NCBI RefSeq assembly: GCF_963921235.1
Contig: NC_086108.1
Span: forward strand, 36,148,001-36,212,000
Direction of reading: 5' to 3'
Source of the DNA: Mobula hypostoma
Lineage: Eukaryota
Length of the DNA: 64,000 nt
The notes beneath the pieces were generated by a model, which searched no databases, had not been told where the DNA came from, and saw only the letters and a list, made by a program, of their open reading frames with translations. Position 1 is the stretch's first letter. Every line of letters starts with the position of its first letter. A program made the translations under genes and the position numbers. Positions 1 to 64,000 of the stretch are shown here, in pieces.

Positions 1-1822
1 GTGGGCCTCAAACCAGTTAGCAGACTTACTGTCTTTTTCCAAAGGTGGATATCGCTGTGTTGTAGATGGTGTCCTGCAGGTTTTCCCATCTCTTGCTGAC
101 ATTGGTGTTGGGAGAGCCAGGCAGAGCTTCCTCCAGGCTTGCACAAACACTGCTATCTTTACAGGGTCACGAGTATTGCTGGTGTCGATGTGTGCCCTCC
201 CTTCCCTTCTAGAATGATGAAGTATTCTTGGCTGAAGTTTTACCTTCCTGCACACAAGGGAGTGGTCAGTGTGGCAATTTGCACTCTGGTAACTACGTGT
301 CACCTTGACAGTGTTGAAGACTGCTGCATCTTGTGAGGATGAGATCAATATAGTGACAATGTTTGGAACACGGATATCTCCATGACACTTTGTGCTGAGG
401 TTTGGTGTTGAAGAAGGTGTTAGTAATACAGAGGTCATGTTGGCAGCAGAGTTCAAGGAGGCGCTGGCTGTTTTCATTCATCTTTCCAGTTCTGAACTGT
501 CCCAAGCAGGAGGGCTAGCTGTGGTGGTCACTGCCAGCTCTTGCGTTAAAGTCGTTGAGAATGAATAGTGGCTCTCAAGAAGGGACTTCTTTGATGGCAA
601 CACTGAGTTCATCATAGAACTTGTCCTTAGCTTCCTGGGTAGAGGTTAATGTAGGCACATAAGCACTGGTAATGCTAACTAGGCCCACAGACATTTGAAG
701 CTGAATCCTGAGCAGTTTTCAGTTCCTTCAGTTGGTGGTATGATGGTGCCAACTAGGCTGTTTCTTCTGGCAAAGCCAGCATCATGCTCCCTAGGCTCTT
801 CTGGTAGCTTTCCATGACAGATGAAGGAGAAGTCTTCCTCTCAAAGACTTCCAGAGAAAGAGAGCCTTGTTTTGTTGAAGGGCAATGACGCCAATCTGCA
901 GTCTGCTCATTTCGTTGTTGATGACTGCTGTCTTGTGGACGTTGCTTATATCTTGCAGGTTTTCTGTAAGGGCTGGTGTCATGGTCCGTACATTCCAAGT
1001 ACCTTTCTTGAGGGCTGGATACTTTTGACGTTTCCTTTTATTGCCAGGTGTAAGGTTATCGATCCATCTGTCAGGGGTTCCCTGAGTCTTACACACGCAG
1101 TGGAGCAAGTGGGCCGTGGTGAGGCAGCACCTACTTGCCTGGGGACTGCCCAGCTTGAGGTCCTAGGGGCTCTCCCACCATTAGAAGCAGCCCCTGATGC
1201 TTCACTCTATGCCAATCGAGTGCAGTGGCTTATCACTGGTAACTGCTGCTTCCTGTGTTGTGTCAATGCTGAGTAGTGATGTTGGGGTGTCCTCCAGGGC
1301 ACAAGCCTGGGCGGGAGGATTTGAAGAACTGACTGTTGCCCGTGCAGCGGGTTTCCCTTCTCCACATCACTGAGGTAGTCCAAGGGTAGGGCAAGCTCTG
1401 ATATAGTTTGGCACCAGTGTTGTCACAGAGGTTGTCAGAGTGAAGTTGTTAACAACATCAAACTGCCTTGGGGACCCCAGCTCTGGATTTCTTCCTTGGG
1501 GTTTACTCCCAAAGACTTTCCCATGAGTGGGTATGGCTGCAAGGCAGCGGAGCTTTAAAATTAGAGTTTTCCTTCTTTTAGGCGGGCTGCCGTCCAAGGC
1601 TGACGGACCCCACTTGCCGGAAGCAGCAGGTTTTGAGGCGCCAGTGGTCTGCCTTTGCCCCTTCTCTTGTCAGTAGAAACAGTTCTGCTGGGCCTAGTAG
1701 CTAAGCCACACGTGAAGGCCAAGAGTTGGACTTGGTTGTCAGAAGCTGTTAGAGACGTGTGCCATTTGGAGCACTTTATAGTTAGTGGAAATCTCTTTCA
1801 ATACCTCCAGTAATATAGCCCC
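1..1822 (-). mobile_element. RTE-clade LINE, 5' UTR plus degenerate endonuclease domain; runs off the window edge
   Basis: ORF fragments GTWNVRTM...LQDISNVHKTAVINNE and GKMNENSQRLLELC...LCITNTFF...HKVSW...IDLIL are typical of the RTE APE domain; the 5' part is homologous to 18440-18890. Confidence 0.85.
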
Positions 1823-2139
1823 ATTCAGTGCTCCAGGGTAGAAAATTCTGGATATTCGTCACCCTCTGCAAGAAGAAATTCTAACACACCAGAGTTTTAA
1901 ATGACCACTCCCCATTCTTGGTACATGTCTCCTGATTTGAGATTGTCCCACTAGTGGAAACACCTCAATATTTACCTTTCTATGTTCCTTAGAATTGTAA
2001 ATGTTTCAATAAAATCACCTGTCATTCTTCTTAATTCCTATTAGTGCAGATCCAGAAGTTGTTTGTGGTAGAACCACACTCTTGTCTTGGGCTAGCATGG
2101 TGAATCTTTTCTCAACTGCCTCCGACTCTGATATCTCCT

Positions 2140-2360
2140 CTGTTGTTGTTGACTGCCGTTGAGTTGTCATCGACTTATGGCGGCCCTATGGATACTGGAA
2201 TTGTCCATTGGGTTTATGTGGCAAAATAGGGAAGTAGATTGCCAGGCCTTCCTTCCATGCAGATACTGCTGCTGCCCAGGTTGGGACCTGGCCGGATTCG
2301 AACTCAGGACCATCTGCCTCAAAGTCCAGTACTGATGCCACGACACCACTGGCCAGCCCA
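2140..2360 (-). mobile_element. tRNA-derived SINE with RTE-type 3' tail
   Basis: Minus strand has A box TGGTGTCGTGG, B box GAGTTCGAATCC and tail ...CCATAAGTCGATGACAACTCAACGGCAGT(CAA)n; 9-bp TSD ATATCTCCT at 2131-2139 and 2361-2369. Confidence 0.85.
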
Positions 2361-2597
2361 ATATCTCCTTTAAAGATCCCTTACTCCTGTTCTATCTTTT
2401 ATGTGATAACCAACCTTCAATCCATGTTAACATATTCCTTCCAGTAATGTGAGCAATAGGCAACAGCCATTTATATAGCACCTTATTAAATGCCTTGTGC
2501 AAGCCCAAAAATCCTTGCATCTGCAGCTACACTACTTGTTGCATCCTTAAAAAACTCTGAGCAAATTTGTCAAATGTAAATTTCCTGTCATTAATCA

Positions 2598-3753
2598 TGG
2601 CAGACCACAGTTTGTGCGGTTTCAGAGCTGTGTGTCAGACGTGGCTATAAGCAGCACTGGGGCCCCACCGGTATTGGCTCTCTTCCTGTTTACCCTTCAC
2701 ACCTTGGACTTTAGGTACAACACTGAGTCACGTCATCTGCAGAAATTCTCTGATGACTCAGCAATAGTTGGGTGTACAAAAGGAGGACGGGGAATGAATA
2801 CAGGGCCCTGGTTGAGGTCTTAGACAAATGGTGCAAGCTTAATCATCTGCAGCTCAACATCAGTAAGACAAGGAGATGATGATGGACTTCAGGAAGACCA
2901 AGTTTGTACTGCTCTCTCTTACTATGATGGTGAGAACGTGGATGTGGTGAGGACCTACAAGTACCTGGGGGTGCACCTGGATGACCGACTTGAGTGTGTG
3001 TAACACAGAGGCTGTGTAAAAGAAAGCCAGAGTCACCTCTACTTCCTGAGGAGACTCAGGTCCTTTGGAGTATGCAGGCTTCTTCATGTGTTCTACCAAT
3101 CTGTTGTCACTAGTACAATTTTCTGTGCAGTGGTGTGCTGGGGCAATGACATCAACAAGGGTGATGCCAACAGGATCAATAAACTAGTTAGAAAGGCGGA
3201 CTCTGTTATAGGAGTCAACCTGGACATTGTGGAAGCTGTGGTAGAACAAAGGACCCTCCAGAAAATCTTGGCAGCTCTGTGTACTATGCTTCTCACCCTC
3301 TGCATGCCACCTTGGCTGAACAGAGGAACACTTCTAGTAGTAGACTAAGACAACTGCACTGCTCCAAAGAGCACTGTATGAGGTCATTTTTATCCTCAGC
3401 CAATAGGCTGTATAATGAGCCAACCTATAGGTGGAGAAGTGATGACCCCCTCCTGTTAGACTGTTATTAATCTCTGTTTACCACACCCTCCTGTTGAGGA
3501 CACCCTGTGCAATGCTATGCAATACCACTATCGCTTCTTAACTGGATGGTGTGAATCTACACACATTACTGTATAATACTACGGTAATTCTATCATGTTG
3601 TACGCCTTGATTTGTAAATATTGTACATCTTATTTTTAAGGTAACTTATTTTTTATTCTTTCCTACTTCTCATCTAATATTTGTATTTCTGTGCACTTGC
3701 AATGCTACTGTGACACTAATTTCCTTGGGATCAATAAAGTATCTACCTGTCTA
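2598..3753 (+). mobile_element. Rex1/Babar-like LINE, 5'-truncated and degenerate
   Basis: HLQKFSDDSAIVG RT motif; MFYQSVV.STIF.AVVCWG C-terminal motif; ends GATCAATAAAGTATCT. Confidence 0.8.
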
Positions 3754-5456
3754 TTAATTTGTCTTAACTTGGTGTGATTATGTTAAGCTTCTCTGAATGA
3801 CAATCTGTTATTTTCTACTTCACAGCATTTGTTGTGTATTAATTCCCCAGCCCTCTGGGGTCCCACTCTTATCTTGGCTACCCATCTTTTGATACAGGAG
3901 TGTGTTGTACACTCTTATTTACTCCACTTGTCTAGAAGAATGCATTTCCAGTTGCCTTCACAAAGGATCAGAATAGAAGCATCTGATTTAGTATTAAACA
4001 TTGAACAACTTTATAGGTGTTATGCAATGGCTGCAAGATGAATCAACTCCAAGAGTGTCTCAGCTGACCAAACTGTAAAAACCATTTTCAGAATATATGG
4101 CCTTGCTGAAGAATAAAGGCAATGTGGGAATCTTCCCAATTACAAGTTCCTCTCCAAGTTAGTTTCAGCCCTGACTCCTTATCTAGCAGCGTTGTAGCAA
4201 TAGTTCTACTGTATGGACTCCACCATCAGAAAAGGAATGAAGATTAATAAATGTAGTCAGTAAATGATGTCCTTGTTAACTGTATTGAAATAAAATGCAA
4301 AGTGCATTGATTTAGCCAATGTGACACTTTCCTCTAACCCCATCCCAGAAATATTAGTTGTGCTCGTGTTTTTCAGTATTTTTCAGGTATGTGTCAGAAA
4401 TATTCAATGTAGCACTTTGGTGGCAATGGGGGTATACTTGTCTTCACTTTAAAATGGACTGAAGGCAGATATTTAAAAAAAAAGATATAATGCACACTGT
4501 ATAGTTTCCCATGTATCACTTGCAAGTGACCTTAATCTGAGTTAAAGCAAGTTTGTTCACACAGGCAGTTAGTTTCTACAGATTGTTGATAAATAAATAC
4601 AGATGAAATTATCAGCAGTATATTAGCTGAGGCAGGGGTGTTTTGGGAGATGTTCTGGGGTATGTCAACAGGGCATGGAGTTTTCAAGTGGATAGTGCAG
4701 ACTGTGGCTTTGGGCTTCGCAAGTGTGTTGAAAGTCCATGCAAGTTAAATCTGTGAATGTCCTTCATACTTAACTACAAATTTAAAACTTCTGTTTTTTT
4801 ATTGATGTGATTTATACATTGAAATGTTTAACTTGACTCTCAGATATCATTATTTTCTCTTTAGTTGACGATTTCATCAATTACAATAGATGATGAAATA
4901 GCAAATCTGTAGGGATTTTGAGCTTTCTGTGTTAGCTTTCTTAAGTATGGAATTGCATCCAATTGGAATGCACAATTTCTGGATTAGCAGATTTGGAAGA
5001 TTATGGGTTCAGCTATTTCCTCAGTTTCTGTTAAGGCCCAAAGATATACACTGGAGTTTCTAGCTAATATTAACTGTAAGCTCCACTCCTAATGTATACA
5101 ACTTACAGATTAATTTATCTGGAAGTTGTATACATTAGCTTTTAGTTACATGTGCAGCATGGTGTAATAATTTCCCTTGCTGCTGAGAGAAAGGAAATAA
5201 GAGTTGTTGGAAGATCCTCCAATTCCCTTGTATAGGAGACAGTTTTTTTGAATCCATACTTTGAGAATGAAATGCTTGTAGAGAAGTCAAAAGGAGGGAG
5301 GGGCGAATGAAATTTATTTTGAAAATAATCAAAATAATAGGAGAGAGAAAGTATTTTAAATTATGTATGGAGTGAAGTTACCATTAGAGTAATTGTTATT
5401 AAAGCAGTGAGATTTGATGTTTATTTTAAATACGGACTTCTGTTTCCAATTTTTAG

Positions 5457-5672
<216 letters not shown>

Positions 5673-7808
5673 TAGTTGCTTATCTGTGCAAGTCCATGTT
5701 TACCACCAGTTAGTTCATGGTCTTCTGTGACTTAGGCATCTCAAGGATCCCCGAAGATCCCAAAGCAGTGCTTATTCACTGTAGTCAAAGTCTGGGAATC
5801 AAAATTTTTTGAATGTCGTAATGCAGGAATTTCTGGCATGCCTTCCTCTATGGCAGGTACCTTCTGTAATATTTTATGATCTTTTGCTACATCTGCCCTG
5901 GGACTATTCAGTGGATTTCTTTGCGGAACTTTATTCCTTATGTGTGTACTTATCTGGATTAGTTACAGTACTACTGTGTGTAGAATCAAAATTCTTATTT
6001 TTCTGATGACTTTGGTGTTTTGATGACTTCCCCTTCCTTTAGCAAATATTTTTAACTAACATTTTTAGTTCTTGAAGTTTGATGACAACTTATGGAGAAC
6101 TGCTTATCAAAGATCGACAGCTTTGATGTGTTTTTGTATTAACTGGAGCCTTGGTAACTTAATCAATAGTGAACTGTTCTGTTCTTAGCTCCCTACGTAG
6201 ACCATGTAATCTGTAATTGGATATTGAATTTACTTTATTTCTTACAACATTCACATACATGCATAAAAATCTTTACGTTATGTCTCCATCTAACTGTGCA
6301 ATGTGCAATCATAGTAATATATAATAATTTATAATAAATAGAACAGTCAATGTAATATAGAGTACACTCAAATCAGCGTGAGTTAATCAGTCTGATGGCC
6401 TGTGGAAGAAGCTGTCCCGGAGCCTGTTGGTCCTGGCTTTTATGCTGCTGTACCGATTCCCAGATGGTAGCAGCTGGAGTAGATTGTGGTTGGGGTGACT
6501 TGGGTCCCCAATGATCCTATGTTTTTTACACACCTGCCCTTGTAACTGTCCTGAATCATGGGAAGGTCACAACTACAGATGCGCTGGGCTGTCTGCACCA
6601 CTCTCTGCAAAGTCCTGCGATTAAGGGAGGTACAGTTCCCATACAGGGCAGTGATGTAGCCAGTCAGGATGCTCTCAGTTGTGTCCCAGTTGAAAGTTCT
6701 TGGGATTTGGGGGTGCATACCAAACGTCTTCAACTGTCTGAGGTGAAAGAGGCGCTGTTGTGCCTTTTTCACCACACAGCTGGAGTGTATAGACCACGTG
6801 AGGTCCTCGGAGATATGGATGCCGAGGAACTTAAAGCTGTTTACCCTCTCAACCCCAGATCCATTGCTGTCAATAGGGGTTAGGCAGTCTCCATTCCTCC
6901 TGTAATCCACAACCAGCTGCTTTGTTTTGGCGACGTTGAGGTAGAGGTCGTTTTCTTGACACCACTGTGTCAGAGAGATGACTTCTTCCCTGTAGGCCAC
7001 CTCATTATTGTTTGAGATTAGGCCAATCAATGTAGTGTTGTCAGCAAATTTAATTGGCAGATTAGAGCTGTGGGTGGCGACATAGTCATGGGTATACAGG
7101 GAGTAAAAGAAGGGGACTTAGTACGCAGCCCTGAGGGGGTCTTGTATTGAGAGTCAGAGAGTTGGAGGTGAGGGAGTCCACTCTTACAACCTGCTGCCGA
7201 TCTGACAGGAAGTCCAGGATCCAGCTGCACAAGGCAAGGTCAAGGCTGAGGTCTCTGAGCTTCTTGTGGAGTTTGGATGGAACTGTGGTGTTGAATGCTG
7301 AACTGTAGTCCAAGAACAGCATTCTCACATAAGCGTCCTTTTCTCCAGATGTGTAAGGACGTTACGTAGAGCAGTGGCTATTGTGTCGTCTGTTGATCGG
7401 TTGTGTCGGTAGGTGAATTGTCCAGTTTGGGTGGTAGCAAGCTGCAGCTATACTCTTTTTTTTAAAATCTTTTTATTGAATAAGTATACAAAAAGGTAAG
7501 CCATATAAACATTAATACAATGTTAAAATATAATAAAATTACAGAAGGTATCAATACCAAAAAAGAATACTACAAACAATGTAATTTAAACATAAGAAAC
7601 CAAGATAACATAATAGTATACTAGATTTTATATATATATCAATAGAAAAAAAGAAAAAAAAAACCCCAAAAAAAAACCCACCGTGCAACTAACTAAAAGC
7701 AAAGCAAAGCAATGGGCTAACTTGAAACCAAACAGAGTTAAACTTAAAATCACGTCCTCAATCCTGACCTCCATTAAAAATAGTGAAAAAAAACAAGAAG
7801 GGTATATA

Positions 7809-10800
7809 TTACATTAAATGAAAATATCGAATAAAAGGTCCCCAAATCTGTTCAAATTTAAATGAAGAATCATAAAGGTTACTTCTAATTTTCTCCAGAT
7901 TCAAACATAAAATCGTCTGAGAGAACCAAAAAAAGGTAGTTGGAGCATTAAGCTCTTTCCAATGTTGTAAAATACATCTTTTCGCCATTAAAGTAAGAAA
8001 TGCAATCATTCTACGGGCTGAAGGGGAAAGATTACTAGAAATTTTAGGTAGTCCAAGGATAGCAGTAATAGGGTGAGGAGAGATATCTATATTTAATACC
8101 TTAGAAATAATATTAAAAATATCTCTCCAAAAAGTTTCCAAAGTAGGGCAAGACCAAAACATATGAGTTAAAGAGGCTATCTGCCCCGAACATCTATCAC
8201 AAAAAGGATTAATATGCGAGTAAAAACGCGCTAACTTATCTTTAGACATATGTGCTCTATGAACCACTTTAAATTGAATTAGGGAATGTTTAGCACAAAT
8301 AGAGGAAGTATTAACTAATTGTAAAATCTGCCCCCAATCATCCACAGAAATGGTAAGCCCCAATTCCTGTTCCCAATCTACCCTAATCTTATCAAATGGA
8401 GCTTTCCTAAGTTTCATAATAATATTATAAATCATAGCCGATGCACCTTTCTGACATGGATTGAGGTTAATTATCGAATCTAAAATATATGTAGGAGGAA
8501 GCATTGGAAAGGAAGAAAGTATAGTACTTAGGAAATTTCTAACTTGTAAATATCTAAAAAAAATGTATTCTTGATAAGTTATATTTATTAGATAATTGTT
8601 CAAAAGACATAAGGGAACCATCTAAAAATAAATCCAAAAACTGTAAAATACCCTTAGTCTTCCAAGTTTGAAAAGCGCGATCCGTAAAAGAGGGAGGAAA
8701 AAATATGTTACCTAAAATAGGAATCGCTAACCCGAATTGATTAAGATCAAAAAATTTTCTGAATTGAAACCAAATGCGCAAAGCATATTTAACTATCGGG
8801 TTAGAGACCTGCTTAAGGCGTTTCGAATCAAAAGGGAGAGAGGAGCCTAAAATAGAGCCAAGTGTATAACCCTGAACAGATTGTAGTTCCAATGCTACCC
8901 ATTTAGGAATAGATAGTATGTCCTGATCAAGTAACCAAAATTTCATATGTCGAATATTAATAGCCCAATAATAGAATCTAAAGTTAGGTAATGCTAAACC
9001 TCCATCTCTCTTAGCTTTCTGTAAATGTATTTTACCCAGTCTCGGATTCTTATTCTGCCAAATAAATGAAGAAATTTTAGAGTCAACTTTATCAAAGAAA
9101 GATTTTGGAACAAAAATTGGTAATGCCTGAAACACATATAAAAATTTTGGCAAAAAAAACATCTTAACTGCATTAATACGACCAATCAAAGTTAAATATA
9201 AGGGAAACCATTTAGATGAAAGTTGAGTAATATGGTCTATTAATGGTAAAAAGTTAATCTTAAATAAATCTTTATATTTACAAGTAATTTTAATCCCAAG
9301 ATAAGAAAAATAATTATCAATCAATTTAAATGGAAATTTATAATATAAGGGAAGATGTTTATTAATCGGAAAGAGTTCACTCTTACTAAGATTTAATTTA
9401 TAACCTGAAAAAAAAACCAAATTGTGCTAATAACTCTAAAACAGCAGGAATGGATTTCTCAGGATTAGAAATATATAAAAGTAAATCATCAGCATAGAGT
9501 GATAATTTATGGGACTTTAATCCCCGAGTTATCCCAGTAATATTTGAAGATTCTCGAATGGCAATTGCAAGAGGTTCTAATGCAATATCAAATAATAGGG
9601 GACTAAGAGGACAGCCTTGTCGAGTACCTTGAAAGAGAGGAAAAAAAGGTGAGTTTAAAGAGTTAGTACGAACCGAGGCTACAGGGGAATGATATAACAG
9701 TTTAATCCAGGATATAAATTTCAAGCTAAAATTAAACATTTCAAGCACCTTAAATAAATAAGGCCATTCTACTCTATCAAAAGCTTTCTCGGCATCTAAA
9801 GAAATAACACACTCAGGAACATTTTGTGAGGAAGTATAAACGATATTTAACAATGTACGAATATTATAAAAAGAGTAACGACCTTTAATAAAACCCGTTT
9901 GGTCTTCCGAAATAATAGAAGGAAGTACTTTTTCTAGTCTATTTGCTAATAACTTAGAAAAAACTTTAGAATCAACATTTAATAAAGATATTGGTCTATA
10001 AGATGCACATTGAGCAGGGTCTTTATCCTTCTTTAGTATTAAAGAAATTTACGCTCTATTAAAAGATTCAGGAAGTTTACCAAGTTTCAGAGAAGCCTCA
10101 AAAACCCTACAGAGCCAAGGGATCAATAAAGAAGCAAAACATTTATAAAATTCAACGGTAAACCCATCCGGGCCAGGAGCTTTCCCCAGATTCATAGAAA
10201 AAATAACATTCTTAATCTCATCCATAGTAATGGAAGTATCTAATAAAGAAGACATATCCTGTGAAATCTGAGGGAAGTCTAACTTATCTAAAAAATCATT
10301 CATATATTTAGAATCTCGAGGAGACTCTGATTGATATAAAGAAGAATAAAAATCACAAAAGGTTTGATTAATCCCCACATGATCCAGTATCAATCGATCA
10401 TTTTGGTTATAAATCTGATTGATTTGAGATTTAACATAATTAGATTTCAATTGATTAGCCAGCAGCTTGCCAATTTTGTCACTGTGAACATAAAATTCAC
10501 TTCTTGTTTTCTTTAATTGGTTTACAATCGAGGACGAGAGTAGTAAACTGTGTTCCATTTGAAGTTCAGTTCTTTGTTTGTATAACTCCTCAGAAGGAGC
10601 CATAACATATTTCTTATCAATTTCTTTAATCTTGTCCACAATTGCCATCTCCTCCTGCTTCTGTTTCTTCCTCAAAGCAGCAGAATACGAAATAATCTGA
10701 CCACGAATATAGGCTTTAAAAGTGTCCCAAAGAGTGTTAACCGAAATATCCTCTGTATGATTAATTGTAAAAAAAAGCTCAATCTGTTCATTCATAAAGT

Positions 10801-11588
10801 TAACAAAGTCCGAGTCCTGAAACAACAGCGAATTAAAACGCCATTGTCTATTATTTTGTATATTGGCCATAATTTTAATAGAAAGCTTAAGTGGAGCATG
10901 ATCCGAAATGGTTATAGAATCATAATCACATTTAATCACTGAAGGAATAAGACGAGAATCAATAAAAAAATAATCAATTCTTGAATAGGAATGATGAACA
11001 TGTGAAAAGAAGGAAAAATCTTTTTCCTGAGGATGCAGAAAACGCCAAATGTCCGTCGACCCAGAATCAGAAAGGAAAAAGTTAATCAAATTTGCAGATT
11101 TATTAGGTAAGGTCCGTAAAGGAGCCGAACGGTCCAAAGCTGGAGACAAACAGGTATTAAGATCTCCGCCCCAGATCAATGAAAACTCGTTCAAATTCGG
11201 AAACTGATTAAACAATGATTTATAAAATTCCGGACAATCCATATTAGGAGCATAAACATTAACCAAAACTACTTTTTTATTAAATAGTAAACCACTAACC
11301 AATAAAAATCTACCATTCGGATCAGAAATAATATCCTGTTGTATAAAAGTAACTGAGGAATCTATAAAAATACAGACGCCTCGAATCTTAGCATTGGAGT
11401 TCGAATGAAATTGTTGTCCCTTCCAGAATTTAAAAAAAACGTAGTCTGTCCCCCCTCCATACATGGGTCTCTTGTAAAAATAAAATTTGTGCTTTAAGTT
11501 TCCGGAACACTTTAAAAACTTTTTTCCTTTTAATAGGATGATTAAGGCCGTTAGTATTCCAGGAGACAAAATTAATAATAGACTCCAT
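7809..11588 (-). pseudogene. L1 ORF2 (EN-RT-CCHC), disrupted by a few frameshifts and one stop
   Basis: Starts MESIINFVSWNTNGLN; GGDLN, SRIDYFF, SDH (EN); KAPGPDG, SLDAEKAFDRV, GTRQGCPLSP, LYADD (RT); CDRC...HMFWSC knuckle; TAA at 10049-10051; frameshifts near 11450, 9410 and 8560. Confidence 0.93.
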
Positions 11589-12314
11589 AAATCCTAAAGT
11601 CAACCCACAGCGAAGAGGATTGACGATAGGCTCGACCCACGAACCCGAAGAGGAAACAGAACATACAAAAGATACCTGGAAAAAGGACGCAACCAGTACT
11701 TCAATAATGTATATAGCCCAAAGAGAAAAAAACTAAAACGTGAAGCCCCTCCCGCCACCCTCCGCCCCAAGACCCCAAGGCAAAATCTAAAGCAGACCCG
11801 CCCGAAAGAAGCAAGCGCTAAAACTACCCCCATGACTTCCGGTATACGCTCCCTAAAAAAAAGGTATAAATATGAAAAAGATCAGCTAATTGTAAAACAG
11901 TAAAAAAGTAAAAAAAAAGGTAACTCAATTAAAATACACACACAACAGAACAAAAGCCAGAAAATATATATATTAAAAAAAAACCACAATAAACCCCAAA
12001 CCCATGAATAAACACAACAACAACAAGAAAAAATAAGATTATTGACATAAACTAGTTATAAAAAGCAAAACAAAATAAAATTTAAAAAAAACTACAAAAT
12101 TTAAGGCCACACAGGAAATACGTAAGATGACAAAAAGGAAGTAACCACCCAGAATCCCCTGGGAAAAGAAAGAAATGACGCAGTTAAAAAGAAAGTTTAG
12201 CAACCATATTAAGAAATCAAAAATAAACTTTTCTGCCCAAATAGGGCACGAAAAAGTTAAAACCAACCAATTCACAGCCTCCGATCAACGGAGATAATTA
12301 AAAGAAAATAGCAA

Positions 12315-13214
12315 TTAAGATGTTGAAGGTGAAAATTGATCCAGATAACTCTGGGCATCCGATGGAGAATCAAAAAAACGAAGGGCTCCATCTGACATGC
12401 GAATCCTTAGACGTGCAGGGTACAGCAGCGCTGGTCTTAAATCCATCTTATAGAATTCCGACATCACAGATCTGTAGCGAACCCATTGGTCCCAGATTGG
12501 TTTACTGAAATCTTCCACGAATCGGAACTTAAGATCCGAAAAATCAATGAAACCTTTAGATCGAGCGAATCGAAACAGTCTCTCCTTGTCTTGAAAGTAA
12601 TGAAAACGTAAAATAACATGCCTAGGTCTATCTGACCTAGACGAGTATGATGGGATTCTGTGAACACGATCCAGTAGCGGTGGTTGGTCAGGAAATACAG
12701 TAGGGAATGCATCTTTTAAAAGTTGAGAAAAAAACTTCATGGGGTTGTTAGATTCAACAGCTTCACGCACCCCAATCATTCGTAAATTCTGCCGTCGCAT
12801 TCTAGATTCCAAGTCAGAGTTTTTAAAAGTCAGAAAGTCAAGTTTCTTCTTCATTACATTAATTGTTTCTTCGATTTTCCCCATCTTAAGCTCACTTTGT
12901 TGCGCGGATTTTTGAAGATCAGATATAGCCGACTGATGTTCCGCAATAGATGTTTGCATCTTATCAATTGAATCGGCAATTTTCTGGAGATTAATTGAGA
13001 TTTCCGTATGAATCAGGTCCTTAACAGAGTCTGCAATTTCCGTACGAATCATCTCCCTAACAGAGGTTGAAATTTCCCTCTGAATTAACTCCGATATAGC
13101 TTTCAAAGTCACCGGTGATTCAGTCGGAGGGAAATCCATACCTTTCGGTTTAACCGGAGGTTTACCATCCTTGCCGTTTTTCCCGTTCTTAGACATAGCA
13201 GATCTAAGTTTCAT
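12315..13214 (-). CDS. L1 ORF1p (coiled coil + RRM/CTD, Transposase_22-like), intact, 299 aa
   Basis: LESRMRRQNLRMIGVRE, LDRVHR, PRHVILRFHYFQDKE, EDFS, LLYPARLRI motifs. Confidence 0.92.
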   Translation of the reverse strand: MKLRSAMSKNGKNGKDGKPPVKPKGMDFPPTESPVTLKAISELIQREISTSVREMIRTEIADSVKDLIHTEISINLQKIADSIDKMQTSIAEHQSAISDLQKSAQQSELKMGKIEETINVMKKKLDFLTFKNSDLESRMRRQNLRMIGVREAVESNNPMKFFSQLLKDAFPTVFPDQPPLLDRVHRIPSYSSRSDRPRHVILRFHYFQDKERLFRFARSKGFIDFSDLKFRFVEDFSKPIWDQWVRYRSVMSEFYKMDLRPALLYPARLRIRMSDGALRFFDSPSDAQSYLDQFSPSTS

Positions 13215-14864
13215 CCAGTTATCGGAGAGTTCAATTTAATTCAAAGTATTGTAAGAGTTGATGCCTTAATGGTTAATTAAAGTATAGCTGATCATAGAGA
13301 AAAAAACTCAGAGGTAATGGAGCGAGTCAAGAACGCGACTTCACTCTATGAGCGCTACCGGAAGTCCCCAGCTATACTCCTTGATCAGCCTCTCAAAGCA
13401 TTTGCTTATTATTGAGGTTAGTGCGACAGGATGGCAGTTGTTCAGGCATGTTACCTTAGTCTTTTTTGGTGCAGGGACACTGGTGGATAATTTGAAGCAG
13501 GAGGGCACTCTGCACTGGGAAAGGGAGAGATTAAAAATGTCAGAAGACATACCAGCCAGTTGTGCTGCACACATCCTGATTACTCGCCCTGGGATGCCGT
13601 CCGGTTCTGCAGCTTTGCGACTGTCCACTTGTTGGAAACATCTGCGTACCTCCAGTCTTAGAAATGACCAGGTTGCAAGCTATAGCAGTGGTTTTCCTTG
13701 GAGGCTCAGAGTTAGCGACATCGAACCAAGCATAAAAGTGATTGACCTCATCTGGGAGAGAGGCCTGAATGTTGGCAGCACCACAATGTTTGGCTTTGAA
13801 GTCAGCGATGGCATGCAGCCCTTGCCACAAGTCACGTGTGCTATTCATTGTGTATGTTGACTCAGTCTTGTTCCAATAGTGTTGTTTCACGGCCTTGATA
13901 GCTTTGCGCAGATCATAGCTGCTTTTCTTGAGCTCTAGTTGATTGCCAGCGATGTAAGCTCGATGTCACGCTGTAAATGCTGCTCACACGGAGCTATTGA
14001 TCCAGGGTTTCTGGTTTGGGAAGATCTGACTGACTTGGGGACAAGATCGTTGATGCACTTCCAGACGATGCACGTGACTCCATCAGTGAACTTGGAGACA
14101 TCCTCATCATGGAAGACATTCCAGTTGACGTCATCAAAGCAGTCCTGCAGCATGGAGGCCGATTGGTTGGACCAGCAATGGACGGTTTTATCTATGGCCA
14201 CCTCTTGTTTCAGCTTCTACCTGTACATTGGCAAAAGGAGGATCGAAGAGTTATCTGATTTTCCAAAAGCTGGGTGAAGGAGAGCTTTGTAAGTGTTGCA
14301 CAAGGGAGTGTAACAGTGGTCAAATGTGTATCTCTACTAGTGCTCACCTGGATGTACTGACAAAGTTTAATGTCACAGGCGATGATGAAGGCGGCCTCTG
14401 GATGGTGCAGTCTCCAACCTGTTGATGGTCTTGTGCAGTTCCTTGAGAGCCAGGTCACTATATACACTGCTGTGATGATAAACAGCCATGAACTCACTAG
14501 ACCTCCTGTAGGGTCTGCACAGCAGCGCCAGGTATTCCAGGTCTGGGAAACAAGAATTTGAGAGTATGCACATTCTGGGGGTCGCACCAAGCATTGTTGA
14601 CCATGAAGCATACCCCTCTCCTTTACTCTTCTCAGTGAGGTTTTTCGACCTGTCTGCTCGGAACAAGGAGAAGAACCCGGAGGGCTCTATGGCGTGGTCC
14701 CGTATCTCCTCCATCAGCCAGGTCTCCACAAAGCACAAAACATTGCATTCCTTTGTTTCCAGCTGATAGGAAATAGGAGACCATTTTGGTGTTGATAGCT
14801 AAAATGTTGCTTTTGTTCATCTATACTCCAGTGATTTTTAATTTGCTAAGATGAGATAGGGCAG

Positions 14865-17176
14865 GTGACGGAGGTGTGTGTTGGGAGCGCTTCGGGTCCA
14901 GTGATCACAACACCATTAGTTTCAATATAATTATGGAGAAGGATAGGACTGGACCCAAGGTTGAGATTTTTGATTGGAGAAAGGCTAACTTTGAGGAGAT
15001 GCGAAAGGATTTAGAAGGAGTGGATTGAGACAATTTGTTTTATGGGAAGGATGTAATAGAGAAATGGAGGTCATTTAAAGGTGAAATTTTGAGGGTACAG
15101 GATCTTTATGTTCCTCTTAGGTTGAAAGGAAAGGTTAAAAGTTTGAGAGAGCCATGGTTTTCAAGGGATATTGGAAACTTGGTTTGGAAAAGGAGGTGGA
15201 TCTACAATAAATATAGGCAGCTTGGAGTTAATGAGGTGCTCGAGGAATATAAAGAATGTAAAAAGAATCTTAAGAAAGAAATTAGAAAAGCTAAAAGAAG
15301 ATACAAGGCTGCTTTAGCAAGTAAGGTGAAAATAAATCCAAAGGGTTTCTACAGTTATATTAATAGCAAATGGATAGTGAGGGATAAAATTGGTCCCTTA
15401 GAGAATCAAAGTGGACAGCTATGTGCGGAGCCAGAAGAGATGGGGGAGATTTTGAACAATTTATTTTCTTCGGTATTCACTAAGGAGAAGGATATCAAAT
15501 TGTGTGAGGTAAAGGAAACAAGAAGGGTAGTTATGGAAAGTATGATTAAAGAAGAGGAATACTGGCGCTTTTAAGGAATATAGAAGTGGATAAGTCTCCG
15601 GGTCCGGACAAGATATTCCCTCGGACCTTGAGGGAAGTTACTGTAGAAATAGCAGGGGCTCTGACAGAAATATTTCAAATGTTATTAGAAACGGGGATGG
15701 TGCCGGAGGATTGGCGTATTGCTCATGTGGTTCCATTGTTTAAAAAGGGCTCTAAGAGTAAACCTAGCAATTATCGGCCTGTGAGTTTGATGTCAGTGGT
15801 GGGTAAATTGATGGAAAGTATTCTTAGAGATGGTATATATAATTATCTGGATAGACAGGGTCTGATTAGGAACAGTCAGCATGGATTTGTGTGCGGAAGG
15901 TCATGTTTGACAAATCTTAAATTTTTTGATGAGGTTACTAGGAAAGTTGACGAGGGTAAAGCGGTGGATGTTGTCTATATGGACTTCAGTAAGGCTTTTG
16001 ACAAGGTTCCTCACGAAAGGTTAGTTAGGAAGGTTCAATCGTTACACATTAATATCGAAATAGTAAAATGGATTCAGCAGTGACTGGATGGGAGACGCCA
16101 GAGAGTAGTGGTGGATAACTGTGTGTCAGATTGGAGGCTGGTGTCTAGCGGTGTGCCTCGGGGATCTGTACTGGGTCCAATGTTTTGGGTCCAATGTTGT
16201 CTGTCATATACATTAATGATCTGGATGATGGGGTGGTAAATTGGATTAGTAAGTATGCAGATAATACTAAGATAGGTGGCATTGTGGATAATGAAGTAGG
16301 TTTTCAAAGCTTGCAGAGAGATTTAGGCCAGTTAGAAGAATGTGCTGAAAGTTGGCAGATGGAGTTTGATGCTGAAAAATGTGAGGTGCTACATTTTGGT
16401 AGGACTAATCAAAATAGGACATACGTGGTAAATGGTAGGGCAGTGAAGAATGCAGTAGAACAGAGGGGTCTACGAATAATGGTGTATAGTTCCCTGAAGG
16501 TGGAATCTCATGTGGATAGGGTGGTGAAGAAAGCTTTTGGTATGCTTGCCTTTATTAATCAGAGCATTGAGTATAGGAGTTGGGATGTAATGTTGAAATT
16601 GTATAAGGCTTTGGTGAGGCCAAAATTGGAGTATTGTGTACACTTCTGGTCACTGAATTATAGGAAAGATGTCAATAAAATTGAGAGAGTACAGAGGAGA
16701 TTTACTAAAATGTTGCCTGGGTTTCATCTCTTAAGTTACAGAGAAAGGTTGAAAAAGTTAGGTCTTTATTCTTTGGAGTGTAGAAGGTTGAGCGGGGACT
16801 TGATAGAGGTATTTAAAATTATGAAGGGGATAGATAGAGTTGACGTAGATAGGCTTTTTCCATTGAGAGTGGGGGAGATTCAAACAAGAAGACATGAGTT
16901 GAGAGTTAGAGGGCAAAAGTTTAGGGGTAACATGAGGGGGAACTTCTTTACTCAGAGAGTGGTAGCTGTGTGGAACGAGCTTCCAGCAGAAGTGGTTGAG
17001 GCATGTTCGATGTTGTCGTTTAAAGTTAAATTGGATAGGTATATGGACAGGAAGGGAATGGAGGGTTATGGGCTGAGTGCAGGTCGGTGGGACTATGTGA
17101 GAGTAAGAGTTCGGCACGGACTGGAAGGGCTGAGATGGCCTGTTTCCGTGCTGTAATCGTTATATGGTTTATATGT
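14865..17176 (+). mobile_element. CR1 LINE, 5'-truncated
   Basis: KSPGPD, NYRPVSL, SQHGF, DFSKAFDKVPH, KYADNTK, LVRPKLEYC, FFTQRVV; microsatellite-like tail TTATATGG. Confidence 0.92.
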
Positions 17177-17695
17177 TCCTTAATTTTGCTTGTTTGAAGT
17201 TTCGAATGATGAGTTTGTGTTGCTGGGAAATAATTGGATATTGCGGTGATACCATCAGATTCAAATCTTAAGACTAGATCTAATCTTCAATGTGAAGTTC
17301 TTATTATACTATTGTATTATTGAAAATACTCTGGTTGAAATCTAAATGTTATGAAAATAAAGCAGATCTAAAAGATTGCATATATCAAAGGTACTGAATT
17401 GGTTTCTTTTATTGACATTTAAAAAAGGGTTGAAAGAAATATAAATTTTGTACACGCTTGTTAATTTAATATCAGAGCAGTTTAATTAGTTTGTATGTCA
17501 TTTCATAGTTCTATTTCTAACTGACTTCTCACAATTGAGTTATTAAATTTTTCAGATTATGTTGCTGCAAAATAACATTTATATTGATTTCCAAGTTTTT
17601 TTTTTGAGTAGCTTGACTTACGAAAAATGTATTTGTTAACTTGCATTTGCAGTTGCAGATTTTTTCATGCTTTTCATATTGATTTATTTTCATAG

Positions 17696-17758
17696 CAACA
17701 TCTGCAAGCATAGACAGAAGTGCCCCTTTAGAAATTGGGTTGCAGCGATCAACACAAG
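17696..17758 (+). CDS. CDC73: CDC73 coding exon, human exon 4 equivalent, 63 bp
   Basis: ttttcatag|CAACA...ACAAG|gtagtt; (S)TSASIDRSAPLEIGLQRSTQ(V); phase continuous with the previous exon. Confidence 0.97.
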
Positions 17759-17869
17759 GTAGTTATGATGTATCTTAATAAACTTGAAAAAAATTGAAAT
17801 GGTGCTCTTCAAAATATCAGCACTACAATTTATATTTTGTATGCTTTTCTTGTGTTTGGGAACCAACAG

Positions 17870-17922
17870 TTAAAAGGGCAGCTGAAGAAATATCATCAGA
17901 ATTAAAGAAACCCAGGATAGAG
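17870..17922 (+). CDS. CDC73: CDC73 coding exon, human exon 5 equivalent, 53 bp, bipartite NLS
   Basis: caacag|TTAAAAGG...ATAGAG|gtaatg; VKRAAEEISSELKKPRIE versus human VKRAADEVLAEAKKPRIE. Confidence 0.96.
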
Positions 17923-18199
17923 GTAATGTTTAAATGGTTTCTATTTGTTTAAATGTATTGGGCAATGTAAGCACTTTTGCTTGGAGAAATAGTATCAGTG
18001 GTACACTTTGAGCAGTAAGATTACTAATTTGCAAGTATTAGTTTCGTGAGCTCTTAAATTCCTTGCTGTGCATTCTGTTTTTTCTTTCTCCTGGTCTTCA
18101 ATCATCGAATGCTCAGTGAGGCTCTTAATAGTCCTCTTGGTCCCTGGACTGACATTTCAATCTCTTCTGCAAGAATGGCCTGATCAAAAGTTTGTATCT

Positions 18200-18310
18200 T
18201 TAAAGGTTGGGGGGGGCGGGGTTATATGGGAGACAGGGTTTAAAGGGTCGGCACAACATTGTGGGGTGAAGGACCAGTACTGTGCTGTGCTGTACTATTC
18301 GATGCTCTAT
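18200..18310 (+). mobile_element. CR1 3' tail fragment
   Basis: Similar to the 3' end of the CR1 at 42510-42610 (GTCGGCACAACATTGTGGG...TGTACTATTC). Confidence 0.75.
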
Positions 18311-18319
18311 CTGCGAATC

Positions 18320-18894
18320 TGAGTTTGAGGCCTCCGTTGGTCAGAGTTTACTGTGGATATTATGACCTAGCTGTCTAGATATGCAAGCCTGGGCAGTACA
18401 ATATAGAGAGCAAGCTGGTGCCCATGTAGCAAGCTCCCCCTCTCCACGCATATGATGAACCCAAAGAAACGGCAGAGACCAGTACAGTTTGCTGCTAGCA
18501 GCATCAGAGGATTTGCCAATCAACATTGAACTCAATGTGGAACTGCCTTAGGGACTACAGCTCCAGATTTTTCCCTGGGAGTTTACTCCCATAGCCTTCC
18601 CCATGAGTGGGTATAGCCACAAGATCAGAATCATCCTTCTCCTGGATGAGCTGCCAACCACAGCTTATGAGCCTCATCTAACTGAAGCGACTGGTTTTAA
18701 GTCACCAGTAACCTGCCTTTACCGCTTCTCCTGTCAGTAGAAATGGTTCTGCTGGAGTTATTAGCTAAGCCACACGTGAAGACCAGGTGCCGGACTTGGT
18801 TGTCAGAGGCTATTTGAGGCACAAGCCATTGGGAGCATTTAATAGGTTGTGGGAGCTTGTCCCCATTACCACCCCCAGCTATAACAACCTTAAG
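18320..18894 (-). mobile_element. Non-autonomous RTE-derived element (5' UTR joined to a short 3' end)
   Basis: Shares blocks CCCATGAGTGGGTAT and GCTAAGCCACACGTGAAG...GGACTTGGTTGTCAGA with 1340-1820; no ORF. Confidence 0.75.
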
Positions 18895-18979
18895 TAACAT
18901 GTAGCTACCTATGGCTAGAATAATTAGCATTGTCTTATTTTTGGCTTTTGTTAACCTGACAATTTTCCTTAGTTTTCTA

Positions 18980-21680
18980 TAACTTGGCTTCCACACCGTC
19001 TGTGGCAATGAATTCCACAGATTCGCTACCATCTTGATAAATAATTTTCTCATGTCTGTTCTAAATGGATATCCATCTATTCTGAGGCTGTGCTCTCTGG
19101 TCTTGTGCTCCCCCACCGTGGAAAACATCCTCTCCATATCCACTCCTTCGAGGCCTTTCAACATTTGATAGGTTTCAATGAAATCCCCTCCCCCAACCCC
19201 TCATTCTTCTGAATTCTAGTGAGTTAAGGCCCAGAGCCATCAAACAATCCTCATATGATAAACCTTTAAATCCCGGAGTCAATTTTGTGAACCTCCTTTG
19301 AGCCCTTTCCAATGTCAGCAGTCCCTTTCTTAGATAAGGGGCCCTAAACTTCTTACAGTACTCTAGATGAGGCCTCTCCAGTGCCTTATCAAGCTTCAGC
19401 ATTAAATCCTTGTTGTTACATTCCATTCCTCTTGAAATGAATGCTAACATTGCATTTGCCTTTCTCACCACCAACTCAACCAGCAAATTAACCTTTAGGG
19501 AATCCTGCACCTCTGATTTTTGAAATTTCTCTCCATTTTCAAAACAGTTTACACTTTTATTTTTTCTACCAAAGTGCATGACCATACTCTTCCCAACATT
19601 GTATTCCATCCGCCACTTCTTTCTCCATTCTCCTAATCTGTCGAGGCCATTTTGTGACTCCCTGCTTCCAGAACACTACCTGCCCCTCCACCTATACTTG
19701 CAGCATCTGTAAACTTGGCCACAAAGCCATCAATTTTTCTTTAGATTATGAGAACATTCAGTCATCTTTTATTGTCATTTGGAAATGCATACATGCATTA
19801 AGAAATGATACAATGTTTCTCTGGAGTGCTAACACAGAAAACAGGACAAACCAAAGACTAACACTGACAGAACCACATAACTATAACATATAGTTACAGC
19901 AGTGCAAAGCAATACCATAATTTGATGAAGAACAAACCATGGGCATGGTAAAAATAGTCTCAAAGTCCCCGAGTCGATCGACTCCCGAGTCCCCGATAGC
20001 AGGCGGCAAAAGGGAGAAACTCCCTGCCTTAAACCTCCAGATACTGTCAACTTGCTGATGCCTTGGAAGCAGCCAACCACAGCCGACACTGAGTGTGTCC
20101 GTCCGAAAACTTCGAGCCTCTGACCAGCCCCTCCAATACAGCCTCCCGAGTGCCATCCTCTACCGAGCGTCTTCGACCTAACCACGGCCGCTGAAACAGG
20201 CAAAGCCGAGGATTCGGGGCCTTCTGCTCCGGAGATTCCGGTTACCACACAGTAGCAGCGGCAGCGAAGTGGGCATTTCAGAAGTTTTCCAGATGTTCCT
20301 CCCTACTCTCACGTCCGTCTCCATCAAATCGGAATTGTGCACGGTCCCCTACTTGACAGATTACAGATATCATTCATTCACCGGAGAGGCTGCGCATGCT
20401 GCCGTCGTGCTGCCATCCTCTCCTCAATTTACAGTTACAGATTTAGATCAATTCCATCGTCAATGACATATAACCTAAAAAGGAGTGGTTTCAAAACCGA
20501 CCCCTGCGGAACACCACTAGTCACTGGCAGCCAACCAGAAAAGGCTCCCTGTATTCCCGCTCTTTGCCTCCTGCAAATCAGTCAATCTTCTATCCATGCT
20601 AGTATCTTTCTTGAAATATTATCTTGTTGTCTTGCTAAGCATCCTAATATGCGGCACCTTGTGAAAGGCTTTATGAAAATCCCTGTAAACAACATCCATT
20701 GACTCTCCTTTGTCTATCCTGCTTATTTCTTCAAAGAATTCCAAGGGATTTGTCAGGCAAGATTTTCCCTTAAGGAAACCATACTGACTTTATCATGTGC
20801 CCCCAAGCATCCTGAGACCTCATCCTTAACAATAGATTCCAACATCTTCCCAACCATTGAGGTCAGACTAACTGGCCTATAATTTCCTTTCTTTTGCCTC
20901 CCTCCCTTCTTGAAGTCTGGAGTAACATCTGCAATTTTTCGGTCCTCGGGAACCATGTCCGAATCTATTAATTCTTGAAAGGTCATGACTAATGCCTCCT
21001 TAATCTCTTCAGCCATCCCTTTCACAACCCTGGGGTGTAGACTTTCTGATCCAGTTGATTTATCTACCTTCAGACCTTTCAATTTCCCAAGCACCTTCTC
21101 CCTAGTAATGGCAACTTCTTACTTGCGGCCCCCGTGACACTCTTGAACTTCTGGCAAACAGCTGGTGTCTTTGACAATGAAGACTGATGTAGAACGCTTA
21201 ATCAGTTCGTCTGCCTTTTTTTTTTGTCCCCTATTACTACTTTCCAGCGTCATTTTCCAGCGGTCTGATTATATATTCTCACCTCTCTTTTACACTTATA
21301 TCGGAAGAAACTTTTGGTATCCTTTATGACTTTTTTTTGCCTTCTGTTTTTTAAAAGCTTCTCAGTCCTCTAATTTCCCACTAATTTTTGCTCTATTACA
21401 TGCCATTTCTTTGGATTGTATGTTGGCTTTGACTTCCCTTGTCACTCATGGTTGCATCATCTTGCCTTTAGAATACTATTTCTTTGAGTTGTATCTATTC
21501 TTCATTTTCTGAATTGCTCCCAGAATCTCCAGTCATTGCTGCTCTGCTGTCATCTCTGCTAGTGTCTCCTTCCAGTTAACATTGGCTAGCTCCTCTTTCA
21601 TGCCTCTGTAATTCCCTTTATTCCACTGTAATACTGATATATCTGACTTTAGCTTCTCCCTTTCAAATTGCAGGGTGAAA
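18980..21680 (-). mobile_element. CR1 LINE, degenerate, interrupted by 19736-20446
   Basis: LKGLKVDKS...NYRPVSLTS, RPHLEYC, LEFRRMRG motifs. Confidence 0.88.
19736..20446 (-). mobile_element. Non-coding SINE-like retroelement (GC-rich head, LINE-like tail)
   Basis: 7-bp TSD ATCAATT (19729-19735 and 20447-20453) inside CR1; head GAGAGGATGGCAGC; tail TGACAATAAAAAG...TAATCTAAAGAAAA. Confidence 0.75.
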
Positions 21681-22489
21681 TATTTCAAAGCGGTGGTGAA
21701 TTAATAATTATTAACCTTGATGCTTTGGAGAGAGGAAATAATGGGATGTAAATTTGTATGTAATGGAATGATGGATAAACAGGACCTAGTATGGAGCAAT
21801 AAATAATTTACTGGAGAAACTGGTTGAACACAGCATCTGTGGCTTGAGGAGGAATTGTTGATGCTTTAGATCAAAGCCCAGTATCAGGACAATAACCCTG
21901 CATCCTGGATCACGACATAAACAATTTTATCTACTGCAAGTTTAAATCTATTTTGTACAGAGGATGGGTGAAAGCAGATACAGAAAAAATAATTTTAAGA
22001 GAATATGTTTGTCATCAGAACTATTTTACTATGTGAAGGAGCTCACAAAAATGGAGATTAAAATAGTGTGAGGACTGGAAAACTTTGTAGCTTATAATGC
22101 ACGAATCAGAGCCATGTTTACTGTTAGGCATCAAAAAAGAGTTTTTCCATGTTAATAATTTGAAATGATCTGAATAGTTTTAGATTATTTATGGTTACTT
22201 CTTAGAATGTATTGTATTTTGACTAGTAGAAGTTCAAGTTTATTGACATTCAACCGTACACATTTATAAAGCTAAATGAAACAATGTTCCTCCTGGACCA
22301 AGGTGAAAAACAGAGTACATTTTTAACATGCAGCACAAAGTAATATTAACACAATAATATTAGTAGATAGTTAAAAATATTCTGTACATTTACAAGTTGA
22401 CATAACGTGCATATGTAACATATAGTTAAATATACTGACACTGTCATAACAGTGTGTATTAGGTGGTAGCAGACTAGTATTTTACCTTC

Positions 22490-24250
22490 CACAAACAAGA
22501 GAAAATCTGCAGATGCTGGAAATCCAAGCAGCACACACAAAAGCTGAAGCAACTCAGCAGGCCAGGCAGCATCTCTGGAAAAGATGCTGGGCTTCTTTGT
22601 CGATGTTTCAGGCTGAGACCCTTCATCAGGACTGGGGAGAAAAAGATGAGTCAGAATAAGAAAGTGGGGGGAGGGAGGGAAGAACAAGGTGATAGGTGAA
22701 ATTGGGAGGGGGTGGGGTGAAGTGAAGCGCTGAGAAGTTGATTGGTGAGATACAGGGCCTGAGAAGGGGGGAATCTAATGGGAGAGGACAGAAGGTCATG
22801 GAAGAAAGAAAAGGAGGAGGACATCCAGAGCGAGGTGATTGGTATGTAAGGAGATAAGGTGAGTGATGGGAATGGTGAAGGTGGGGTGGGGCATTACCCT
22901 AAGTTTGAGAAATCGATGTTCATGTCATCAAGTTGGAGGAATGGGAAGTGGAATTGAAATGGGTAGCCACTGGGAGATCCCACTTTTTCTGGTGGACAGA
23001 GCATAAGTGCTCAGCATCGGGTCTCACTGATACTCCTCAGGGATTGCTGGCTACTCGACTCCCGTGATTCATTCATCCCTCTCCAGTGATCTCCCTCCTG
23101 GCACTTATCCTTGCAAGCAGAACAAGTATTACACCTATCCCTGCACCTCCCCCATCACTACCGTTCAGGGCCCCAAACAGTCCTTCCAGGTGAGGCAACA
23201 CTTCACCTATGAGTGTGTTGGGGTCATCTACTGTATCCAGTGCTCCTGGTGTGGCCTCCTTTATATCGGCCAGAAAAAGCAGGATCTTCCCGTAGCCACG
23301 CATTTTAATTCCACTTCCTATTCCCATTCCGACATGTCCATAGGACTGTAAGACAAAGGAGCAGAATTAGGCCATTCAGCCTGTCGAGTTTTCTCTGCCA
23401 TTCCATCATTGCTGATTCCAGATCCTACTCAGCCCCATACACCCGTCTTCTTGCCATATCCTTTGATGTCCTGACTGATCAGCTTCCGCCTTAAATATAC
23501 CCATGGACTTGTCCTTCACCGCAGTCTGTGGCAGGGCATTCCACAGATTCACTACTCTCTGGCTAAAAAAAATTCTTCCTTAACTATGTTATAGAAGGTT
23601 GCCCCTCAATTTTGAGGAGGTGCCATCTAGTTCTGGATACCCCCTCCATAGGAAACATCCTCTCCACATCTACCCTATCTAGTCCTTTCAACATTTGGTT
23701 GGTTTCAATGAGATTCCCTATATTCTTCTAAGTTCTAGTGAGTACAGACCCTTGTCGGTCCATGGCCGCCTCTTCTTTCGTGATGAGGCCACATTCAGGT
23801 TGGAGGAACAACAGTTTATATTCTCTATGGCTAGCCTCCAACCTGATGGCATGAACATCAATTTCTTAATCTTAAGGTAATCTCCTCCCCCCTTCACCAT
23901 TCCTGACTCCTACTTCCCTCTCTCACCTTATCTCCTTACCTGCCTGTTACCTCCCTCTGGTGCTCCTCCCCATTTTTCTTCTTCCATGGCCTTCTGTCTT
24001 CTCCTATCAGATTCCCCCTTCTCTAGCCCTGTACCTTTTTCACCAACCAACTTCCCAGCTCTTTACTTCACCCCTCCCCCTCTCCCGGTTTTATCTTCAC
24101 CTTGTGGTTCTTCTTCCCCCTCCTCCCACTTTCTTACTCTGACTCCTCATCTTTTTTGCCAGTTCTGATGAAGGATCTTGGCCTGAAATTTTGACTGTAC
24201 TCATGGATGCTGCCTGCCTGCTGAGTTCCTCCAGCATTTTGTGTGTATTT
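22490..24250. mobile_element. Penelope-like element with two inverted arms, interrupted by a CR1 tail (23342-23757)
   Basis: GVIYCIQCSWCGLLYIG GIY-YIG remnant on +; hammerhead-bearing tails at both ends in opposite orientation; CR1 piece flanked by GTCCAT at 23336-23341 and 23758-23763. Confidence 0.85.
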
Positions 24251-24319
24251 TACTTGGTATATTTTGTAATGATCAAACTGTGGTGGTTTATAAAAACTTG
24301 GATGGTTTATGTTAATTAG

Positions 24320-24409
<90 letters not shown>

Positions 24410-26022
24410 TAAATTGAATACCCAATGCTTTTGGACAATAGAAATTTTATAATAGAATAAAACAAAATTATTTGCAATTGATTAGGGTGATTGTCAGGCA
24501 TGCCATATTAATTTCCCCTTTGTGACTCCTCCGTAATCCTATCAAGATGGAATAAAATCCCATGATACCTTCATGGTTGTAAATCATTTAAATTAGATGT
24601 GTTTTAGAAGGTAGGAACATGCACGCACGCACGCTTGCTCCATACGTATATTGCCTTTTTGGTCCCTGACTGGACTTTCCCTGATGACCCTCTTGCTCCT
24701 AATGTAGTAAAACTATTTAAATCTCCACCTTGAAGTTGTTAAATTAGGGATGTTTAAAATATTTGCTCTGATGAAAAACTGATGGGTTATTAATTGAAGG
24801 ATTTAAGTTAGAATATAAAGTTTGTGCTGCTAAAATGCTACTCAGATTTTTTATCACTTTATCATTTTAAATTTAAATTGGTCAAAACTTGCCACTTTTT
24901 CTCATATTTCCTTTAAGTTCACTTGGTCCCAGTTCTCTATACTTCCTTTAAGCTGTTGGAGTTGTAATATAGTGCTTCTCGTAAACTGGAAAGTTTATTA
25001 TTTCACAGCATAACATGTTAAAAATAAACCATAAATGCCAAATTTTTGTGGTGTCAATAAGAGGAACGTACAATTGTCGACATACCTAAACGTCTGGATC
25101 CACCAAAGTCAGAAAGATGCCGGATTATTGGAACTTCACTGTCGCTGGTTAAGTCCAAAATTCACCGTGAAAGTTGTGAAGTTCCCCTCTAAATCTTTTA
25201 TCCATTTTGTAAACCTGTGTCTTTTAGTTTTATTTATCTCTAAGGGGAAAGATTCCTGCTGTCTACCTATACCTCTTATGACTTTATAAATCTCATTCAT
25301 TTCAACTCATTCCCTCCTCTGCTCCAGAGAAAACAGCCAGCCTGACCAGTCTTTCTTCACCACAGCTTCGTGAATCCCCTCTGTACCCTCTCAGCCTATC
25401 TTTCAGTGGTGTGGTGAGCTGAATTATGCTCGGTACTCTATCTGTAGTCTGACCAATACTTTATAAGGTTGGAACGTAACCTTCCTCCTTTTGTATTCAG
25501 TGTTTCAACAAAGTCATCCCATATGTTTTCTTAACCATGTTATCTACCTGTGCTGCACTGTCAGGGATCTTTGGATGTCTATATCAAGGTCCCTCTGTTC
25601 TTCAGTATTACCACGTTTCCTAAGATTACCTTCCACACTTTCAACAACTTCACTATTCTTCGTGTCATCTGCAAACATAGTGATAATACCACCTACGTCA
25701 CAAGCTCATCAAACTTGCATCACAAACAGCAAGTCCCAGTACTAATTACGTTGAAACACTTACTGCATCTAACCACAAAAACACCCCTTTTCCATCACCT
25801 CCGTCTTCAATGGCCAGTATAATTTTCTGTCCATTTTATGCATCAGTTCATACTGTGTGTATCATGCAGTAAATCTGTTGTACCACGTAATGTTCATTAA
25901 GTGTTGTCTTTGTTTTCTATTAACTCTATCCTTCTTACTTATCAAATAGCAAAGAGCCTGCAGCTCTGAGGTGCAGAGTGTCTTTGTGCATGATTTGCAG
26001 AAAGGTTACTAGGTGAATAAGG

Positions 26023-26759
26023 CAAACAACAGGAATTCTGCAGATGCTGGAAATTCAAGCAACACACATCAAAGTTGCTGGTGAACGCAGCAGGCCAGGC
26101 AGCATCTCTAGGAAGAGGTACAGTCGACGTTTCAGGCCGAGACCCTTCGTCAGGACCAAATGAAGGAAGAGTTAGTAAGAGACTTGAAAGTGGGAGGGGG
26201 AGATCGAAAATGATAGGAGAAGACAGGAGGGGGAGGAATGGAGCCAAGAGCTGGACAGGTGATTGGCAAAAGGGATATGAGAGGATCATGGGACAGGAGG
26301 TCCGGGGAGAAGGAACAGGGCGGGGGAACCCAGAGGATGGGCAAGGGGTATAGTCAGAGGGACAGAGGGAGAAAAAGGAGAGTGAGAGAAAGAATGTGTG
26401 TATATAAATAAATAACGGATGGGGTACGAGGGGGAGGTGGGGCATTAGCGGAAGTTAGAGAAGTCAATGTTCATGTCATCAGGTTGGAGCCTACCCAGAC
26501 GGAATATAAGGTGTTGTTCCTCCAACCTGAGTGTGGCTTCATCTTTACAGTAGAGGAGGCCGTGGATAGACATGTCAGAATGGGAATGGGATGTGGAATT
26601 AAAATGTGTGGCCACTGGGAGATCCTGCTTCCTCTGGCGGACAGAGCGTAGGTGTTCAGCAAAATGGTCTCCCAGTCTGCGTCGGGTCTCGCCAATATAT
26701 AGAAGGCCACATCGGGAGCACCGGACGCAGTACACCTACGCTCTGTCCGTAGGTGTACT
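26023..26759 (-). mobile_element. Penelope-like element, 3' fragment (GIY-YIG C-terminus + pLTR)
   Basis: YCVRCSRCGLLYIGETRRRLGDHFAEH...LEEQHLIFRLGRLQPDDMNIDF; hammerhead in the tail. Confidence 0.9.
26123..26156 (-). ncRNA. Minimal type I hammerhead ribozyme with intact core
   Basis: GTC CTGACGA AGGGTCTCGGCCT GAAAC GTC GAC: stem I GTC/GAC, core CUGANGA...GAAA, palindromic ACGU stem III, GUC cleavage triplet. Confidence 0.85.
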
Positions 26760-26820
26760 TCTATAGTCCGTATTTGTCTGTAAACAAATCATCTACCCAA
26801 AAAGAAATCCACTCTTAACA

Positions 26821-26832
26821 GTCCCTTCTCTT
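26821..26832 (-). promoter_or_regulatory. Polypurine tract
   Basis: AAGAGAAGGGAC immediately before the TGTT start of the 3' LTR. Confidence 0.8.
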
Positions 26833-29800
26833 GGCCCTCCTGGACAAATTAAATTTGTATCAGGAAAGGCCAACCTTGGAGGATCTGCTCAAATAGGGCA
26901 GCAAAAATGCCCTGTCTTGAAATTCCCCTCCAATTTTATGTACCTCGATATCTATCCTCGCATTACCTACCAGATGTTAAGCAGAGAGGCTGTTCCAAGT
27001 CTTTAGGAATGTGGCTCCTTTCGTGTGCCTGCTCTTTCCCTGCAGGCTGACTGCATCTTAATCACATTTCTTTGTCTTCAGCCCTTTATCCTCTGGTCAC
27101 TGAAACTCTCCTTCCAGGAGCACCCACAGGCTCTCTCATCGATGTACAGGAAGGGGTTGGGGTGGCCTCTACGTAAACGTCTGCAAGGACCTCTCCCTGG
27201 TGGCACCCCCTTCCGAACTGCCCGGTCGATCACTGGCCCAACTGCTGAAAAGGGCCCAATTCCTCAGACTGGGGTGACTGCTTCCAGATGCCGTGTGCAT
27301 TCTGAAATGCCATCGAAATGGTGGAACTTGCCGTCTCTGCTTTAACTGAGAAATCCCTCCCCGTCTACTTCCCAATAAATTTCTATATTATGGTATAAAA
27401 TTAATCACCTACCTTCAGCAACCAGCCTTCTTTATAGAGTACCATTGTCATCACACTTTAGCAGGCTATTCATGGTTTTCCAAAACGTTCTCAGTGTCTT
27501 CTGCCACGCTCTCGGCGTTTTCTGCCTTTGTTTTCTCCGGGTATGTTTTCATCAGCTGTGGTCAGGTCTGGCATGGCCGGCTGGTGTTCCTCTCTTAGGT
27601 TCTCTGTAATTACATAGTTACTGGGTACATTTGGTTCCCCACTCCGTCTGTGGGAGCAACAAGAGGGTGAGTTGTATGCTTTAACCTGAGTCCAGGTTTT
27701 CCACTGGCTGCCTCACCGAGTCTGTACACAGTTTGAGTGCTCTCTGTGGTCCTGTCCACCTGGGAGCAAATCCTGGCCTTTCTGGCAGCACCCTCACCAT
27801 AACTTGGTCGCCAGGCTGTGGAAGAGCTATTCCCTTTCCCTCTGGCTCTTTCTGATCAGTGATTTGCTGCTGCTGTTTCGCTCAGTCCTCTAATACTTTA
27901 AGCTGGTTACCAAGGTCTTTCACATATTGGGTCATTCTATCCCTGTAAGCCCCAGGCTCCCCGCAACCCGTAATTACTCCATAAGGGAGTCGCATTGCTC
28001 CCCCATCAATAATTCGTAGGGGCTGAGACCCAAAATGCGGTTCGGGGTTGCGCGCAATCTCATCGAGATTCCTGGTAATACATCCACTCATGTCTTTCCT
28101 GTCTCAGCTATAGCTTTGGCTAACGCATTCTTGATTGTTCGGTTCATCCTTTCTACCATCCCTGAACTCTGGGGGTGGTAAGGTACGTGGAATCGTTGTC
28201 GAATCCCTAGCAGTCGGCACATTTCCTTCATCACTTTCCCTGTGAAATATGTTCCCTGATCTGAATCCACCTGAACTGGAGTTCCCCATGCAGCGGTGTG
28301 GGTGGTGCAGTCCCTTGTTGGGAAAGCCTCTACCCACCAGGTGAAGTGATCCATAATTTCTAGAATGTAGCTTCTTCCCCTGCTTTTTGGCAGGGGCCCT
28401 GTGAAGTCTATCTGGATGTTTTCCCCGGGTCCCCTCGGCCGAGGCTGATCTGCCAGCTGTAGCTTGCTGCCCTTACCAGAGTTATGCTGGGCACAAATGA
28501 TACAATAGCAGCAGAATTTCTCAACATCCTTGCCCATCCCTGGCCACCACCAGTCCTACCGGAGTGTTGTGATCATGCTCTGCCTTCCATGATGCATCAC
28601 CCCATGATATAACTTCAGTAGTATCTGTCTAATACAATGTGGGGCCACCGCGACTGTTTCCTCCCCATGTGTCCAGTACCCATCTGGTCCCTCCTTTGCT
28701 CCTTTTCTCCTCCGTTTTTCCTTCTCTTCTGCCTCTACCTCTTCATATAATTTTACTAAGCTGGCTTCTGTTGTTTCCTCCTGCACACTTGCAATTTCAA
28801 TTGCCTCTTGTTCCTCTGCTGCTTTATTTGCAGTAATGTCTGCCCTCGGAGGGAAAACTTTATGTTCTGGAATGGCTGCAGTCTCTCTGAGTATCCCCTG
28901 GTGTTTTTGTTCCTTGGCTATACCCTTAACAGCGGTCAGTGTGTCAATTTGTATAGGGTCCTGCTTAGGGGGTTTATACAGACCCTCCTCTATTTTAACT
29001 GGGTCTATCTTTACCTGCCCACAATCTTGCTTGTCTCTTGCCCATACTGCTGGGAACTGCTGACAAAGTAACCCATAGACACCGTCCTGGCCCCTTTCTC
29101 TAATGATCGGGGCCGCTGCGCCTATGCTATCCAGGCCGTGTATTCTGTTGGTTGTACGCATTCACTGTCCCTGACTCGTCCATATTATTTCTCCTTTTCC
29201 TGAATCTATAACAGCTCCTGCTTCCCTTAGGATATCTATTCCAATGATCGTGCCTTCATTATTTGGACATCCCAAAAATACACTGGAAGCTGCACTCCCC
29301 CAATTTCTAGTATTTGCTTCTTGCTTCTTTCTGCTATTACTGTTTTTCCTCCTACACCCCTGAGATAACTGGCCTGTCCGGTTTTTGGTAAGGGCAAGTC
29401 TGTTATTGATACAGGTGCCCCCGTGTCCACTAATATATTGCATTGCTGTCCCCCTAACAAAGCCGTTATGTACATCCGTGAGTCATCAGAGCTGGCGGTG
29501 GAGCCCGCTGCCACATCCTTTTCTGCCTTAAGAGGCGCTGTCACTAACTCTTTAATCTGATTGACAGTCAGACTGGTAGCTGATGGGGTGAGTGACTGGG
29601 TGTCTGCTGTGACCTTTGCCTGGGTTTTCCCCCTCCCTTTTGGACACTGTCTCCAGCCATGTCCCAATAGGCCACAGCTGTAGCATGTCAACTCCTTCAC
29701 TGTCTTATACCTGGTCCAACAGTCCTTTGCTAGGTGCCTGGCTGCCGGCAAGCAAAGCAAACTCTCCGGGACATCACAGCAGCTGCATCCACTATACCCA

Positions 29801-30924
29801 CTTTACAATTTCTCTTGCCTTTTCATTGGTCTATCTCACTGGCCCGTGAAACTATCTCAGAGTGGTTGGACCCTACCATTATGCCTAAATCTAAAACTTC
29901 TTGGTGGGCTGAGCTCAGGCCTTCCTTCAGCATTTTTAGGACGACTAGGCCATCCCTCCCTTGGTTATCCAACCCGGAATACTCCTCGTACACTCAGTAT
30001 TTACGTTCTGCGTAATCCATGGCTATCTCGTCAGCCTTTTGAATCACTGCCATTATCATTTCCCAGCTACTCTCGCCTCCCTCCAGCCGCTGCGTCACTT
30101 CCCCTTTAAAAGAGCGATATCTTTCTTCATTACTGGCGCTCCTGGTAGTTGCCCATGTACCATCCCGCACCCCCTGGGCGATACTGTCCCACATGTTCCT
30201 TGGCCACTTTGCTTTCACTAACACGTGTGTATTTTTGGGGTGCATCTGGTGAATTTCAACCATTTCCTCGAGTTTGCGCCAGAATTCTGAATTCCCACAG
30301 GCAACTTTAAGTGACAGCAACTCGGACAAAATGCTCTGTTTCTCCCTGGGGTGAAGGGCTTATAAATAGTTGTAATCAAGGTCAAGGGTTGGCTCGGATC
30401 ATCAGGGTTCTCAACCTGACGTTGCCTGACCTCAATAGGTGCCACTCTGGTAGATCAATCTGGGTAAAACCTCTCCCTGAGATATCCCCACACTGCGCAA
30501 AATGTCATAGACGGGTAGCAGTTAAACAGTATATACTTAAAACCACAGAGTATGTATTCCACAATCTGCCACCTTTGGGTACCTGAACTCATAATGCCTG
30601 TTGTATTCCTTTGTATCACACTTGCACACGCATACACTAAAATGCAGCTCCCCGAACGAGTATACACGCCCCTACTCTGGCGTCCCGAACCGTACCGTTG
30701 GTTACCACCCTTCGCAACTGGTGGTCCAACTCTCACCAAGTTAACATGCAAAGATTGCTCACACATAAACACACATGCTCACACTACTTTAATATCTACC
30801 AGTTCCGCTCTCCACGTTCATGATACCTCTGACTGAACAAATCCAAGTGTGAGTGTTACTTTAGAAAAATACTCACCAACTTAAGACTGCTTGGCACGCT
30901 GGCCATATGACGGGTCACGAAGGT

Positions 30925-30942
30925 ATCCCACTCCTGACACCA
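30925..30942 (-). promoter_or_regulatory. Primer-binding site complementary to the tRNA-Leu(CAG) 3' end
   Basis: TGGTGTCAGGAGTGGGAT, 2 nt after the LTR; complementary to ...ATCCCACTCCTGACACCA of vertebrate tRNA-Leu(CAG) (recalled sequence). Confidence 0.9.
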
Positions 30943-30944
30943 AA

Positions 30945-31490
30945 TGTTGTAGCGTGGTTGAAATTACTGGAGAGAGAGAGTCACTGGTAGATACAAAGCA
31001 GCTCCTTTATTCGACACAACAAGGTACAGCAGGTATCTACGTACTGAGACGCTTTCTGCAGAAAGGTCTGCTAGCTAAATGTGGGCTCGATATTTATATG
31101 CTAAACACAAAGGCAATCACTACTTAAAAAGTTACAGACAATGCTTCCTTTTGAAGTTACATACAAATATCACACCTTCGGATTTCATCCTTCTGACGCC
31201 AACGTGTCTGAGTTGGTATCCACGGCCTTTAGTTCAATCCATAATACATTTATTTGACATTTTACGTGCTAACATAGAAGACAATTAATATTTATAATGT
31301 ATAGATAATACTGTCTTCGAAACTACAGCATCAGGCACCAGAAGCATCTCTGGTATTTACACCTTTTAGGAAGCCCATTGTGGTGGACTCAATCCACAGT
31401 CCTTTGTCAAACAGTTAAAATAGAAGTCTGGTGGCCAAAGTCATTTAAGTGTAAACAAATCATCTACCCAAAAAGAAATCCACTCTAACA
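30945..31490 (-). repeat. 5' LTR (546 bp, TGTT...AACA)
   Basis: First ~42 nt repeated at 26779-26820; TATAAA at 31093-31098 and AATAAA at 31006-31011 on the minus strand. Confidence 0.9.
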
Positions 31491-32218
31491 GCTAGCACTC
31501 AAATAAAAATATATGTGATTCAGCAGGGCTAGCAACATTTATTAATTGGGATATAGAATTAATATTTCTTGTTAGTAGCCTTTTGTCTACTTAAGGTTTA
31601 TAGTTTTTTTTGGCAGGACAAGATGAAACTAAGATTGGGCATTTGACATGTCCTTAAAATATTTGCCTAGATCAATGGTGGCAACTTGACTTTTAAGGAA
31701 GAATTTAGATTTACTCACTGCATTAAAGCTGGAGCACATAACAGAAGGTTTCACCTATACATCAATTATTGTCAGCATTTTCTTTCAGAGTGGTAATTAA
31801 ACCAAGCCATTTGTTTATGCGAGAGCTGGTGGTACAATCCAAAATAAGCACATTTTTTGTGTTTTGATTAAATTTGCTCATTCAACATAACAAAAGCAGA
31901 TTAAATGATCATTTATTATTGGTTTTGTGGATCTTTAAGTGTATTTTTTTTAGTTTGCAGAATGACAGATGTTATAAAAATATTATACTGAGGTTTTTCT
32001 GTTATGAATGTATAAATAGTATTTAAAATCACAGTATGCTTGCTCTTTTTTGTAGAAAATATTCCAAGAAGTTTATTTTGTGCTGACTTTAAAATCAAAT
32101 TTCTCATTAATATCTTCTTATCTTGTAACAAAATATAATAGCTCAATGTTCAAATTGGATTACTCATGTAGATTACAGATTTACATTAAAGAATGTGGGA
32201 ATTTTTTTTTAGGTTTGA

Positions 32219-32530
<312 letters not shown>

Positions 32531-33953
32531 TAAGGTTATTATGTTTTTATCTATGTGATTTTGAGAATGCACTTGGACTGTTTTTGTTCTGGAAATCTCC
32601 TGCCCTGTTGGAGCATGGGTCAGATTGCTTGGTTTTAGTGTCCAGGATGATGTGGCTGGAGTGTGATCAGAGCTTTGATGCTGGTGATGCTAACCCGAGA
32701 GAGGATGCTGAGATTGTTTGGTCTATCTTTTAATGATTACGGAGGATTTTGTGGATATAATAGTGGTTTTGCATCGTAAGTTGTATGTGCTTCCAAAACT
32801 TACTGGAGGTGAGGCTCACTGCTGGCCGATAGACTGAGCTTGTTGAAATGCTTGAGGTTTGATCTTCAATTTCTTAATTTAATTGTTGATGTCAGCCTTC
32901 ACTGAGAAGCAGCCCCAAGGTTTGAAAAGTGATCTCATTGTAGATCTTGATTTGGGAGGGAAACATTTTGTACTGCAAGCTTGGCAGATTGGGCCTTTTG
33001 TCTTCCAGATACTTCATAGAAGGCCTTTTTATGCTTCAGTGAAGGAATCAACAGTGACATGGAAATTATTGACATGATACAGGTGTATTCTAACTATAAA
33101 TCAATATTAAAAGCTGGGGTGACCTTGGTTCAGGAGTAAAGGTGACAAATGTTCAGTCGTTTCCTTTTCATTTTTAGATTAACAGTAATGAAATAAGAAA
33201 GGCTGAGAAGAGGGTTGATACAGCGTTGATTGACTCCAGTCTGTGGCAGACCCATTGGTTAGGATCACGATTTGCACATAATTATTCAGCAGAGGAAGAA
33301 CTGGGATAAACATCTGAGGAATGACTAAATTGAAAGAATTCTGTATGATCCCTCAATTGATAAAGTTGAAGTCACTCACCTGTATGTGGAAAAAAGCCAT
33401 GTACAGATATAGTAGATTGATTTGGATATTATTCCTAAGAGGGAGAAGAAATTTTAGTTTAAGTTTCTATCTTGGCCAGTTTTAAGCTGTTATAATAGTA
33501 ACAAAAATTGAATGCTTTTGGCAGAAGTCATGGAAGATTGTACTTGTGAATCAAATGCATCAGAGCTGTTTCTTCATAATGTGACAATTTCGTTTGTTTT
33601 TCCACTTAATTTGCTTGACATGGTGTGAATCAAATCTCATATGATGGTTAAGGATTTTAAAAAATATATATTTAAAAATGACACCATTTACTACTTCATT
33701 CTCAAGTTTCTACTATCAATGAAATACCTCTCATTGTAATTAAAATAGAAATTCAGGGTCCAAATTGCATCTGTCAAACCCCCATAATGTAGGAATTGTC
33801 AGGTAATTTGATTTTTGGATTAAACAATAGTTATTGGCTGAACAACAGGATAACTTCTCTTTAGCGTGGTACTATTGAATCTTCTTTTGCTTAAGATGTT
33901 GATGTAGTCTCAATTTAAGGTCTTATTCACAAAAGACACCTCTTTAAATGTAG

Positions 33954-34081
33954 ACAACAGGAATTCTGCAGATGCTGGAAATTCAAGCAACATACATCAA
34001 AGTTGCTGGTGAACGCAGCAAGCCAAGCAGCATCTGTAGGAAGAGTTGCAGTCGACGTTTCAGGCCGAGACCCTTCGATTG
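33954..34081 (-). mobile_element. 128-bp Penelope pLTR tail insertion
   Basis: 17-bp TSD CACCTCTTTAAATGTAG (33937-33953 and 34082-34098); nearly identical to 26026-26148. Confidence 0.9.
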
Positions 34082-34989
34082 CACCTCTTTAAATGTAGTA
34101 TTCCTTATTTCACTCAGTGAGCTTAATTTTTATTTATGGAAATGGATTGCACCTACAAATGAGACTTGCCCTCCACTAAACTAAATCTGGAAATATAATT
34201 AGGAAAGTTAACCTGGAATCTTATGGGAGCCCTCCTCTCTACTGATTATACCTGAAAACAAAAATTGGCATAACTGAACTCATGAAGCTGGTACTGATCT
34301 GACTGATGAGGCACCATGCACCTTTTCTTTTTGTAGATCTTATCACATGCTGGCGTTTGAAGGAGCCTTTTCCATAAAAGTGCTTTAATAAACTAAACTA
34401 CATTTTCAGGCTTAATAGCATGTCAGAGCTATTAAACACTTTGAATGTATCATTAATGTAACATCGAAAGTTCAAAAAAATTATAATTTTTGAGATTGAA
34501 AATGTTTTACTTTAAAAATAATGCAGAAGCAATTAAAAACATATGTTAATTCAAGAAAGGTCAATTACCTGAAACTTACCTGATTTTTTCAGAGCTATTT
34601 CTCCACTGAAATTAAGGGTGTTTCACGAACACACATTTACTGCAGCTAAGAGTTTTAGGAAGTTGGGCCTTCATGTTGGATTCCATGACTGAAGTCTGAT
34701 TGACAGCTCTAGGGTTTAGATCAAAGTTTAGATTTTTGTACTCTTGCAAACAGAGAATCTTAAACTTCCTAATAGTTATCATAGTTATTCTTTAGCAGTT
34801 GCCGCTTGTGGAATTTCTGGTACTTCTCTAAAATGTTCAAACCATTGTAGAAATTGCAAAAGATTTAAGTGAAAATTGATTTGATACATCAGCTGATGAC
34901 TGAAAATTCTCAAAGATATTGTCACTTTCATTTAAGAAAGCTCTTATTATTTGACTTCAATACAATTAAATAAATGTTCTTGGACTTCA

Positions 34990-35630
34990 GGATCAGACTT
35001 TATTATCACTGTCTTATATGATGTGCAATCGTTGTTTTGCAGCAGCAGTGATAGAGTGCAGAGGCATAAATTTACTCTGTATTGCGAACTAAATAAATAC
35101 TGCCTAAAAAGGGGAAATATTAGTTATGTTCATGGACTATAAATAAATCTGATGACAGAAGGGAAAAAGCAGTTCCTGAATCATTCAGTGTGTGTCCTTA
35201 GGCTCTGCTACAATCCCTCGATGGTAGTAACAAAAAGAGGGCATGGTGAGGGTCCTTAATGATGTATGCCTTCTTCTTGAGTCACCGACTTTTGAAGATG
35301 TCTTCGGTGGTGGGAAGGGTTATGCCCATGATGAAGCTGCCAGAGTTTACAATCCTCTGCAGCTTCTTGCAACCCTATGCAATGGAGCCTCCGTACGGGA
35401 CTGTGATGCAATCAGTCAGAATGTTTTCCACTATATTTCCATAGAAATTTGCAAGAGCCTTTGATGTATCACATCTCAAACTCTTAATGAAGTAGTGCTG
35501 CTGGTAGGTCTTCTTCATGATTGCATAAATGTATCCGGCCCAACACAGGTTCTCAGAAATGTTGACATGCAGAAATTTAAAACTGCTAATGCTTCTTACT
35601 GCTAATCCCTCAGTGAGATTTGATGTCTGT
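34990..35630 (-). mobile_element. Rex1/Babar-like LINE 3' fragment, old
   Basis: ISSFKFL...ISENL.W...NFYGNIVENILTDCITV.YG. Confidence 0.7.
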
Positions 35631-37021
35631 TTGATGACATGATGATGAAAAGTGAAGCTTAAGAGTGAACAAATGCTATTCTGATCCTCTAAAAGAATTG
35701 TGGATCTTGACTTCAAAGATCAATTATCCTAACATCAACAATGAGGGAAATGTCTGATTCTGACAAGATTCCTTCTTATGCTCTTAGAAATTATAAATTG
35801 CAAATTGCAAGAATTAAAACATGGTTGGGCCTCATCAATTAAAGCAGTGAATTGAGACATTTAATGTTTTTACAAGTGCATTTGTTCCAACTAATGTGAT
35901 TAGAGTTTGCAGGAAACATCTTCAAAGTAAAAGTAAATTTATTATCAAAGTACAATACATATTTGTCACCATATACTACACTGAGATTTATTTTCTTGTG
36001 AGCATTAACAGTAGATACAAAGAAACACAATAGAATCAATGAAAAGATGACAAACAACCAATGTACAAAAGATGACAAATTATGCAAATACAGAAAAAAA
36101 CTAATAGATACATGATAAATAATATTGAGAACATGAGTTGTAGAGTGCTTGAAAGTGGGCCCATTGGATGTGGAATCAGTTCAGTGTTGAGGTGAGTGAA
36201 GTTGTCCACTCTGGTTCAGGAGCCTGATGTATGCTGGGTAACAATCAGGTTCCTGTACTTCCTGATGGCAGCAATGAGAAGAGAACATAGTCTGGTTGGT
36301 GGGAGTCCTTTTTACTTTCCCGAGCCATTGCTCCTTGTGAACGTGTTCAATGGTGGGAAGGACTTTACCTGCGACGGACTGGCTATATCTACTATTTTTT
36401 GTAGGATTTTCCATTCAAAGGTACCAGTGTTTCCATACCATTCAGTACACCAGTTTGTCAAAGTTTTAGACGACTTGCCAAATCTTTGTAAATTTCTAAG
36501 AAAGTAGAGGCACTGCTGTGCCTTTTTTTTAATGGGATTTACACTATGTGCTGGACCCATCCTCTCAAATGATAATGCCGAGGAATTTAAAATAACTGAC
36601 CCTGTTAAACCTTGCTTCTAATTATTACCCGTAACCCGATGCTAGAACAAACAGTACTACAGAGGATAAAGCAACAGCTTTTTTATTAGTAGCTTGCTAC
36701 TGGAGAGAGAGCACTTCTTAGGCACACACAGGGCCTGTACCGGTGGTCTCTCTCTCTGAAGCACACAGATACAGTGTCTTTTTATACCCTTTTTGTCATG
36801 TAGCAGGAGACAATTTTTTAGCTACCCCCATAGTCACATGCCCAGCAATAGTGGTATTTTGAGACAAAGACCCCTTAGTTATCTTAAAAGGCCAAAGGCC
36901 GTCTAAGTCAGACAATGTGCAAGATGAGGTAGTTCCTCATTTTTCAACCTTATTTCCACATTTTTTAGACAGAATGTAATTAAATTACCACATCTTGCTG
37001 GTGAAACAAGGATTGCAAGGT

Positions 37022-38257
37022 CATTCATAGAACATTCATAGAAAATAGGTGCAGGAGTAGGCCATTCAGCCCTTCGAGCCTGCACCGCCATTCAGTATGA
37101 TCATGGCTGATCATCCAACTCAGAACCCTGTACCAGCCTTCACCCCATACCCCCTGATCCCTTTAGCCACAAGGGCCATATCTAAATCCCTCTTAAATAT
37201 AGCCAATGAACTGGCCTCAACTGTTTCCTGTGGCAGAGAATTCCACAGATTCACCACTCTCTGTGTGAAGAAGTTTTTCCTCATCTCCGTCCTAAAAGGC
37301 TTCCCCTTTATCCTCAAACTGTGACCCCTCGTTCTGGACTTCCCCAACATCAGGAACAGTCTTCCTGCATCCAGCCTGTCCAATCCCTTTAGGATTTTAT
37401 ATGTTTCAATAAGATCCCCCCTCAATCTTCTAAATTCCAACGAGTATAAGCCTAGTCGATCCAGTCTTTCATCATATGAAAGTCCTGCCATCCCAGGAAT
37501 CAATCTGGTGAAGCTTCTTCTCAGATTAGGGGACCAAAACTGCACACAATACTCCAGGTGTGGTCTCACCAAGGCCTTGTACAACTGCAGTAGTACCTCC
37601 CTGCTTCTGTACTCGAATCCTCTTGCTATGAAAGCCAGCATACCATTTGCCTTTTTCACCGCCTGCTGTACCTGCATGCTCACTTTCAATTACTCGTGTA
37701 CAATGACACCCAGGTCTCGTTGCACCTCCCCGTTTCCTAATCGGCCACCATTCAGATAATAATCTGTTTTCCAGTTTTTGCCACCAAAGTGGATAACTTC
37801 ACATTTATCCACATTAAATTGCATCTGCCATGAATTTGCTCACTCACCTAACCTATCCAAGTCACCCTGCAACCTCTTAGCATCCTCCTCACAGCTAACA
37901 CTGCCACCCAGTTTCGTGTCATCTGCAAACTTGGAGATGCTGCATTTAATTCCCTCATCTAAGTCATTAATATATATTGTTAACAACTGGGGTCCCAGCA
38001 CTGAGCCTTGTGGTACCCCACTAGTCACTGCCAGCCAGTCTGAAAAGGTCCTGTTTATTCCCACTCATTGCTTCCTGTCTGCCAACCAATTCTCTATCCA
38101 CATCAATACCATACCCCCAATACGATGTGCTTTAAGTTTGCACACTAATCTCCTGTGTGGGACCTTGTCAAAAGCCTTTTGAAAATCCAAATATACCACA
38201 TCCACTGGTTCTCCCCTATCCACTCTACTAGTTACATCCTCAAAAAATTCTATGAGA
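37022..38257 (-). mobile_element. CR1 LINE 3' part inserted into the ERV
   Basis: Near-identical reverse complement of 60873-62115; FADD motif; small internal deletion near 37515. Confidence 0.93.
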
Positions 38258-38855
38258 ACAATGACCACATACATACTGACACCCTTTGGGTAGGGAAACA
38301 CACCTTTTTTGAGTACAGGTGCATGAAAACTTCCCTTGTTTTATTCTGCAATCATGATTCAGACACCGCTTTTCAATGCAGAGGATGTTCTTAGGGACTT
38401 TGGCAATTACACACCTCCATCCTAATCCCCGGAAACAGAAAGGGTAGCCTTGGATGCCCCTACAGCTACAGTTAGTGACCCAACGTCCCTCTTCCCAATC
38501 ATCATTTCGTTGCATTCGTGCCTTTAGCCAGGACCGAGTTCTCCAGCACTTGGATTGCCAGTTCTCAGAGGTCCACCCAGAGGTACCATTCAGACTTTCC
38601 ACACACCGTCCCCTACTACCTCTTGTAAATCTTCCCTTATCACCTTTACAGTCTCTGCCTGACCTATCCTCTTCCACTAAATCCTCCCACCTCCTTTCAG
38701 ATGGGTTAGCCACGAATAGTGCCTCCACAGATTGAACTAAGGGGTAACATACAGTTCTATTACCATATAATCGCATATGCGTTTCATAAAAGAGATTATT
38801 TTCCAAAGTATCTGATAGTACAAATATAAAGAGTCCAAGTCCAACAACAATCACT
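38258..38855 (-). pseudogene. Env-like surface glycoprotein N-terminal fragment
   Basis: Hydrophobic leader VIVVGLGLFIFVLS, NNLFY motif, sequons NRT/NGT/NCS, many Cys; located between IN and the 3' LTR. Confidence 0.65.
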
Positions 38856-39625
38856 TCGTCTGGCGACCATCGCTCCCAATTGCTCAGGTGAATCCACCAG
38901 TCGTGACCTTGTACTTTTACTGCTTTGGGGGTTTGGAGAAGGATCTGAAAAGGTCCTTCCCACTGGGGTCCAAGCTTGGGGCGCTTCCAATCCCTTATCA
39001 GTACCGAATCTCCCAATTTTCAAATCTGGCCACTCCGCCTCTGGTTTTTCCTGTGGCTTAAACGCCTCCTGCACCTGAGAATGAAGTAACTTTCGAGAGG
39101 ATGTTAATTGTTTGAAATACCTTTGCAGTTCATCCCCCATAACATTAAGGTCAACTTGGGTGGGAGGCTGTGTGTTAGCATCCCATGGGGTCCTTCCGGG
39201 ATGTCCATATACAATTTCAGCTGCTGATACTCCAGTAGTGGAATGGGGAGTAATCCTCATATGATACAAAGCTAATGGAAGGACCTTCAGCCAGAACAGA
39301 TAGAAGTCTGCAGCAACTTTTTTTTTTAACGAGAGCCTGAAAATCATTTTCCCAACCCCTTTAATCCTTTAACATCTCAACCCGCTCCATGTCTGATCCC
39401 CTGATGAGGACTGGCTCGTGGACCTCTGGTTTCTTTTTCAGTTAGTCAACTCTTTTGTTTTGCTGATGTTGAATAAAAAGTTGTTTTTGTGACACCAGAC
39501 AACCAATTTTTCAATCTCCCTCCTATATGTTGATTCAGCTAACAACAATGGTGTTGTCAGCAAACTTAACTATGGCACTGGAGTTGTACTTGGCCCCCAC
39601 TTTACTCGCTTTATACTTAGGAGTG

Positions 39626-42600
39626 CAGGTGTCCCCCCGCTTTATGAGCGTTCACTTTATGCTACTTCACTTTTACGAAAGACCTACATTAGTACCTCTT
39701 TTCGCCAGATGTAACATATAGAGAGGCTTTGAGGAAAGAGAAGCAGAATAAAGGGTGTAAAGGTAGTAAGGTAGAAGGGCTAAAGTGTGTGTACTTCAAT
39801 GCAAGAAGCATCAGGAACGAAGGTGATGAACTGAAAGCTTGGATACATACATGGAATTATGATGTAGTGGCCATTACAGAGACTTGGCTGTCACCAGGGC
39901 AGGAATGGATTCTCAATATTCCTGGATTTCAGTGCTTTAAAAGGGATAGAGGTGGGGGGAAAGGGGAGGAGGGGTGGCATGACTGGTCAGGGATACCATT
40001 ACAGCTACAGAAAGGGTGGGTAATGTAGCAAGATCCTCTTTTGAGTCAGTATGGGTGGAAGTCAGGAACAGGAAGGGAGCAGTTACTTTGTTAGGGGTAT
40101 TCTTTAGGCCCCCTGGTAGCAGCAGAGATACAGAGGAGCAGATTGGGAGGCAGGTTTTGGAAAGGTGTAGAAATAATAGGGTTGTTATCATGGGTGACTT
40201 TAACTTCCCTAATATTGATTGGCACCTGATTAGTTCCAAGGGTTTAGACAGGGCAGAGTTTGTTAAGTGTGTCCAGGATGGATTCCTGTCACAGTATGTT
40301 GACAGGCCGACTAGGGGGAATGCCATACTAGATCTAGTACTAGGTAACGAACTGGGTCAGGTCACAGATCTCTCAGTGGGTGAGCATCTGGGGGACAGTG
40401 ACCACCGCTCCTTGGCCTTTAGCGTTATCATGGAAAAGGATAGAATCAGAGAGGACAGGAAAATTTTTAATTGGGGAAGGGCAAATTATGAGGCAATAAG
40501 GCTAGAACTTGCGGGTGTGAATTGGGATGATGTTCTTGCAGGGAAATATACTATGGACAGGTGGTCAATGTTTAGAGATCTCTTGCAGGATGTTAGGGAT
40601 AAATTTGTCCTGGTGACGAAGATGAAGAATGGTAGGGTGACAAGTGAGGTGGAAAAGGCAGTATACATGAGGTTCAGGAAGCAAAGATCAGATGGGTCTA
40701 TTGAGGAATATAGGGAAGCAAGAAAGGAGCTGAAGAGGGGGCTGAGAAGAGCAAGAAGGGGGCATGAGGAGGCCTTGGCGAGTAGGGTAAAGGAAAACCC
40801 CAAGGCATTCTTCAATTATGTGAAGAACAAAAGGATGACAGGAGAGAAGGTAGGACCGATTAGAGATGAAGGTGAGAAGATGTTCCTGGAGGCTGTGGAA
40901 GTGAACGAGGTCCTCAATGGATACTTCTTTCAGTGTTTACTAATGAGAGAGAACTGGATGATGGTGAGGACAATATGAGTGAGGTTGATGTTCTGGAGCA
41001 TGTTGATATAGAGGGAGAGGAGGTGTTGGAGTTGTTAAAATATATTAGGACGAATAAGTCCCCGGGGCCTGACGGAATATTCCCCAGGCTGCTCCACAAG
41101 GCGAGGGAAGAGATTGCTGAGCCTCTGGCTAGGAGCTTTTTGGCCTTGTTGTCCCCAGGAATGGTACCGGAGGATTGGAGGGAGGCAAATGTTGTCCCCT
41201 TGTTCAAAAAAGTTAGTAGGGATAGTCCGGGTAATTATAGACCAGTGAGCCTTACATCTGTGGTGGGAAAGCTGTTGGAAAAGATTCTTAGAGATAGGAT
41301 CTGTGGGCATTTAGAGAATCATGGTCTGATCAGGGACAGTCAGCATGGCTTTGTGAAGGGCACATTGTGTCTAACAAGCCTGATAGCGTTCTTTGAGGAG
41401 GTGACCAGGCATACAGATGAGGGTAATGCAGTGGATGTGATCTATATGGATTTTAGTAAGGCATTTGACAAGGATCCACACGGTAGGTTTATTCAGAAAG
41501 TCAGAAGGCATGGGATCCGGGGAAGTTTGGCCAGGTGGATTCAGAATTGGCTTGTCTGCTGAAGGCAGAAGGTCGTGGTGGAGGGAGTACATTCAGATTG
41601 GAGGATTGTGACTAGTGGTGTCCCACAATGATCTGTTCTGGGACCTCTACTTTTTGTGATTTTTATTAACGACCTTGATGTGGAGGTAGAAGGGTGGGTT
41701 GGCAAGTTTGCAGATGACACAAAGGTTGGTGGTGTTGTAGGTAGTGTAGAGAATTGTCGAGGATTGTAGAGAGACATTGATAAGATGTGGAAGTGGGCTG
41801 AGAAATGGCAGATGGAGTTCACTCTGGAGAAGTGTGAGGTGGTACACTTTGGAAGGACAAACTCCAAGGCAGAGTACAAAGTATGTTTGTAAATGGCAGG
41901 ATACTTGGTAGTGTGGAGAAGCAGAGGGATCTGGTGGTACATGTCCACAGATCCCTTAAAGTTGCCTCACAGGTGGGTAGGGTAGTTAAGAAAGCTTATG
42001 GGGTGTTAGCTTTCATAAGTCGAGGGATAGTGTTTAAGAGTCGCGATGTAATGATGCAGGTCTTTAAACTCTGGTTAGGCCACACTTGGAGTACTGTGTC
42101 CAGTTCTGGTTGCCTCACTATAGGAAGGATGTGGAAGCATTGGAAAGGGTACAGAGGAGATTTATCAGGATGCTGCCTGGTTTAGAGTGTATGGATTACG
42201 ATCAGAGATTAAGGGAGCTAGGGCTTTTTACTCTTTGGAGAGAAGGAGGATGAGAGGAGACATGATAGAGGTGTACAAGATATTAAGAGGAATAGATAGA
42301 GTGGATAGCCAGCACCTCTTCCCCAGGGCACCACTGCTCAATACAAGAGGACATGGCTTTAAGGTAAGGGGTGGGAAGTTCAAGGGGGATATTAGAGGAA
42401 GGTTTTTTACTCAGAGTGGTTGGTGTGTGGAATGCACTGCCTGAGTTAGCGGTGGAGGCAGATACACTAGTGAAGTTTAAGAGACTACTAGACAGGTATA
42501 TGGATGAATTTAAGGTGGGTGGTTATATGGGAGGCAGGGTTTGAGAGTCGGCACAACATTGTGGGCCATAGGGCCTGTAATGTGCTGTACTATTCTATGT

Positions 42601-43140
42601 TCTATGTTCTAACCGAAAGTGGATTTTTGCTTTTACGAAAAAAGACGCCCGCTTTAAACTTATGTTTACGCTGAGAAAGACTACCATGACTGTGAAGCTT
42701 TGCGCAGGCAGGTGTGTGCGCATGCGTGTGTATGCCGATTTTTTTTCTACAAATTGGTTTTGGCTAAATCTTCCAGATTCTGTTCAGTGAAACTACACAG
42801 TACATACATTATTTCTACTTTATATAGGGTGTGTATTTATCATATCATTCCTGCTTTTACTATATTTTAATATTATTTTAGGTTTTATGTGCTGTTTGGT
42901 ATGATTTGGTAGGTTATTTTTTGGGTCTGGGAGCGCTCAAAAAATTTTCGCATATAAATTAATATAAACTCTCACTAGGTAAGAGTAAGAGTTCGGCACA
43001 GACTACAAGGGCCGAGATGGCCTGTTTCCGTGATGTAATTGTTATATGGTTAATGGTAATTGCTTCTTCGCTTTACGCCACTTTGGCTTACGAATGGTTT
43101 CATAGGAATGCTGTACCTTCGGATAGCGAGGGAAAACCTG
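39626..43140. mobile_element. Tigger/pogo-like non-autonomous DNA transposon, interrupted by CR1
   Basis: Imperfect TIRs CAGGTGTCCCCCCGCT / AGCGAGGGAAAACCTG; TA on the right (TG on the left); about 0.5 kb of own sequence. Confidence 0.65.
39705..42610 (+). mobile_element. CR1 LINE with near-complete degenerate ORF2
   Basis: YFNARSIRN, ITETWL, MGDFN, SDH (EN); KSPGPDG, DFSKAFDK, KFADD (RT); (TTCTATG)n tail. Confidence 0.93.
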
Positions 43141-43859
43141 TATGTGGCTAAGTACACTTATGATAATTGTGGAAGAGATGTTGTTAATCTGAACTGACTG
43201 GGGTCTTCAGATGAGGAAATCTGAGGATTCATTTGCACAAGGAGGTATTGAGGCCTTGGTCTTGACACTTATTGATTAGTTTTGAGGGGATGATAGTGTT
43301 GAATTCAGAGCTGTATTCAATGAAGAACATCCTGATGTATGCACCTTTTCTATCCAGGTGTGCCAGAGCTGAATGAAGAGGCAGTGAAATGGCATCTGCT
43401 GGGCTAGGCAAGTTAGAGTAAATCTACGATACTCCTCAGGCAGGAATTGATAAGTTTTATGACCAGCCTGTCAAAGCACTTCATCACAGTAGATGTAAGT
43501 GTTACTAGACCATAGTCATTGAGGCAGGTTACTGCATTTTTCTTGGGTACTGGTATGATTGAAGCCTGCTTGAAGCAAGTGGGTACCACGGACTGCCGAA
43601 GTGAGAGGTTAAAGATATCAGTAAACGCTCCAGCCAGTTGATTAGCACAGGTCTTCAGTACTCGACCAGGTAGACAGTCTGGGCCAAATATTTTCTGTGG
43701 GTTTTCCTTCCTGGAGGATGCTCTTACATCAGCCTCAGAGACCAAAATCACAGGATTATCGAGGGCTGTGGGAGTTCATGAAGTTACCTCTGTATTCTGT
43801 CGGTCAAAGTGAGCATAAAAGATTCTGAGCTCATTTGGTAGCCAAACCTTGTTGAAATA

Positions 43860-45325
43860 TAGAAAAATAGAAACATAGAAAACCGGCAGCACAATGCAGG
43901 CTTTTCGGCCCACAGAATTGTGCTGAACATGTCCCTACCTTAGAAATTACTGGGCTTAACTGTAGCCCTTTATTTTACTAACCTCCATGTACCTATCTAA
44001 AAGTCTCTTAAAAGACCCTATCTTATCCACCTCCACCACTGTTGCTGGCAGCCCATTTCACGCAATCTCCACTCTCTGAGTGAAAAACTTAACCCGACAT
44101 CTCCTCTGTACCTACTCTTCAGCACCTTAAACCTGTATCCTCTTGTGGCAATCATTTCAGCCCTGGGAAAAAGCCTCTGACTATCCACACGATCTATGCC
44201 TCTCATCATCTTATATACCTCTGTCAGGTCAACTCTCATCCTCCGTCGCTCCAAGGAGAAAAGACCGAGTCCACTCATCCTATTCTTATAAGGCATGCTC
44301 CCCAATCCAGGCAACATCCTTGTAAACCTCCTCTGCATGCTTTCTATGGTTTCCGCATCCTTCCTATAGTGAGGCGACCAGAACTGAGCACAGTACTCCC
44401 AAGTGGGGTCTGACGAGGGTCCTATATAGCTGCAACATTACCTCTCGGCTCCCAAGTTCAGTTCCACGATGGATGAAGGCCAATACACCGTACACCTTCT
44501 TAACCGGAGAATCAACCTGCACAGCTGCTTTGAGTGCCCTATGGACTTGGACCCCAAGATCCCTCTGATCCTCCACACTGCCAAGAATCTTAACCATTAA
44601 TACTATATTCTGCCATCATATTTGACCTACCAGAATGAACCACTTCACTCTTATCTGGGTTGAACTCCATCTGCCACTCCATCAGCCCAGTTTTGCATCC
44701 TATCAATGTCCCGCTGTAACCTCTGACAGGCCTCCACACTATCCACAACATTTCTAACCTTTGTGGCATCAGCAAACTTACTAACTCATCCCTCCACTTC
44801 CTCATCCAGGTAATTTATAAAAATCACGAAGAGTAAGGGTCCCAGAACAGATCCCTGAGGCACACCACTGGTCACCCATCTGTGACCCATCTACAACCAC
44901 TCTTTGCTTTCTATGGGCAAGCCAGTTCTGGATCCACAAAGCAATGTCCCCTTGGATCCCATGCCTCCTTACTTTCTCAATAAGCCTTGCATGGAGTACC
45001 TTATCTGCATGCTGAAGCTTTTCAGTCTGCTGCAAGTCATCACTACAGTCACCAAGATCCTTTTCCATAGTGAATACTGAAATAAAGTATTCATTAAGTA
45101 CCTCTGCTATTTCCTCCAGTTCCATACACACTTTCCCACTGTCACACTTAATAGGTCCTATTCTTTCACATCTTATCCTCTTGCTCTTCACATACTTGTA
45201 GAATGCCTTGGGGTTTTCCTTAATCCTGCCCGCCAAGGCCTTCTCGTGGCCCCTTCTGGCTCTCTTAATTTCCTTCTTAAGCTCCTTCCTATTAGCCTTA
45301 TAATTTTGTAGCTCTCTGAACCTTT
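43860..45325 (-). mobile_element. CR1 LINE, internally deleted
   Basis: IKENPKAFYKY, WIQNWL, QRRFTRMLPG; same subfamily as 51100-53037. Confidence 0.88.
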
Positions 45326-45394
45326 GTGACTAGGTTTATTACAGCCTTTATTTATAAGTTGCTTGGTTTTACTTTATCAGAGGTGATAGCATTC

Positions 45395-46227
45395 AAGCCC
45401 TGCCTCAGTTGTTGAGCATCTTTCAATGATTCGGGGTTGGTCTAAAATTGCCATGTTGCATGCAGGATGGCTTTCTCGAGATGTACGTGGACCTTTTGTA
45501 CTTTCCTTGTTTGCCAAACCTAAGCGCTATTGATTAGCCCTCAGCAGGTTATGGATCTCTTGGTTCATTTAGGGCTTCTGGTTGAGGAAGTCCGAATAAT
45601 TTTGTTGGGTGAAAGAGGTAGTCTCTTTCACGAATATTTTTATAAAGTCCATGACCACTGAGGGGTATTCATTCAGAGCCTCAGATGAGCCTTTGGACAT
45701 GGCACAGTTCACTGACTTTAAGCAATTCAGTAGCTGTTCCTGTGCTTCCCATGACCACCCCTATGTTGTCCTTGCCTCTGGTGCCTGCTCTTTAGTTTAA
45801 GTTCAAGTTTGTGTATTGTCATCTGACTGTCCATTTATACAAACAAGCAAAACAGTGTTTCTCTGGTCCATCATACACCCACAATACGTATATCACACAC
45901 GGCACATAAAACTAAATATTACCACAAACATTATGTAAAATATAATTCAAAGTGCACGTGAAGTGCACAGCACAGGTAAGCATTAACAGTACAGTCGACA
46001 GTAAATAGCTCACTGTCCTGATGCTTCTGTGCATACCTCCTGATGGTGGTGGATGAAAAGATTGCGGGATGCGAGGTAGGGGAACCTTGGTGATCCTCTT
46101 GGCGGTTTTGCAGCCTGCTACCGAGCAGCCTCTGTACCACACGATGATGCAGCCAGACAGGACACTCTTGATGGTGCTCCTGTAGAAAATTGTTAGAATG
46201 GAGATGGCAACCTTGCACGCCTCAATT
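45395..46227 (-). mobile_element. Rex1/Babar-like LINE fragments
   Basis: NQKP*MNQEIHNLLR remnant and a Rex-type 3' tail. Confidence 0.55.
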
Positions 46228-46228
46228 T

Positions 46229-46770
46229 ACATAGAACATAGAGTAGTACAGCACAGTACAGGCCCTTCGGCCCATAATGTTGTGCCGACCCTCAAACCCT
46301 GCCTCCCATATAACCCCCCCACCTTCAATTCATCCATATACCTGTCTAGTAGTCTCTTAAACTTCACTAGTGTATCTGCCTCCACCACTGACTCAGGCAG
46401 TGCATTCCACGCACCAACCACTCTTTGAGTAAAAAACCCTCCTCTAAAATCCCCCTTGAACTTCCCACCCCTTACTTAAAGCCATGTCCTCTTGTATTGA
46501 GCAGTGGTGCCCTGGGGAAGAGGCGCTGGCTGTCCACTCTATCTATTCCTCTTATTATCTTGTGCACCTCTATCATGTCTCCTCTCATCCTCCTCCTTTC
46601 CAAAGAGTAAAGCCCTAGCTCCCTTAATCTCTGATCATAATACATACTTTCTAAACCAGGCAGCATCCTGATAAATCTCCTCTGTACCCTTTCCAATGCT
46701 TCCACATTCTTCCTATAGTGAGGTGACCAGAACTGGACACAGTACTCCAAGTGTGGCCTAACCAGAGTTT
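46229..46770 (-). mobile_element. CR1 3' fragment
   Basis: Near-identical reverse complement of about 42070-42605. Confidence 0.92.
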
Positions 46771-46840
46771 CTCAGAAAGTATAGACGCTTCTGTGCTTCC
46801 TTTATGCAGGTTGGACCTCAGTCTCCTCAGAAAGTATAGA

Positions 46841-48315
46841 AAACACAAAATAATCTGCAGATGGGAACTCGCATGGGACCCAGCTACACCTGCCTCTTCG
46901 TTGGTTATGTGGAACAGTCTGTGCTTCAAACCTATTCTGGCATTGCTCCCCAACTTTTCCTTTGGTACATTGACGACTACATTGATGCCGCTTCCTGCAC
47001 CCGTGCTGAGCTCGTCAATTCCATCGACTTTACTTCAAACTTCCACCCAGCCCACAAATTCACTTGCTCTATCTCAGACACTTCTTTCCCCTTTCTCGAT
47101 GTCTCGGTCTCCATCTCTGGAGAGAGACTGTCCACTGACATCTTCTACAAGCCCACTGACTCTCATAACTACCTCAACTATACGTCTTCCCACCCCACCA
47201 CATGCAAAAATGCCATTCTCTATTCCCAGTTCCTCCGTCTCCGCCACATCTGCTCCGAGGATGAGGCTTTCCTATCCAGGACATCTCAAATATCCTCTTT
47301 CTTTAAGGATCGTGGTTTCCCTTCTACCGTCATCAATGATGCCCTCACCTGCATCTCCTCCATTTCCCGCACTTCGGCCCTCACCCCATCCTCCTGCAAC
47401 CACAACAGGGACAGGGTTCCCCTTGTCCTTACCTACCACCCCACCAGCCTTTGGATCCAGCACATTATCCTCCGCAACTTCTGCCACCTTCAACAGGACC
47501 CCACCACTAAGCCTATCTTTCCCCCTCCACCCCTCTCCACTTTCCGCAGGGATCGGTCCTTCCGCGACTCCTTTATCCGCACGTCCATCCCCTCTGATCT
47601 CCCACGCGGCACTTATCACTGTAAGTGTAAGTGCTACACCTTTCTCTACACCTCATCTCTTGCAACCATTCAGGGCCCCAAACAGTCCTTCCAGGTGAGA
47701 CAACACTTCACTTGTGAGTCTGTTGGGGTCATCTATTGCATCCGGTGCTCCCGGTGCGGCCTCCTCTACATCGGTGAAACCCGACGCAGATTGGGGGACC
47801 GCTTCGTCGAGCACCTCCACTCCATCGGCCACAACAGACAGAATCTCCCGGTAGCCACCCACTACAACTCTGCTTCCTATTCCCATTCAGATATGTCCAT
47901 AAATGGCCTCCTCTACTGCCATGATGAGGCTAAACTCAGGTTGGAGGAGCAACACCTCATATACCATCTAGGTAGTGTTCAGCCCCTTGGTATGAACATA
48001 GAATTCTCCAACTTTCGGTAATTCCCTGCCCCTCCCTTAATCTATCCCTATTTCACTCAACCCCCTCCCCCAGCTCCCTCATGGTTCCGCCTCCTTCTTC
48101 TACTATACATTGTTTTGATGTCAGTTCTCCCCCTCCCCCACCCCTTTGTCTTTCAAATTACTGGTCTTTCAGCTGATGCTACAAGCATTCTTCAAATCCT
48201 TCCCCATCTTTCATTCTTCAGTCCTGACGAAGGGTTCCGGCCCAAAACGTCGACTCATCGTTTCTAACTGATGCTGCCCGACCTGCTGAGTTCATCCAGC
48301 GTACTGAGAGTGTTG
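46841..48315 (+). mobile_element. Penelope-like element, 5'-truncated; open 386-aa RT C-terminus + GIY-YIG ORF (46861-48021)
   Basis: MGTRMGPSY, YIDD, FLDV, SHP...K, GVIYCIRCSRCGLLYIGET; 15-bp TSD CTCAGAAAGTATAGA (46826-46840 and 48316-48330); hammerhead at 48221-48254. Confidence 0.93.
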
Positions 48316-48711
48316 CTCAGAAAGTATAGACACTTATATGCCTGCTTTATGCAGATTAGAGAAACACATTCTATTTGCAAACCTTAAAATATTTCCCAAA
48401 TTAAGTCTTAAGTAACTGTAAACAGGTCATCCATTTGAATTCTGAGCAGCTTTGGTAAGAAGTGGGAAGTTGTAAGAACTTTTAACTCTGGTTGAAAGAT
48501 ATTACAATGCCTCAATTGCTTTTAGATTTTTGGAGTTGTGTACAGTTGTCTCTATAGTTTTTAGAAATTTCTTAATTTTTTTTGAATTGATTGTGGACAG
48601 TGAGAAATCTCAACAAAAGTATCCAAATGTAAGATTGAAGTACTCCAGAGAAATACTTGTCACTACTGATTTTTATCAACTCCTTTTGCACAAAGTAAAG
48701 GAATTTGTATT

Positions 48712-50118
48712 TAAAAACGCAAACACGAGGAAATCTGCAGATGCTGGAATTTCAAGCAACACACATAAAAATTGCTGGTGAACACAGCAGGCCAGGCAGC
48801 ATCTATAGGAAGAGGTATAGTCGACGTTTTGGGCCGAGACTCTTCGTCAGGACTAACTGAAAGAAGCGATAGGAAGAGATTTGAGAGGGGGAGGGGGAAG
48901 ATCTGAAATGATAGGAGAAGACAGGAGGGGGAGGGATGGAGCTAAGAGCTGGAAAGCTGATTGGCAAAAGGGATACGAGGCTGGAGAAGGGAGAGGATCA
49001 TGGGACGGGAGGCCGAGGGAGAAAGGGGGAGGGGGGAAAGCCCAGAGGATGGGCAAGGAGTACAGTGAGAGGGACAGAGGGAGAAAAAGGAGAGAGAAGA
49101 AAAAAAATTAATAATGATAATAAATAAATATCGGATGGGGTATGAAGGGGAGGTGGGCATTAACGGAAGTTAGAGAAGTCAGTGTTCATGCCATCAGGTT
49201 GGAGGCTACCCAGACGGAGTATAAGGTGGTGTTCCTCCAACCTGAGTGTGGCTTCATCTTGACAGTAGAGGAGGCCGTGGATAGACATATCAGAATAGGA
49301 ATGGGACGTGGAATTAAAATGTGTGGCCACTGAGAGATCCTGCTTTCTCTGGCGGACAGAGCGTAGGTGTTCAGCGAAACCGTCTCCCAGCCTGCGTTGG
49401 GTCTCGCCAATATATATAGAAGGCCGCATCAGGAACACCGGATGCAGTATATCATCCCAGCCGACTCACAGGTGAAGTGTTGCCTCACCTGGAAGGACTG
49501 TCTGGGGGCCCTGAATGGTGGTGAGGGAGGAAGTGTAAGGACATGTGTAGCATTTGTTCTGCTTACAAGGATAAGTGCCAGGAGGAAGATCGGTGGGAAG
49601 GGATGGGGGGACGAATGGACAAAGGAGTTGCATAGGGAGTGATCCCTGCGGCAGGCAGAGAGAGGAGAGAAGGGAAAAATATGCTTAGTGGTGGGATCCC
49701 ATTGGAGGTGGTGGAAGTTACGGAGAATTATACGTTGGACCCGGAGGCTGGTGGGGTGGTAGGTGAGGACAAGGGGGACCCTATTTATTCCTTTTTCTCC
49801 CTCTGTCCCTCTCACTATACTCCTTGCCCATCCTCTGGGTTACCCCCCCCACCCCTTTCTTTCACCTAGGCCTCCCGTCCTATGATCCTCTCATATCCCT
49901 TTTGCCAATCAACTTTCCAACTCTTGGCTCCATCCCTCCCCCTCCTGTCTTCTCCTATCATTTCGGATCTCCCCCTCCCCCTCCCACTTTCAAATCTCTT
50001 ACTGTCTCTTCTTTCAGTTAGTCCTGACGAAGGGTCTTGGCCCAAAACGGCGACTGTACCTCTTCCCATAGACGCTGCCTGGCCTGCTGCGTTCACCAGC
50101 AATTTTTATGTGTGTTGC
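48712..50118. mobile_element. Penelope-like element with inverted pLTR arms
   Basis: Minus arm 48712-~49783, plus arm ~49788-50118; 14-bp TSD AAGGAATTTGTATT (48698-48711 and 50119-50132). Confidence 0.92.
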
Positions 50119-51099
50119 AAGGAATTTGTATTGATTGTTTCCAAAACAAATTGAGTGGATAGGGTGACAGCTGATGGCTCATTGTAGACTCAAACTATTG
50201 ATTTCTTTGTCCTAATCAGGTCTTTATTTGTTGTTGATGTTTTGAGAACACTTGTTTGTAATTGTAGGAACATTGATAGGGAAATAATGGAGATAAAATG
50301 TGCAATTTTCTCCAAATTAAATATTTTTTCCTGTGCTTGTACATTTCAAGAATTTGAATTAATTATAAAGGGAAACTTGCAGAATTTGCAGAGAAGTTTT
50401 GAATTGTCAGTGTTGTTTCATCCCTGTAAGTTGCATTGTGGGTTTTTAATTTCAAAATTAAATGTGTAAGCTGTGAATTTCCCAGAAAAAAATGTACAAA
50501 CTTCCTCAGGAGATTTTTGCACAGTGAATTTCCTTGATGTTTCTTTATCAAAATTGTTTTTTAGCTTTTTACTTTTACCTAACATACTTAAGTTTGCAGA
50601 GTTTGAGGTTACTTGGATCTCTTTGCAATGATTTAGCTGCAGTGTACCCAAAAGTCATCTAACTTTAATGTCTTTTTTTCTCTATCCTTGTGAACCTCAT
50701 CAGCGAGATTAGAATTTGTTGGCCATTCCCAAATAATTTAAAAAGGTGCCAGAAATCAACTCCCTGATCCTCTGTAGTCGGTGAATTAATGGCTGTTTCA
50801 AAATTCTACAAGTTCTAGTATAAGCAGGAACTTAATGATGGTAAAGGCTCGATGACATACAATTTTTCAAGTCTGAGTGATGTGTGACTTAAAAGAGATC
50901 TGTGCTGCTGTTGCCGTTTCTGGCTACGACATTAAGGGGCCATGTCAGAGAAGTTTTAAGAAGCTATTGCTGTATGCACTGTAGAGAATGTATGCCAATT
51001 ATGGAGAAAGTAAACATACAACCCACTGGATGTGATCCAGTTAAGTAGGCTGAATGATTGAGTCTTGATGTCTGTTTTGGAGAAAATGTTCAGTTTATC

Positions 51100-53037
51100 T
51101 GAAACATAAAAAATCCATCAGCACAATACCGGCCCTTTGGCCCACAAAGCTGCGCCGAACATGTTCTTACCTGAGAAATTACCCAGTGTAACCCATACCC
51201 TCTGTTTTTCAGAGCTCCATATACCTATCCAGGAGTTTCTTAAAAGACCGTATTGTATCCATCTCCACCACCATCGCCGGCAGCCCATTCCACACACTCA
51301 CCACTCTCTGCGTTTTTAAAAAAAAACCTACCCCTGACATCGCTTCTGTACCTACTTCCAAGAACTTTAAAATTGTACCCTCTCGTGCTAGCCATTTCAG
51401 CCCTGGGAAAAAGGCCTCTGACTAACCACTTCTATCAGGTCACCTCTCAACCTGTTCTCATGAGGCTGCCCTATCCAGGCAGCGTCCTTGTAAATTTCCT
51501 CTGCACCCTTTATGGTTTCCACATCCTTGCTTATAGTGAGGTGACCAGAACTGAACACAGTACTCCAAGTGGGGTCTGACCAGGGTCCTATATAGCTGCA
51601 ACATTACCTCTTGGCTCCTAAACTCAATCCCACGATTGATGAAGGCCAATGCACCGTATGCTTTTTAACCACAGAGTCAACCTGTGCAGCAGCCTTGAGT
51701 GTCTTATGGACTCGGACCCCAAGATCCCTCTGATCCTCCACACTGCCAAGAGTCTTGCCATTAATACTATATTTTGTCATCATATTTGACCAACCAAAAT
51801 GAATCACCTCACACTTATCTGGGTTGAACTCCATCTGCTACTTCTCAGCCCAGTTTTGCTTCCTATCAATGTCCTGCTGTAACCTCTGACAGCCTTCCAG
51901 ACTATCCACAACACCTCCAACCTTTGTATCATCAGCAAATTTACTAACCCCTCCCTCCACTTCTTCATCCAGGTCATTTATAAAAATCGCGAAGAGTAAG
52001 GGTCCTCGAGCAGATCCCTAAGGTATTCCACTCGTGACCGACCTCCATGCAGAATATGACCCGTCTACAACCATTCTTTGCCTTCTGTGGGCAAGCCATT
52101 TCTGGATTCACAAAGCAATTTCCCATTGGATCCCATGCCTCTTTACTTTCTCAATAAGCCTTGCATGGGGTACCTTGTCAAATGCCTTGCTGAAATCCAT
52201 ATACACTACATCTCTGCTCTATCTTCATCAATGTGTTTAGTCACACCCTCAAAAAATTCAATCAGGCTCGTAAGGCATGACCTGCCTTTCACAGAGCCAT
52301 GCTGACTATTCCTAATCATATTATGCCTCTCTAAATGTTCATAAATCCTGCCTCTCAGGATCTTCTCAATCAACTTACCAACCACTGAAGTTCAAGGCTT
52401 ACTGGTCTATAATTTCCTGGGTATCTCTACTCCTTTTCTTGAATAGGGGAACAACATCTGTAACCCACCAATCCTCCAGAACCTCTCCCGGCCCCATTGT
52501 TGATGCAAAGATCATCACCAGAGGCTCAGCAATTTCCTCCCTTACCTCCCACAGTAGCCTGGGGTACATTTCGTCCAGTCCTGGTGACTTATCCAACTTG
52601 ATGCTTTCCAAAAGCTTCAGCACATCCTCTTTCTTAACATCTACATGCTCAAGCTTTTTAGTCCGCTGTAAGTCATCCCTACAATCGCCAGGCTTCTTTT
52701 CTGTAGTGAATACTGAAGCAAAGTACTCATTAAGTACCTCTGCTATCTCTTTTGGTTCCACACACACTTTTCCATTGTCACTGGTGGATTGGTCCTGTTC
52801 TCTCACGTCTTATCCTCTCGCTCTTCACATACTTGTAGAATGCCTTGGGGTTTTCCTTAATCCTGTCCACAAGGCCTTCTCATGGCCCCTTCTGGCTCTC
52901 CTAATTTCTTTCTTGAGCTCCTTCCTGTAAGCCTTATAATCTTCTAGCTCTCTATCATTACCTAGCTTTTTGAACCTTTTGTAGGCTCTTCTTTTCTTCT
53001 TGACTAGATTTACAACAGCTTTTGTACACTATGGTTC
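51100..53037 (-). mobile_element. CR1 LINE, 5'-truncated and degenerate
   Basis: LNEYFASVFT, KSPGLD.MYPRLL, LVRPHLEYCVQFWSP. Confidence 0.9.
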
Positions 53038-54429
53038 AAATGACTAGTTGTTTTTTGTGAGATAGTGTTGGGTTTAATAATGAAGTGATGTTAGGTATTC
53101 CTGAAAATATTTATTTGCATTTCAAATTCAAAGTAATATGTAGTATCAAAGCATACAATGCTTATAAAAAAGTATTCACCCCCCCCGCCCCCGGAAGTTT
53201 TCATGTTTTTTTGTTTTACAGCATTGAATCACAGTGGATTTAATTTGGCTTAATATTACAGATCTCTGCAAAGTGATCTAAATTAATTACAAGTATAAAA
53301 CACAAGTTAATTGATTGCATCGGTATTCATCCCCCTTTAATATGACACACCAATTCATCACTGGTGCAGCCAGTTGGTTTTAGAAGTCACATAATTAGTT
53401 AAATGGAGATCACCATGTGCAGTCATGGTGTTTCAATTGATTGTAGTAAAAATGCACTTATAACTGAAATGTCCAACTGCTGGTGAGCTAGTACCCTGGC
53501 AAATATTACACCAAGAAGATAAAGGAATACTCCAAGCAACTCCGCGAAAAAGTTATTGAAAAGCACAAACTGGGAGATGGATACAAGAAAATTTCCAAGT
53601 CATTGAATATCCCTTGATTTATAATTAAGTCGATCAACAAGACATGGGAAGATTATGGCACAGCTCTAAATCTGCCTAGTGCAGGTTGTCCTCAAAAACT
53701 GAGTGACCGTGCAAGAAGGGGACTAGTGAGGGAGGCCACCAAGAGACCTATGACAACTCTGGAGGAGTTAGAAGCTTCAGTGCTGAGTGGCTACGTATAC
53801 AACAATTGTTGCTTGGGTGCTTCACCAGTCTCAGCTTAATGGGAGAGTGGCAAAGAGAAAGCCACTGTTGGAAAAAAAAACTTGCATGAAATTTCAGCTA
53901 GATTTGCCTGAATGCATGTGAAGTCAGCTGGAAGAAGGTTCCATGGTCTGATGAAACCAAATTGAGTGTTTTGGGTGTCAGACTAAACTGTTTTTAGCAG
54001 TAAGCCAAACACTGCACATCATCAAAAACACACCATCCCTACTGTGAAACGTGGTGGTGGCTGCATCATGCTGTGGGGATGCTTCACTGCAGCAGGCCCT
54101 GGAAGGCTTGTGAAGGTAGAGGGTAAAATGAATGCAGCAAAATACAGGGAAATCTTGGAGGAAAACCTGATGCAGTCTGCAAGGAAACTGTGACTTGGGA
54201 GAAGATCTGTTTTCCAGCAAGACAGTGAATCCAAGAATAAAGCCAAAACTGCACAGGAATGGCTTAAAAACAACAAAATTAATGTCCTTGAGTGGCCAAG
54301 TCAGAGTCAAGACCTCAATCCAATTGAGAATTTGTGGCTGGACTTGAAAAGGGCTATTTGCTGATGATGCTCATGCAGTCTGATAGAGCATGAACAGTTT
54401 TTTAAAGAGGAATGGGGAAAATTTGCAGT

Positions 54430-57400
54430 TAGTCGTGAGCCAGTAGGGTTGGTTGGTACCTTCTGAGGGGAATATTGCTCATAGTGATTTTTGGCAAGGT
54501 AGACATCTCTAGAGTTAGAAAATATGTGATAGCATTGCACCAGTGGTAGCTTTATTACTTCAAATAAGTAATCACTTTTTGTATACAGTGGTATGCAAAA
54601 GTTTGGGCACCTCTGGTCAAAATTTCTGTTACTGTGAATAGCTAAGCGAGTAAACAATGACCCGATTTCCAAAAGGCATAAAGTTAAAGATGACACATTT
54701 CTTTAATATTTTAAGCAAGATTTCTTTTTTATTTCCATCTTTTACAGTTTCAAAATAACAAAAAAGAAAAAGGGCCCGAAGCAAAAGTTTGGGCACCCTG
54801 TATGGTCAGTACTTGGTAACACCCCCTTTGGCAAGTATCATAGCTTGTAAACGCTTTCTGTAGCCAGCTATGAGTCTTTCAATTCTTGTTTGGGGGATTT
54901 TCGCCCATTCTTCCTTGCAAAAGGTTTCTAGTTCCATGAGATTCTTGGGCTGTCATGCATGCACTGCTCTTTTGAGGTCTATCCACAGATTTTCGATGAT
55001 GTTTAGGTCGGGGGACTGTGAGGGCCATGACAAAACCTTCAGCTTGTGCCTCTTGAGGTAGTCCATTGTGGATTTTGAGGTGTTTAGGATCATTATCCTG
55101 TTGTAGAATCCATCCGACAAGCCCAAAGGATGAACGGTCCACCCCCGTGCTTAACAGTTGGAGAGGACTTCTTTTCATGAAATTTTGCACCCTTTGTTCT
55201 CCAAACATACCTTTGCTCATTGTGGTCAAAAAGTTCTATTTTAACTTCATCAGTCCACAGGACTTGTTTGCAAAATACATCAGCCTTCTTTAGATGTTCC
55301 TTTGCAAACTTCTGATGCTGAATTTTGTGGTGAGGATGCAGGAAAGGTTTTCTTCTGATGACTCTTCCATGAAGGTCATATTTGTGCAGGTGTCGCTGCA
55401 CAGTAGAACAGTGCACCACCACACCAGAGTCTGCTAAATCTTCCTGAAGGTCTTTTGCAGTCAAACAGGGGTTTTGATTTGCCTTTCTAGCAATCCTACG
55501 AGCAGTTCTCTCAGAAAGTTTTCTTGGTCTTCCGGACCTCAACTTGACCTCCACCGATCCTGTTAACTGCCATTTCTTATTTACATTACAAACTGAGCAA
55601 ACGGCTACCTGAAAATGCTTTGCTATCTTCTTATCGCCTTCTCCTGCTTTGTGGTCATCATTTATTTTAATTTTCAGAGTGCTAGGCAGCTGCTTAGAGG
55701 AGCCTATGGTCGCTGATCGTTGGGACAAGGTTTGAGGAGGCAGGGTATTTATAAAGCTTTGAAATTTGTATAACCTGGCCTTTCCTAACGATGATTGTGA
55801 ACAAGCCTTAGCCCTAACACGCTAATTAAGGTCTGAGACCTTGGTAAAAGTTATCTGAGAGCTCAGATTTCTTGGGGTGCCCAAACTTTTGCGTGATGCT
55901 CCTTTCCTTTTTTTCACTCTAAAATTGTACAAAACAAAAATAATACACTAATCTTGCTTAAAGTGTTGAAAAGAATGTTTCATCTTTAACTTTGACGTCT
56001 AGAGATCAGTTAATCTTCTACTCACTTAACTATTCACGGTAACAGAAATTTTGACCGGAGGTGCCCAAAGTTTTGCGTGCCACTGTATATTCCATATTAA
56101 CATCAGTACAGTAGAAAATGTTACCCTACCCCCCAAAAGGTAAAAAACCTCATTTGGAGAGATTTCTGGAGTTTTATCAATGTCATGATATTTTCCATAT
56201 TGTTGTATCAAATCAAAACAATCTTCAGCTTTTGTCATAGCATATAGAATTACAGTACAATAATTCAAATGTGGGATTCCACACAGCCATAACCTTGGCC
56301 CTATTTGGTTGTAAAATGAATATATTTAATCAAAGACTGCTTTCCATACTTTGTTTTCCATACTTTCATAACCTGTTGATAATCATAATAATTTTCCAAG
56401 TCTTCCACATCTTCATCTGAACTTTCCACACTCTCTGAGGTGGATGCCTGGTTCTCACAGTCTGCCAGTCTACACAGGTCAGTACACCTGAGGCCATTTG
56501 CAACACACATATGTCTTGGGAGTGAACTTTTTTTTTGGACAGTTACAGGCCAGTAGATTCAGGACAGCATCGGGTGCTGGCTGGCCTTCCATCCAGTGCA
56601 CCACCAACTGTTCAGCTTCCTCTTCTCTCTCCATCTTCCATCCTCTGCCAACAGGGCTTGGCACTTGTGGGTCCTTCTCCAAACATCTTTTCCATATACC
56701 AGCCTGGTAGTTGGCTCGCTTTGCATGTTTTGTTAAGCAGTCCTTGCATGGTGGGAGTTGATGACTTTCGATTTCACCTTTTTTGGCACAGAAAAGGTGA
56801 TACCTGAGCTCATTGACCTTAGTGGTTGATGCTTTTGGGGCATACAGGAGACATGTAAATGCCTCCAGTTTGTCCATCAGCTCTGGGGAGAGGTCCCATT
56901 CCTGACCCAACTCTAAGAATGTGTCCTGAGTTTCCCTGTAGCTGGTCAGAAGTTTTAGGGCACTTATCTTCCCTTTGCCTGCAAAAGTGCTTACAGTGTC
57001 ACATGCTGTATATGTGTGCAACCCGACGAGAGCCCTACAAACCTCTATGCCAACAGTGGCAGCAACCTTCCTGATGTCTACAAGCCTTGTACGGGTTCTA
57101 GTGCCACACTTCTGGAACAATGGGGCCTCAATCTTGTCACAAAATGCTAAAGACAAGATAAATACGTCTGTCTCTTCTGATCAGATCACTACAGATATGT
57201 ATCCCTCTCTTGTGGCATGGGCAGCATGGAGATGTAGGCGGCCATCTGCTTCTTCTTGTTGATACTGAAGAGCTGACACCTTCTCACTGTCTTGAGATGT
57301 GATTCTGTAACATTTGTCATTCACAGTTGATACAGAATCTTCTCCTGTAGCTTTGCTCTGTACTCCGCCTTCCTCCATTCATGTACTATGAATCTAATGA

Positions 57401-58707
57401 GACTACTTTCGTTACTGACTTTGGTCAGGAAGCTCATCCGCTGCCTCACCATCTGTGTATCTGTGATACCTTGCAACTTATGACCAGTCTCTTCACCCTG
57501 TAGAGATCCTTCACTATTCTTGATAAGAGTTCTCCTTGTATGTGTCGAACACAACATCTATTCTGTAACTCTGACAGCCTTCCCTCAGAGCCATACCCAG
57601 AATTGTTGTGGCAACATCTCAAAGTAACTTGATCACCTTTCACTCTTTGGACCAAGTTCATTCCATTAACCAATGTAGCAGAGTTTCCTGGGACTTGCTG
57701 TTCTACTGCAATATTTTTCTGCAAAGTTGTGGCTAAAGTAGCTTTATTTGTCTTTCTCAGCAATCCTTCTGGTGTGGACAGGGCCCTGGGCAATAGTCCA
57801 AGGGGATGAAAAAGGATATCCTCCATACGAAGACTGTGCATTTGTGCCATCACTATGATGCGTCCAAACAAAGACCTGTCTGCTTTCAAGATGATCGCCC
57901 TCCCATTTGATTTCACTTCTCTCTTCTTACACGTATCACTGAATGTTTTCAGCTTGTTGATTTTCATTGGGGCATGGAAGTTCTTTGCTGCTGGGTCCTC
58001 TAGTCTCTCATCCTTGAAGGTTGCATAGCATTGCTTACCAAACTCATATGCCTTCATCAGGTCGGAGGCAATGTCCTTGGGGCTGCCTTTGCCGTAGAGG
58101 TGCTAATGAGGTCCCGCTTCTCTGCAAATGGGTTGACCCATTCATGTATGAGGCTAACCGCTGCTGAAACTGCTTCCTCATCTTTCTGGATTCTTGGCCG
58201 CTGTAGCTCCGCATGACGAAGCTCTGATTTGTTGCCTTGCACCATCTCCCTTAACTGTCTCAGAAGTGCACTGCGCTGCTCAGCTGTTATGTAGTAACGC
58301 TTGATAGCTCCAGCATTCAGGCTGAACCGTGGTGTGCCTCCAGGAGTCTGTCTGGCTTCAATAGCCTGGTTCACAGGGATCTGCCCAAAGGGGTTGTTAC
58401 TTGACAGCTGCACTGAGAATTGGCCTGTCTTGAAGGCCTCATACACAGAAGGGTTCATCATCTGAGCAAAGTAAGGGGACAGGTACCTGGCATAATTCAT
58501 CTTATCATAGGCAAAGCACCATGGGGTCATGGTTCTTACAGCATGGAGGTGCAACTCCCTGTCCTCTTCACAGAAAGCTCCCACCGCTGTAATGCTATCA
58601 CATATTTTCTAGCACTAGGGGTGTATACCTTGCCAAAAATCACTGTAAGAATTACTCCGCCCATATGGTACCGGTGGCCCAAATTTAGGGTCCTTGCTCA
58701 CTGACTA
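54430..58707 (-). mobile_element. AcademX-like DNA transposon, internally deleted and degenerate
   Basis: TAG...CTA termini, TIR TAGTC(A)GTGAGC, 3-bp TSD AGT/AAT; protein remnants FAYDKMNYARY, NQAIE, QEEADGR, TACDTVSTFAGKGK (XPG/FEN-like) and C-terminal CXC Cys cluster (56380-58584). Confidence 0.8.
54586..56085 (-). mobile_element. Tc1-like DNA transposon (inner, IR/DR type)
   Basis: TA-flanked TIRs CAGTGG.A.GCAAAA.TTTGGGCACC with internal repeats at 54781 and 55874; transposase [28 protein letters not shown], internally deleted. Confidence 0.92.
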
Positions 58708-59011
58708 AATGTCCAGATGTGCAAAGCTGGTAGAGACCACACAGACTAAAGACCGTAATTGCTGTCAAAGGTGTATCTACTAAATACTGACTTGAAGGGG
58801 GTGAATACTTACGCAATCAATTATTTTGTGTTTTATATTTGTAATTAATTAATTATAGAGATCTGTTTTCACTTTGACACGAAAGCATCCTTTTCTGTTG
58901 ATTAGTGTCAAAAATGCCAAATTAAATCCTCTCATTTAATCTTGTAAAGCAATAAAACATGAAAGCGTCCTGGGGGGGGGGGGTGGGTGAATACTTTTTA
59001 TAGGCATTGTA

Positions 59012-60095
59012 TACAGTATATGTCAGCATAAATTACCTTGAAATTAATTTTCTTGCAGGCATTTACAGAAAAATAAAAAGATACAATACAGTTTATGGAA
59101 AATCGTACAAAGACAAAGAACAAATGTGTAAAAGAAGACAAATAGTGCAAATGAAAAATAATATTGAGAACATAAGTTGTAAAGAGTCTTTGAAATTGAG
59201 TCTCTATGTTGTAGAATCAATTCAGAGTCATGTTGAGTGAAATTATCCATGCTGATTTAGGAGCCTGATGGGTGTAGAGTAAAAACTGTTCCTGAACATG
59301 ATGGTGTGGGACCTATGGCTTTTGTATTCTCCTGCGTAATGGTAGTACTGAGAAGAGAGCATGGCCTAGATGGTGGGGGTGCTTGATGATGAATGCTACT
59401 TGGTTGTGACAGCACGCCATATAAATGTGCTTAATGGTGGGGAGGCTTTGCCTGTGATGGGCTGGACTGTATCCAGCACCTTCTGAAGACTTTTCTGTTT
59501 CTTGGCATTGGTATTTCAATATCGGGCAATGATGCTTGAGATACTCTCCAGTGTACATTCATAGAAATTAGTCAAAATTTTTGGTGACGTGCAAACTTCT
59601 GAGAAAGTAGAGGCTCTGTTGCGCCTACTTTGTTGCACTTAAATGCGGGTCTTAGGATAGATCCTCTGATAGGATACTGCAAGGAACTTAAAGCTACTAA
59701 TCCTCTCCACTTCCGATCTCCTAAAGGGGATTGGCTCATGGACTTCCAGTTTCTTCCTCCTGTAGTCAATAATCAGCTTTTTGGTTTTGCTGACGTTGAG
59801 TGAGTGGTTGTTGTCGTGGCACCATTCAAGCCAGATTGTCAGTCTTCCTCCTGTATACTGTTTCGTTGCCTCCTTTGATTTGGCTATCAAATGTGGTGTC
59901 ATTAGCAAACTTAAAAACTGTGTTGGAGCTGTACTTAGCCACAATCATAGATATAAAGTGAGTAAAGCAGGAGCTAAGCACACAGCCTTGTGGTGCACCT
60001 CTGCTGATACTGATTGTGGAGGAGATGTTGTGCCAGTCCATACTGACTGGGGTCTACACGAGGAAATTGAGGATCCAGTCGCACAGGGAGGTATC
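59012..60095 (-). mobile_element. Rex1/Babar-like LINE 3' part (its tail hosts the Tc1 nest)
   Basis: GAPQGCVLS, KFANDTT, SLNVSKTKKLIIDYRR; the tail continues left of 53156. Confidence 0.75.
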
Positions 60096-60490
60096 AAGAA
60101 CCATTTGTGCGGAATTTATTCAGTTTATTAAGTTTTCCTAGTTAGACTCAATTGTCTGATTTCCAACTGCAGAGCACAGAATGAGCCTTATTCAGCCCAT
60201 TGTATTGACTGTTAAAGATGTTCAATTGATCACATCTCCAGGCATGATAAATGTTCTTTAGTAATTGTCTCAACTTGCTGTCCTGTAGTTTATGACATAG
60301 TGGGTTTCCATGGGTGTTGGTTTTCCTTTTTAATGATATGAAACCAGTTCAGCGTTTTTGAATGTTGCTGTTAAATTTCTCCAGACCTTTCTCGGTTCCA
60401 AAGAGAGTAGCTCCTGTTTCTCATTCTCTCCAATTAAGAAATCTGCCAACCCTAATGTCAATTCAGAAATTTTTCTCAGCTGCCCCTAGA

Positions 60491-62137
60491 GCGAAATACA
60501 TGTTAGTAGGGAAGTGGTGTTAGGTAAATTGAAGGGATTGAAGGCAGATAAATCCCCAGGGCCAGATGGTCTGCATCCCAGAGTGCTTAAGGAAGTGGCC
60601 CAAGAAATAGTGGATGCATTAGTGATAATTTTTCAAAACTCGTTAGATTCTGGACTAGTTCCTGAGGATTGGAGGGTGGCTAATGTAACCCCACTTTTTA
60701 AAAAAGGAGGGAGAGAGAAACCGGGGAATTATAGGCCGGTTAGCCTAACGTCGGTGGTGGGGAAACTGCTGGAGTCAGTTATCAAGGATGTGATAACAGC
60801 ACATTTGGAAAGCGGTGAAATGATCGGACAAAGTCAGCATGGATTTGTGAAAGGAAAATCATGTCTGACGAATCTCATAGAATTTTTTGAGGATGTAACT
60901 AGTAGAGTGGATAGGGGAGAACCAGTGGATGTGGTATATTTGGATTTTCAAAAGGCTTTTGACAAGGTCCCACATAGGAGATTAGTGTGCAAACTTAAAG
61001 CACACGGTATTGGGGGTAAGGTATTGGTGTGGGTGGAGAATTGGTTAGCAGACAGGAAGCAAAGAGTGGGAATAAACGGGACCTTTTCAGAATGGCAGGC
61101 GGTGACTAGTGGGGTACCGCAAGGCTCAGTGCTGGGACCCCAGTTGTTTACAATATATATTAATGACTTGGATGAGGGAATTAAATGCAGCATCTCCAAG
61201 TTTGCGGATGACACGAAGCTGGGTGGCAGTGTTAGCAGTGAGGAGGATGCTAAGAGGATGCAGGGTGACTTGGATAGGTTGGGTGAGTGGGCAAACTCAT
61301 GGCAGATGCAATTTAATGTGGATAAATGTGAAGTTATCCACTTTGGTGGCAAAAATAGGAAAACAGATTATTATCTGAATGGTGGCCGATTAGGAAAAGG
61401 GGAGGTGCAACGAGACCTGGGTGTCATTATACACCAGTCATTGAAAGTGGGCATGCAGGTACAGCAGGCGGTGAAAAAGGCGAACGGTATGCTGGCATTT
61501 ATAGCGAGAGGATTCGAGTACAGGAGCAGGGAGGTACTACTGCAGTTGTACAAGGCCTTGGTGAGACCACACCTGGAGTATTGTGTGCAGTTTTGGTCCC
61601 CTAATCTGAGGAAAGACATCTTTGCCATAGAGGGAGTACAAAGAAGGTTCACCAGATTGATTCCTGGGATGGCAGGTCTTTCATATGAAGAAAGACTGGA
61701 TGAACTGGGCTTGTACTCGTTGGAATTTAGAAGATTGAGGGGGGATCTGATTGAAACGTATAAGATCCTAAAGGGATTGGACAGGCTAGATGCAGGAAGA
61801 TTGTTCCCGATGTTGGGGAGGTCTAGAACGAGGGGTCACAGTTTGAGGATAGAGGGGAAGCCTTTTAGGACCGAGGTTAGGAAAAACTTCTTCACACAGA
61901 GAGTGGTGAATCTGTGGAATTCTGTGCCACAGCAAACTGTTGAGGCCAGTTCATTAGCTATGTTTAAAAGGAAGTTAGATATGGCCCTTGTGGCTACAGG
62001 GGTCAGGGGGTATGGAGGGAAGGCTGGGTTCTGAGTTGGATGATCAGCCATGATCATAATAAATGGCGGTGCAGGCTCGAAGGGCCGAATGGCCTACTCC
62101 TGCACCTATTTTCTATGTTTCTATGTTTCTATGTTTC
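60491..62137 (+). mobile_element. Young CR1 LINE, 5'-truncated, with uninterrupted 506-aa RT ORF (60514-62034)
   Basis: All RT motifs in one frame ([38 protein letters not shown]); (TTTCTATG)n tail. Confidence 0.95.
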
Positions 62138-62244
62138 ACGTCTTTACAAAGGAACACAAAAAACAATCCCTTTGGGCAACATTTTTTACTATTCAGTAAT
62201 AGTATTAGATATGTTATCATACTTATTATGGATGAACACATCGA

Positions 62245-63515
62245 GCACTGATGCAGGAAAAGCAGCATCCATCATCAAGGGCCCCATCCACTCATGTCAT
62301 GCTCCCTTCTTGCAGTTGCCATCAGGAAAAAAAGCACAGGAGCCTCATAACTCACATCACCAGGTTCAGGAACCCCTCAGCCATTAGGCTCTTGAACTAC
62401 AGGGATGACTTCACTCATCCATCACTGAATTGTTACCACTGAACTGGACTCACTTTCAAGGTCTCTTCATCTCATGTTCTTGATATATATTGCTTACTTA
62501 TTTATTGTTATTATTATTTATTTTTTCTCAGCTCAGGCTGGTAAGACCTGGTGGATGCTGCATTCTTGAGGCTCCGCCTTTTGAAGATAACTTTAATGGT
62601 AAGGAGGATTGTGCCTATGATGGAACTTGTTGAGTCCACAACCTCTGCAGCCTCTTTCAATCATATATGTCAGAGCCCACATACAAGGCTGTGATGCAGC
62701 CAGTCAGAATGCTCTCCTCTTGACATCTATATAAATTTGCTGGAGTCTGTTGGGTGACATATCAAATCTCCTCAAACTCTTAATAAGGTATAACTGCTGC
62801 ATGCCTTCTACTTACTGAAGCACTTACACCCACAGTGATGAAGCGCTTTGCCTGAGGAGTGACTTGGATCTGCTCCAGTATGCCCACCGCCACAACAGGT
62901 CAACAGCAGATGTCATTTCATTGGCTCTTCATTCAACCCTGGAATATCTGGACAGTGAAAATGTATCCATCAGGATGCTCTTCATTGACTACAGTTCTGT
63001 ATTCAACACAATCATCTCCTCAAAACTAACCAAAAAGCTCCAAGATCTAGGCCTCAATACCCCCTTGTGCAACTGGATCAACTAGATCCTCAATTTCCTC
63101 ACTTGCAGACCACAGTCAGTTGGGATTGGCGGCAAAATCTCCTCCAAAATCCCCGTCAGCACAACTACACCACAAGACTGTGTGCTTAGCTGCCTGCTCT
63201 ACACACGTTGTACCTATGATTGTGAGGCTGATTACAGTTTGCCGATGATACCACTGTTGTTGGCTGAATTCAATGTAGTGACAAATCTGTACATTAAGAG
63301 GAAGTTCGGAAATCTGGCTGAGTTGTGCCACCGCAAAAACCTCTCACTCAATGTCAGCACAGTCAAACAGCTGATTATTGACTTCAGGAGAAGGAACCAA
63401 AGATCCATAAGCCAGTCCTCATCAGGGGATTAGAGGTGGAAGGAGTCAGTAACTTTAAATTCCTTGGTGTTATCATTTCAGAGAATCTGTCCTGGATCCA
63501 CCACATAACTGCCAT
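62245..63515. mobile_element. Cluster of old Rex1/Babar-like fragments in both orientations
   Basis: NRSTADVISLALH...IRMLFIDYSSVFNTI on +; further tail fragments at 62245-62810. Confidence 0.65.
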
Positions 63516-63516
63516 T

Positions 63517-64000
63517 AGACCATAAGAGAGAGGAACAGAATTAGGCCATTTGGCCCATTGAGTCTGCTCTGCCACTTCATGGCTAATCCATTTTCCTTCT
63601 CAACCCCATTCACCTGCCTTCTCCTTGTAACCTTTCATGCTGACTACTCAAGAGCCTATCAACCTCTGTCTTAAATACACCTAATGAACTGGCCCCTACT
63701 GCCACCTGTGGCAACGAATTCCGTAGATTTAATATCCTCTGGCTAAGGAAATTCCTTCTCATTTCTGTTCAACATGGATAGGGACCTTTTCTGAGGCTGT
63801 GCCCTCTGGCTGTAGACTCCCCATAGGAAACATCCTTTCCACATCCTTTTATCAATGCCCTTCAACATTCGATAAGTTTCAGTGAGATTCCCCCCCCCCA
63901 TTCTTCTAAATTCCAGTGTGTCCAAGCGCAGAGCCATCAAATACTGCTCCTGCAATAACTTTCATTCCTGCAATCATTCGCGTGAGCCTCCTGTGAACTC
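63517..64000 (-). mobile_element. CR1 3' fragment running off the window edge
   Basis: LEFRRMGG.LTETYRMLKG; tail similar to 23342-23757. Confidence 0.8.

Follow-up and report, generated by a model that had tools for sequence, protein, structure and literature searches.

Non-autonomous endogenous retroviruses (ERVs) are well known, and the non-autonomous elements described to date keep, as far as the accessible parts of the literature go, nothing, Gag or Gag-protease, or Gag fused to a pol remnant. The mouse IAP 1-delta-1 elements, which are Class II ERVs, are env-less and have a 1.9-kb internal deletion that takes part of gag and pol, keeps one frame and leaves them in need of a helper, and of Gag, in trans; their fusion protein acts in cis and they dominate new insertions (available portions of PMC6466679 and PMC7411935). 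Among bovine ERVK[2-1-LTR] elements, defective D-type copies outnumber competent ones 85 to 15 via trans-complementation (available text of PMC10924933). In plants, RLG_Quinta, RLG_Sabrina and TR-GAG retain Gag or Gag-protease and borrow their enzymes, RLG_Quinta and RLG_Sabrina being without both reverse transcriptase (RT) and integrase (IN), and sugar beet families in which RT, RH or INT survive as remnants are called degraded (PMC13570524 and PMC11302176, in the parts available). The SnRV-like ERVs (clade Huo) occur in all major vertebrate groups, including shark, according to the accessible text of PMC6001957, PMC4977317 and PMC4422223, and no deleted form is mentioned in those parts of the clade literature that were examined.

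Here, we describe an ERV that was found in a 64,000-nt stretch of vertebrate DNA dense in repeats (the window) and that has lost the RT core, tether and most of RNase H from an otherwise recognisable gag-pro-pol region. The element is probably (with a probability of roughly 0.7) a dead member of a non-autonomous, env-less, RT-less subfamily of SnRV-related ERVs that was amplified by the RT of a helper.

Layout of the element and its locus

The decayed ERV lies on the minus strand, running from 31490 to 26779, with the host gene CDC73 in the opposite sense. An internal CDC73 exon on the plus strand (32234-32455; Pfam CDC73_N, E 1.9e-30, profile positions 171-243) follows it, and the element probably sits antisense in a CDC73 intron, on the upstream side of this exon. 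The first-pass annotation, made from the sequence alone, had credited the element with complete cis-signals. A 546-bp LTR with TG..CA ends is indeed present as the 5' LTR (30945-31490, minus strand), and loose ends of public contigs fall at 30945 and 31491. After a 2-nt spacer it is followed by an 18-nt PBS-type site (30942-30925), which we take to be of the tRNA-Leu type; the site is the single match in the window and was found in none of 100 shuffles. A search of the window for tRNA genes found none, and there was no match to Rfam. The PPT, too, was located, as a PPT-like tract at 26841-26821. "Complete" is nonetheless too strong a word, as only the first 42 nt of the 3' LTR remain (26820-26779, with one indel relative to the start of the 5' LTR). 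This LTR is cut at a 5'-truncated Penelope-like (GIY-YIG) repeat identified with Pfam, which lies outside the element on the same strand (26016-26778), and the remainder is nowhere in the window; hence, neither a TSD nor an LTR age can be given. Beside the LTR cut, the Penelope-like copy has a short inverted segment and a hairpin at its 5' end (26639-26778).

The 4.1-kb interior includes remnants of gag, protease and integrase, all on the minus strand. A capsid-like Gag fragment (29994-30359) has no Pfam match and scores 0.91 to Gag p24/p30 clusters in the ESM Atlas, a match of low recognition value that is a lead only; gag extends into further frames, with stops and frameshifts interrupting it. 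The zinc knuckle and DTG protease reported earlier are both there. The knuckle (CX2CX4HX4C, 29644-29685) is read from the sequence, with Pfam zf-CCHC below the cut-off at E 0.025, and directly upstream of it is a second knuckle that is apparently split by a frameshift. The protease (29170-29484) matches Pfam RVP at the cut-off and is interrupted by a frameshift near 29270, its tblastn matches being in two frames. The integrase (27711-28650; Pfam rve and H2C2) retains HHCC and D,D,E, but the description of it as full does not hold. It is damaged by stops at 28556-28558 and 28088-28090, a 30-nt gap near 28286 that leaves the core short by about 10 residues, and a frameshift in the C-terminal part, and the pol frame as a whole has three in-frame stops. 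With gag, pro and IN all broken, this copy is dead. The remaining 3' region (26842-27710, about 870 bp) has a longest stop-free frame of 72 aa and no membrane-length hydrophobic stretch, and no env was seen in it, as had been noted. Neither of the two components expected of a complete, infectious provirus, RT and env, is therefore present. What is present is the set of parts of a non-autonomous LTR retroelement, in which the replication enzyme is missing and LTR, PBS and PPT are retained, the 3' LTR having been cut secondarily.

Several other repeats were seen in the window, whose repeat content is reminiscent of cartilaginous fish. A near-complete LINE, presumably L1-like, occupies 7809-13235 on the minus strand; its ORF1-like, endonuclease and RT-like frames are split into several pieces. 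A Tc1/mariner transposase fragment (Pfam) at 55093-58608, also on the minus strand, is followed by three more long frames of another DNA-transposon-like element. Two young CR1-like copies (37037-38257 and 60873-62117) lie in opposite orientation and are 92-97 % complementary.

Loss of the reverse transcriptase region

The first-pass annotation had described a 201-aa ORF that continues from the N-terminus of RT, through what looked like the last RNase H helix, to the IN zinc finger, with a junction near 28870-28880, and this description was borne out. In the ORF (29161-28556, minus strand), the RT stub, last RNase H helix and integrase are in a single frame. The RT N-terminal stub (29060-28879) is 38 % identical to P0002, a protein from the related-family set, over residues 2-143, and the last RNase H helix with the linker to IN (28846-28650) aligns with P0003 from residue 760 and P0002 from residue 698 onward. 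In the read-through translation, residues 4-143 correspond to the end of the protease and the start of RT, and those from 146 onward to the RNase H helix and IN. Between the two flanks is a junction zone with an open frame (28879-28845), defined by alignments to relatives and by contigs, and the exact breakpoint is within it; 11 residues encoded there fit neither flank well. On an alternative reading of the alignment, these 11 pre-helix residues may, read in another frame, belong to an RNase H loop, and the deletion would then be out of frame with a compensating indel.

The size of the loss is about 1.65 kb, or approximately 545 codons of the RT core, tether and RNase H. The relatives' set comprised 230 proteins, 15 of which matched the N-terminal part, and 13 of these 15 carry 539-611 extra residues between the two flanks; the three closest have 544-549 extra residues at the site of the deletion. 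YxDD, noted earlier as missing, and LPQG are absent from all six frames of the element, and tblastn found no match to the RT core in any of them.

Three database proteins of related families also lack the RT core. P0085 consists of protease, RT stub and IN without the RT core, P0088 has an N-terminal part fused to the end of RNase H and an IN that is 98 % identical to that of P0085, and in P0102 a partial RT is joined to RNase H. They may be real deletions or artefacts of the gene models, and are left out of the supporting evidence.

Relationships of the element and potential helpers

The IN scores 121.6 bits against that of foamy virus (PFV) and 49.8 bits against Ty3, which, together with the retroviral RNase H of the relatives, rules out a Gypsy origin. 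The closest full-length relatives (P0002-P0007) have the order PR-RT-tether-RNase H-IN, with Pfam RVT_1, RT_RNaseH and RNase_H domains in P0002. The retroviral tether and second RNase H are thus found in the relatives; of the latter domain, the element itself has the final helix left. P0002 was nearest to the element (57 % identity) in an IN tree of 46 rows, and the element fell in none of the starred clades. The RT motifs of the relatives agree, judged by eye, with those of the SnRV sequence in the available supplement of PMC7947760. Taking the RT of its nearest relatives as a proxy, the element appears to be SnRV-like. Two other assignments were discarded, Lokiretrovirus as the relatives read LPQG like SnRV and the Loki sequences in the same partial source read CPFG (by eye, and via the relatives), and ERV4 of Repbase as its Gag is without a zinc finger according to Table 1 of PMC4299795, the part of that paper used, and the element has a knuckle.

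No close RT-bearing partner that could have acted as the helper was found as a protein or a locus, the best relatives in the collections being 48-52 % identical. The 201-aa ORF matched none of 662 longer candidates, none of 76 candidates of near length and nothing in the PDB; its best score in the ESM Atlas was 0.78, which is a lead only. No related locus was found among viral contigs or metagenome contigs. Another retrovirus, distinct from the element, has left a fragment at 38240-39368 on the minus strand of the window: the C-terminal part of an IN (Pfam MLVIN_C, E 4.4e-11) and, after it, a frame rich in cysteine that is possibly env. As only 10 of 29 residues match the IN of the element, it is no obvious helper.

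RT-less copies in public contigs

Parts of the element were found in 20 of the 24 public runs listed, and four were compared in detail: X1, X5 and X9, which are DNA runs under three organism labels (A, B and C, X9 being from organism C), and X10, which is RNA by guess only. Contig depth is not copy number and the following ratios are orders of magnitude. In X1 the unique flank, free of differences, had a depth of 10.5; in X5, where 8 differences in 690 were seen, its depth was 6.9. In both runs the median depth of the interior was about 4,100, or approximately 400-600 times that of the flank, and the depth of the LTR was 33,000-47,000, approximately 4,000-5,000 times that of the flank. Relative to the interior, the LTR was covered about 3-16 times as deeply. 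At 28850, within the junction zone, the depth was 1016, 1684 and 903 in X1, X5 and X9.

Contigs that bridge the junction were present in all four runs, and above single-copy depth where the flank sets the scale. A variant with a 6-nt in-frame insertion at 28850 was represented by two, three and three contigs in X1, X5 and X9, with depths of 58, 345 and 175 (in X1 about 6 times the flank, in X5 about 50 times), and was absent from X10. A 599-nt record in X10 (record 10), 86 % identical to the element, bridges the RT stub and the IN linker; its RT-side piece is 194 letters long and its IN-side piece 240, and 165 letters separate them (a length change of +141 between the pieces and +140 overall). 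In X9, a joint between 28852 and 28935 with a depth of 39.7 skips 82 nt across the junction zone, which is not a multiple of three. Direct bridges are few (eight contigs with the 6-nt variant, one long bridge and one joint), with 15 joints of 700 and 12 indels of 62 listed. They show the same defective structure in many copies, and the RT-less form thus exists beyond this locus, under three organism labels. The uniqueness of the junction to this locus, which would have spoken against a lineage, was not observed.

No loose end at the junction was among the 24 of 4,104 loose ends listed; these start at 8-11 contigs, the level of a family-wide difference at 28286, and are compatible with a large RT-bearing fraction. 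In X5 and X9, 9-11 contigs end loosely at the IN gap at 28286, which is therefore private to the copy at this locus. Depth in bins was abandoned as a test of the junction, as it is insensitive, with no dip even at this private gap. Of 783 differences 40 were listed, and for 30 of these in X1 and 31 in X5 the difference accounts for at least 90 % of the depth; much of the decay therefore postdates insertion. Flank contigs that start inside the LTR end are 100 % and 98.8 % identical in organisms A and B, so the insertion is common to these two; flank cover in organism C was almost nil. In the contigs of the four runs, no other RT-less copy came with its flank or a TSD.

One contig each in X1 and X5, with depths of 17 and 6, joins the start of the LTR (31490) to 28964. 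The join is common to organisms A and B and represents either a nested LTR insertion or a further copy that has lost IN.

Probable origin and amplification of the RT-less form

As the 5' LTR includes a full U3 and the 3' LTR starts at the PPT, the element was presumably made by retroviral reverse transcription, which for an RT-less template would call for helper Gag-Pol in the same particle. A LINE-made pseudogene was ruled out by the full U3 in the 5' LTR. An ancestor would have lost about 1.65 kb of pol, leaving protease, stub and integrase in one frame as this copy shows, and the contigs support multiplication of the shortened form in the germ line. Its RNA, with LTRs, PBS and PPT, would have been packaged into particles that also held helper Gag-Pol, copied by helper RT and integrated by its own or helper IN, and the copy described here would have entered the genome before organisms A and B diverged and have decayed later. 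The loss of env fits intracellular spread (PMC6466679, available part).

The bridging contigs could have other sources. The family might be chiefly RT-bearing, with RT-less copies formed by several independent deletions near one hotspot and few of them retransposed. At least four forms of the junction (the window type, +6 nt, about +141 nt and -82 nt) would suit such a history, as would the fusion of upstream parts to IN at other breakpoints in P0085 and P0088, if these are not artefacts, and loose ends beyond the 24 listed could contain RT-bearing branches. All the forms lie inside about 90 nt, however, the depth of the +6 variant in X5 far exceeds that of a single copy, the variant is found under three organism labels, and only 0-1 % of aligned contigs continue into unlike sequence, and we consider this history unlikely. 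That a single deletion followed insertion, the other bridges being the orthologous locus, DNA-level duplications or products of gene conversion, is less probable still. Though the insertion is common to organisms A and B and the copy strongly decayed, with about 1 % difference in the flank a bridge diverged by 14 % cannot stem from this locus, the depth is single-copy in the flank and far higher at the junction, and organism C has a junction variant with almost no flank cover. The smallest chance is given to the junction being a splice joint, in which case the family would descend from a spliced subgenomic RNA of an SnRV-like virus that the parent's RT had copied. SnRV splicing is complex (PMC12193657, in part) and splicing would account for a clean, frame-preserving loss, but junction lengths vary among the contigs. 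We therefore favour the amplification of an RT-less subfamily by a helper.

Whether the proteins of the RT-less form mattered to it is a separate question. The open frame, the fact that the best-supported variant is of 6 nt, and the precedent of IAP 1-delta-1 count in favour. The 82-nt variant counts against, as does the one-in-three chance of keeping frame, by which the open frame across the junction can be explained. The ratio of RT-stub to IN identity was 0.62-0.70 versus 0.80-1.16, and 0.85 versus 0.85-1.06 without the last 10 residues; the difference vanishes once these residues are left out, and the comparison is not used as evidence on relaxed constraint in the stub. By analogy with IAP 1-delta-1, Gag and a PR-stub-IN protein of its own may have favoured the element's RNA in cis, for which we put the chances at somewhat below even. 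It is rather doubtful that gag, protease and IN were kept under selection after RT was lost, with RT-less copies the majority of a family of hundreds and only reverse transcription borrowed, possibly from a distant helper. Of the non-autonomous lineage originally suggested, then, the RT-less form beyond this locus stands, and the supply of its own capsid, protease and integrase is a possibility only, the copy being dead and neither a helper nor distinct TSDs having been seen.

Comparison with known systems

ERV surveys detect and classify elements by RT, and an RT-less family of such size would therefore escape them. With loss confined to RT and RNase H, natural copies could separate the retroviral proteins that work in cis from those that are shared goods, and the family could reveal whether helpers are driven extinct by defective forms, as in the model for bovine ERVK in the available text of PMC10924933. 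If it is true that IN was kept, this would have brought freedom from matching the LTR ends of the helper.

No vertebrate ERV family with gag, protease and IN but without RT is reported in the literature searched, which included the available part of PMC12440569 and lay outside most subscription papers, Repbase and Dfam, and such a family may already have been catalogued. The nearest complete relatives of the element share, by eye, RT motifs with SnRV and so resemble the SnRV-like ERVs of clade Huo, such as CmiERV lineage I of the elephant shark. The SnRV provirus is 11.2 kb long (PMC12193657, in part), whereas the interior of the element is 4.1 kb without RT, RNase H and env. The plant semi-autonomous elements, as described in the sources available, belong to Gypsy or Copia, and this element is of the Retroviridae type. 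The bovine D-type copies are, in the accessible account, without any intact ORF, whereas at issue for this element is the retention of three genes. Like IAP 1-delta-1, the element is env-less and has an internal deletion that keeps one frame and calls for a helper in trans; unlike IAP 1-delta-1, its deletion is confined to RT-tether-RNase H, with gag and protease outside it. A loss limited to RT and RNase H in an SnRV-like lineage appears, within the literature searched, to be new.
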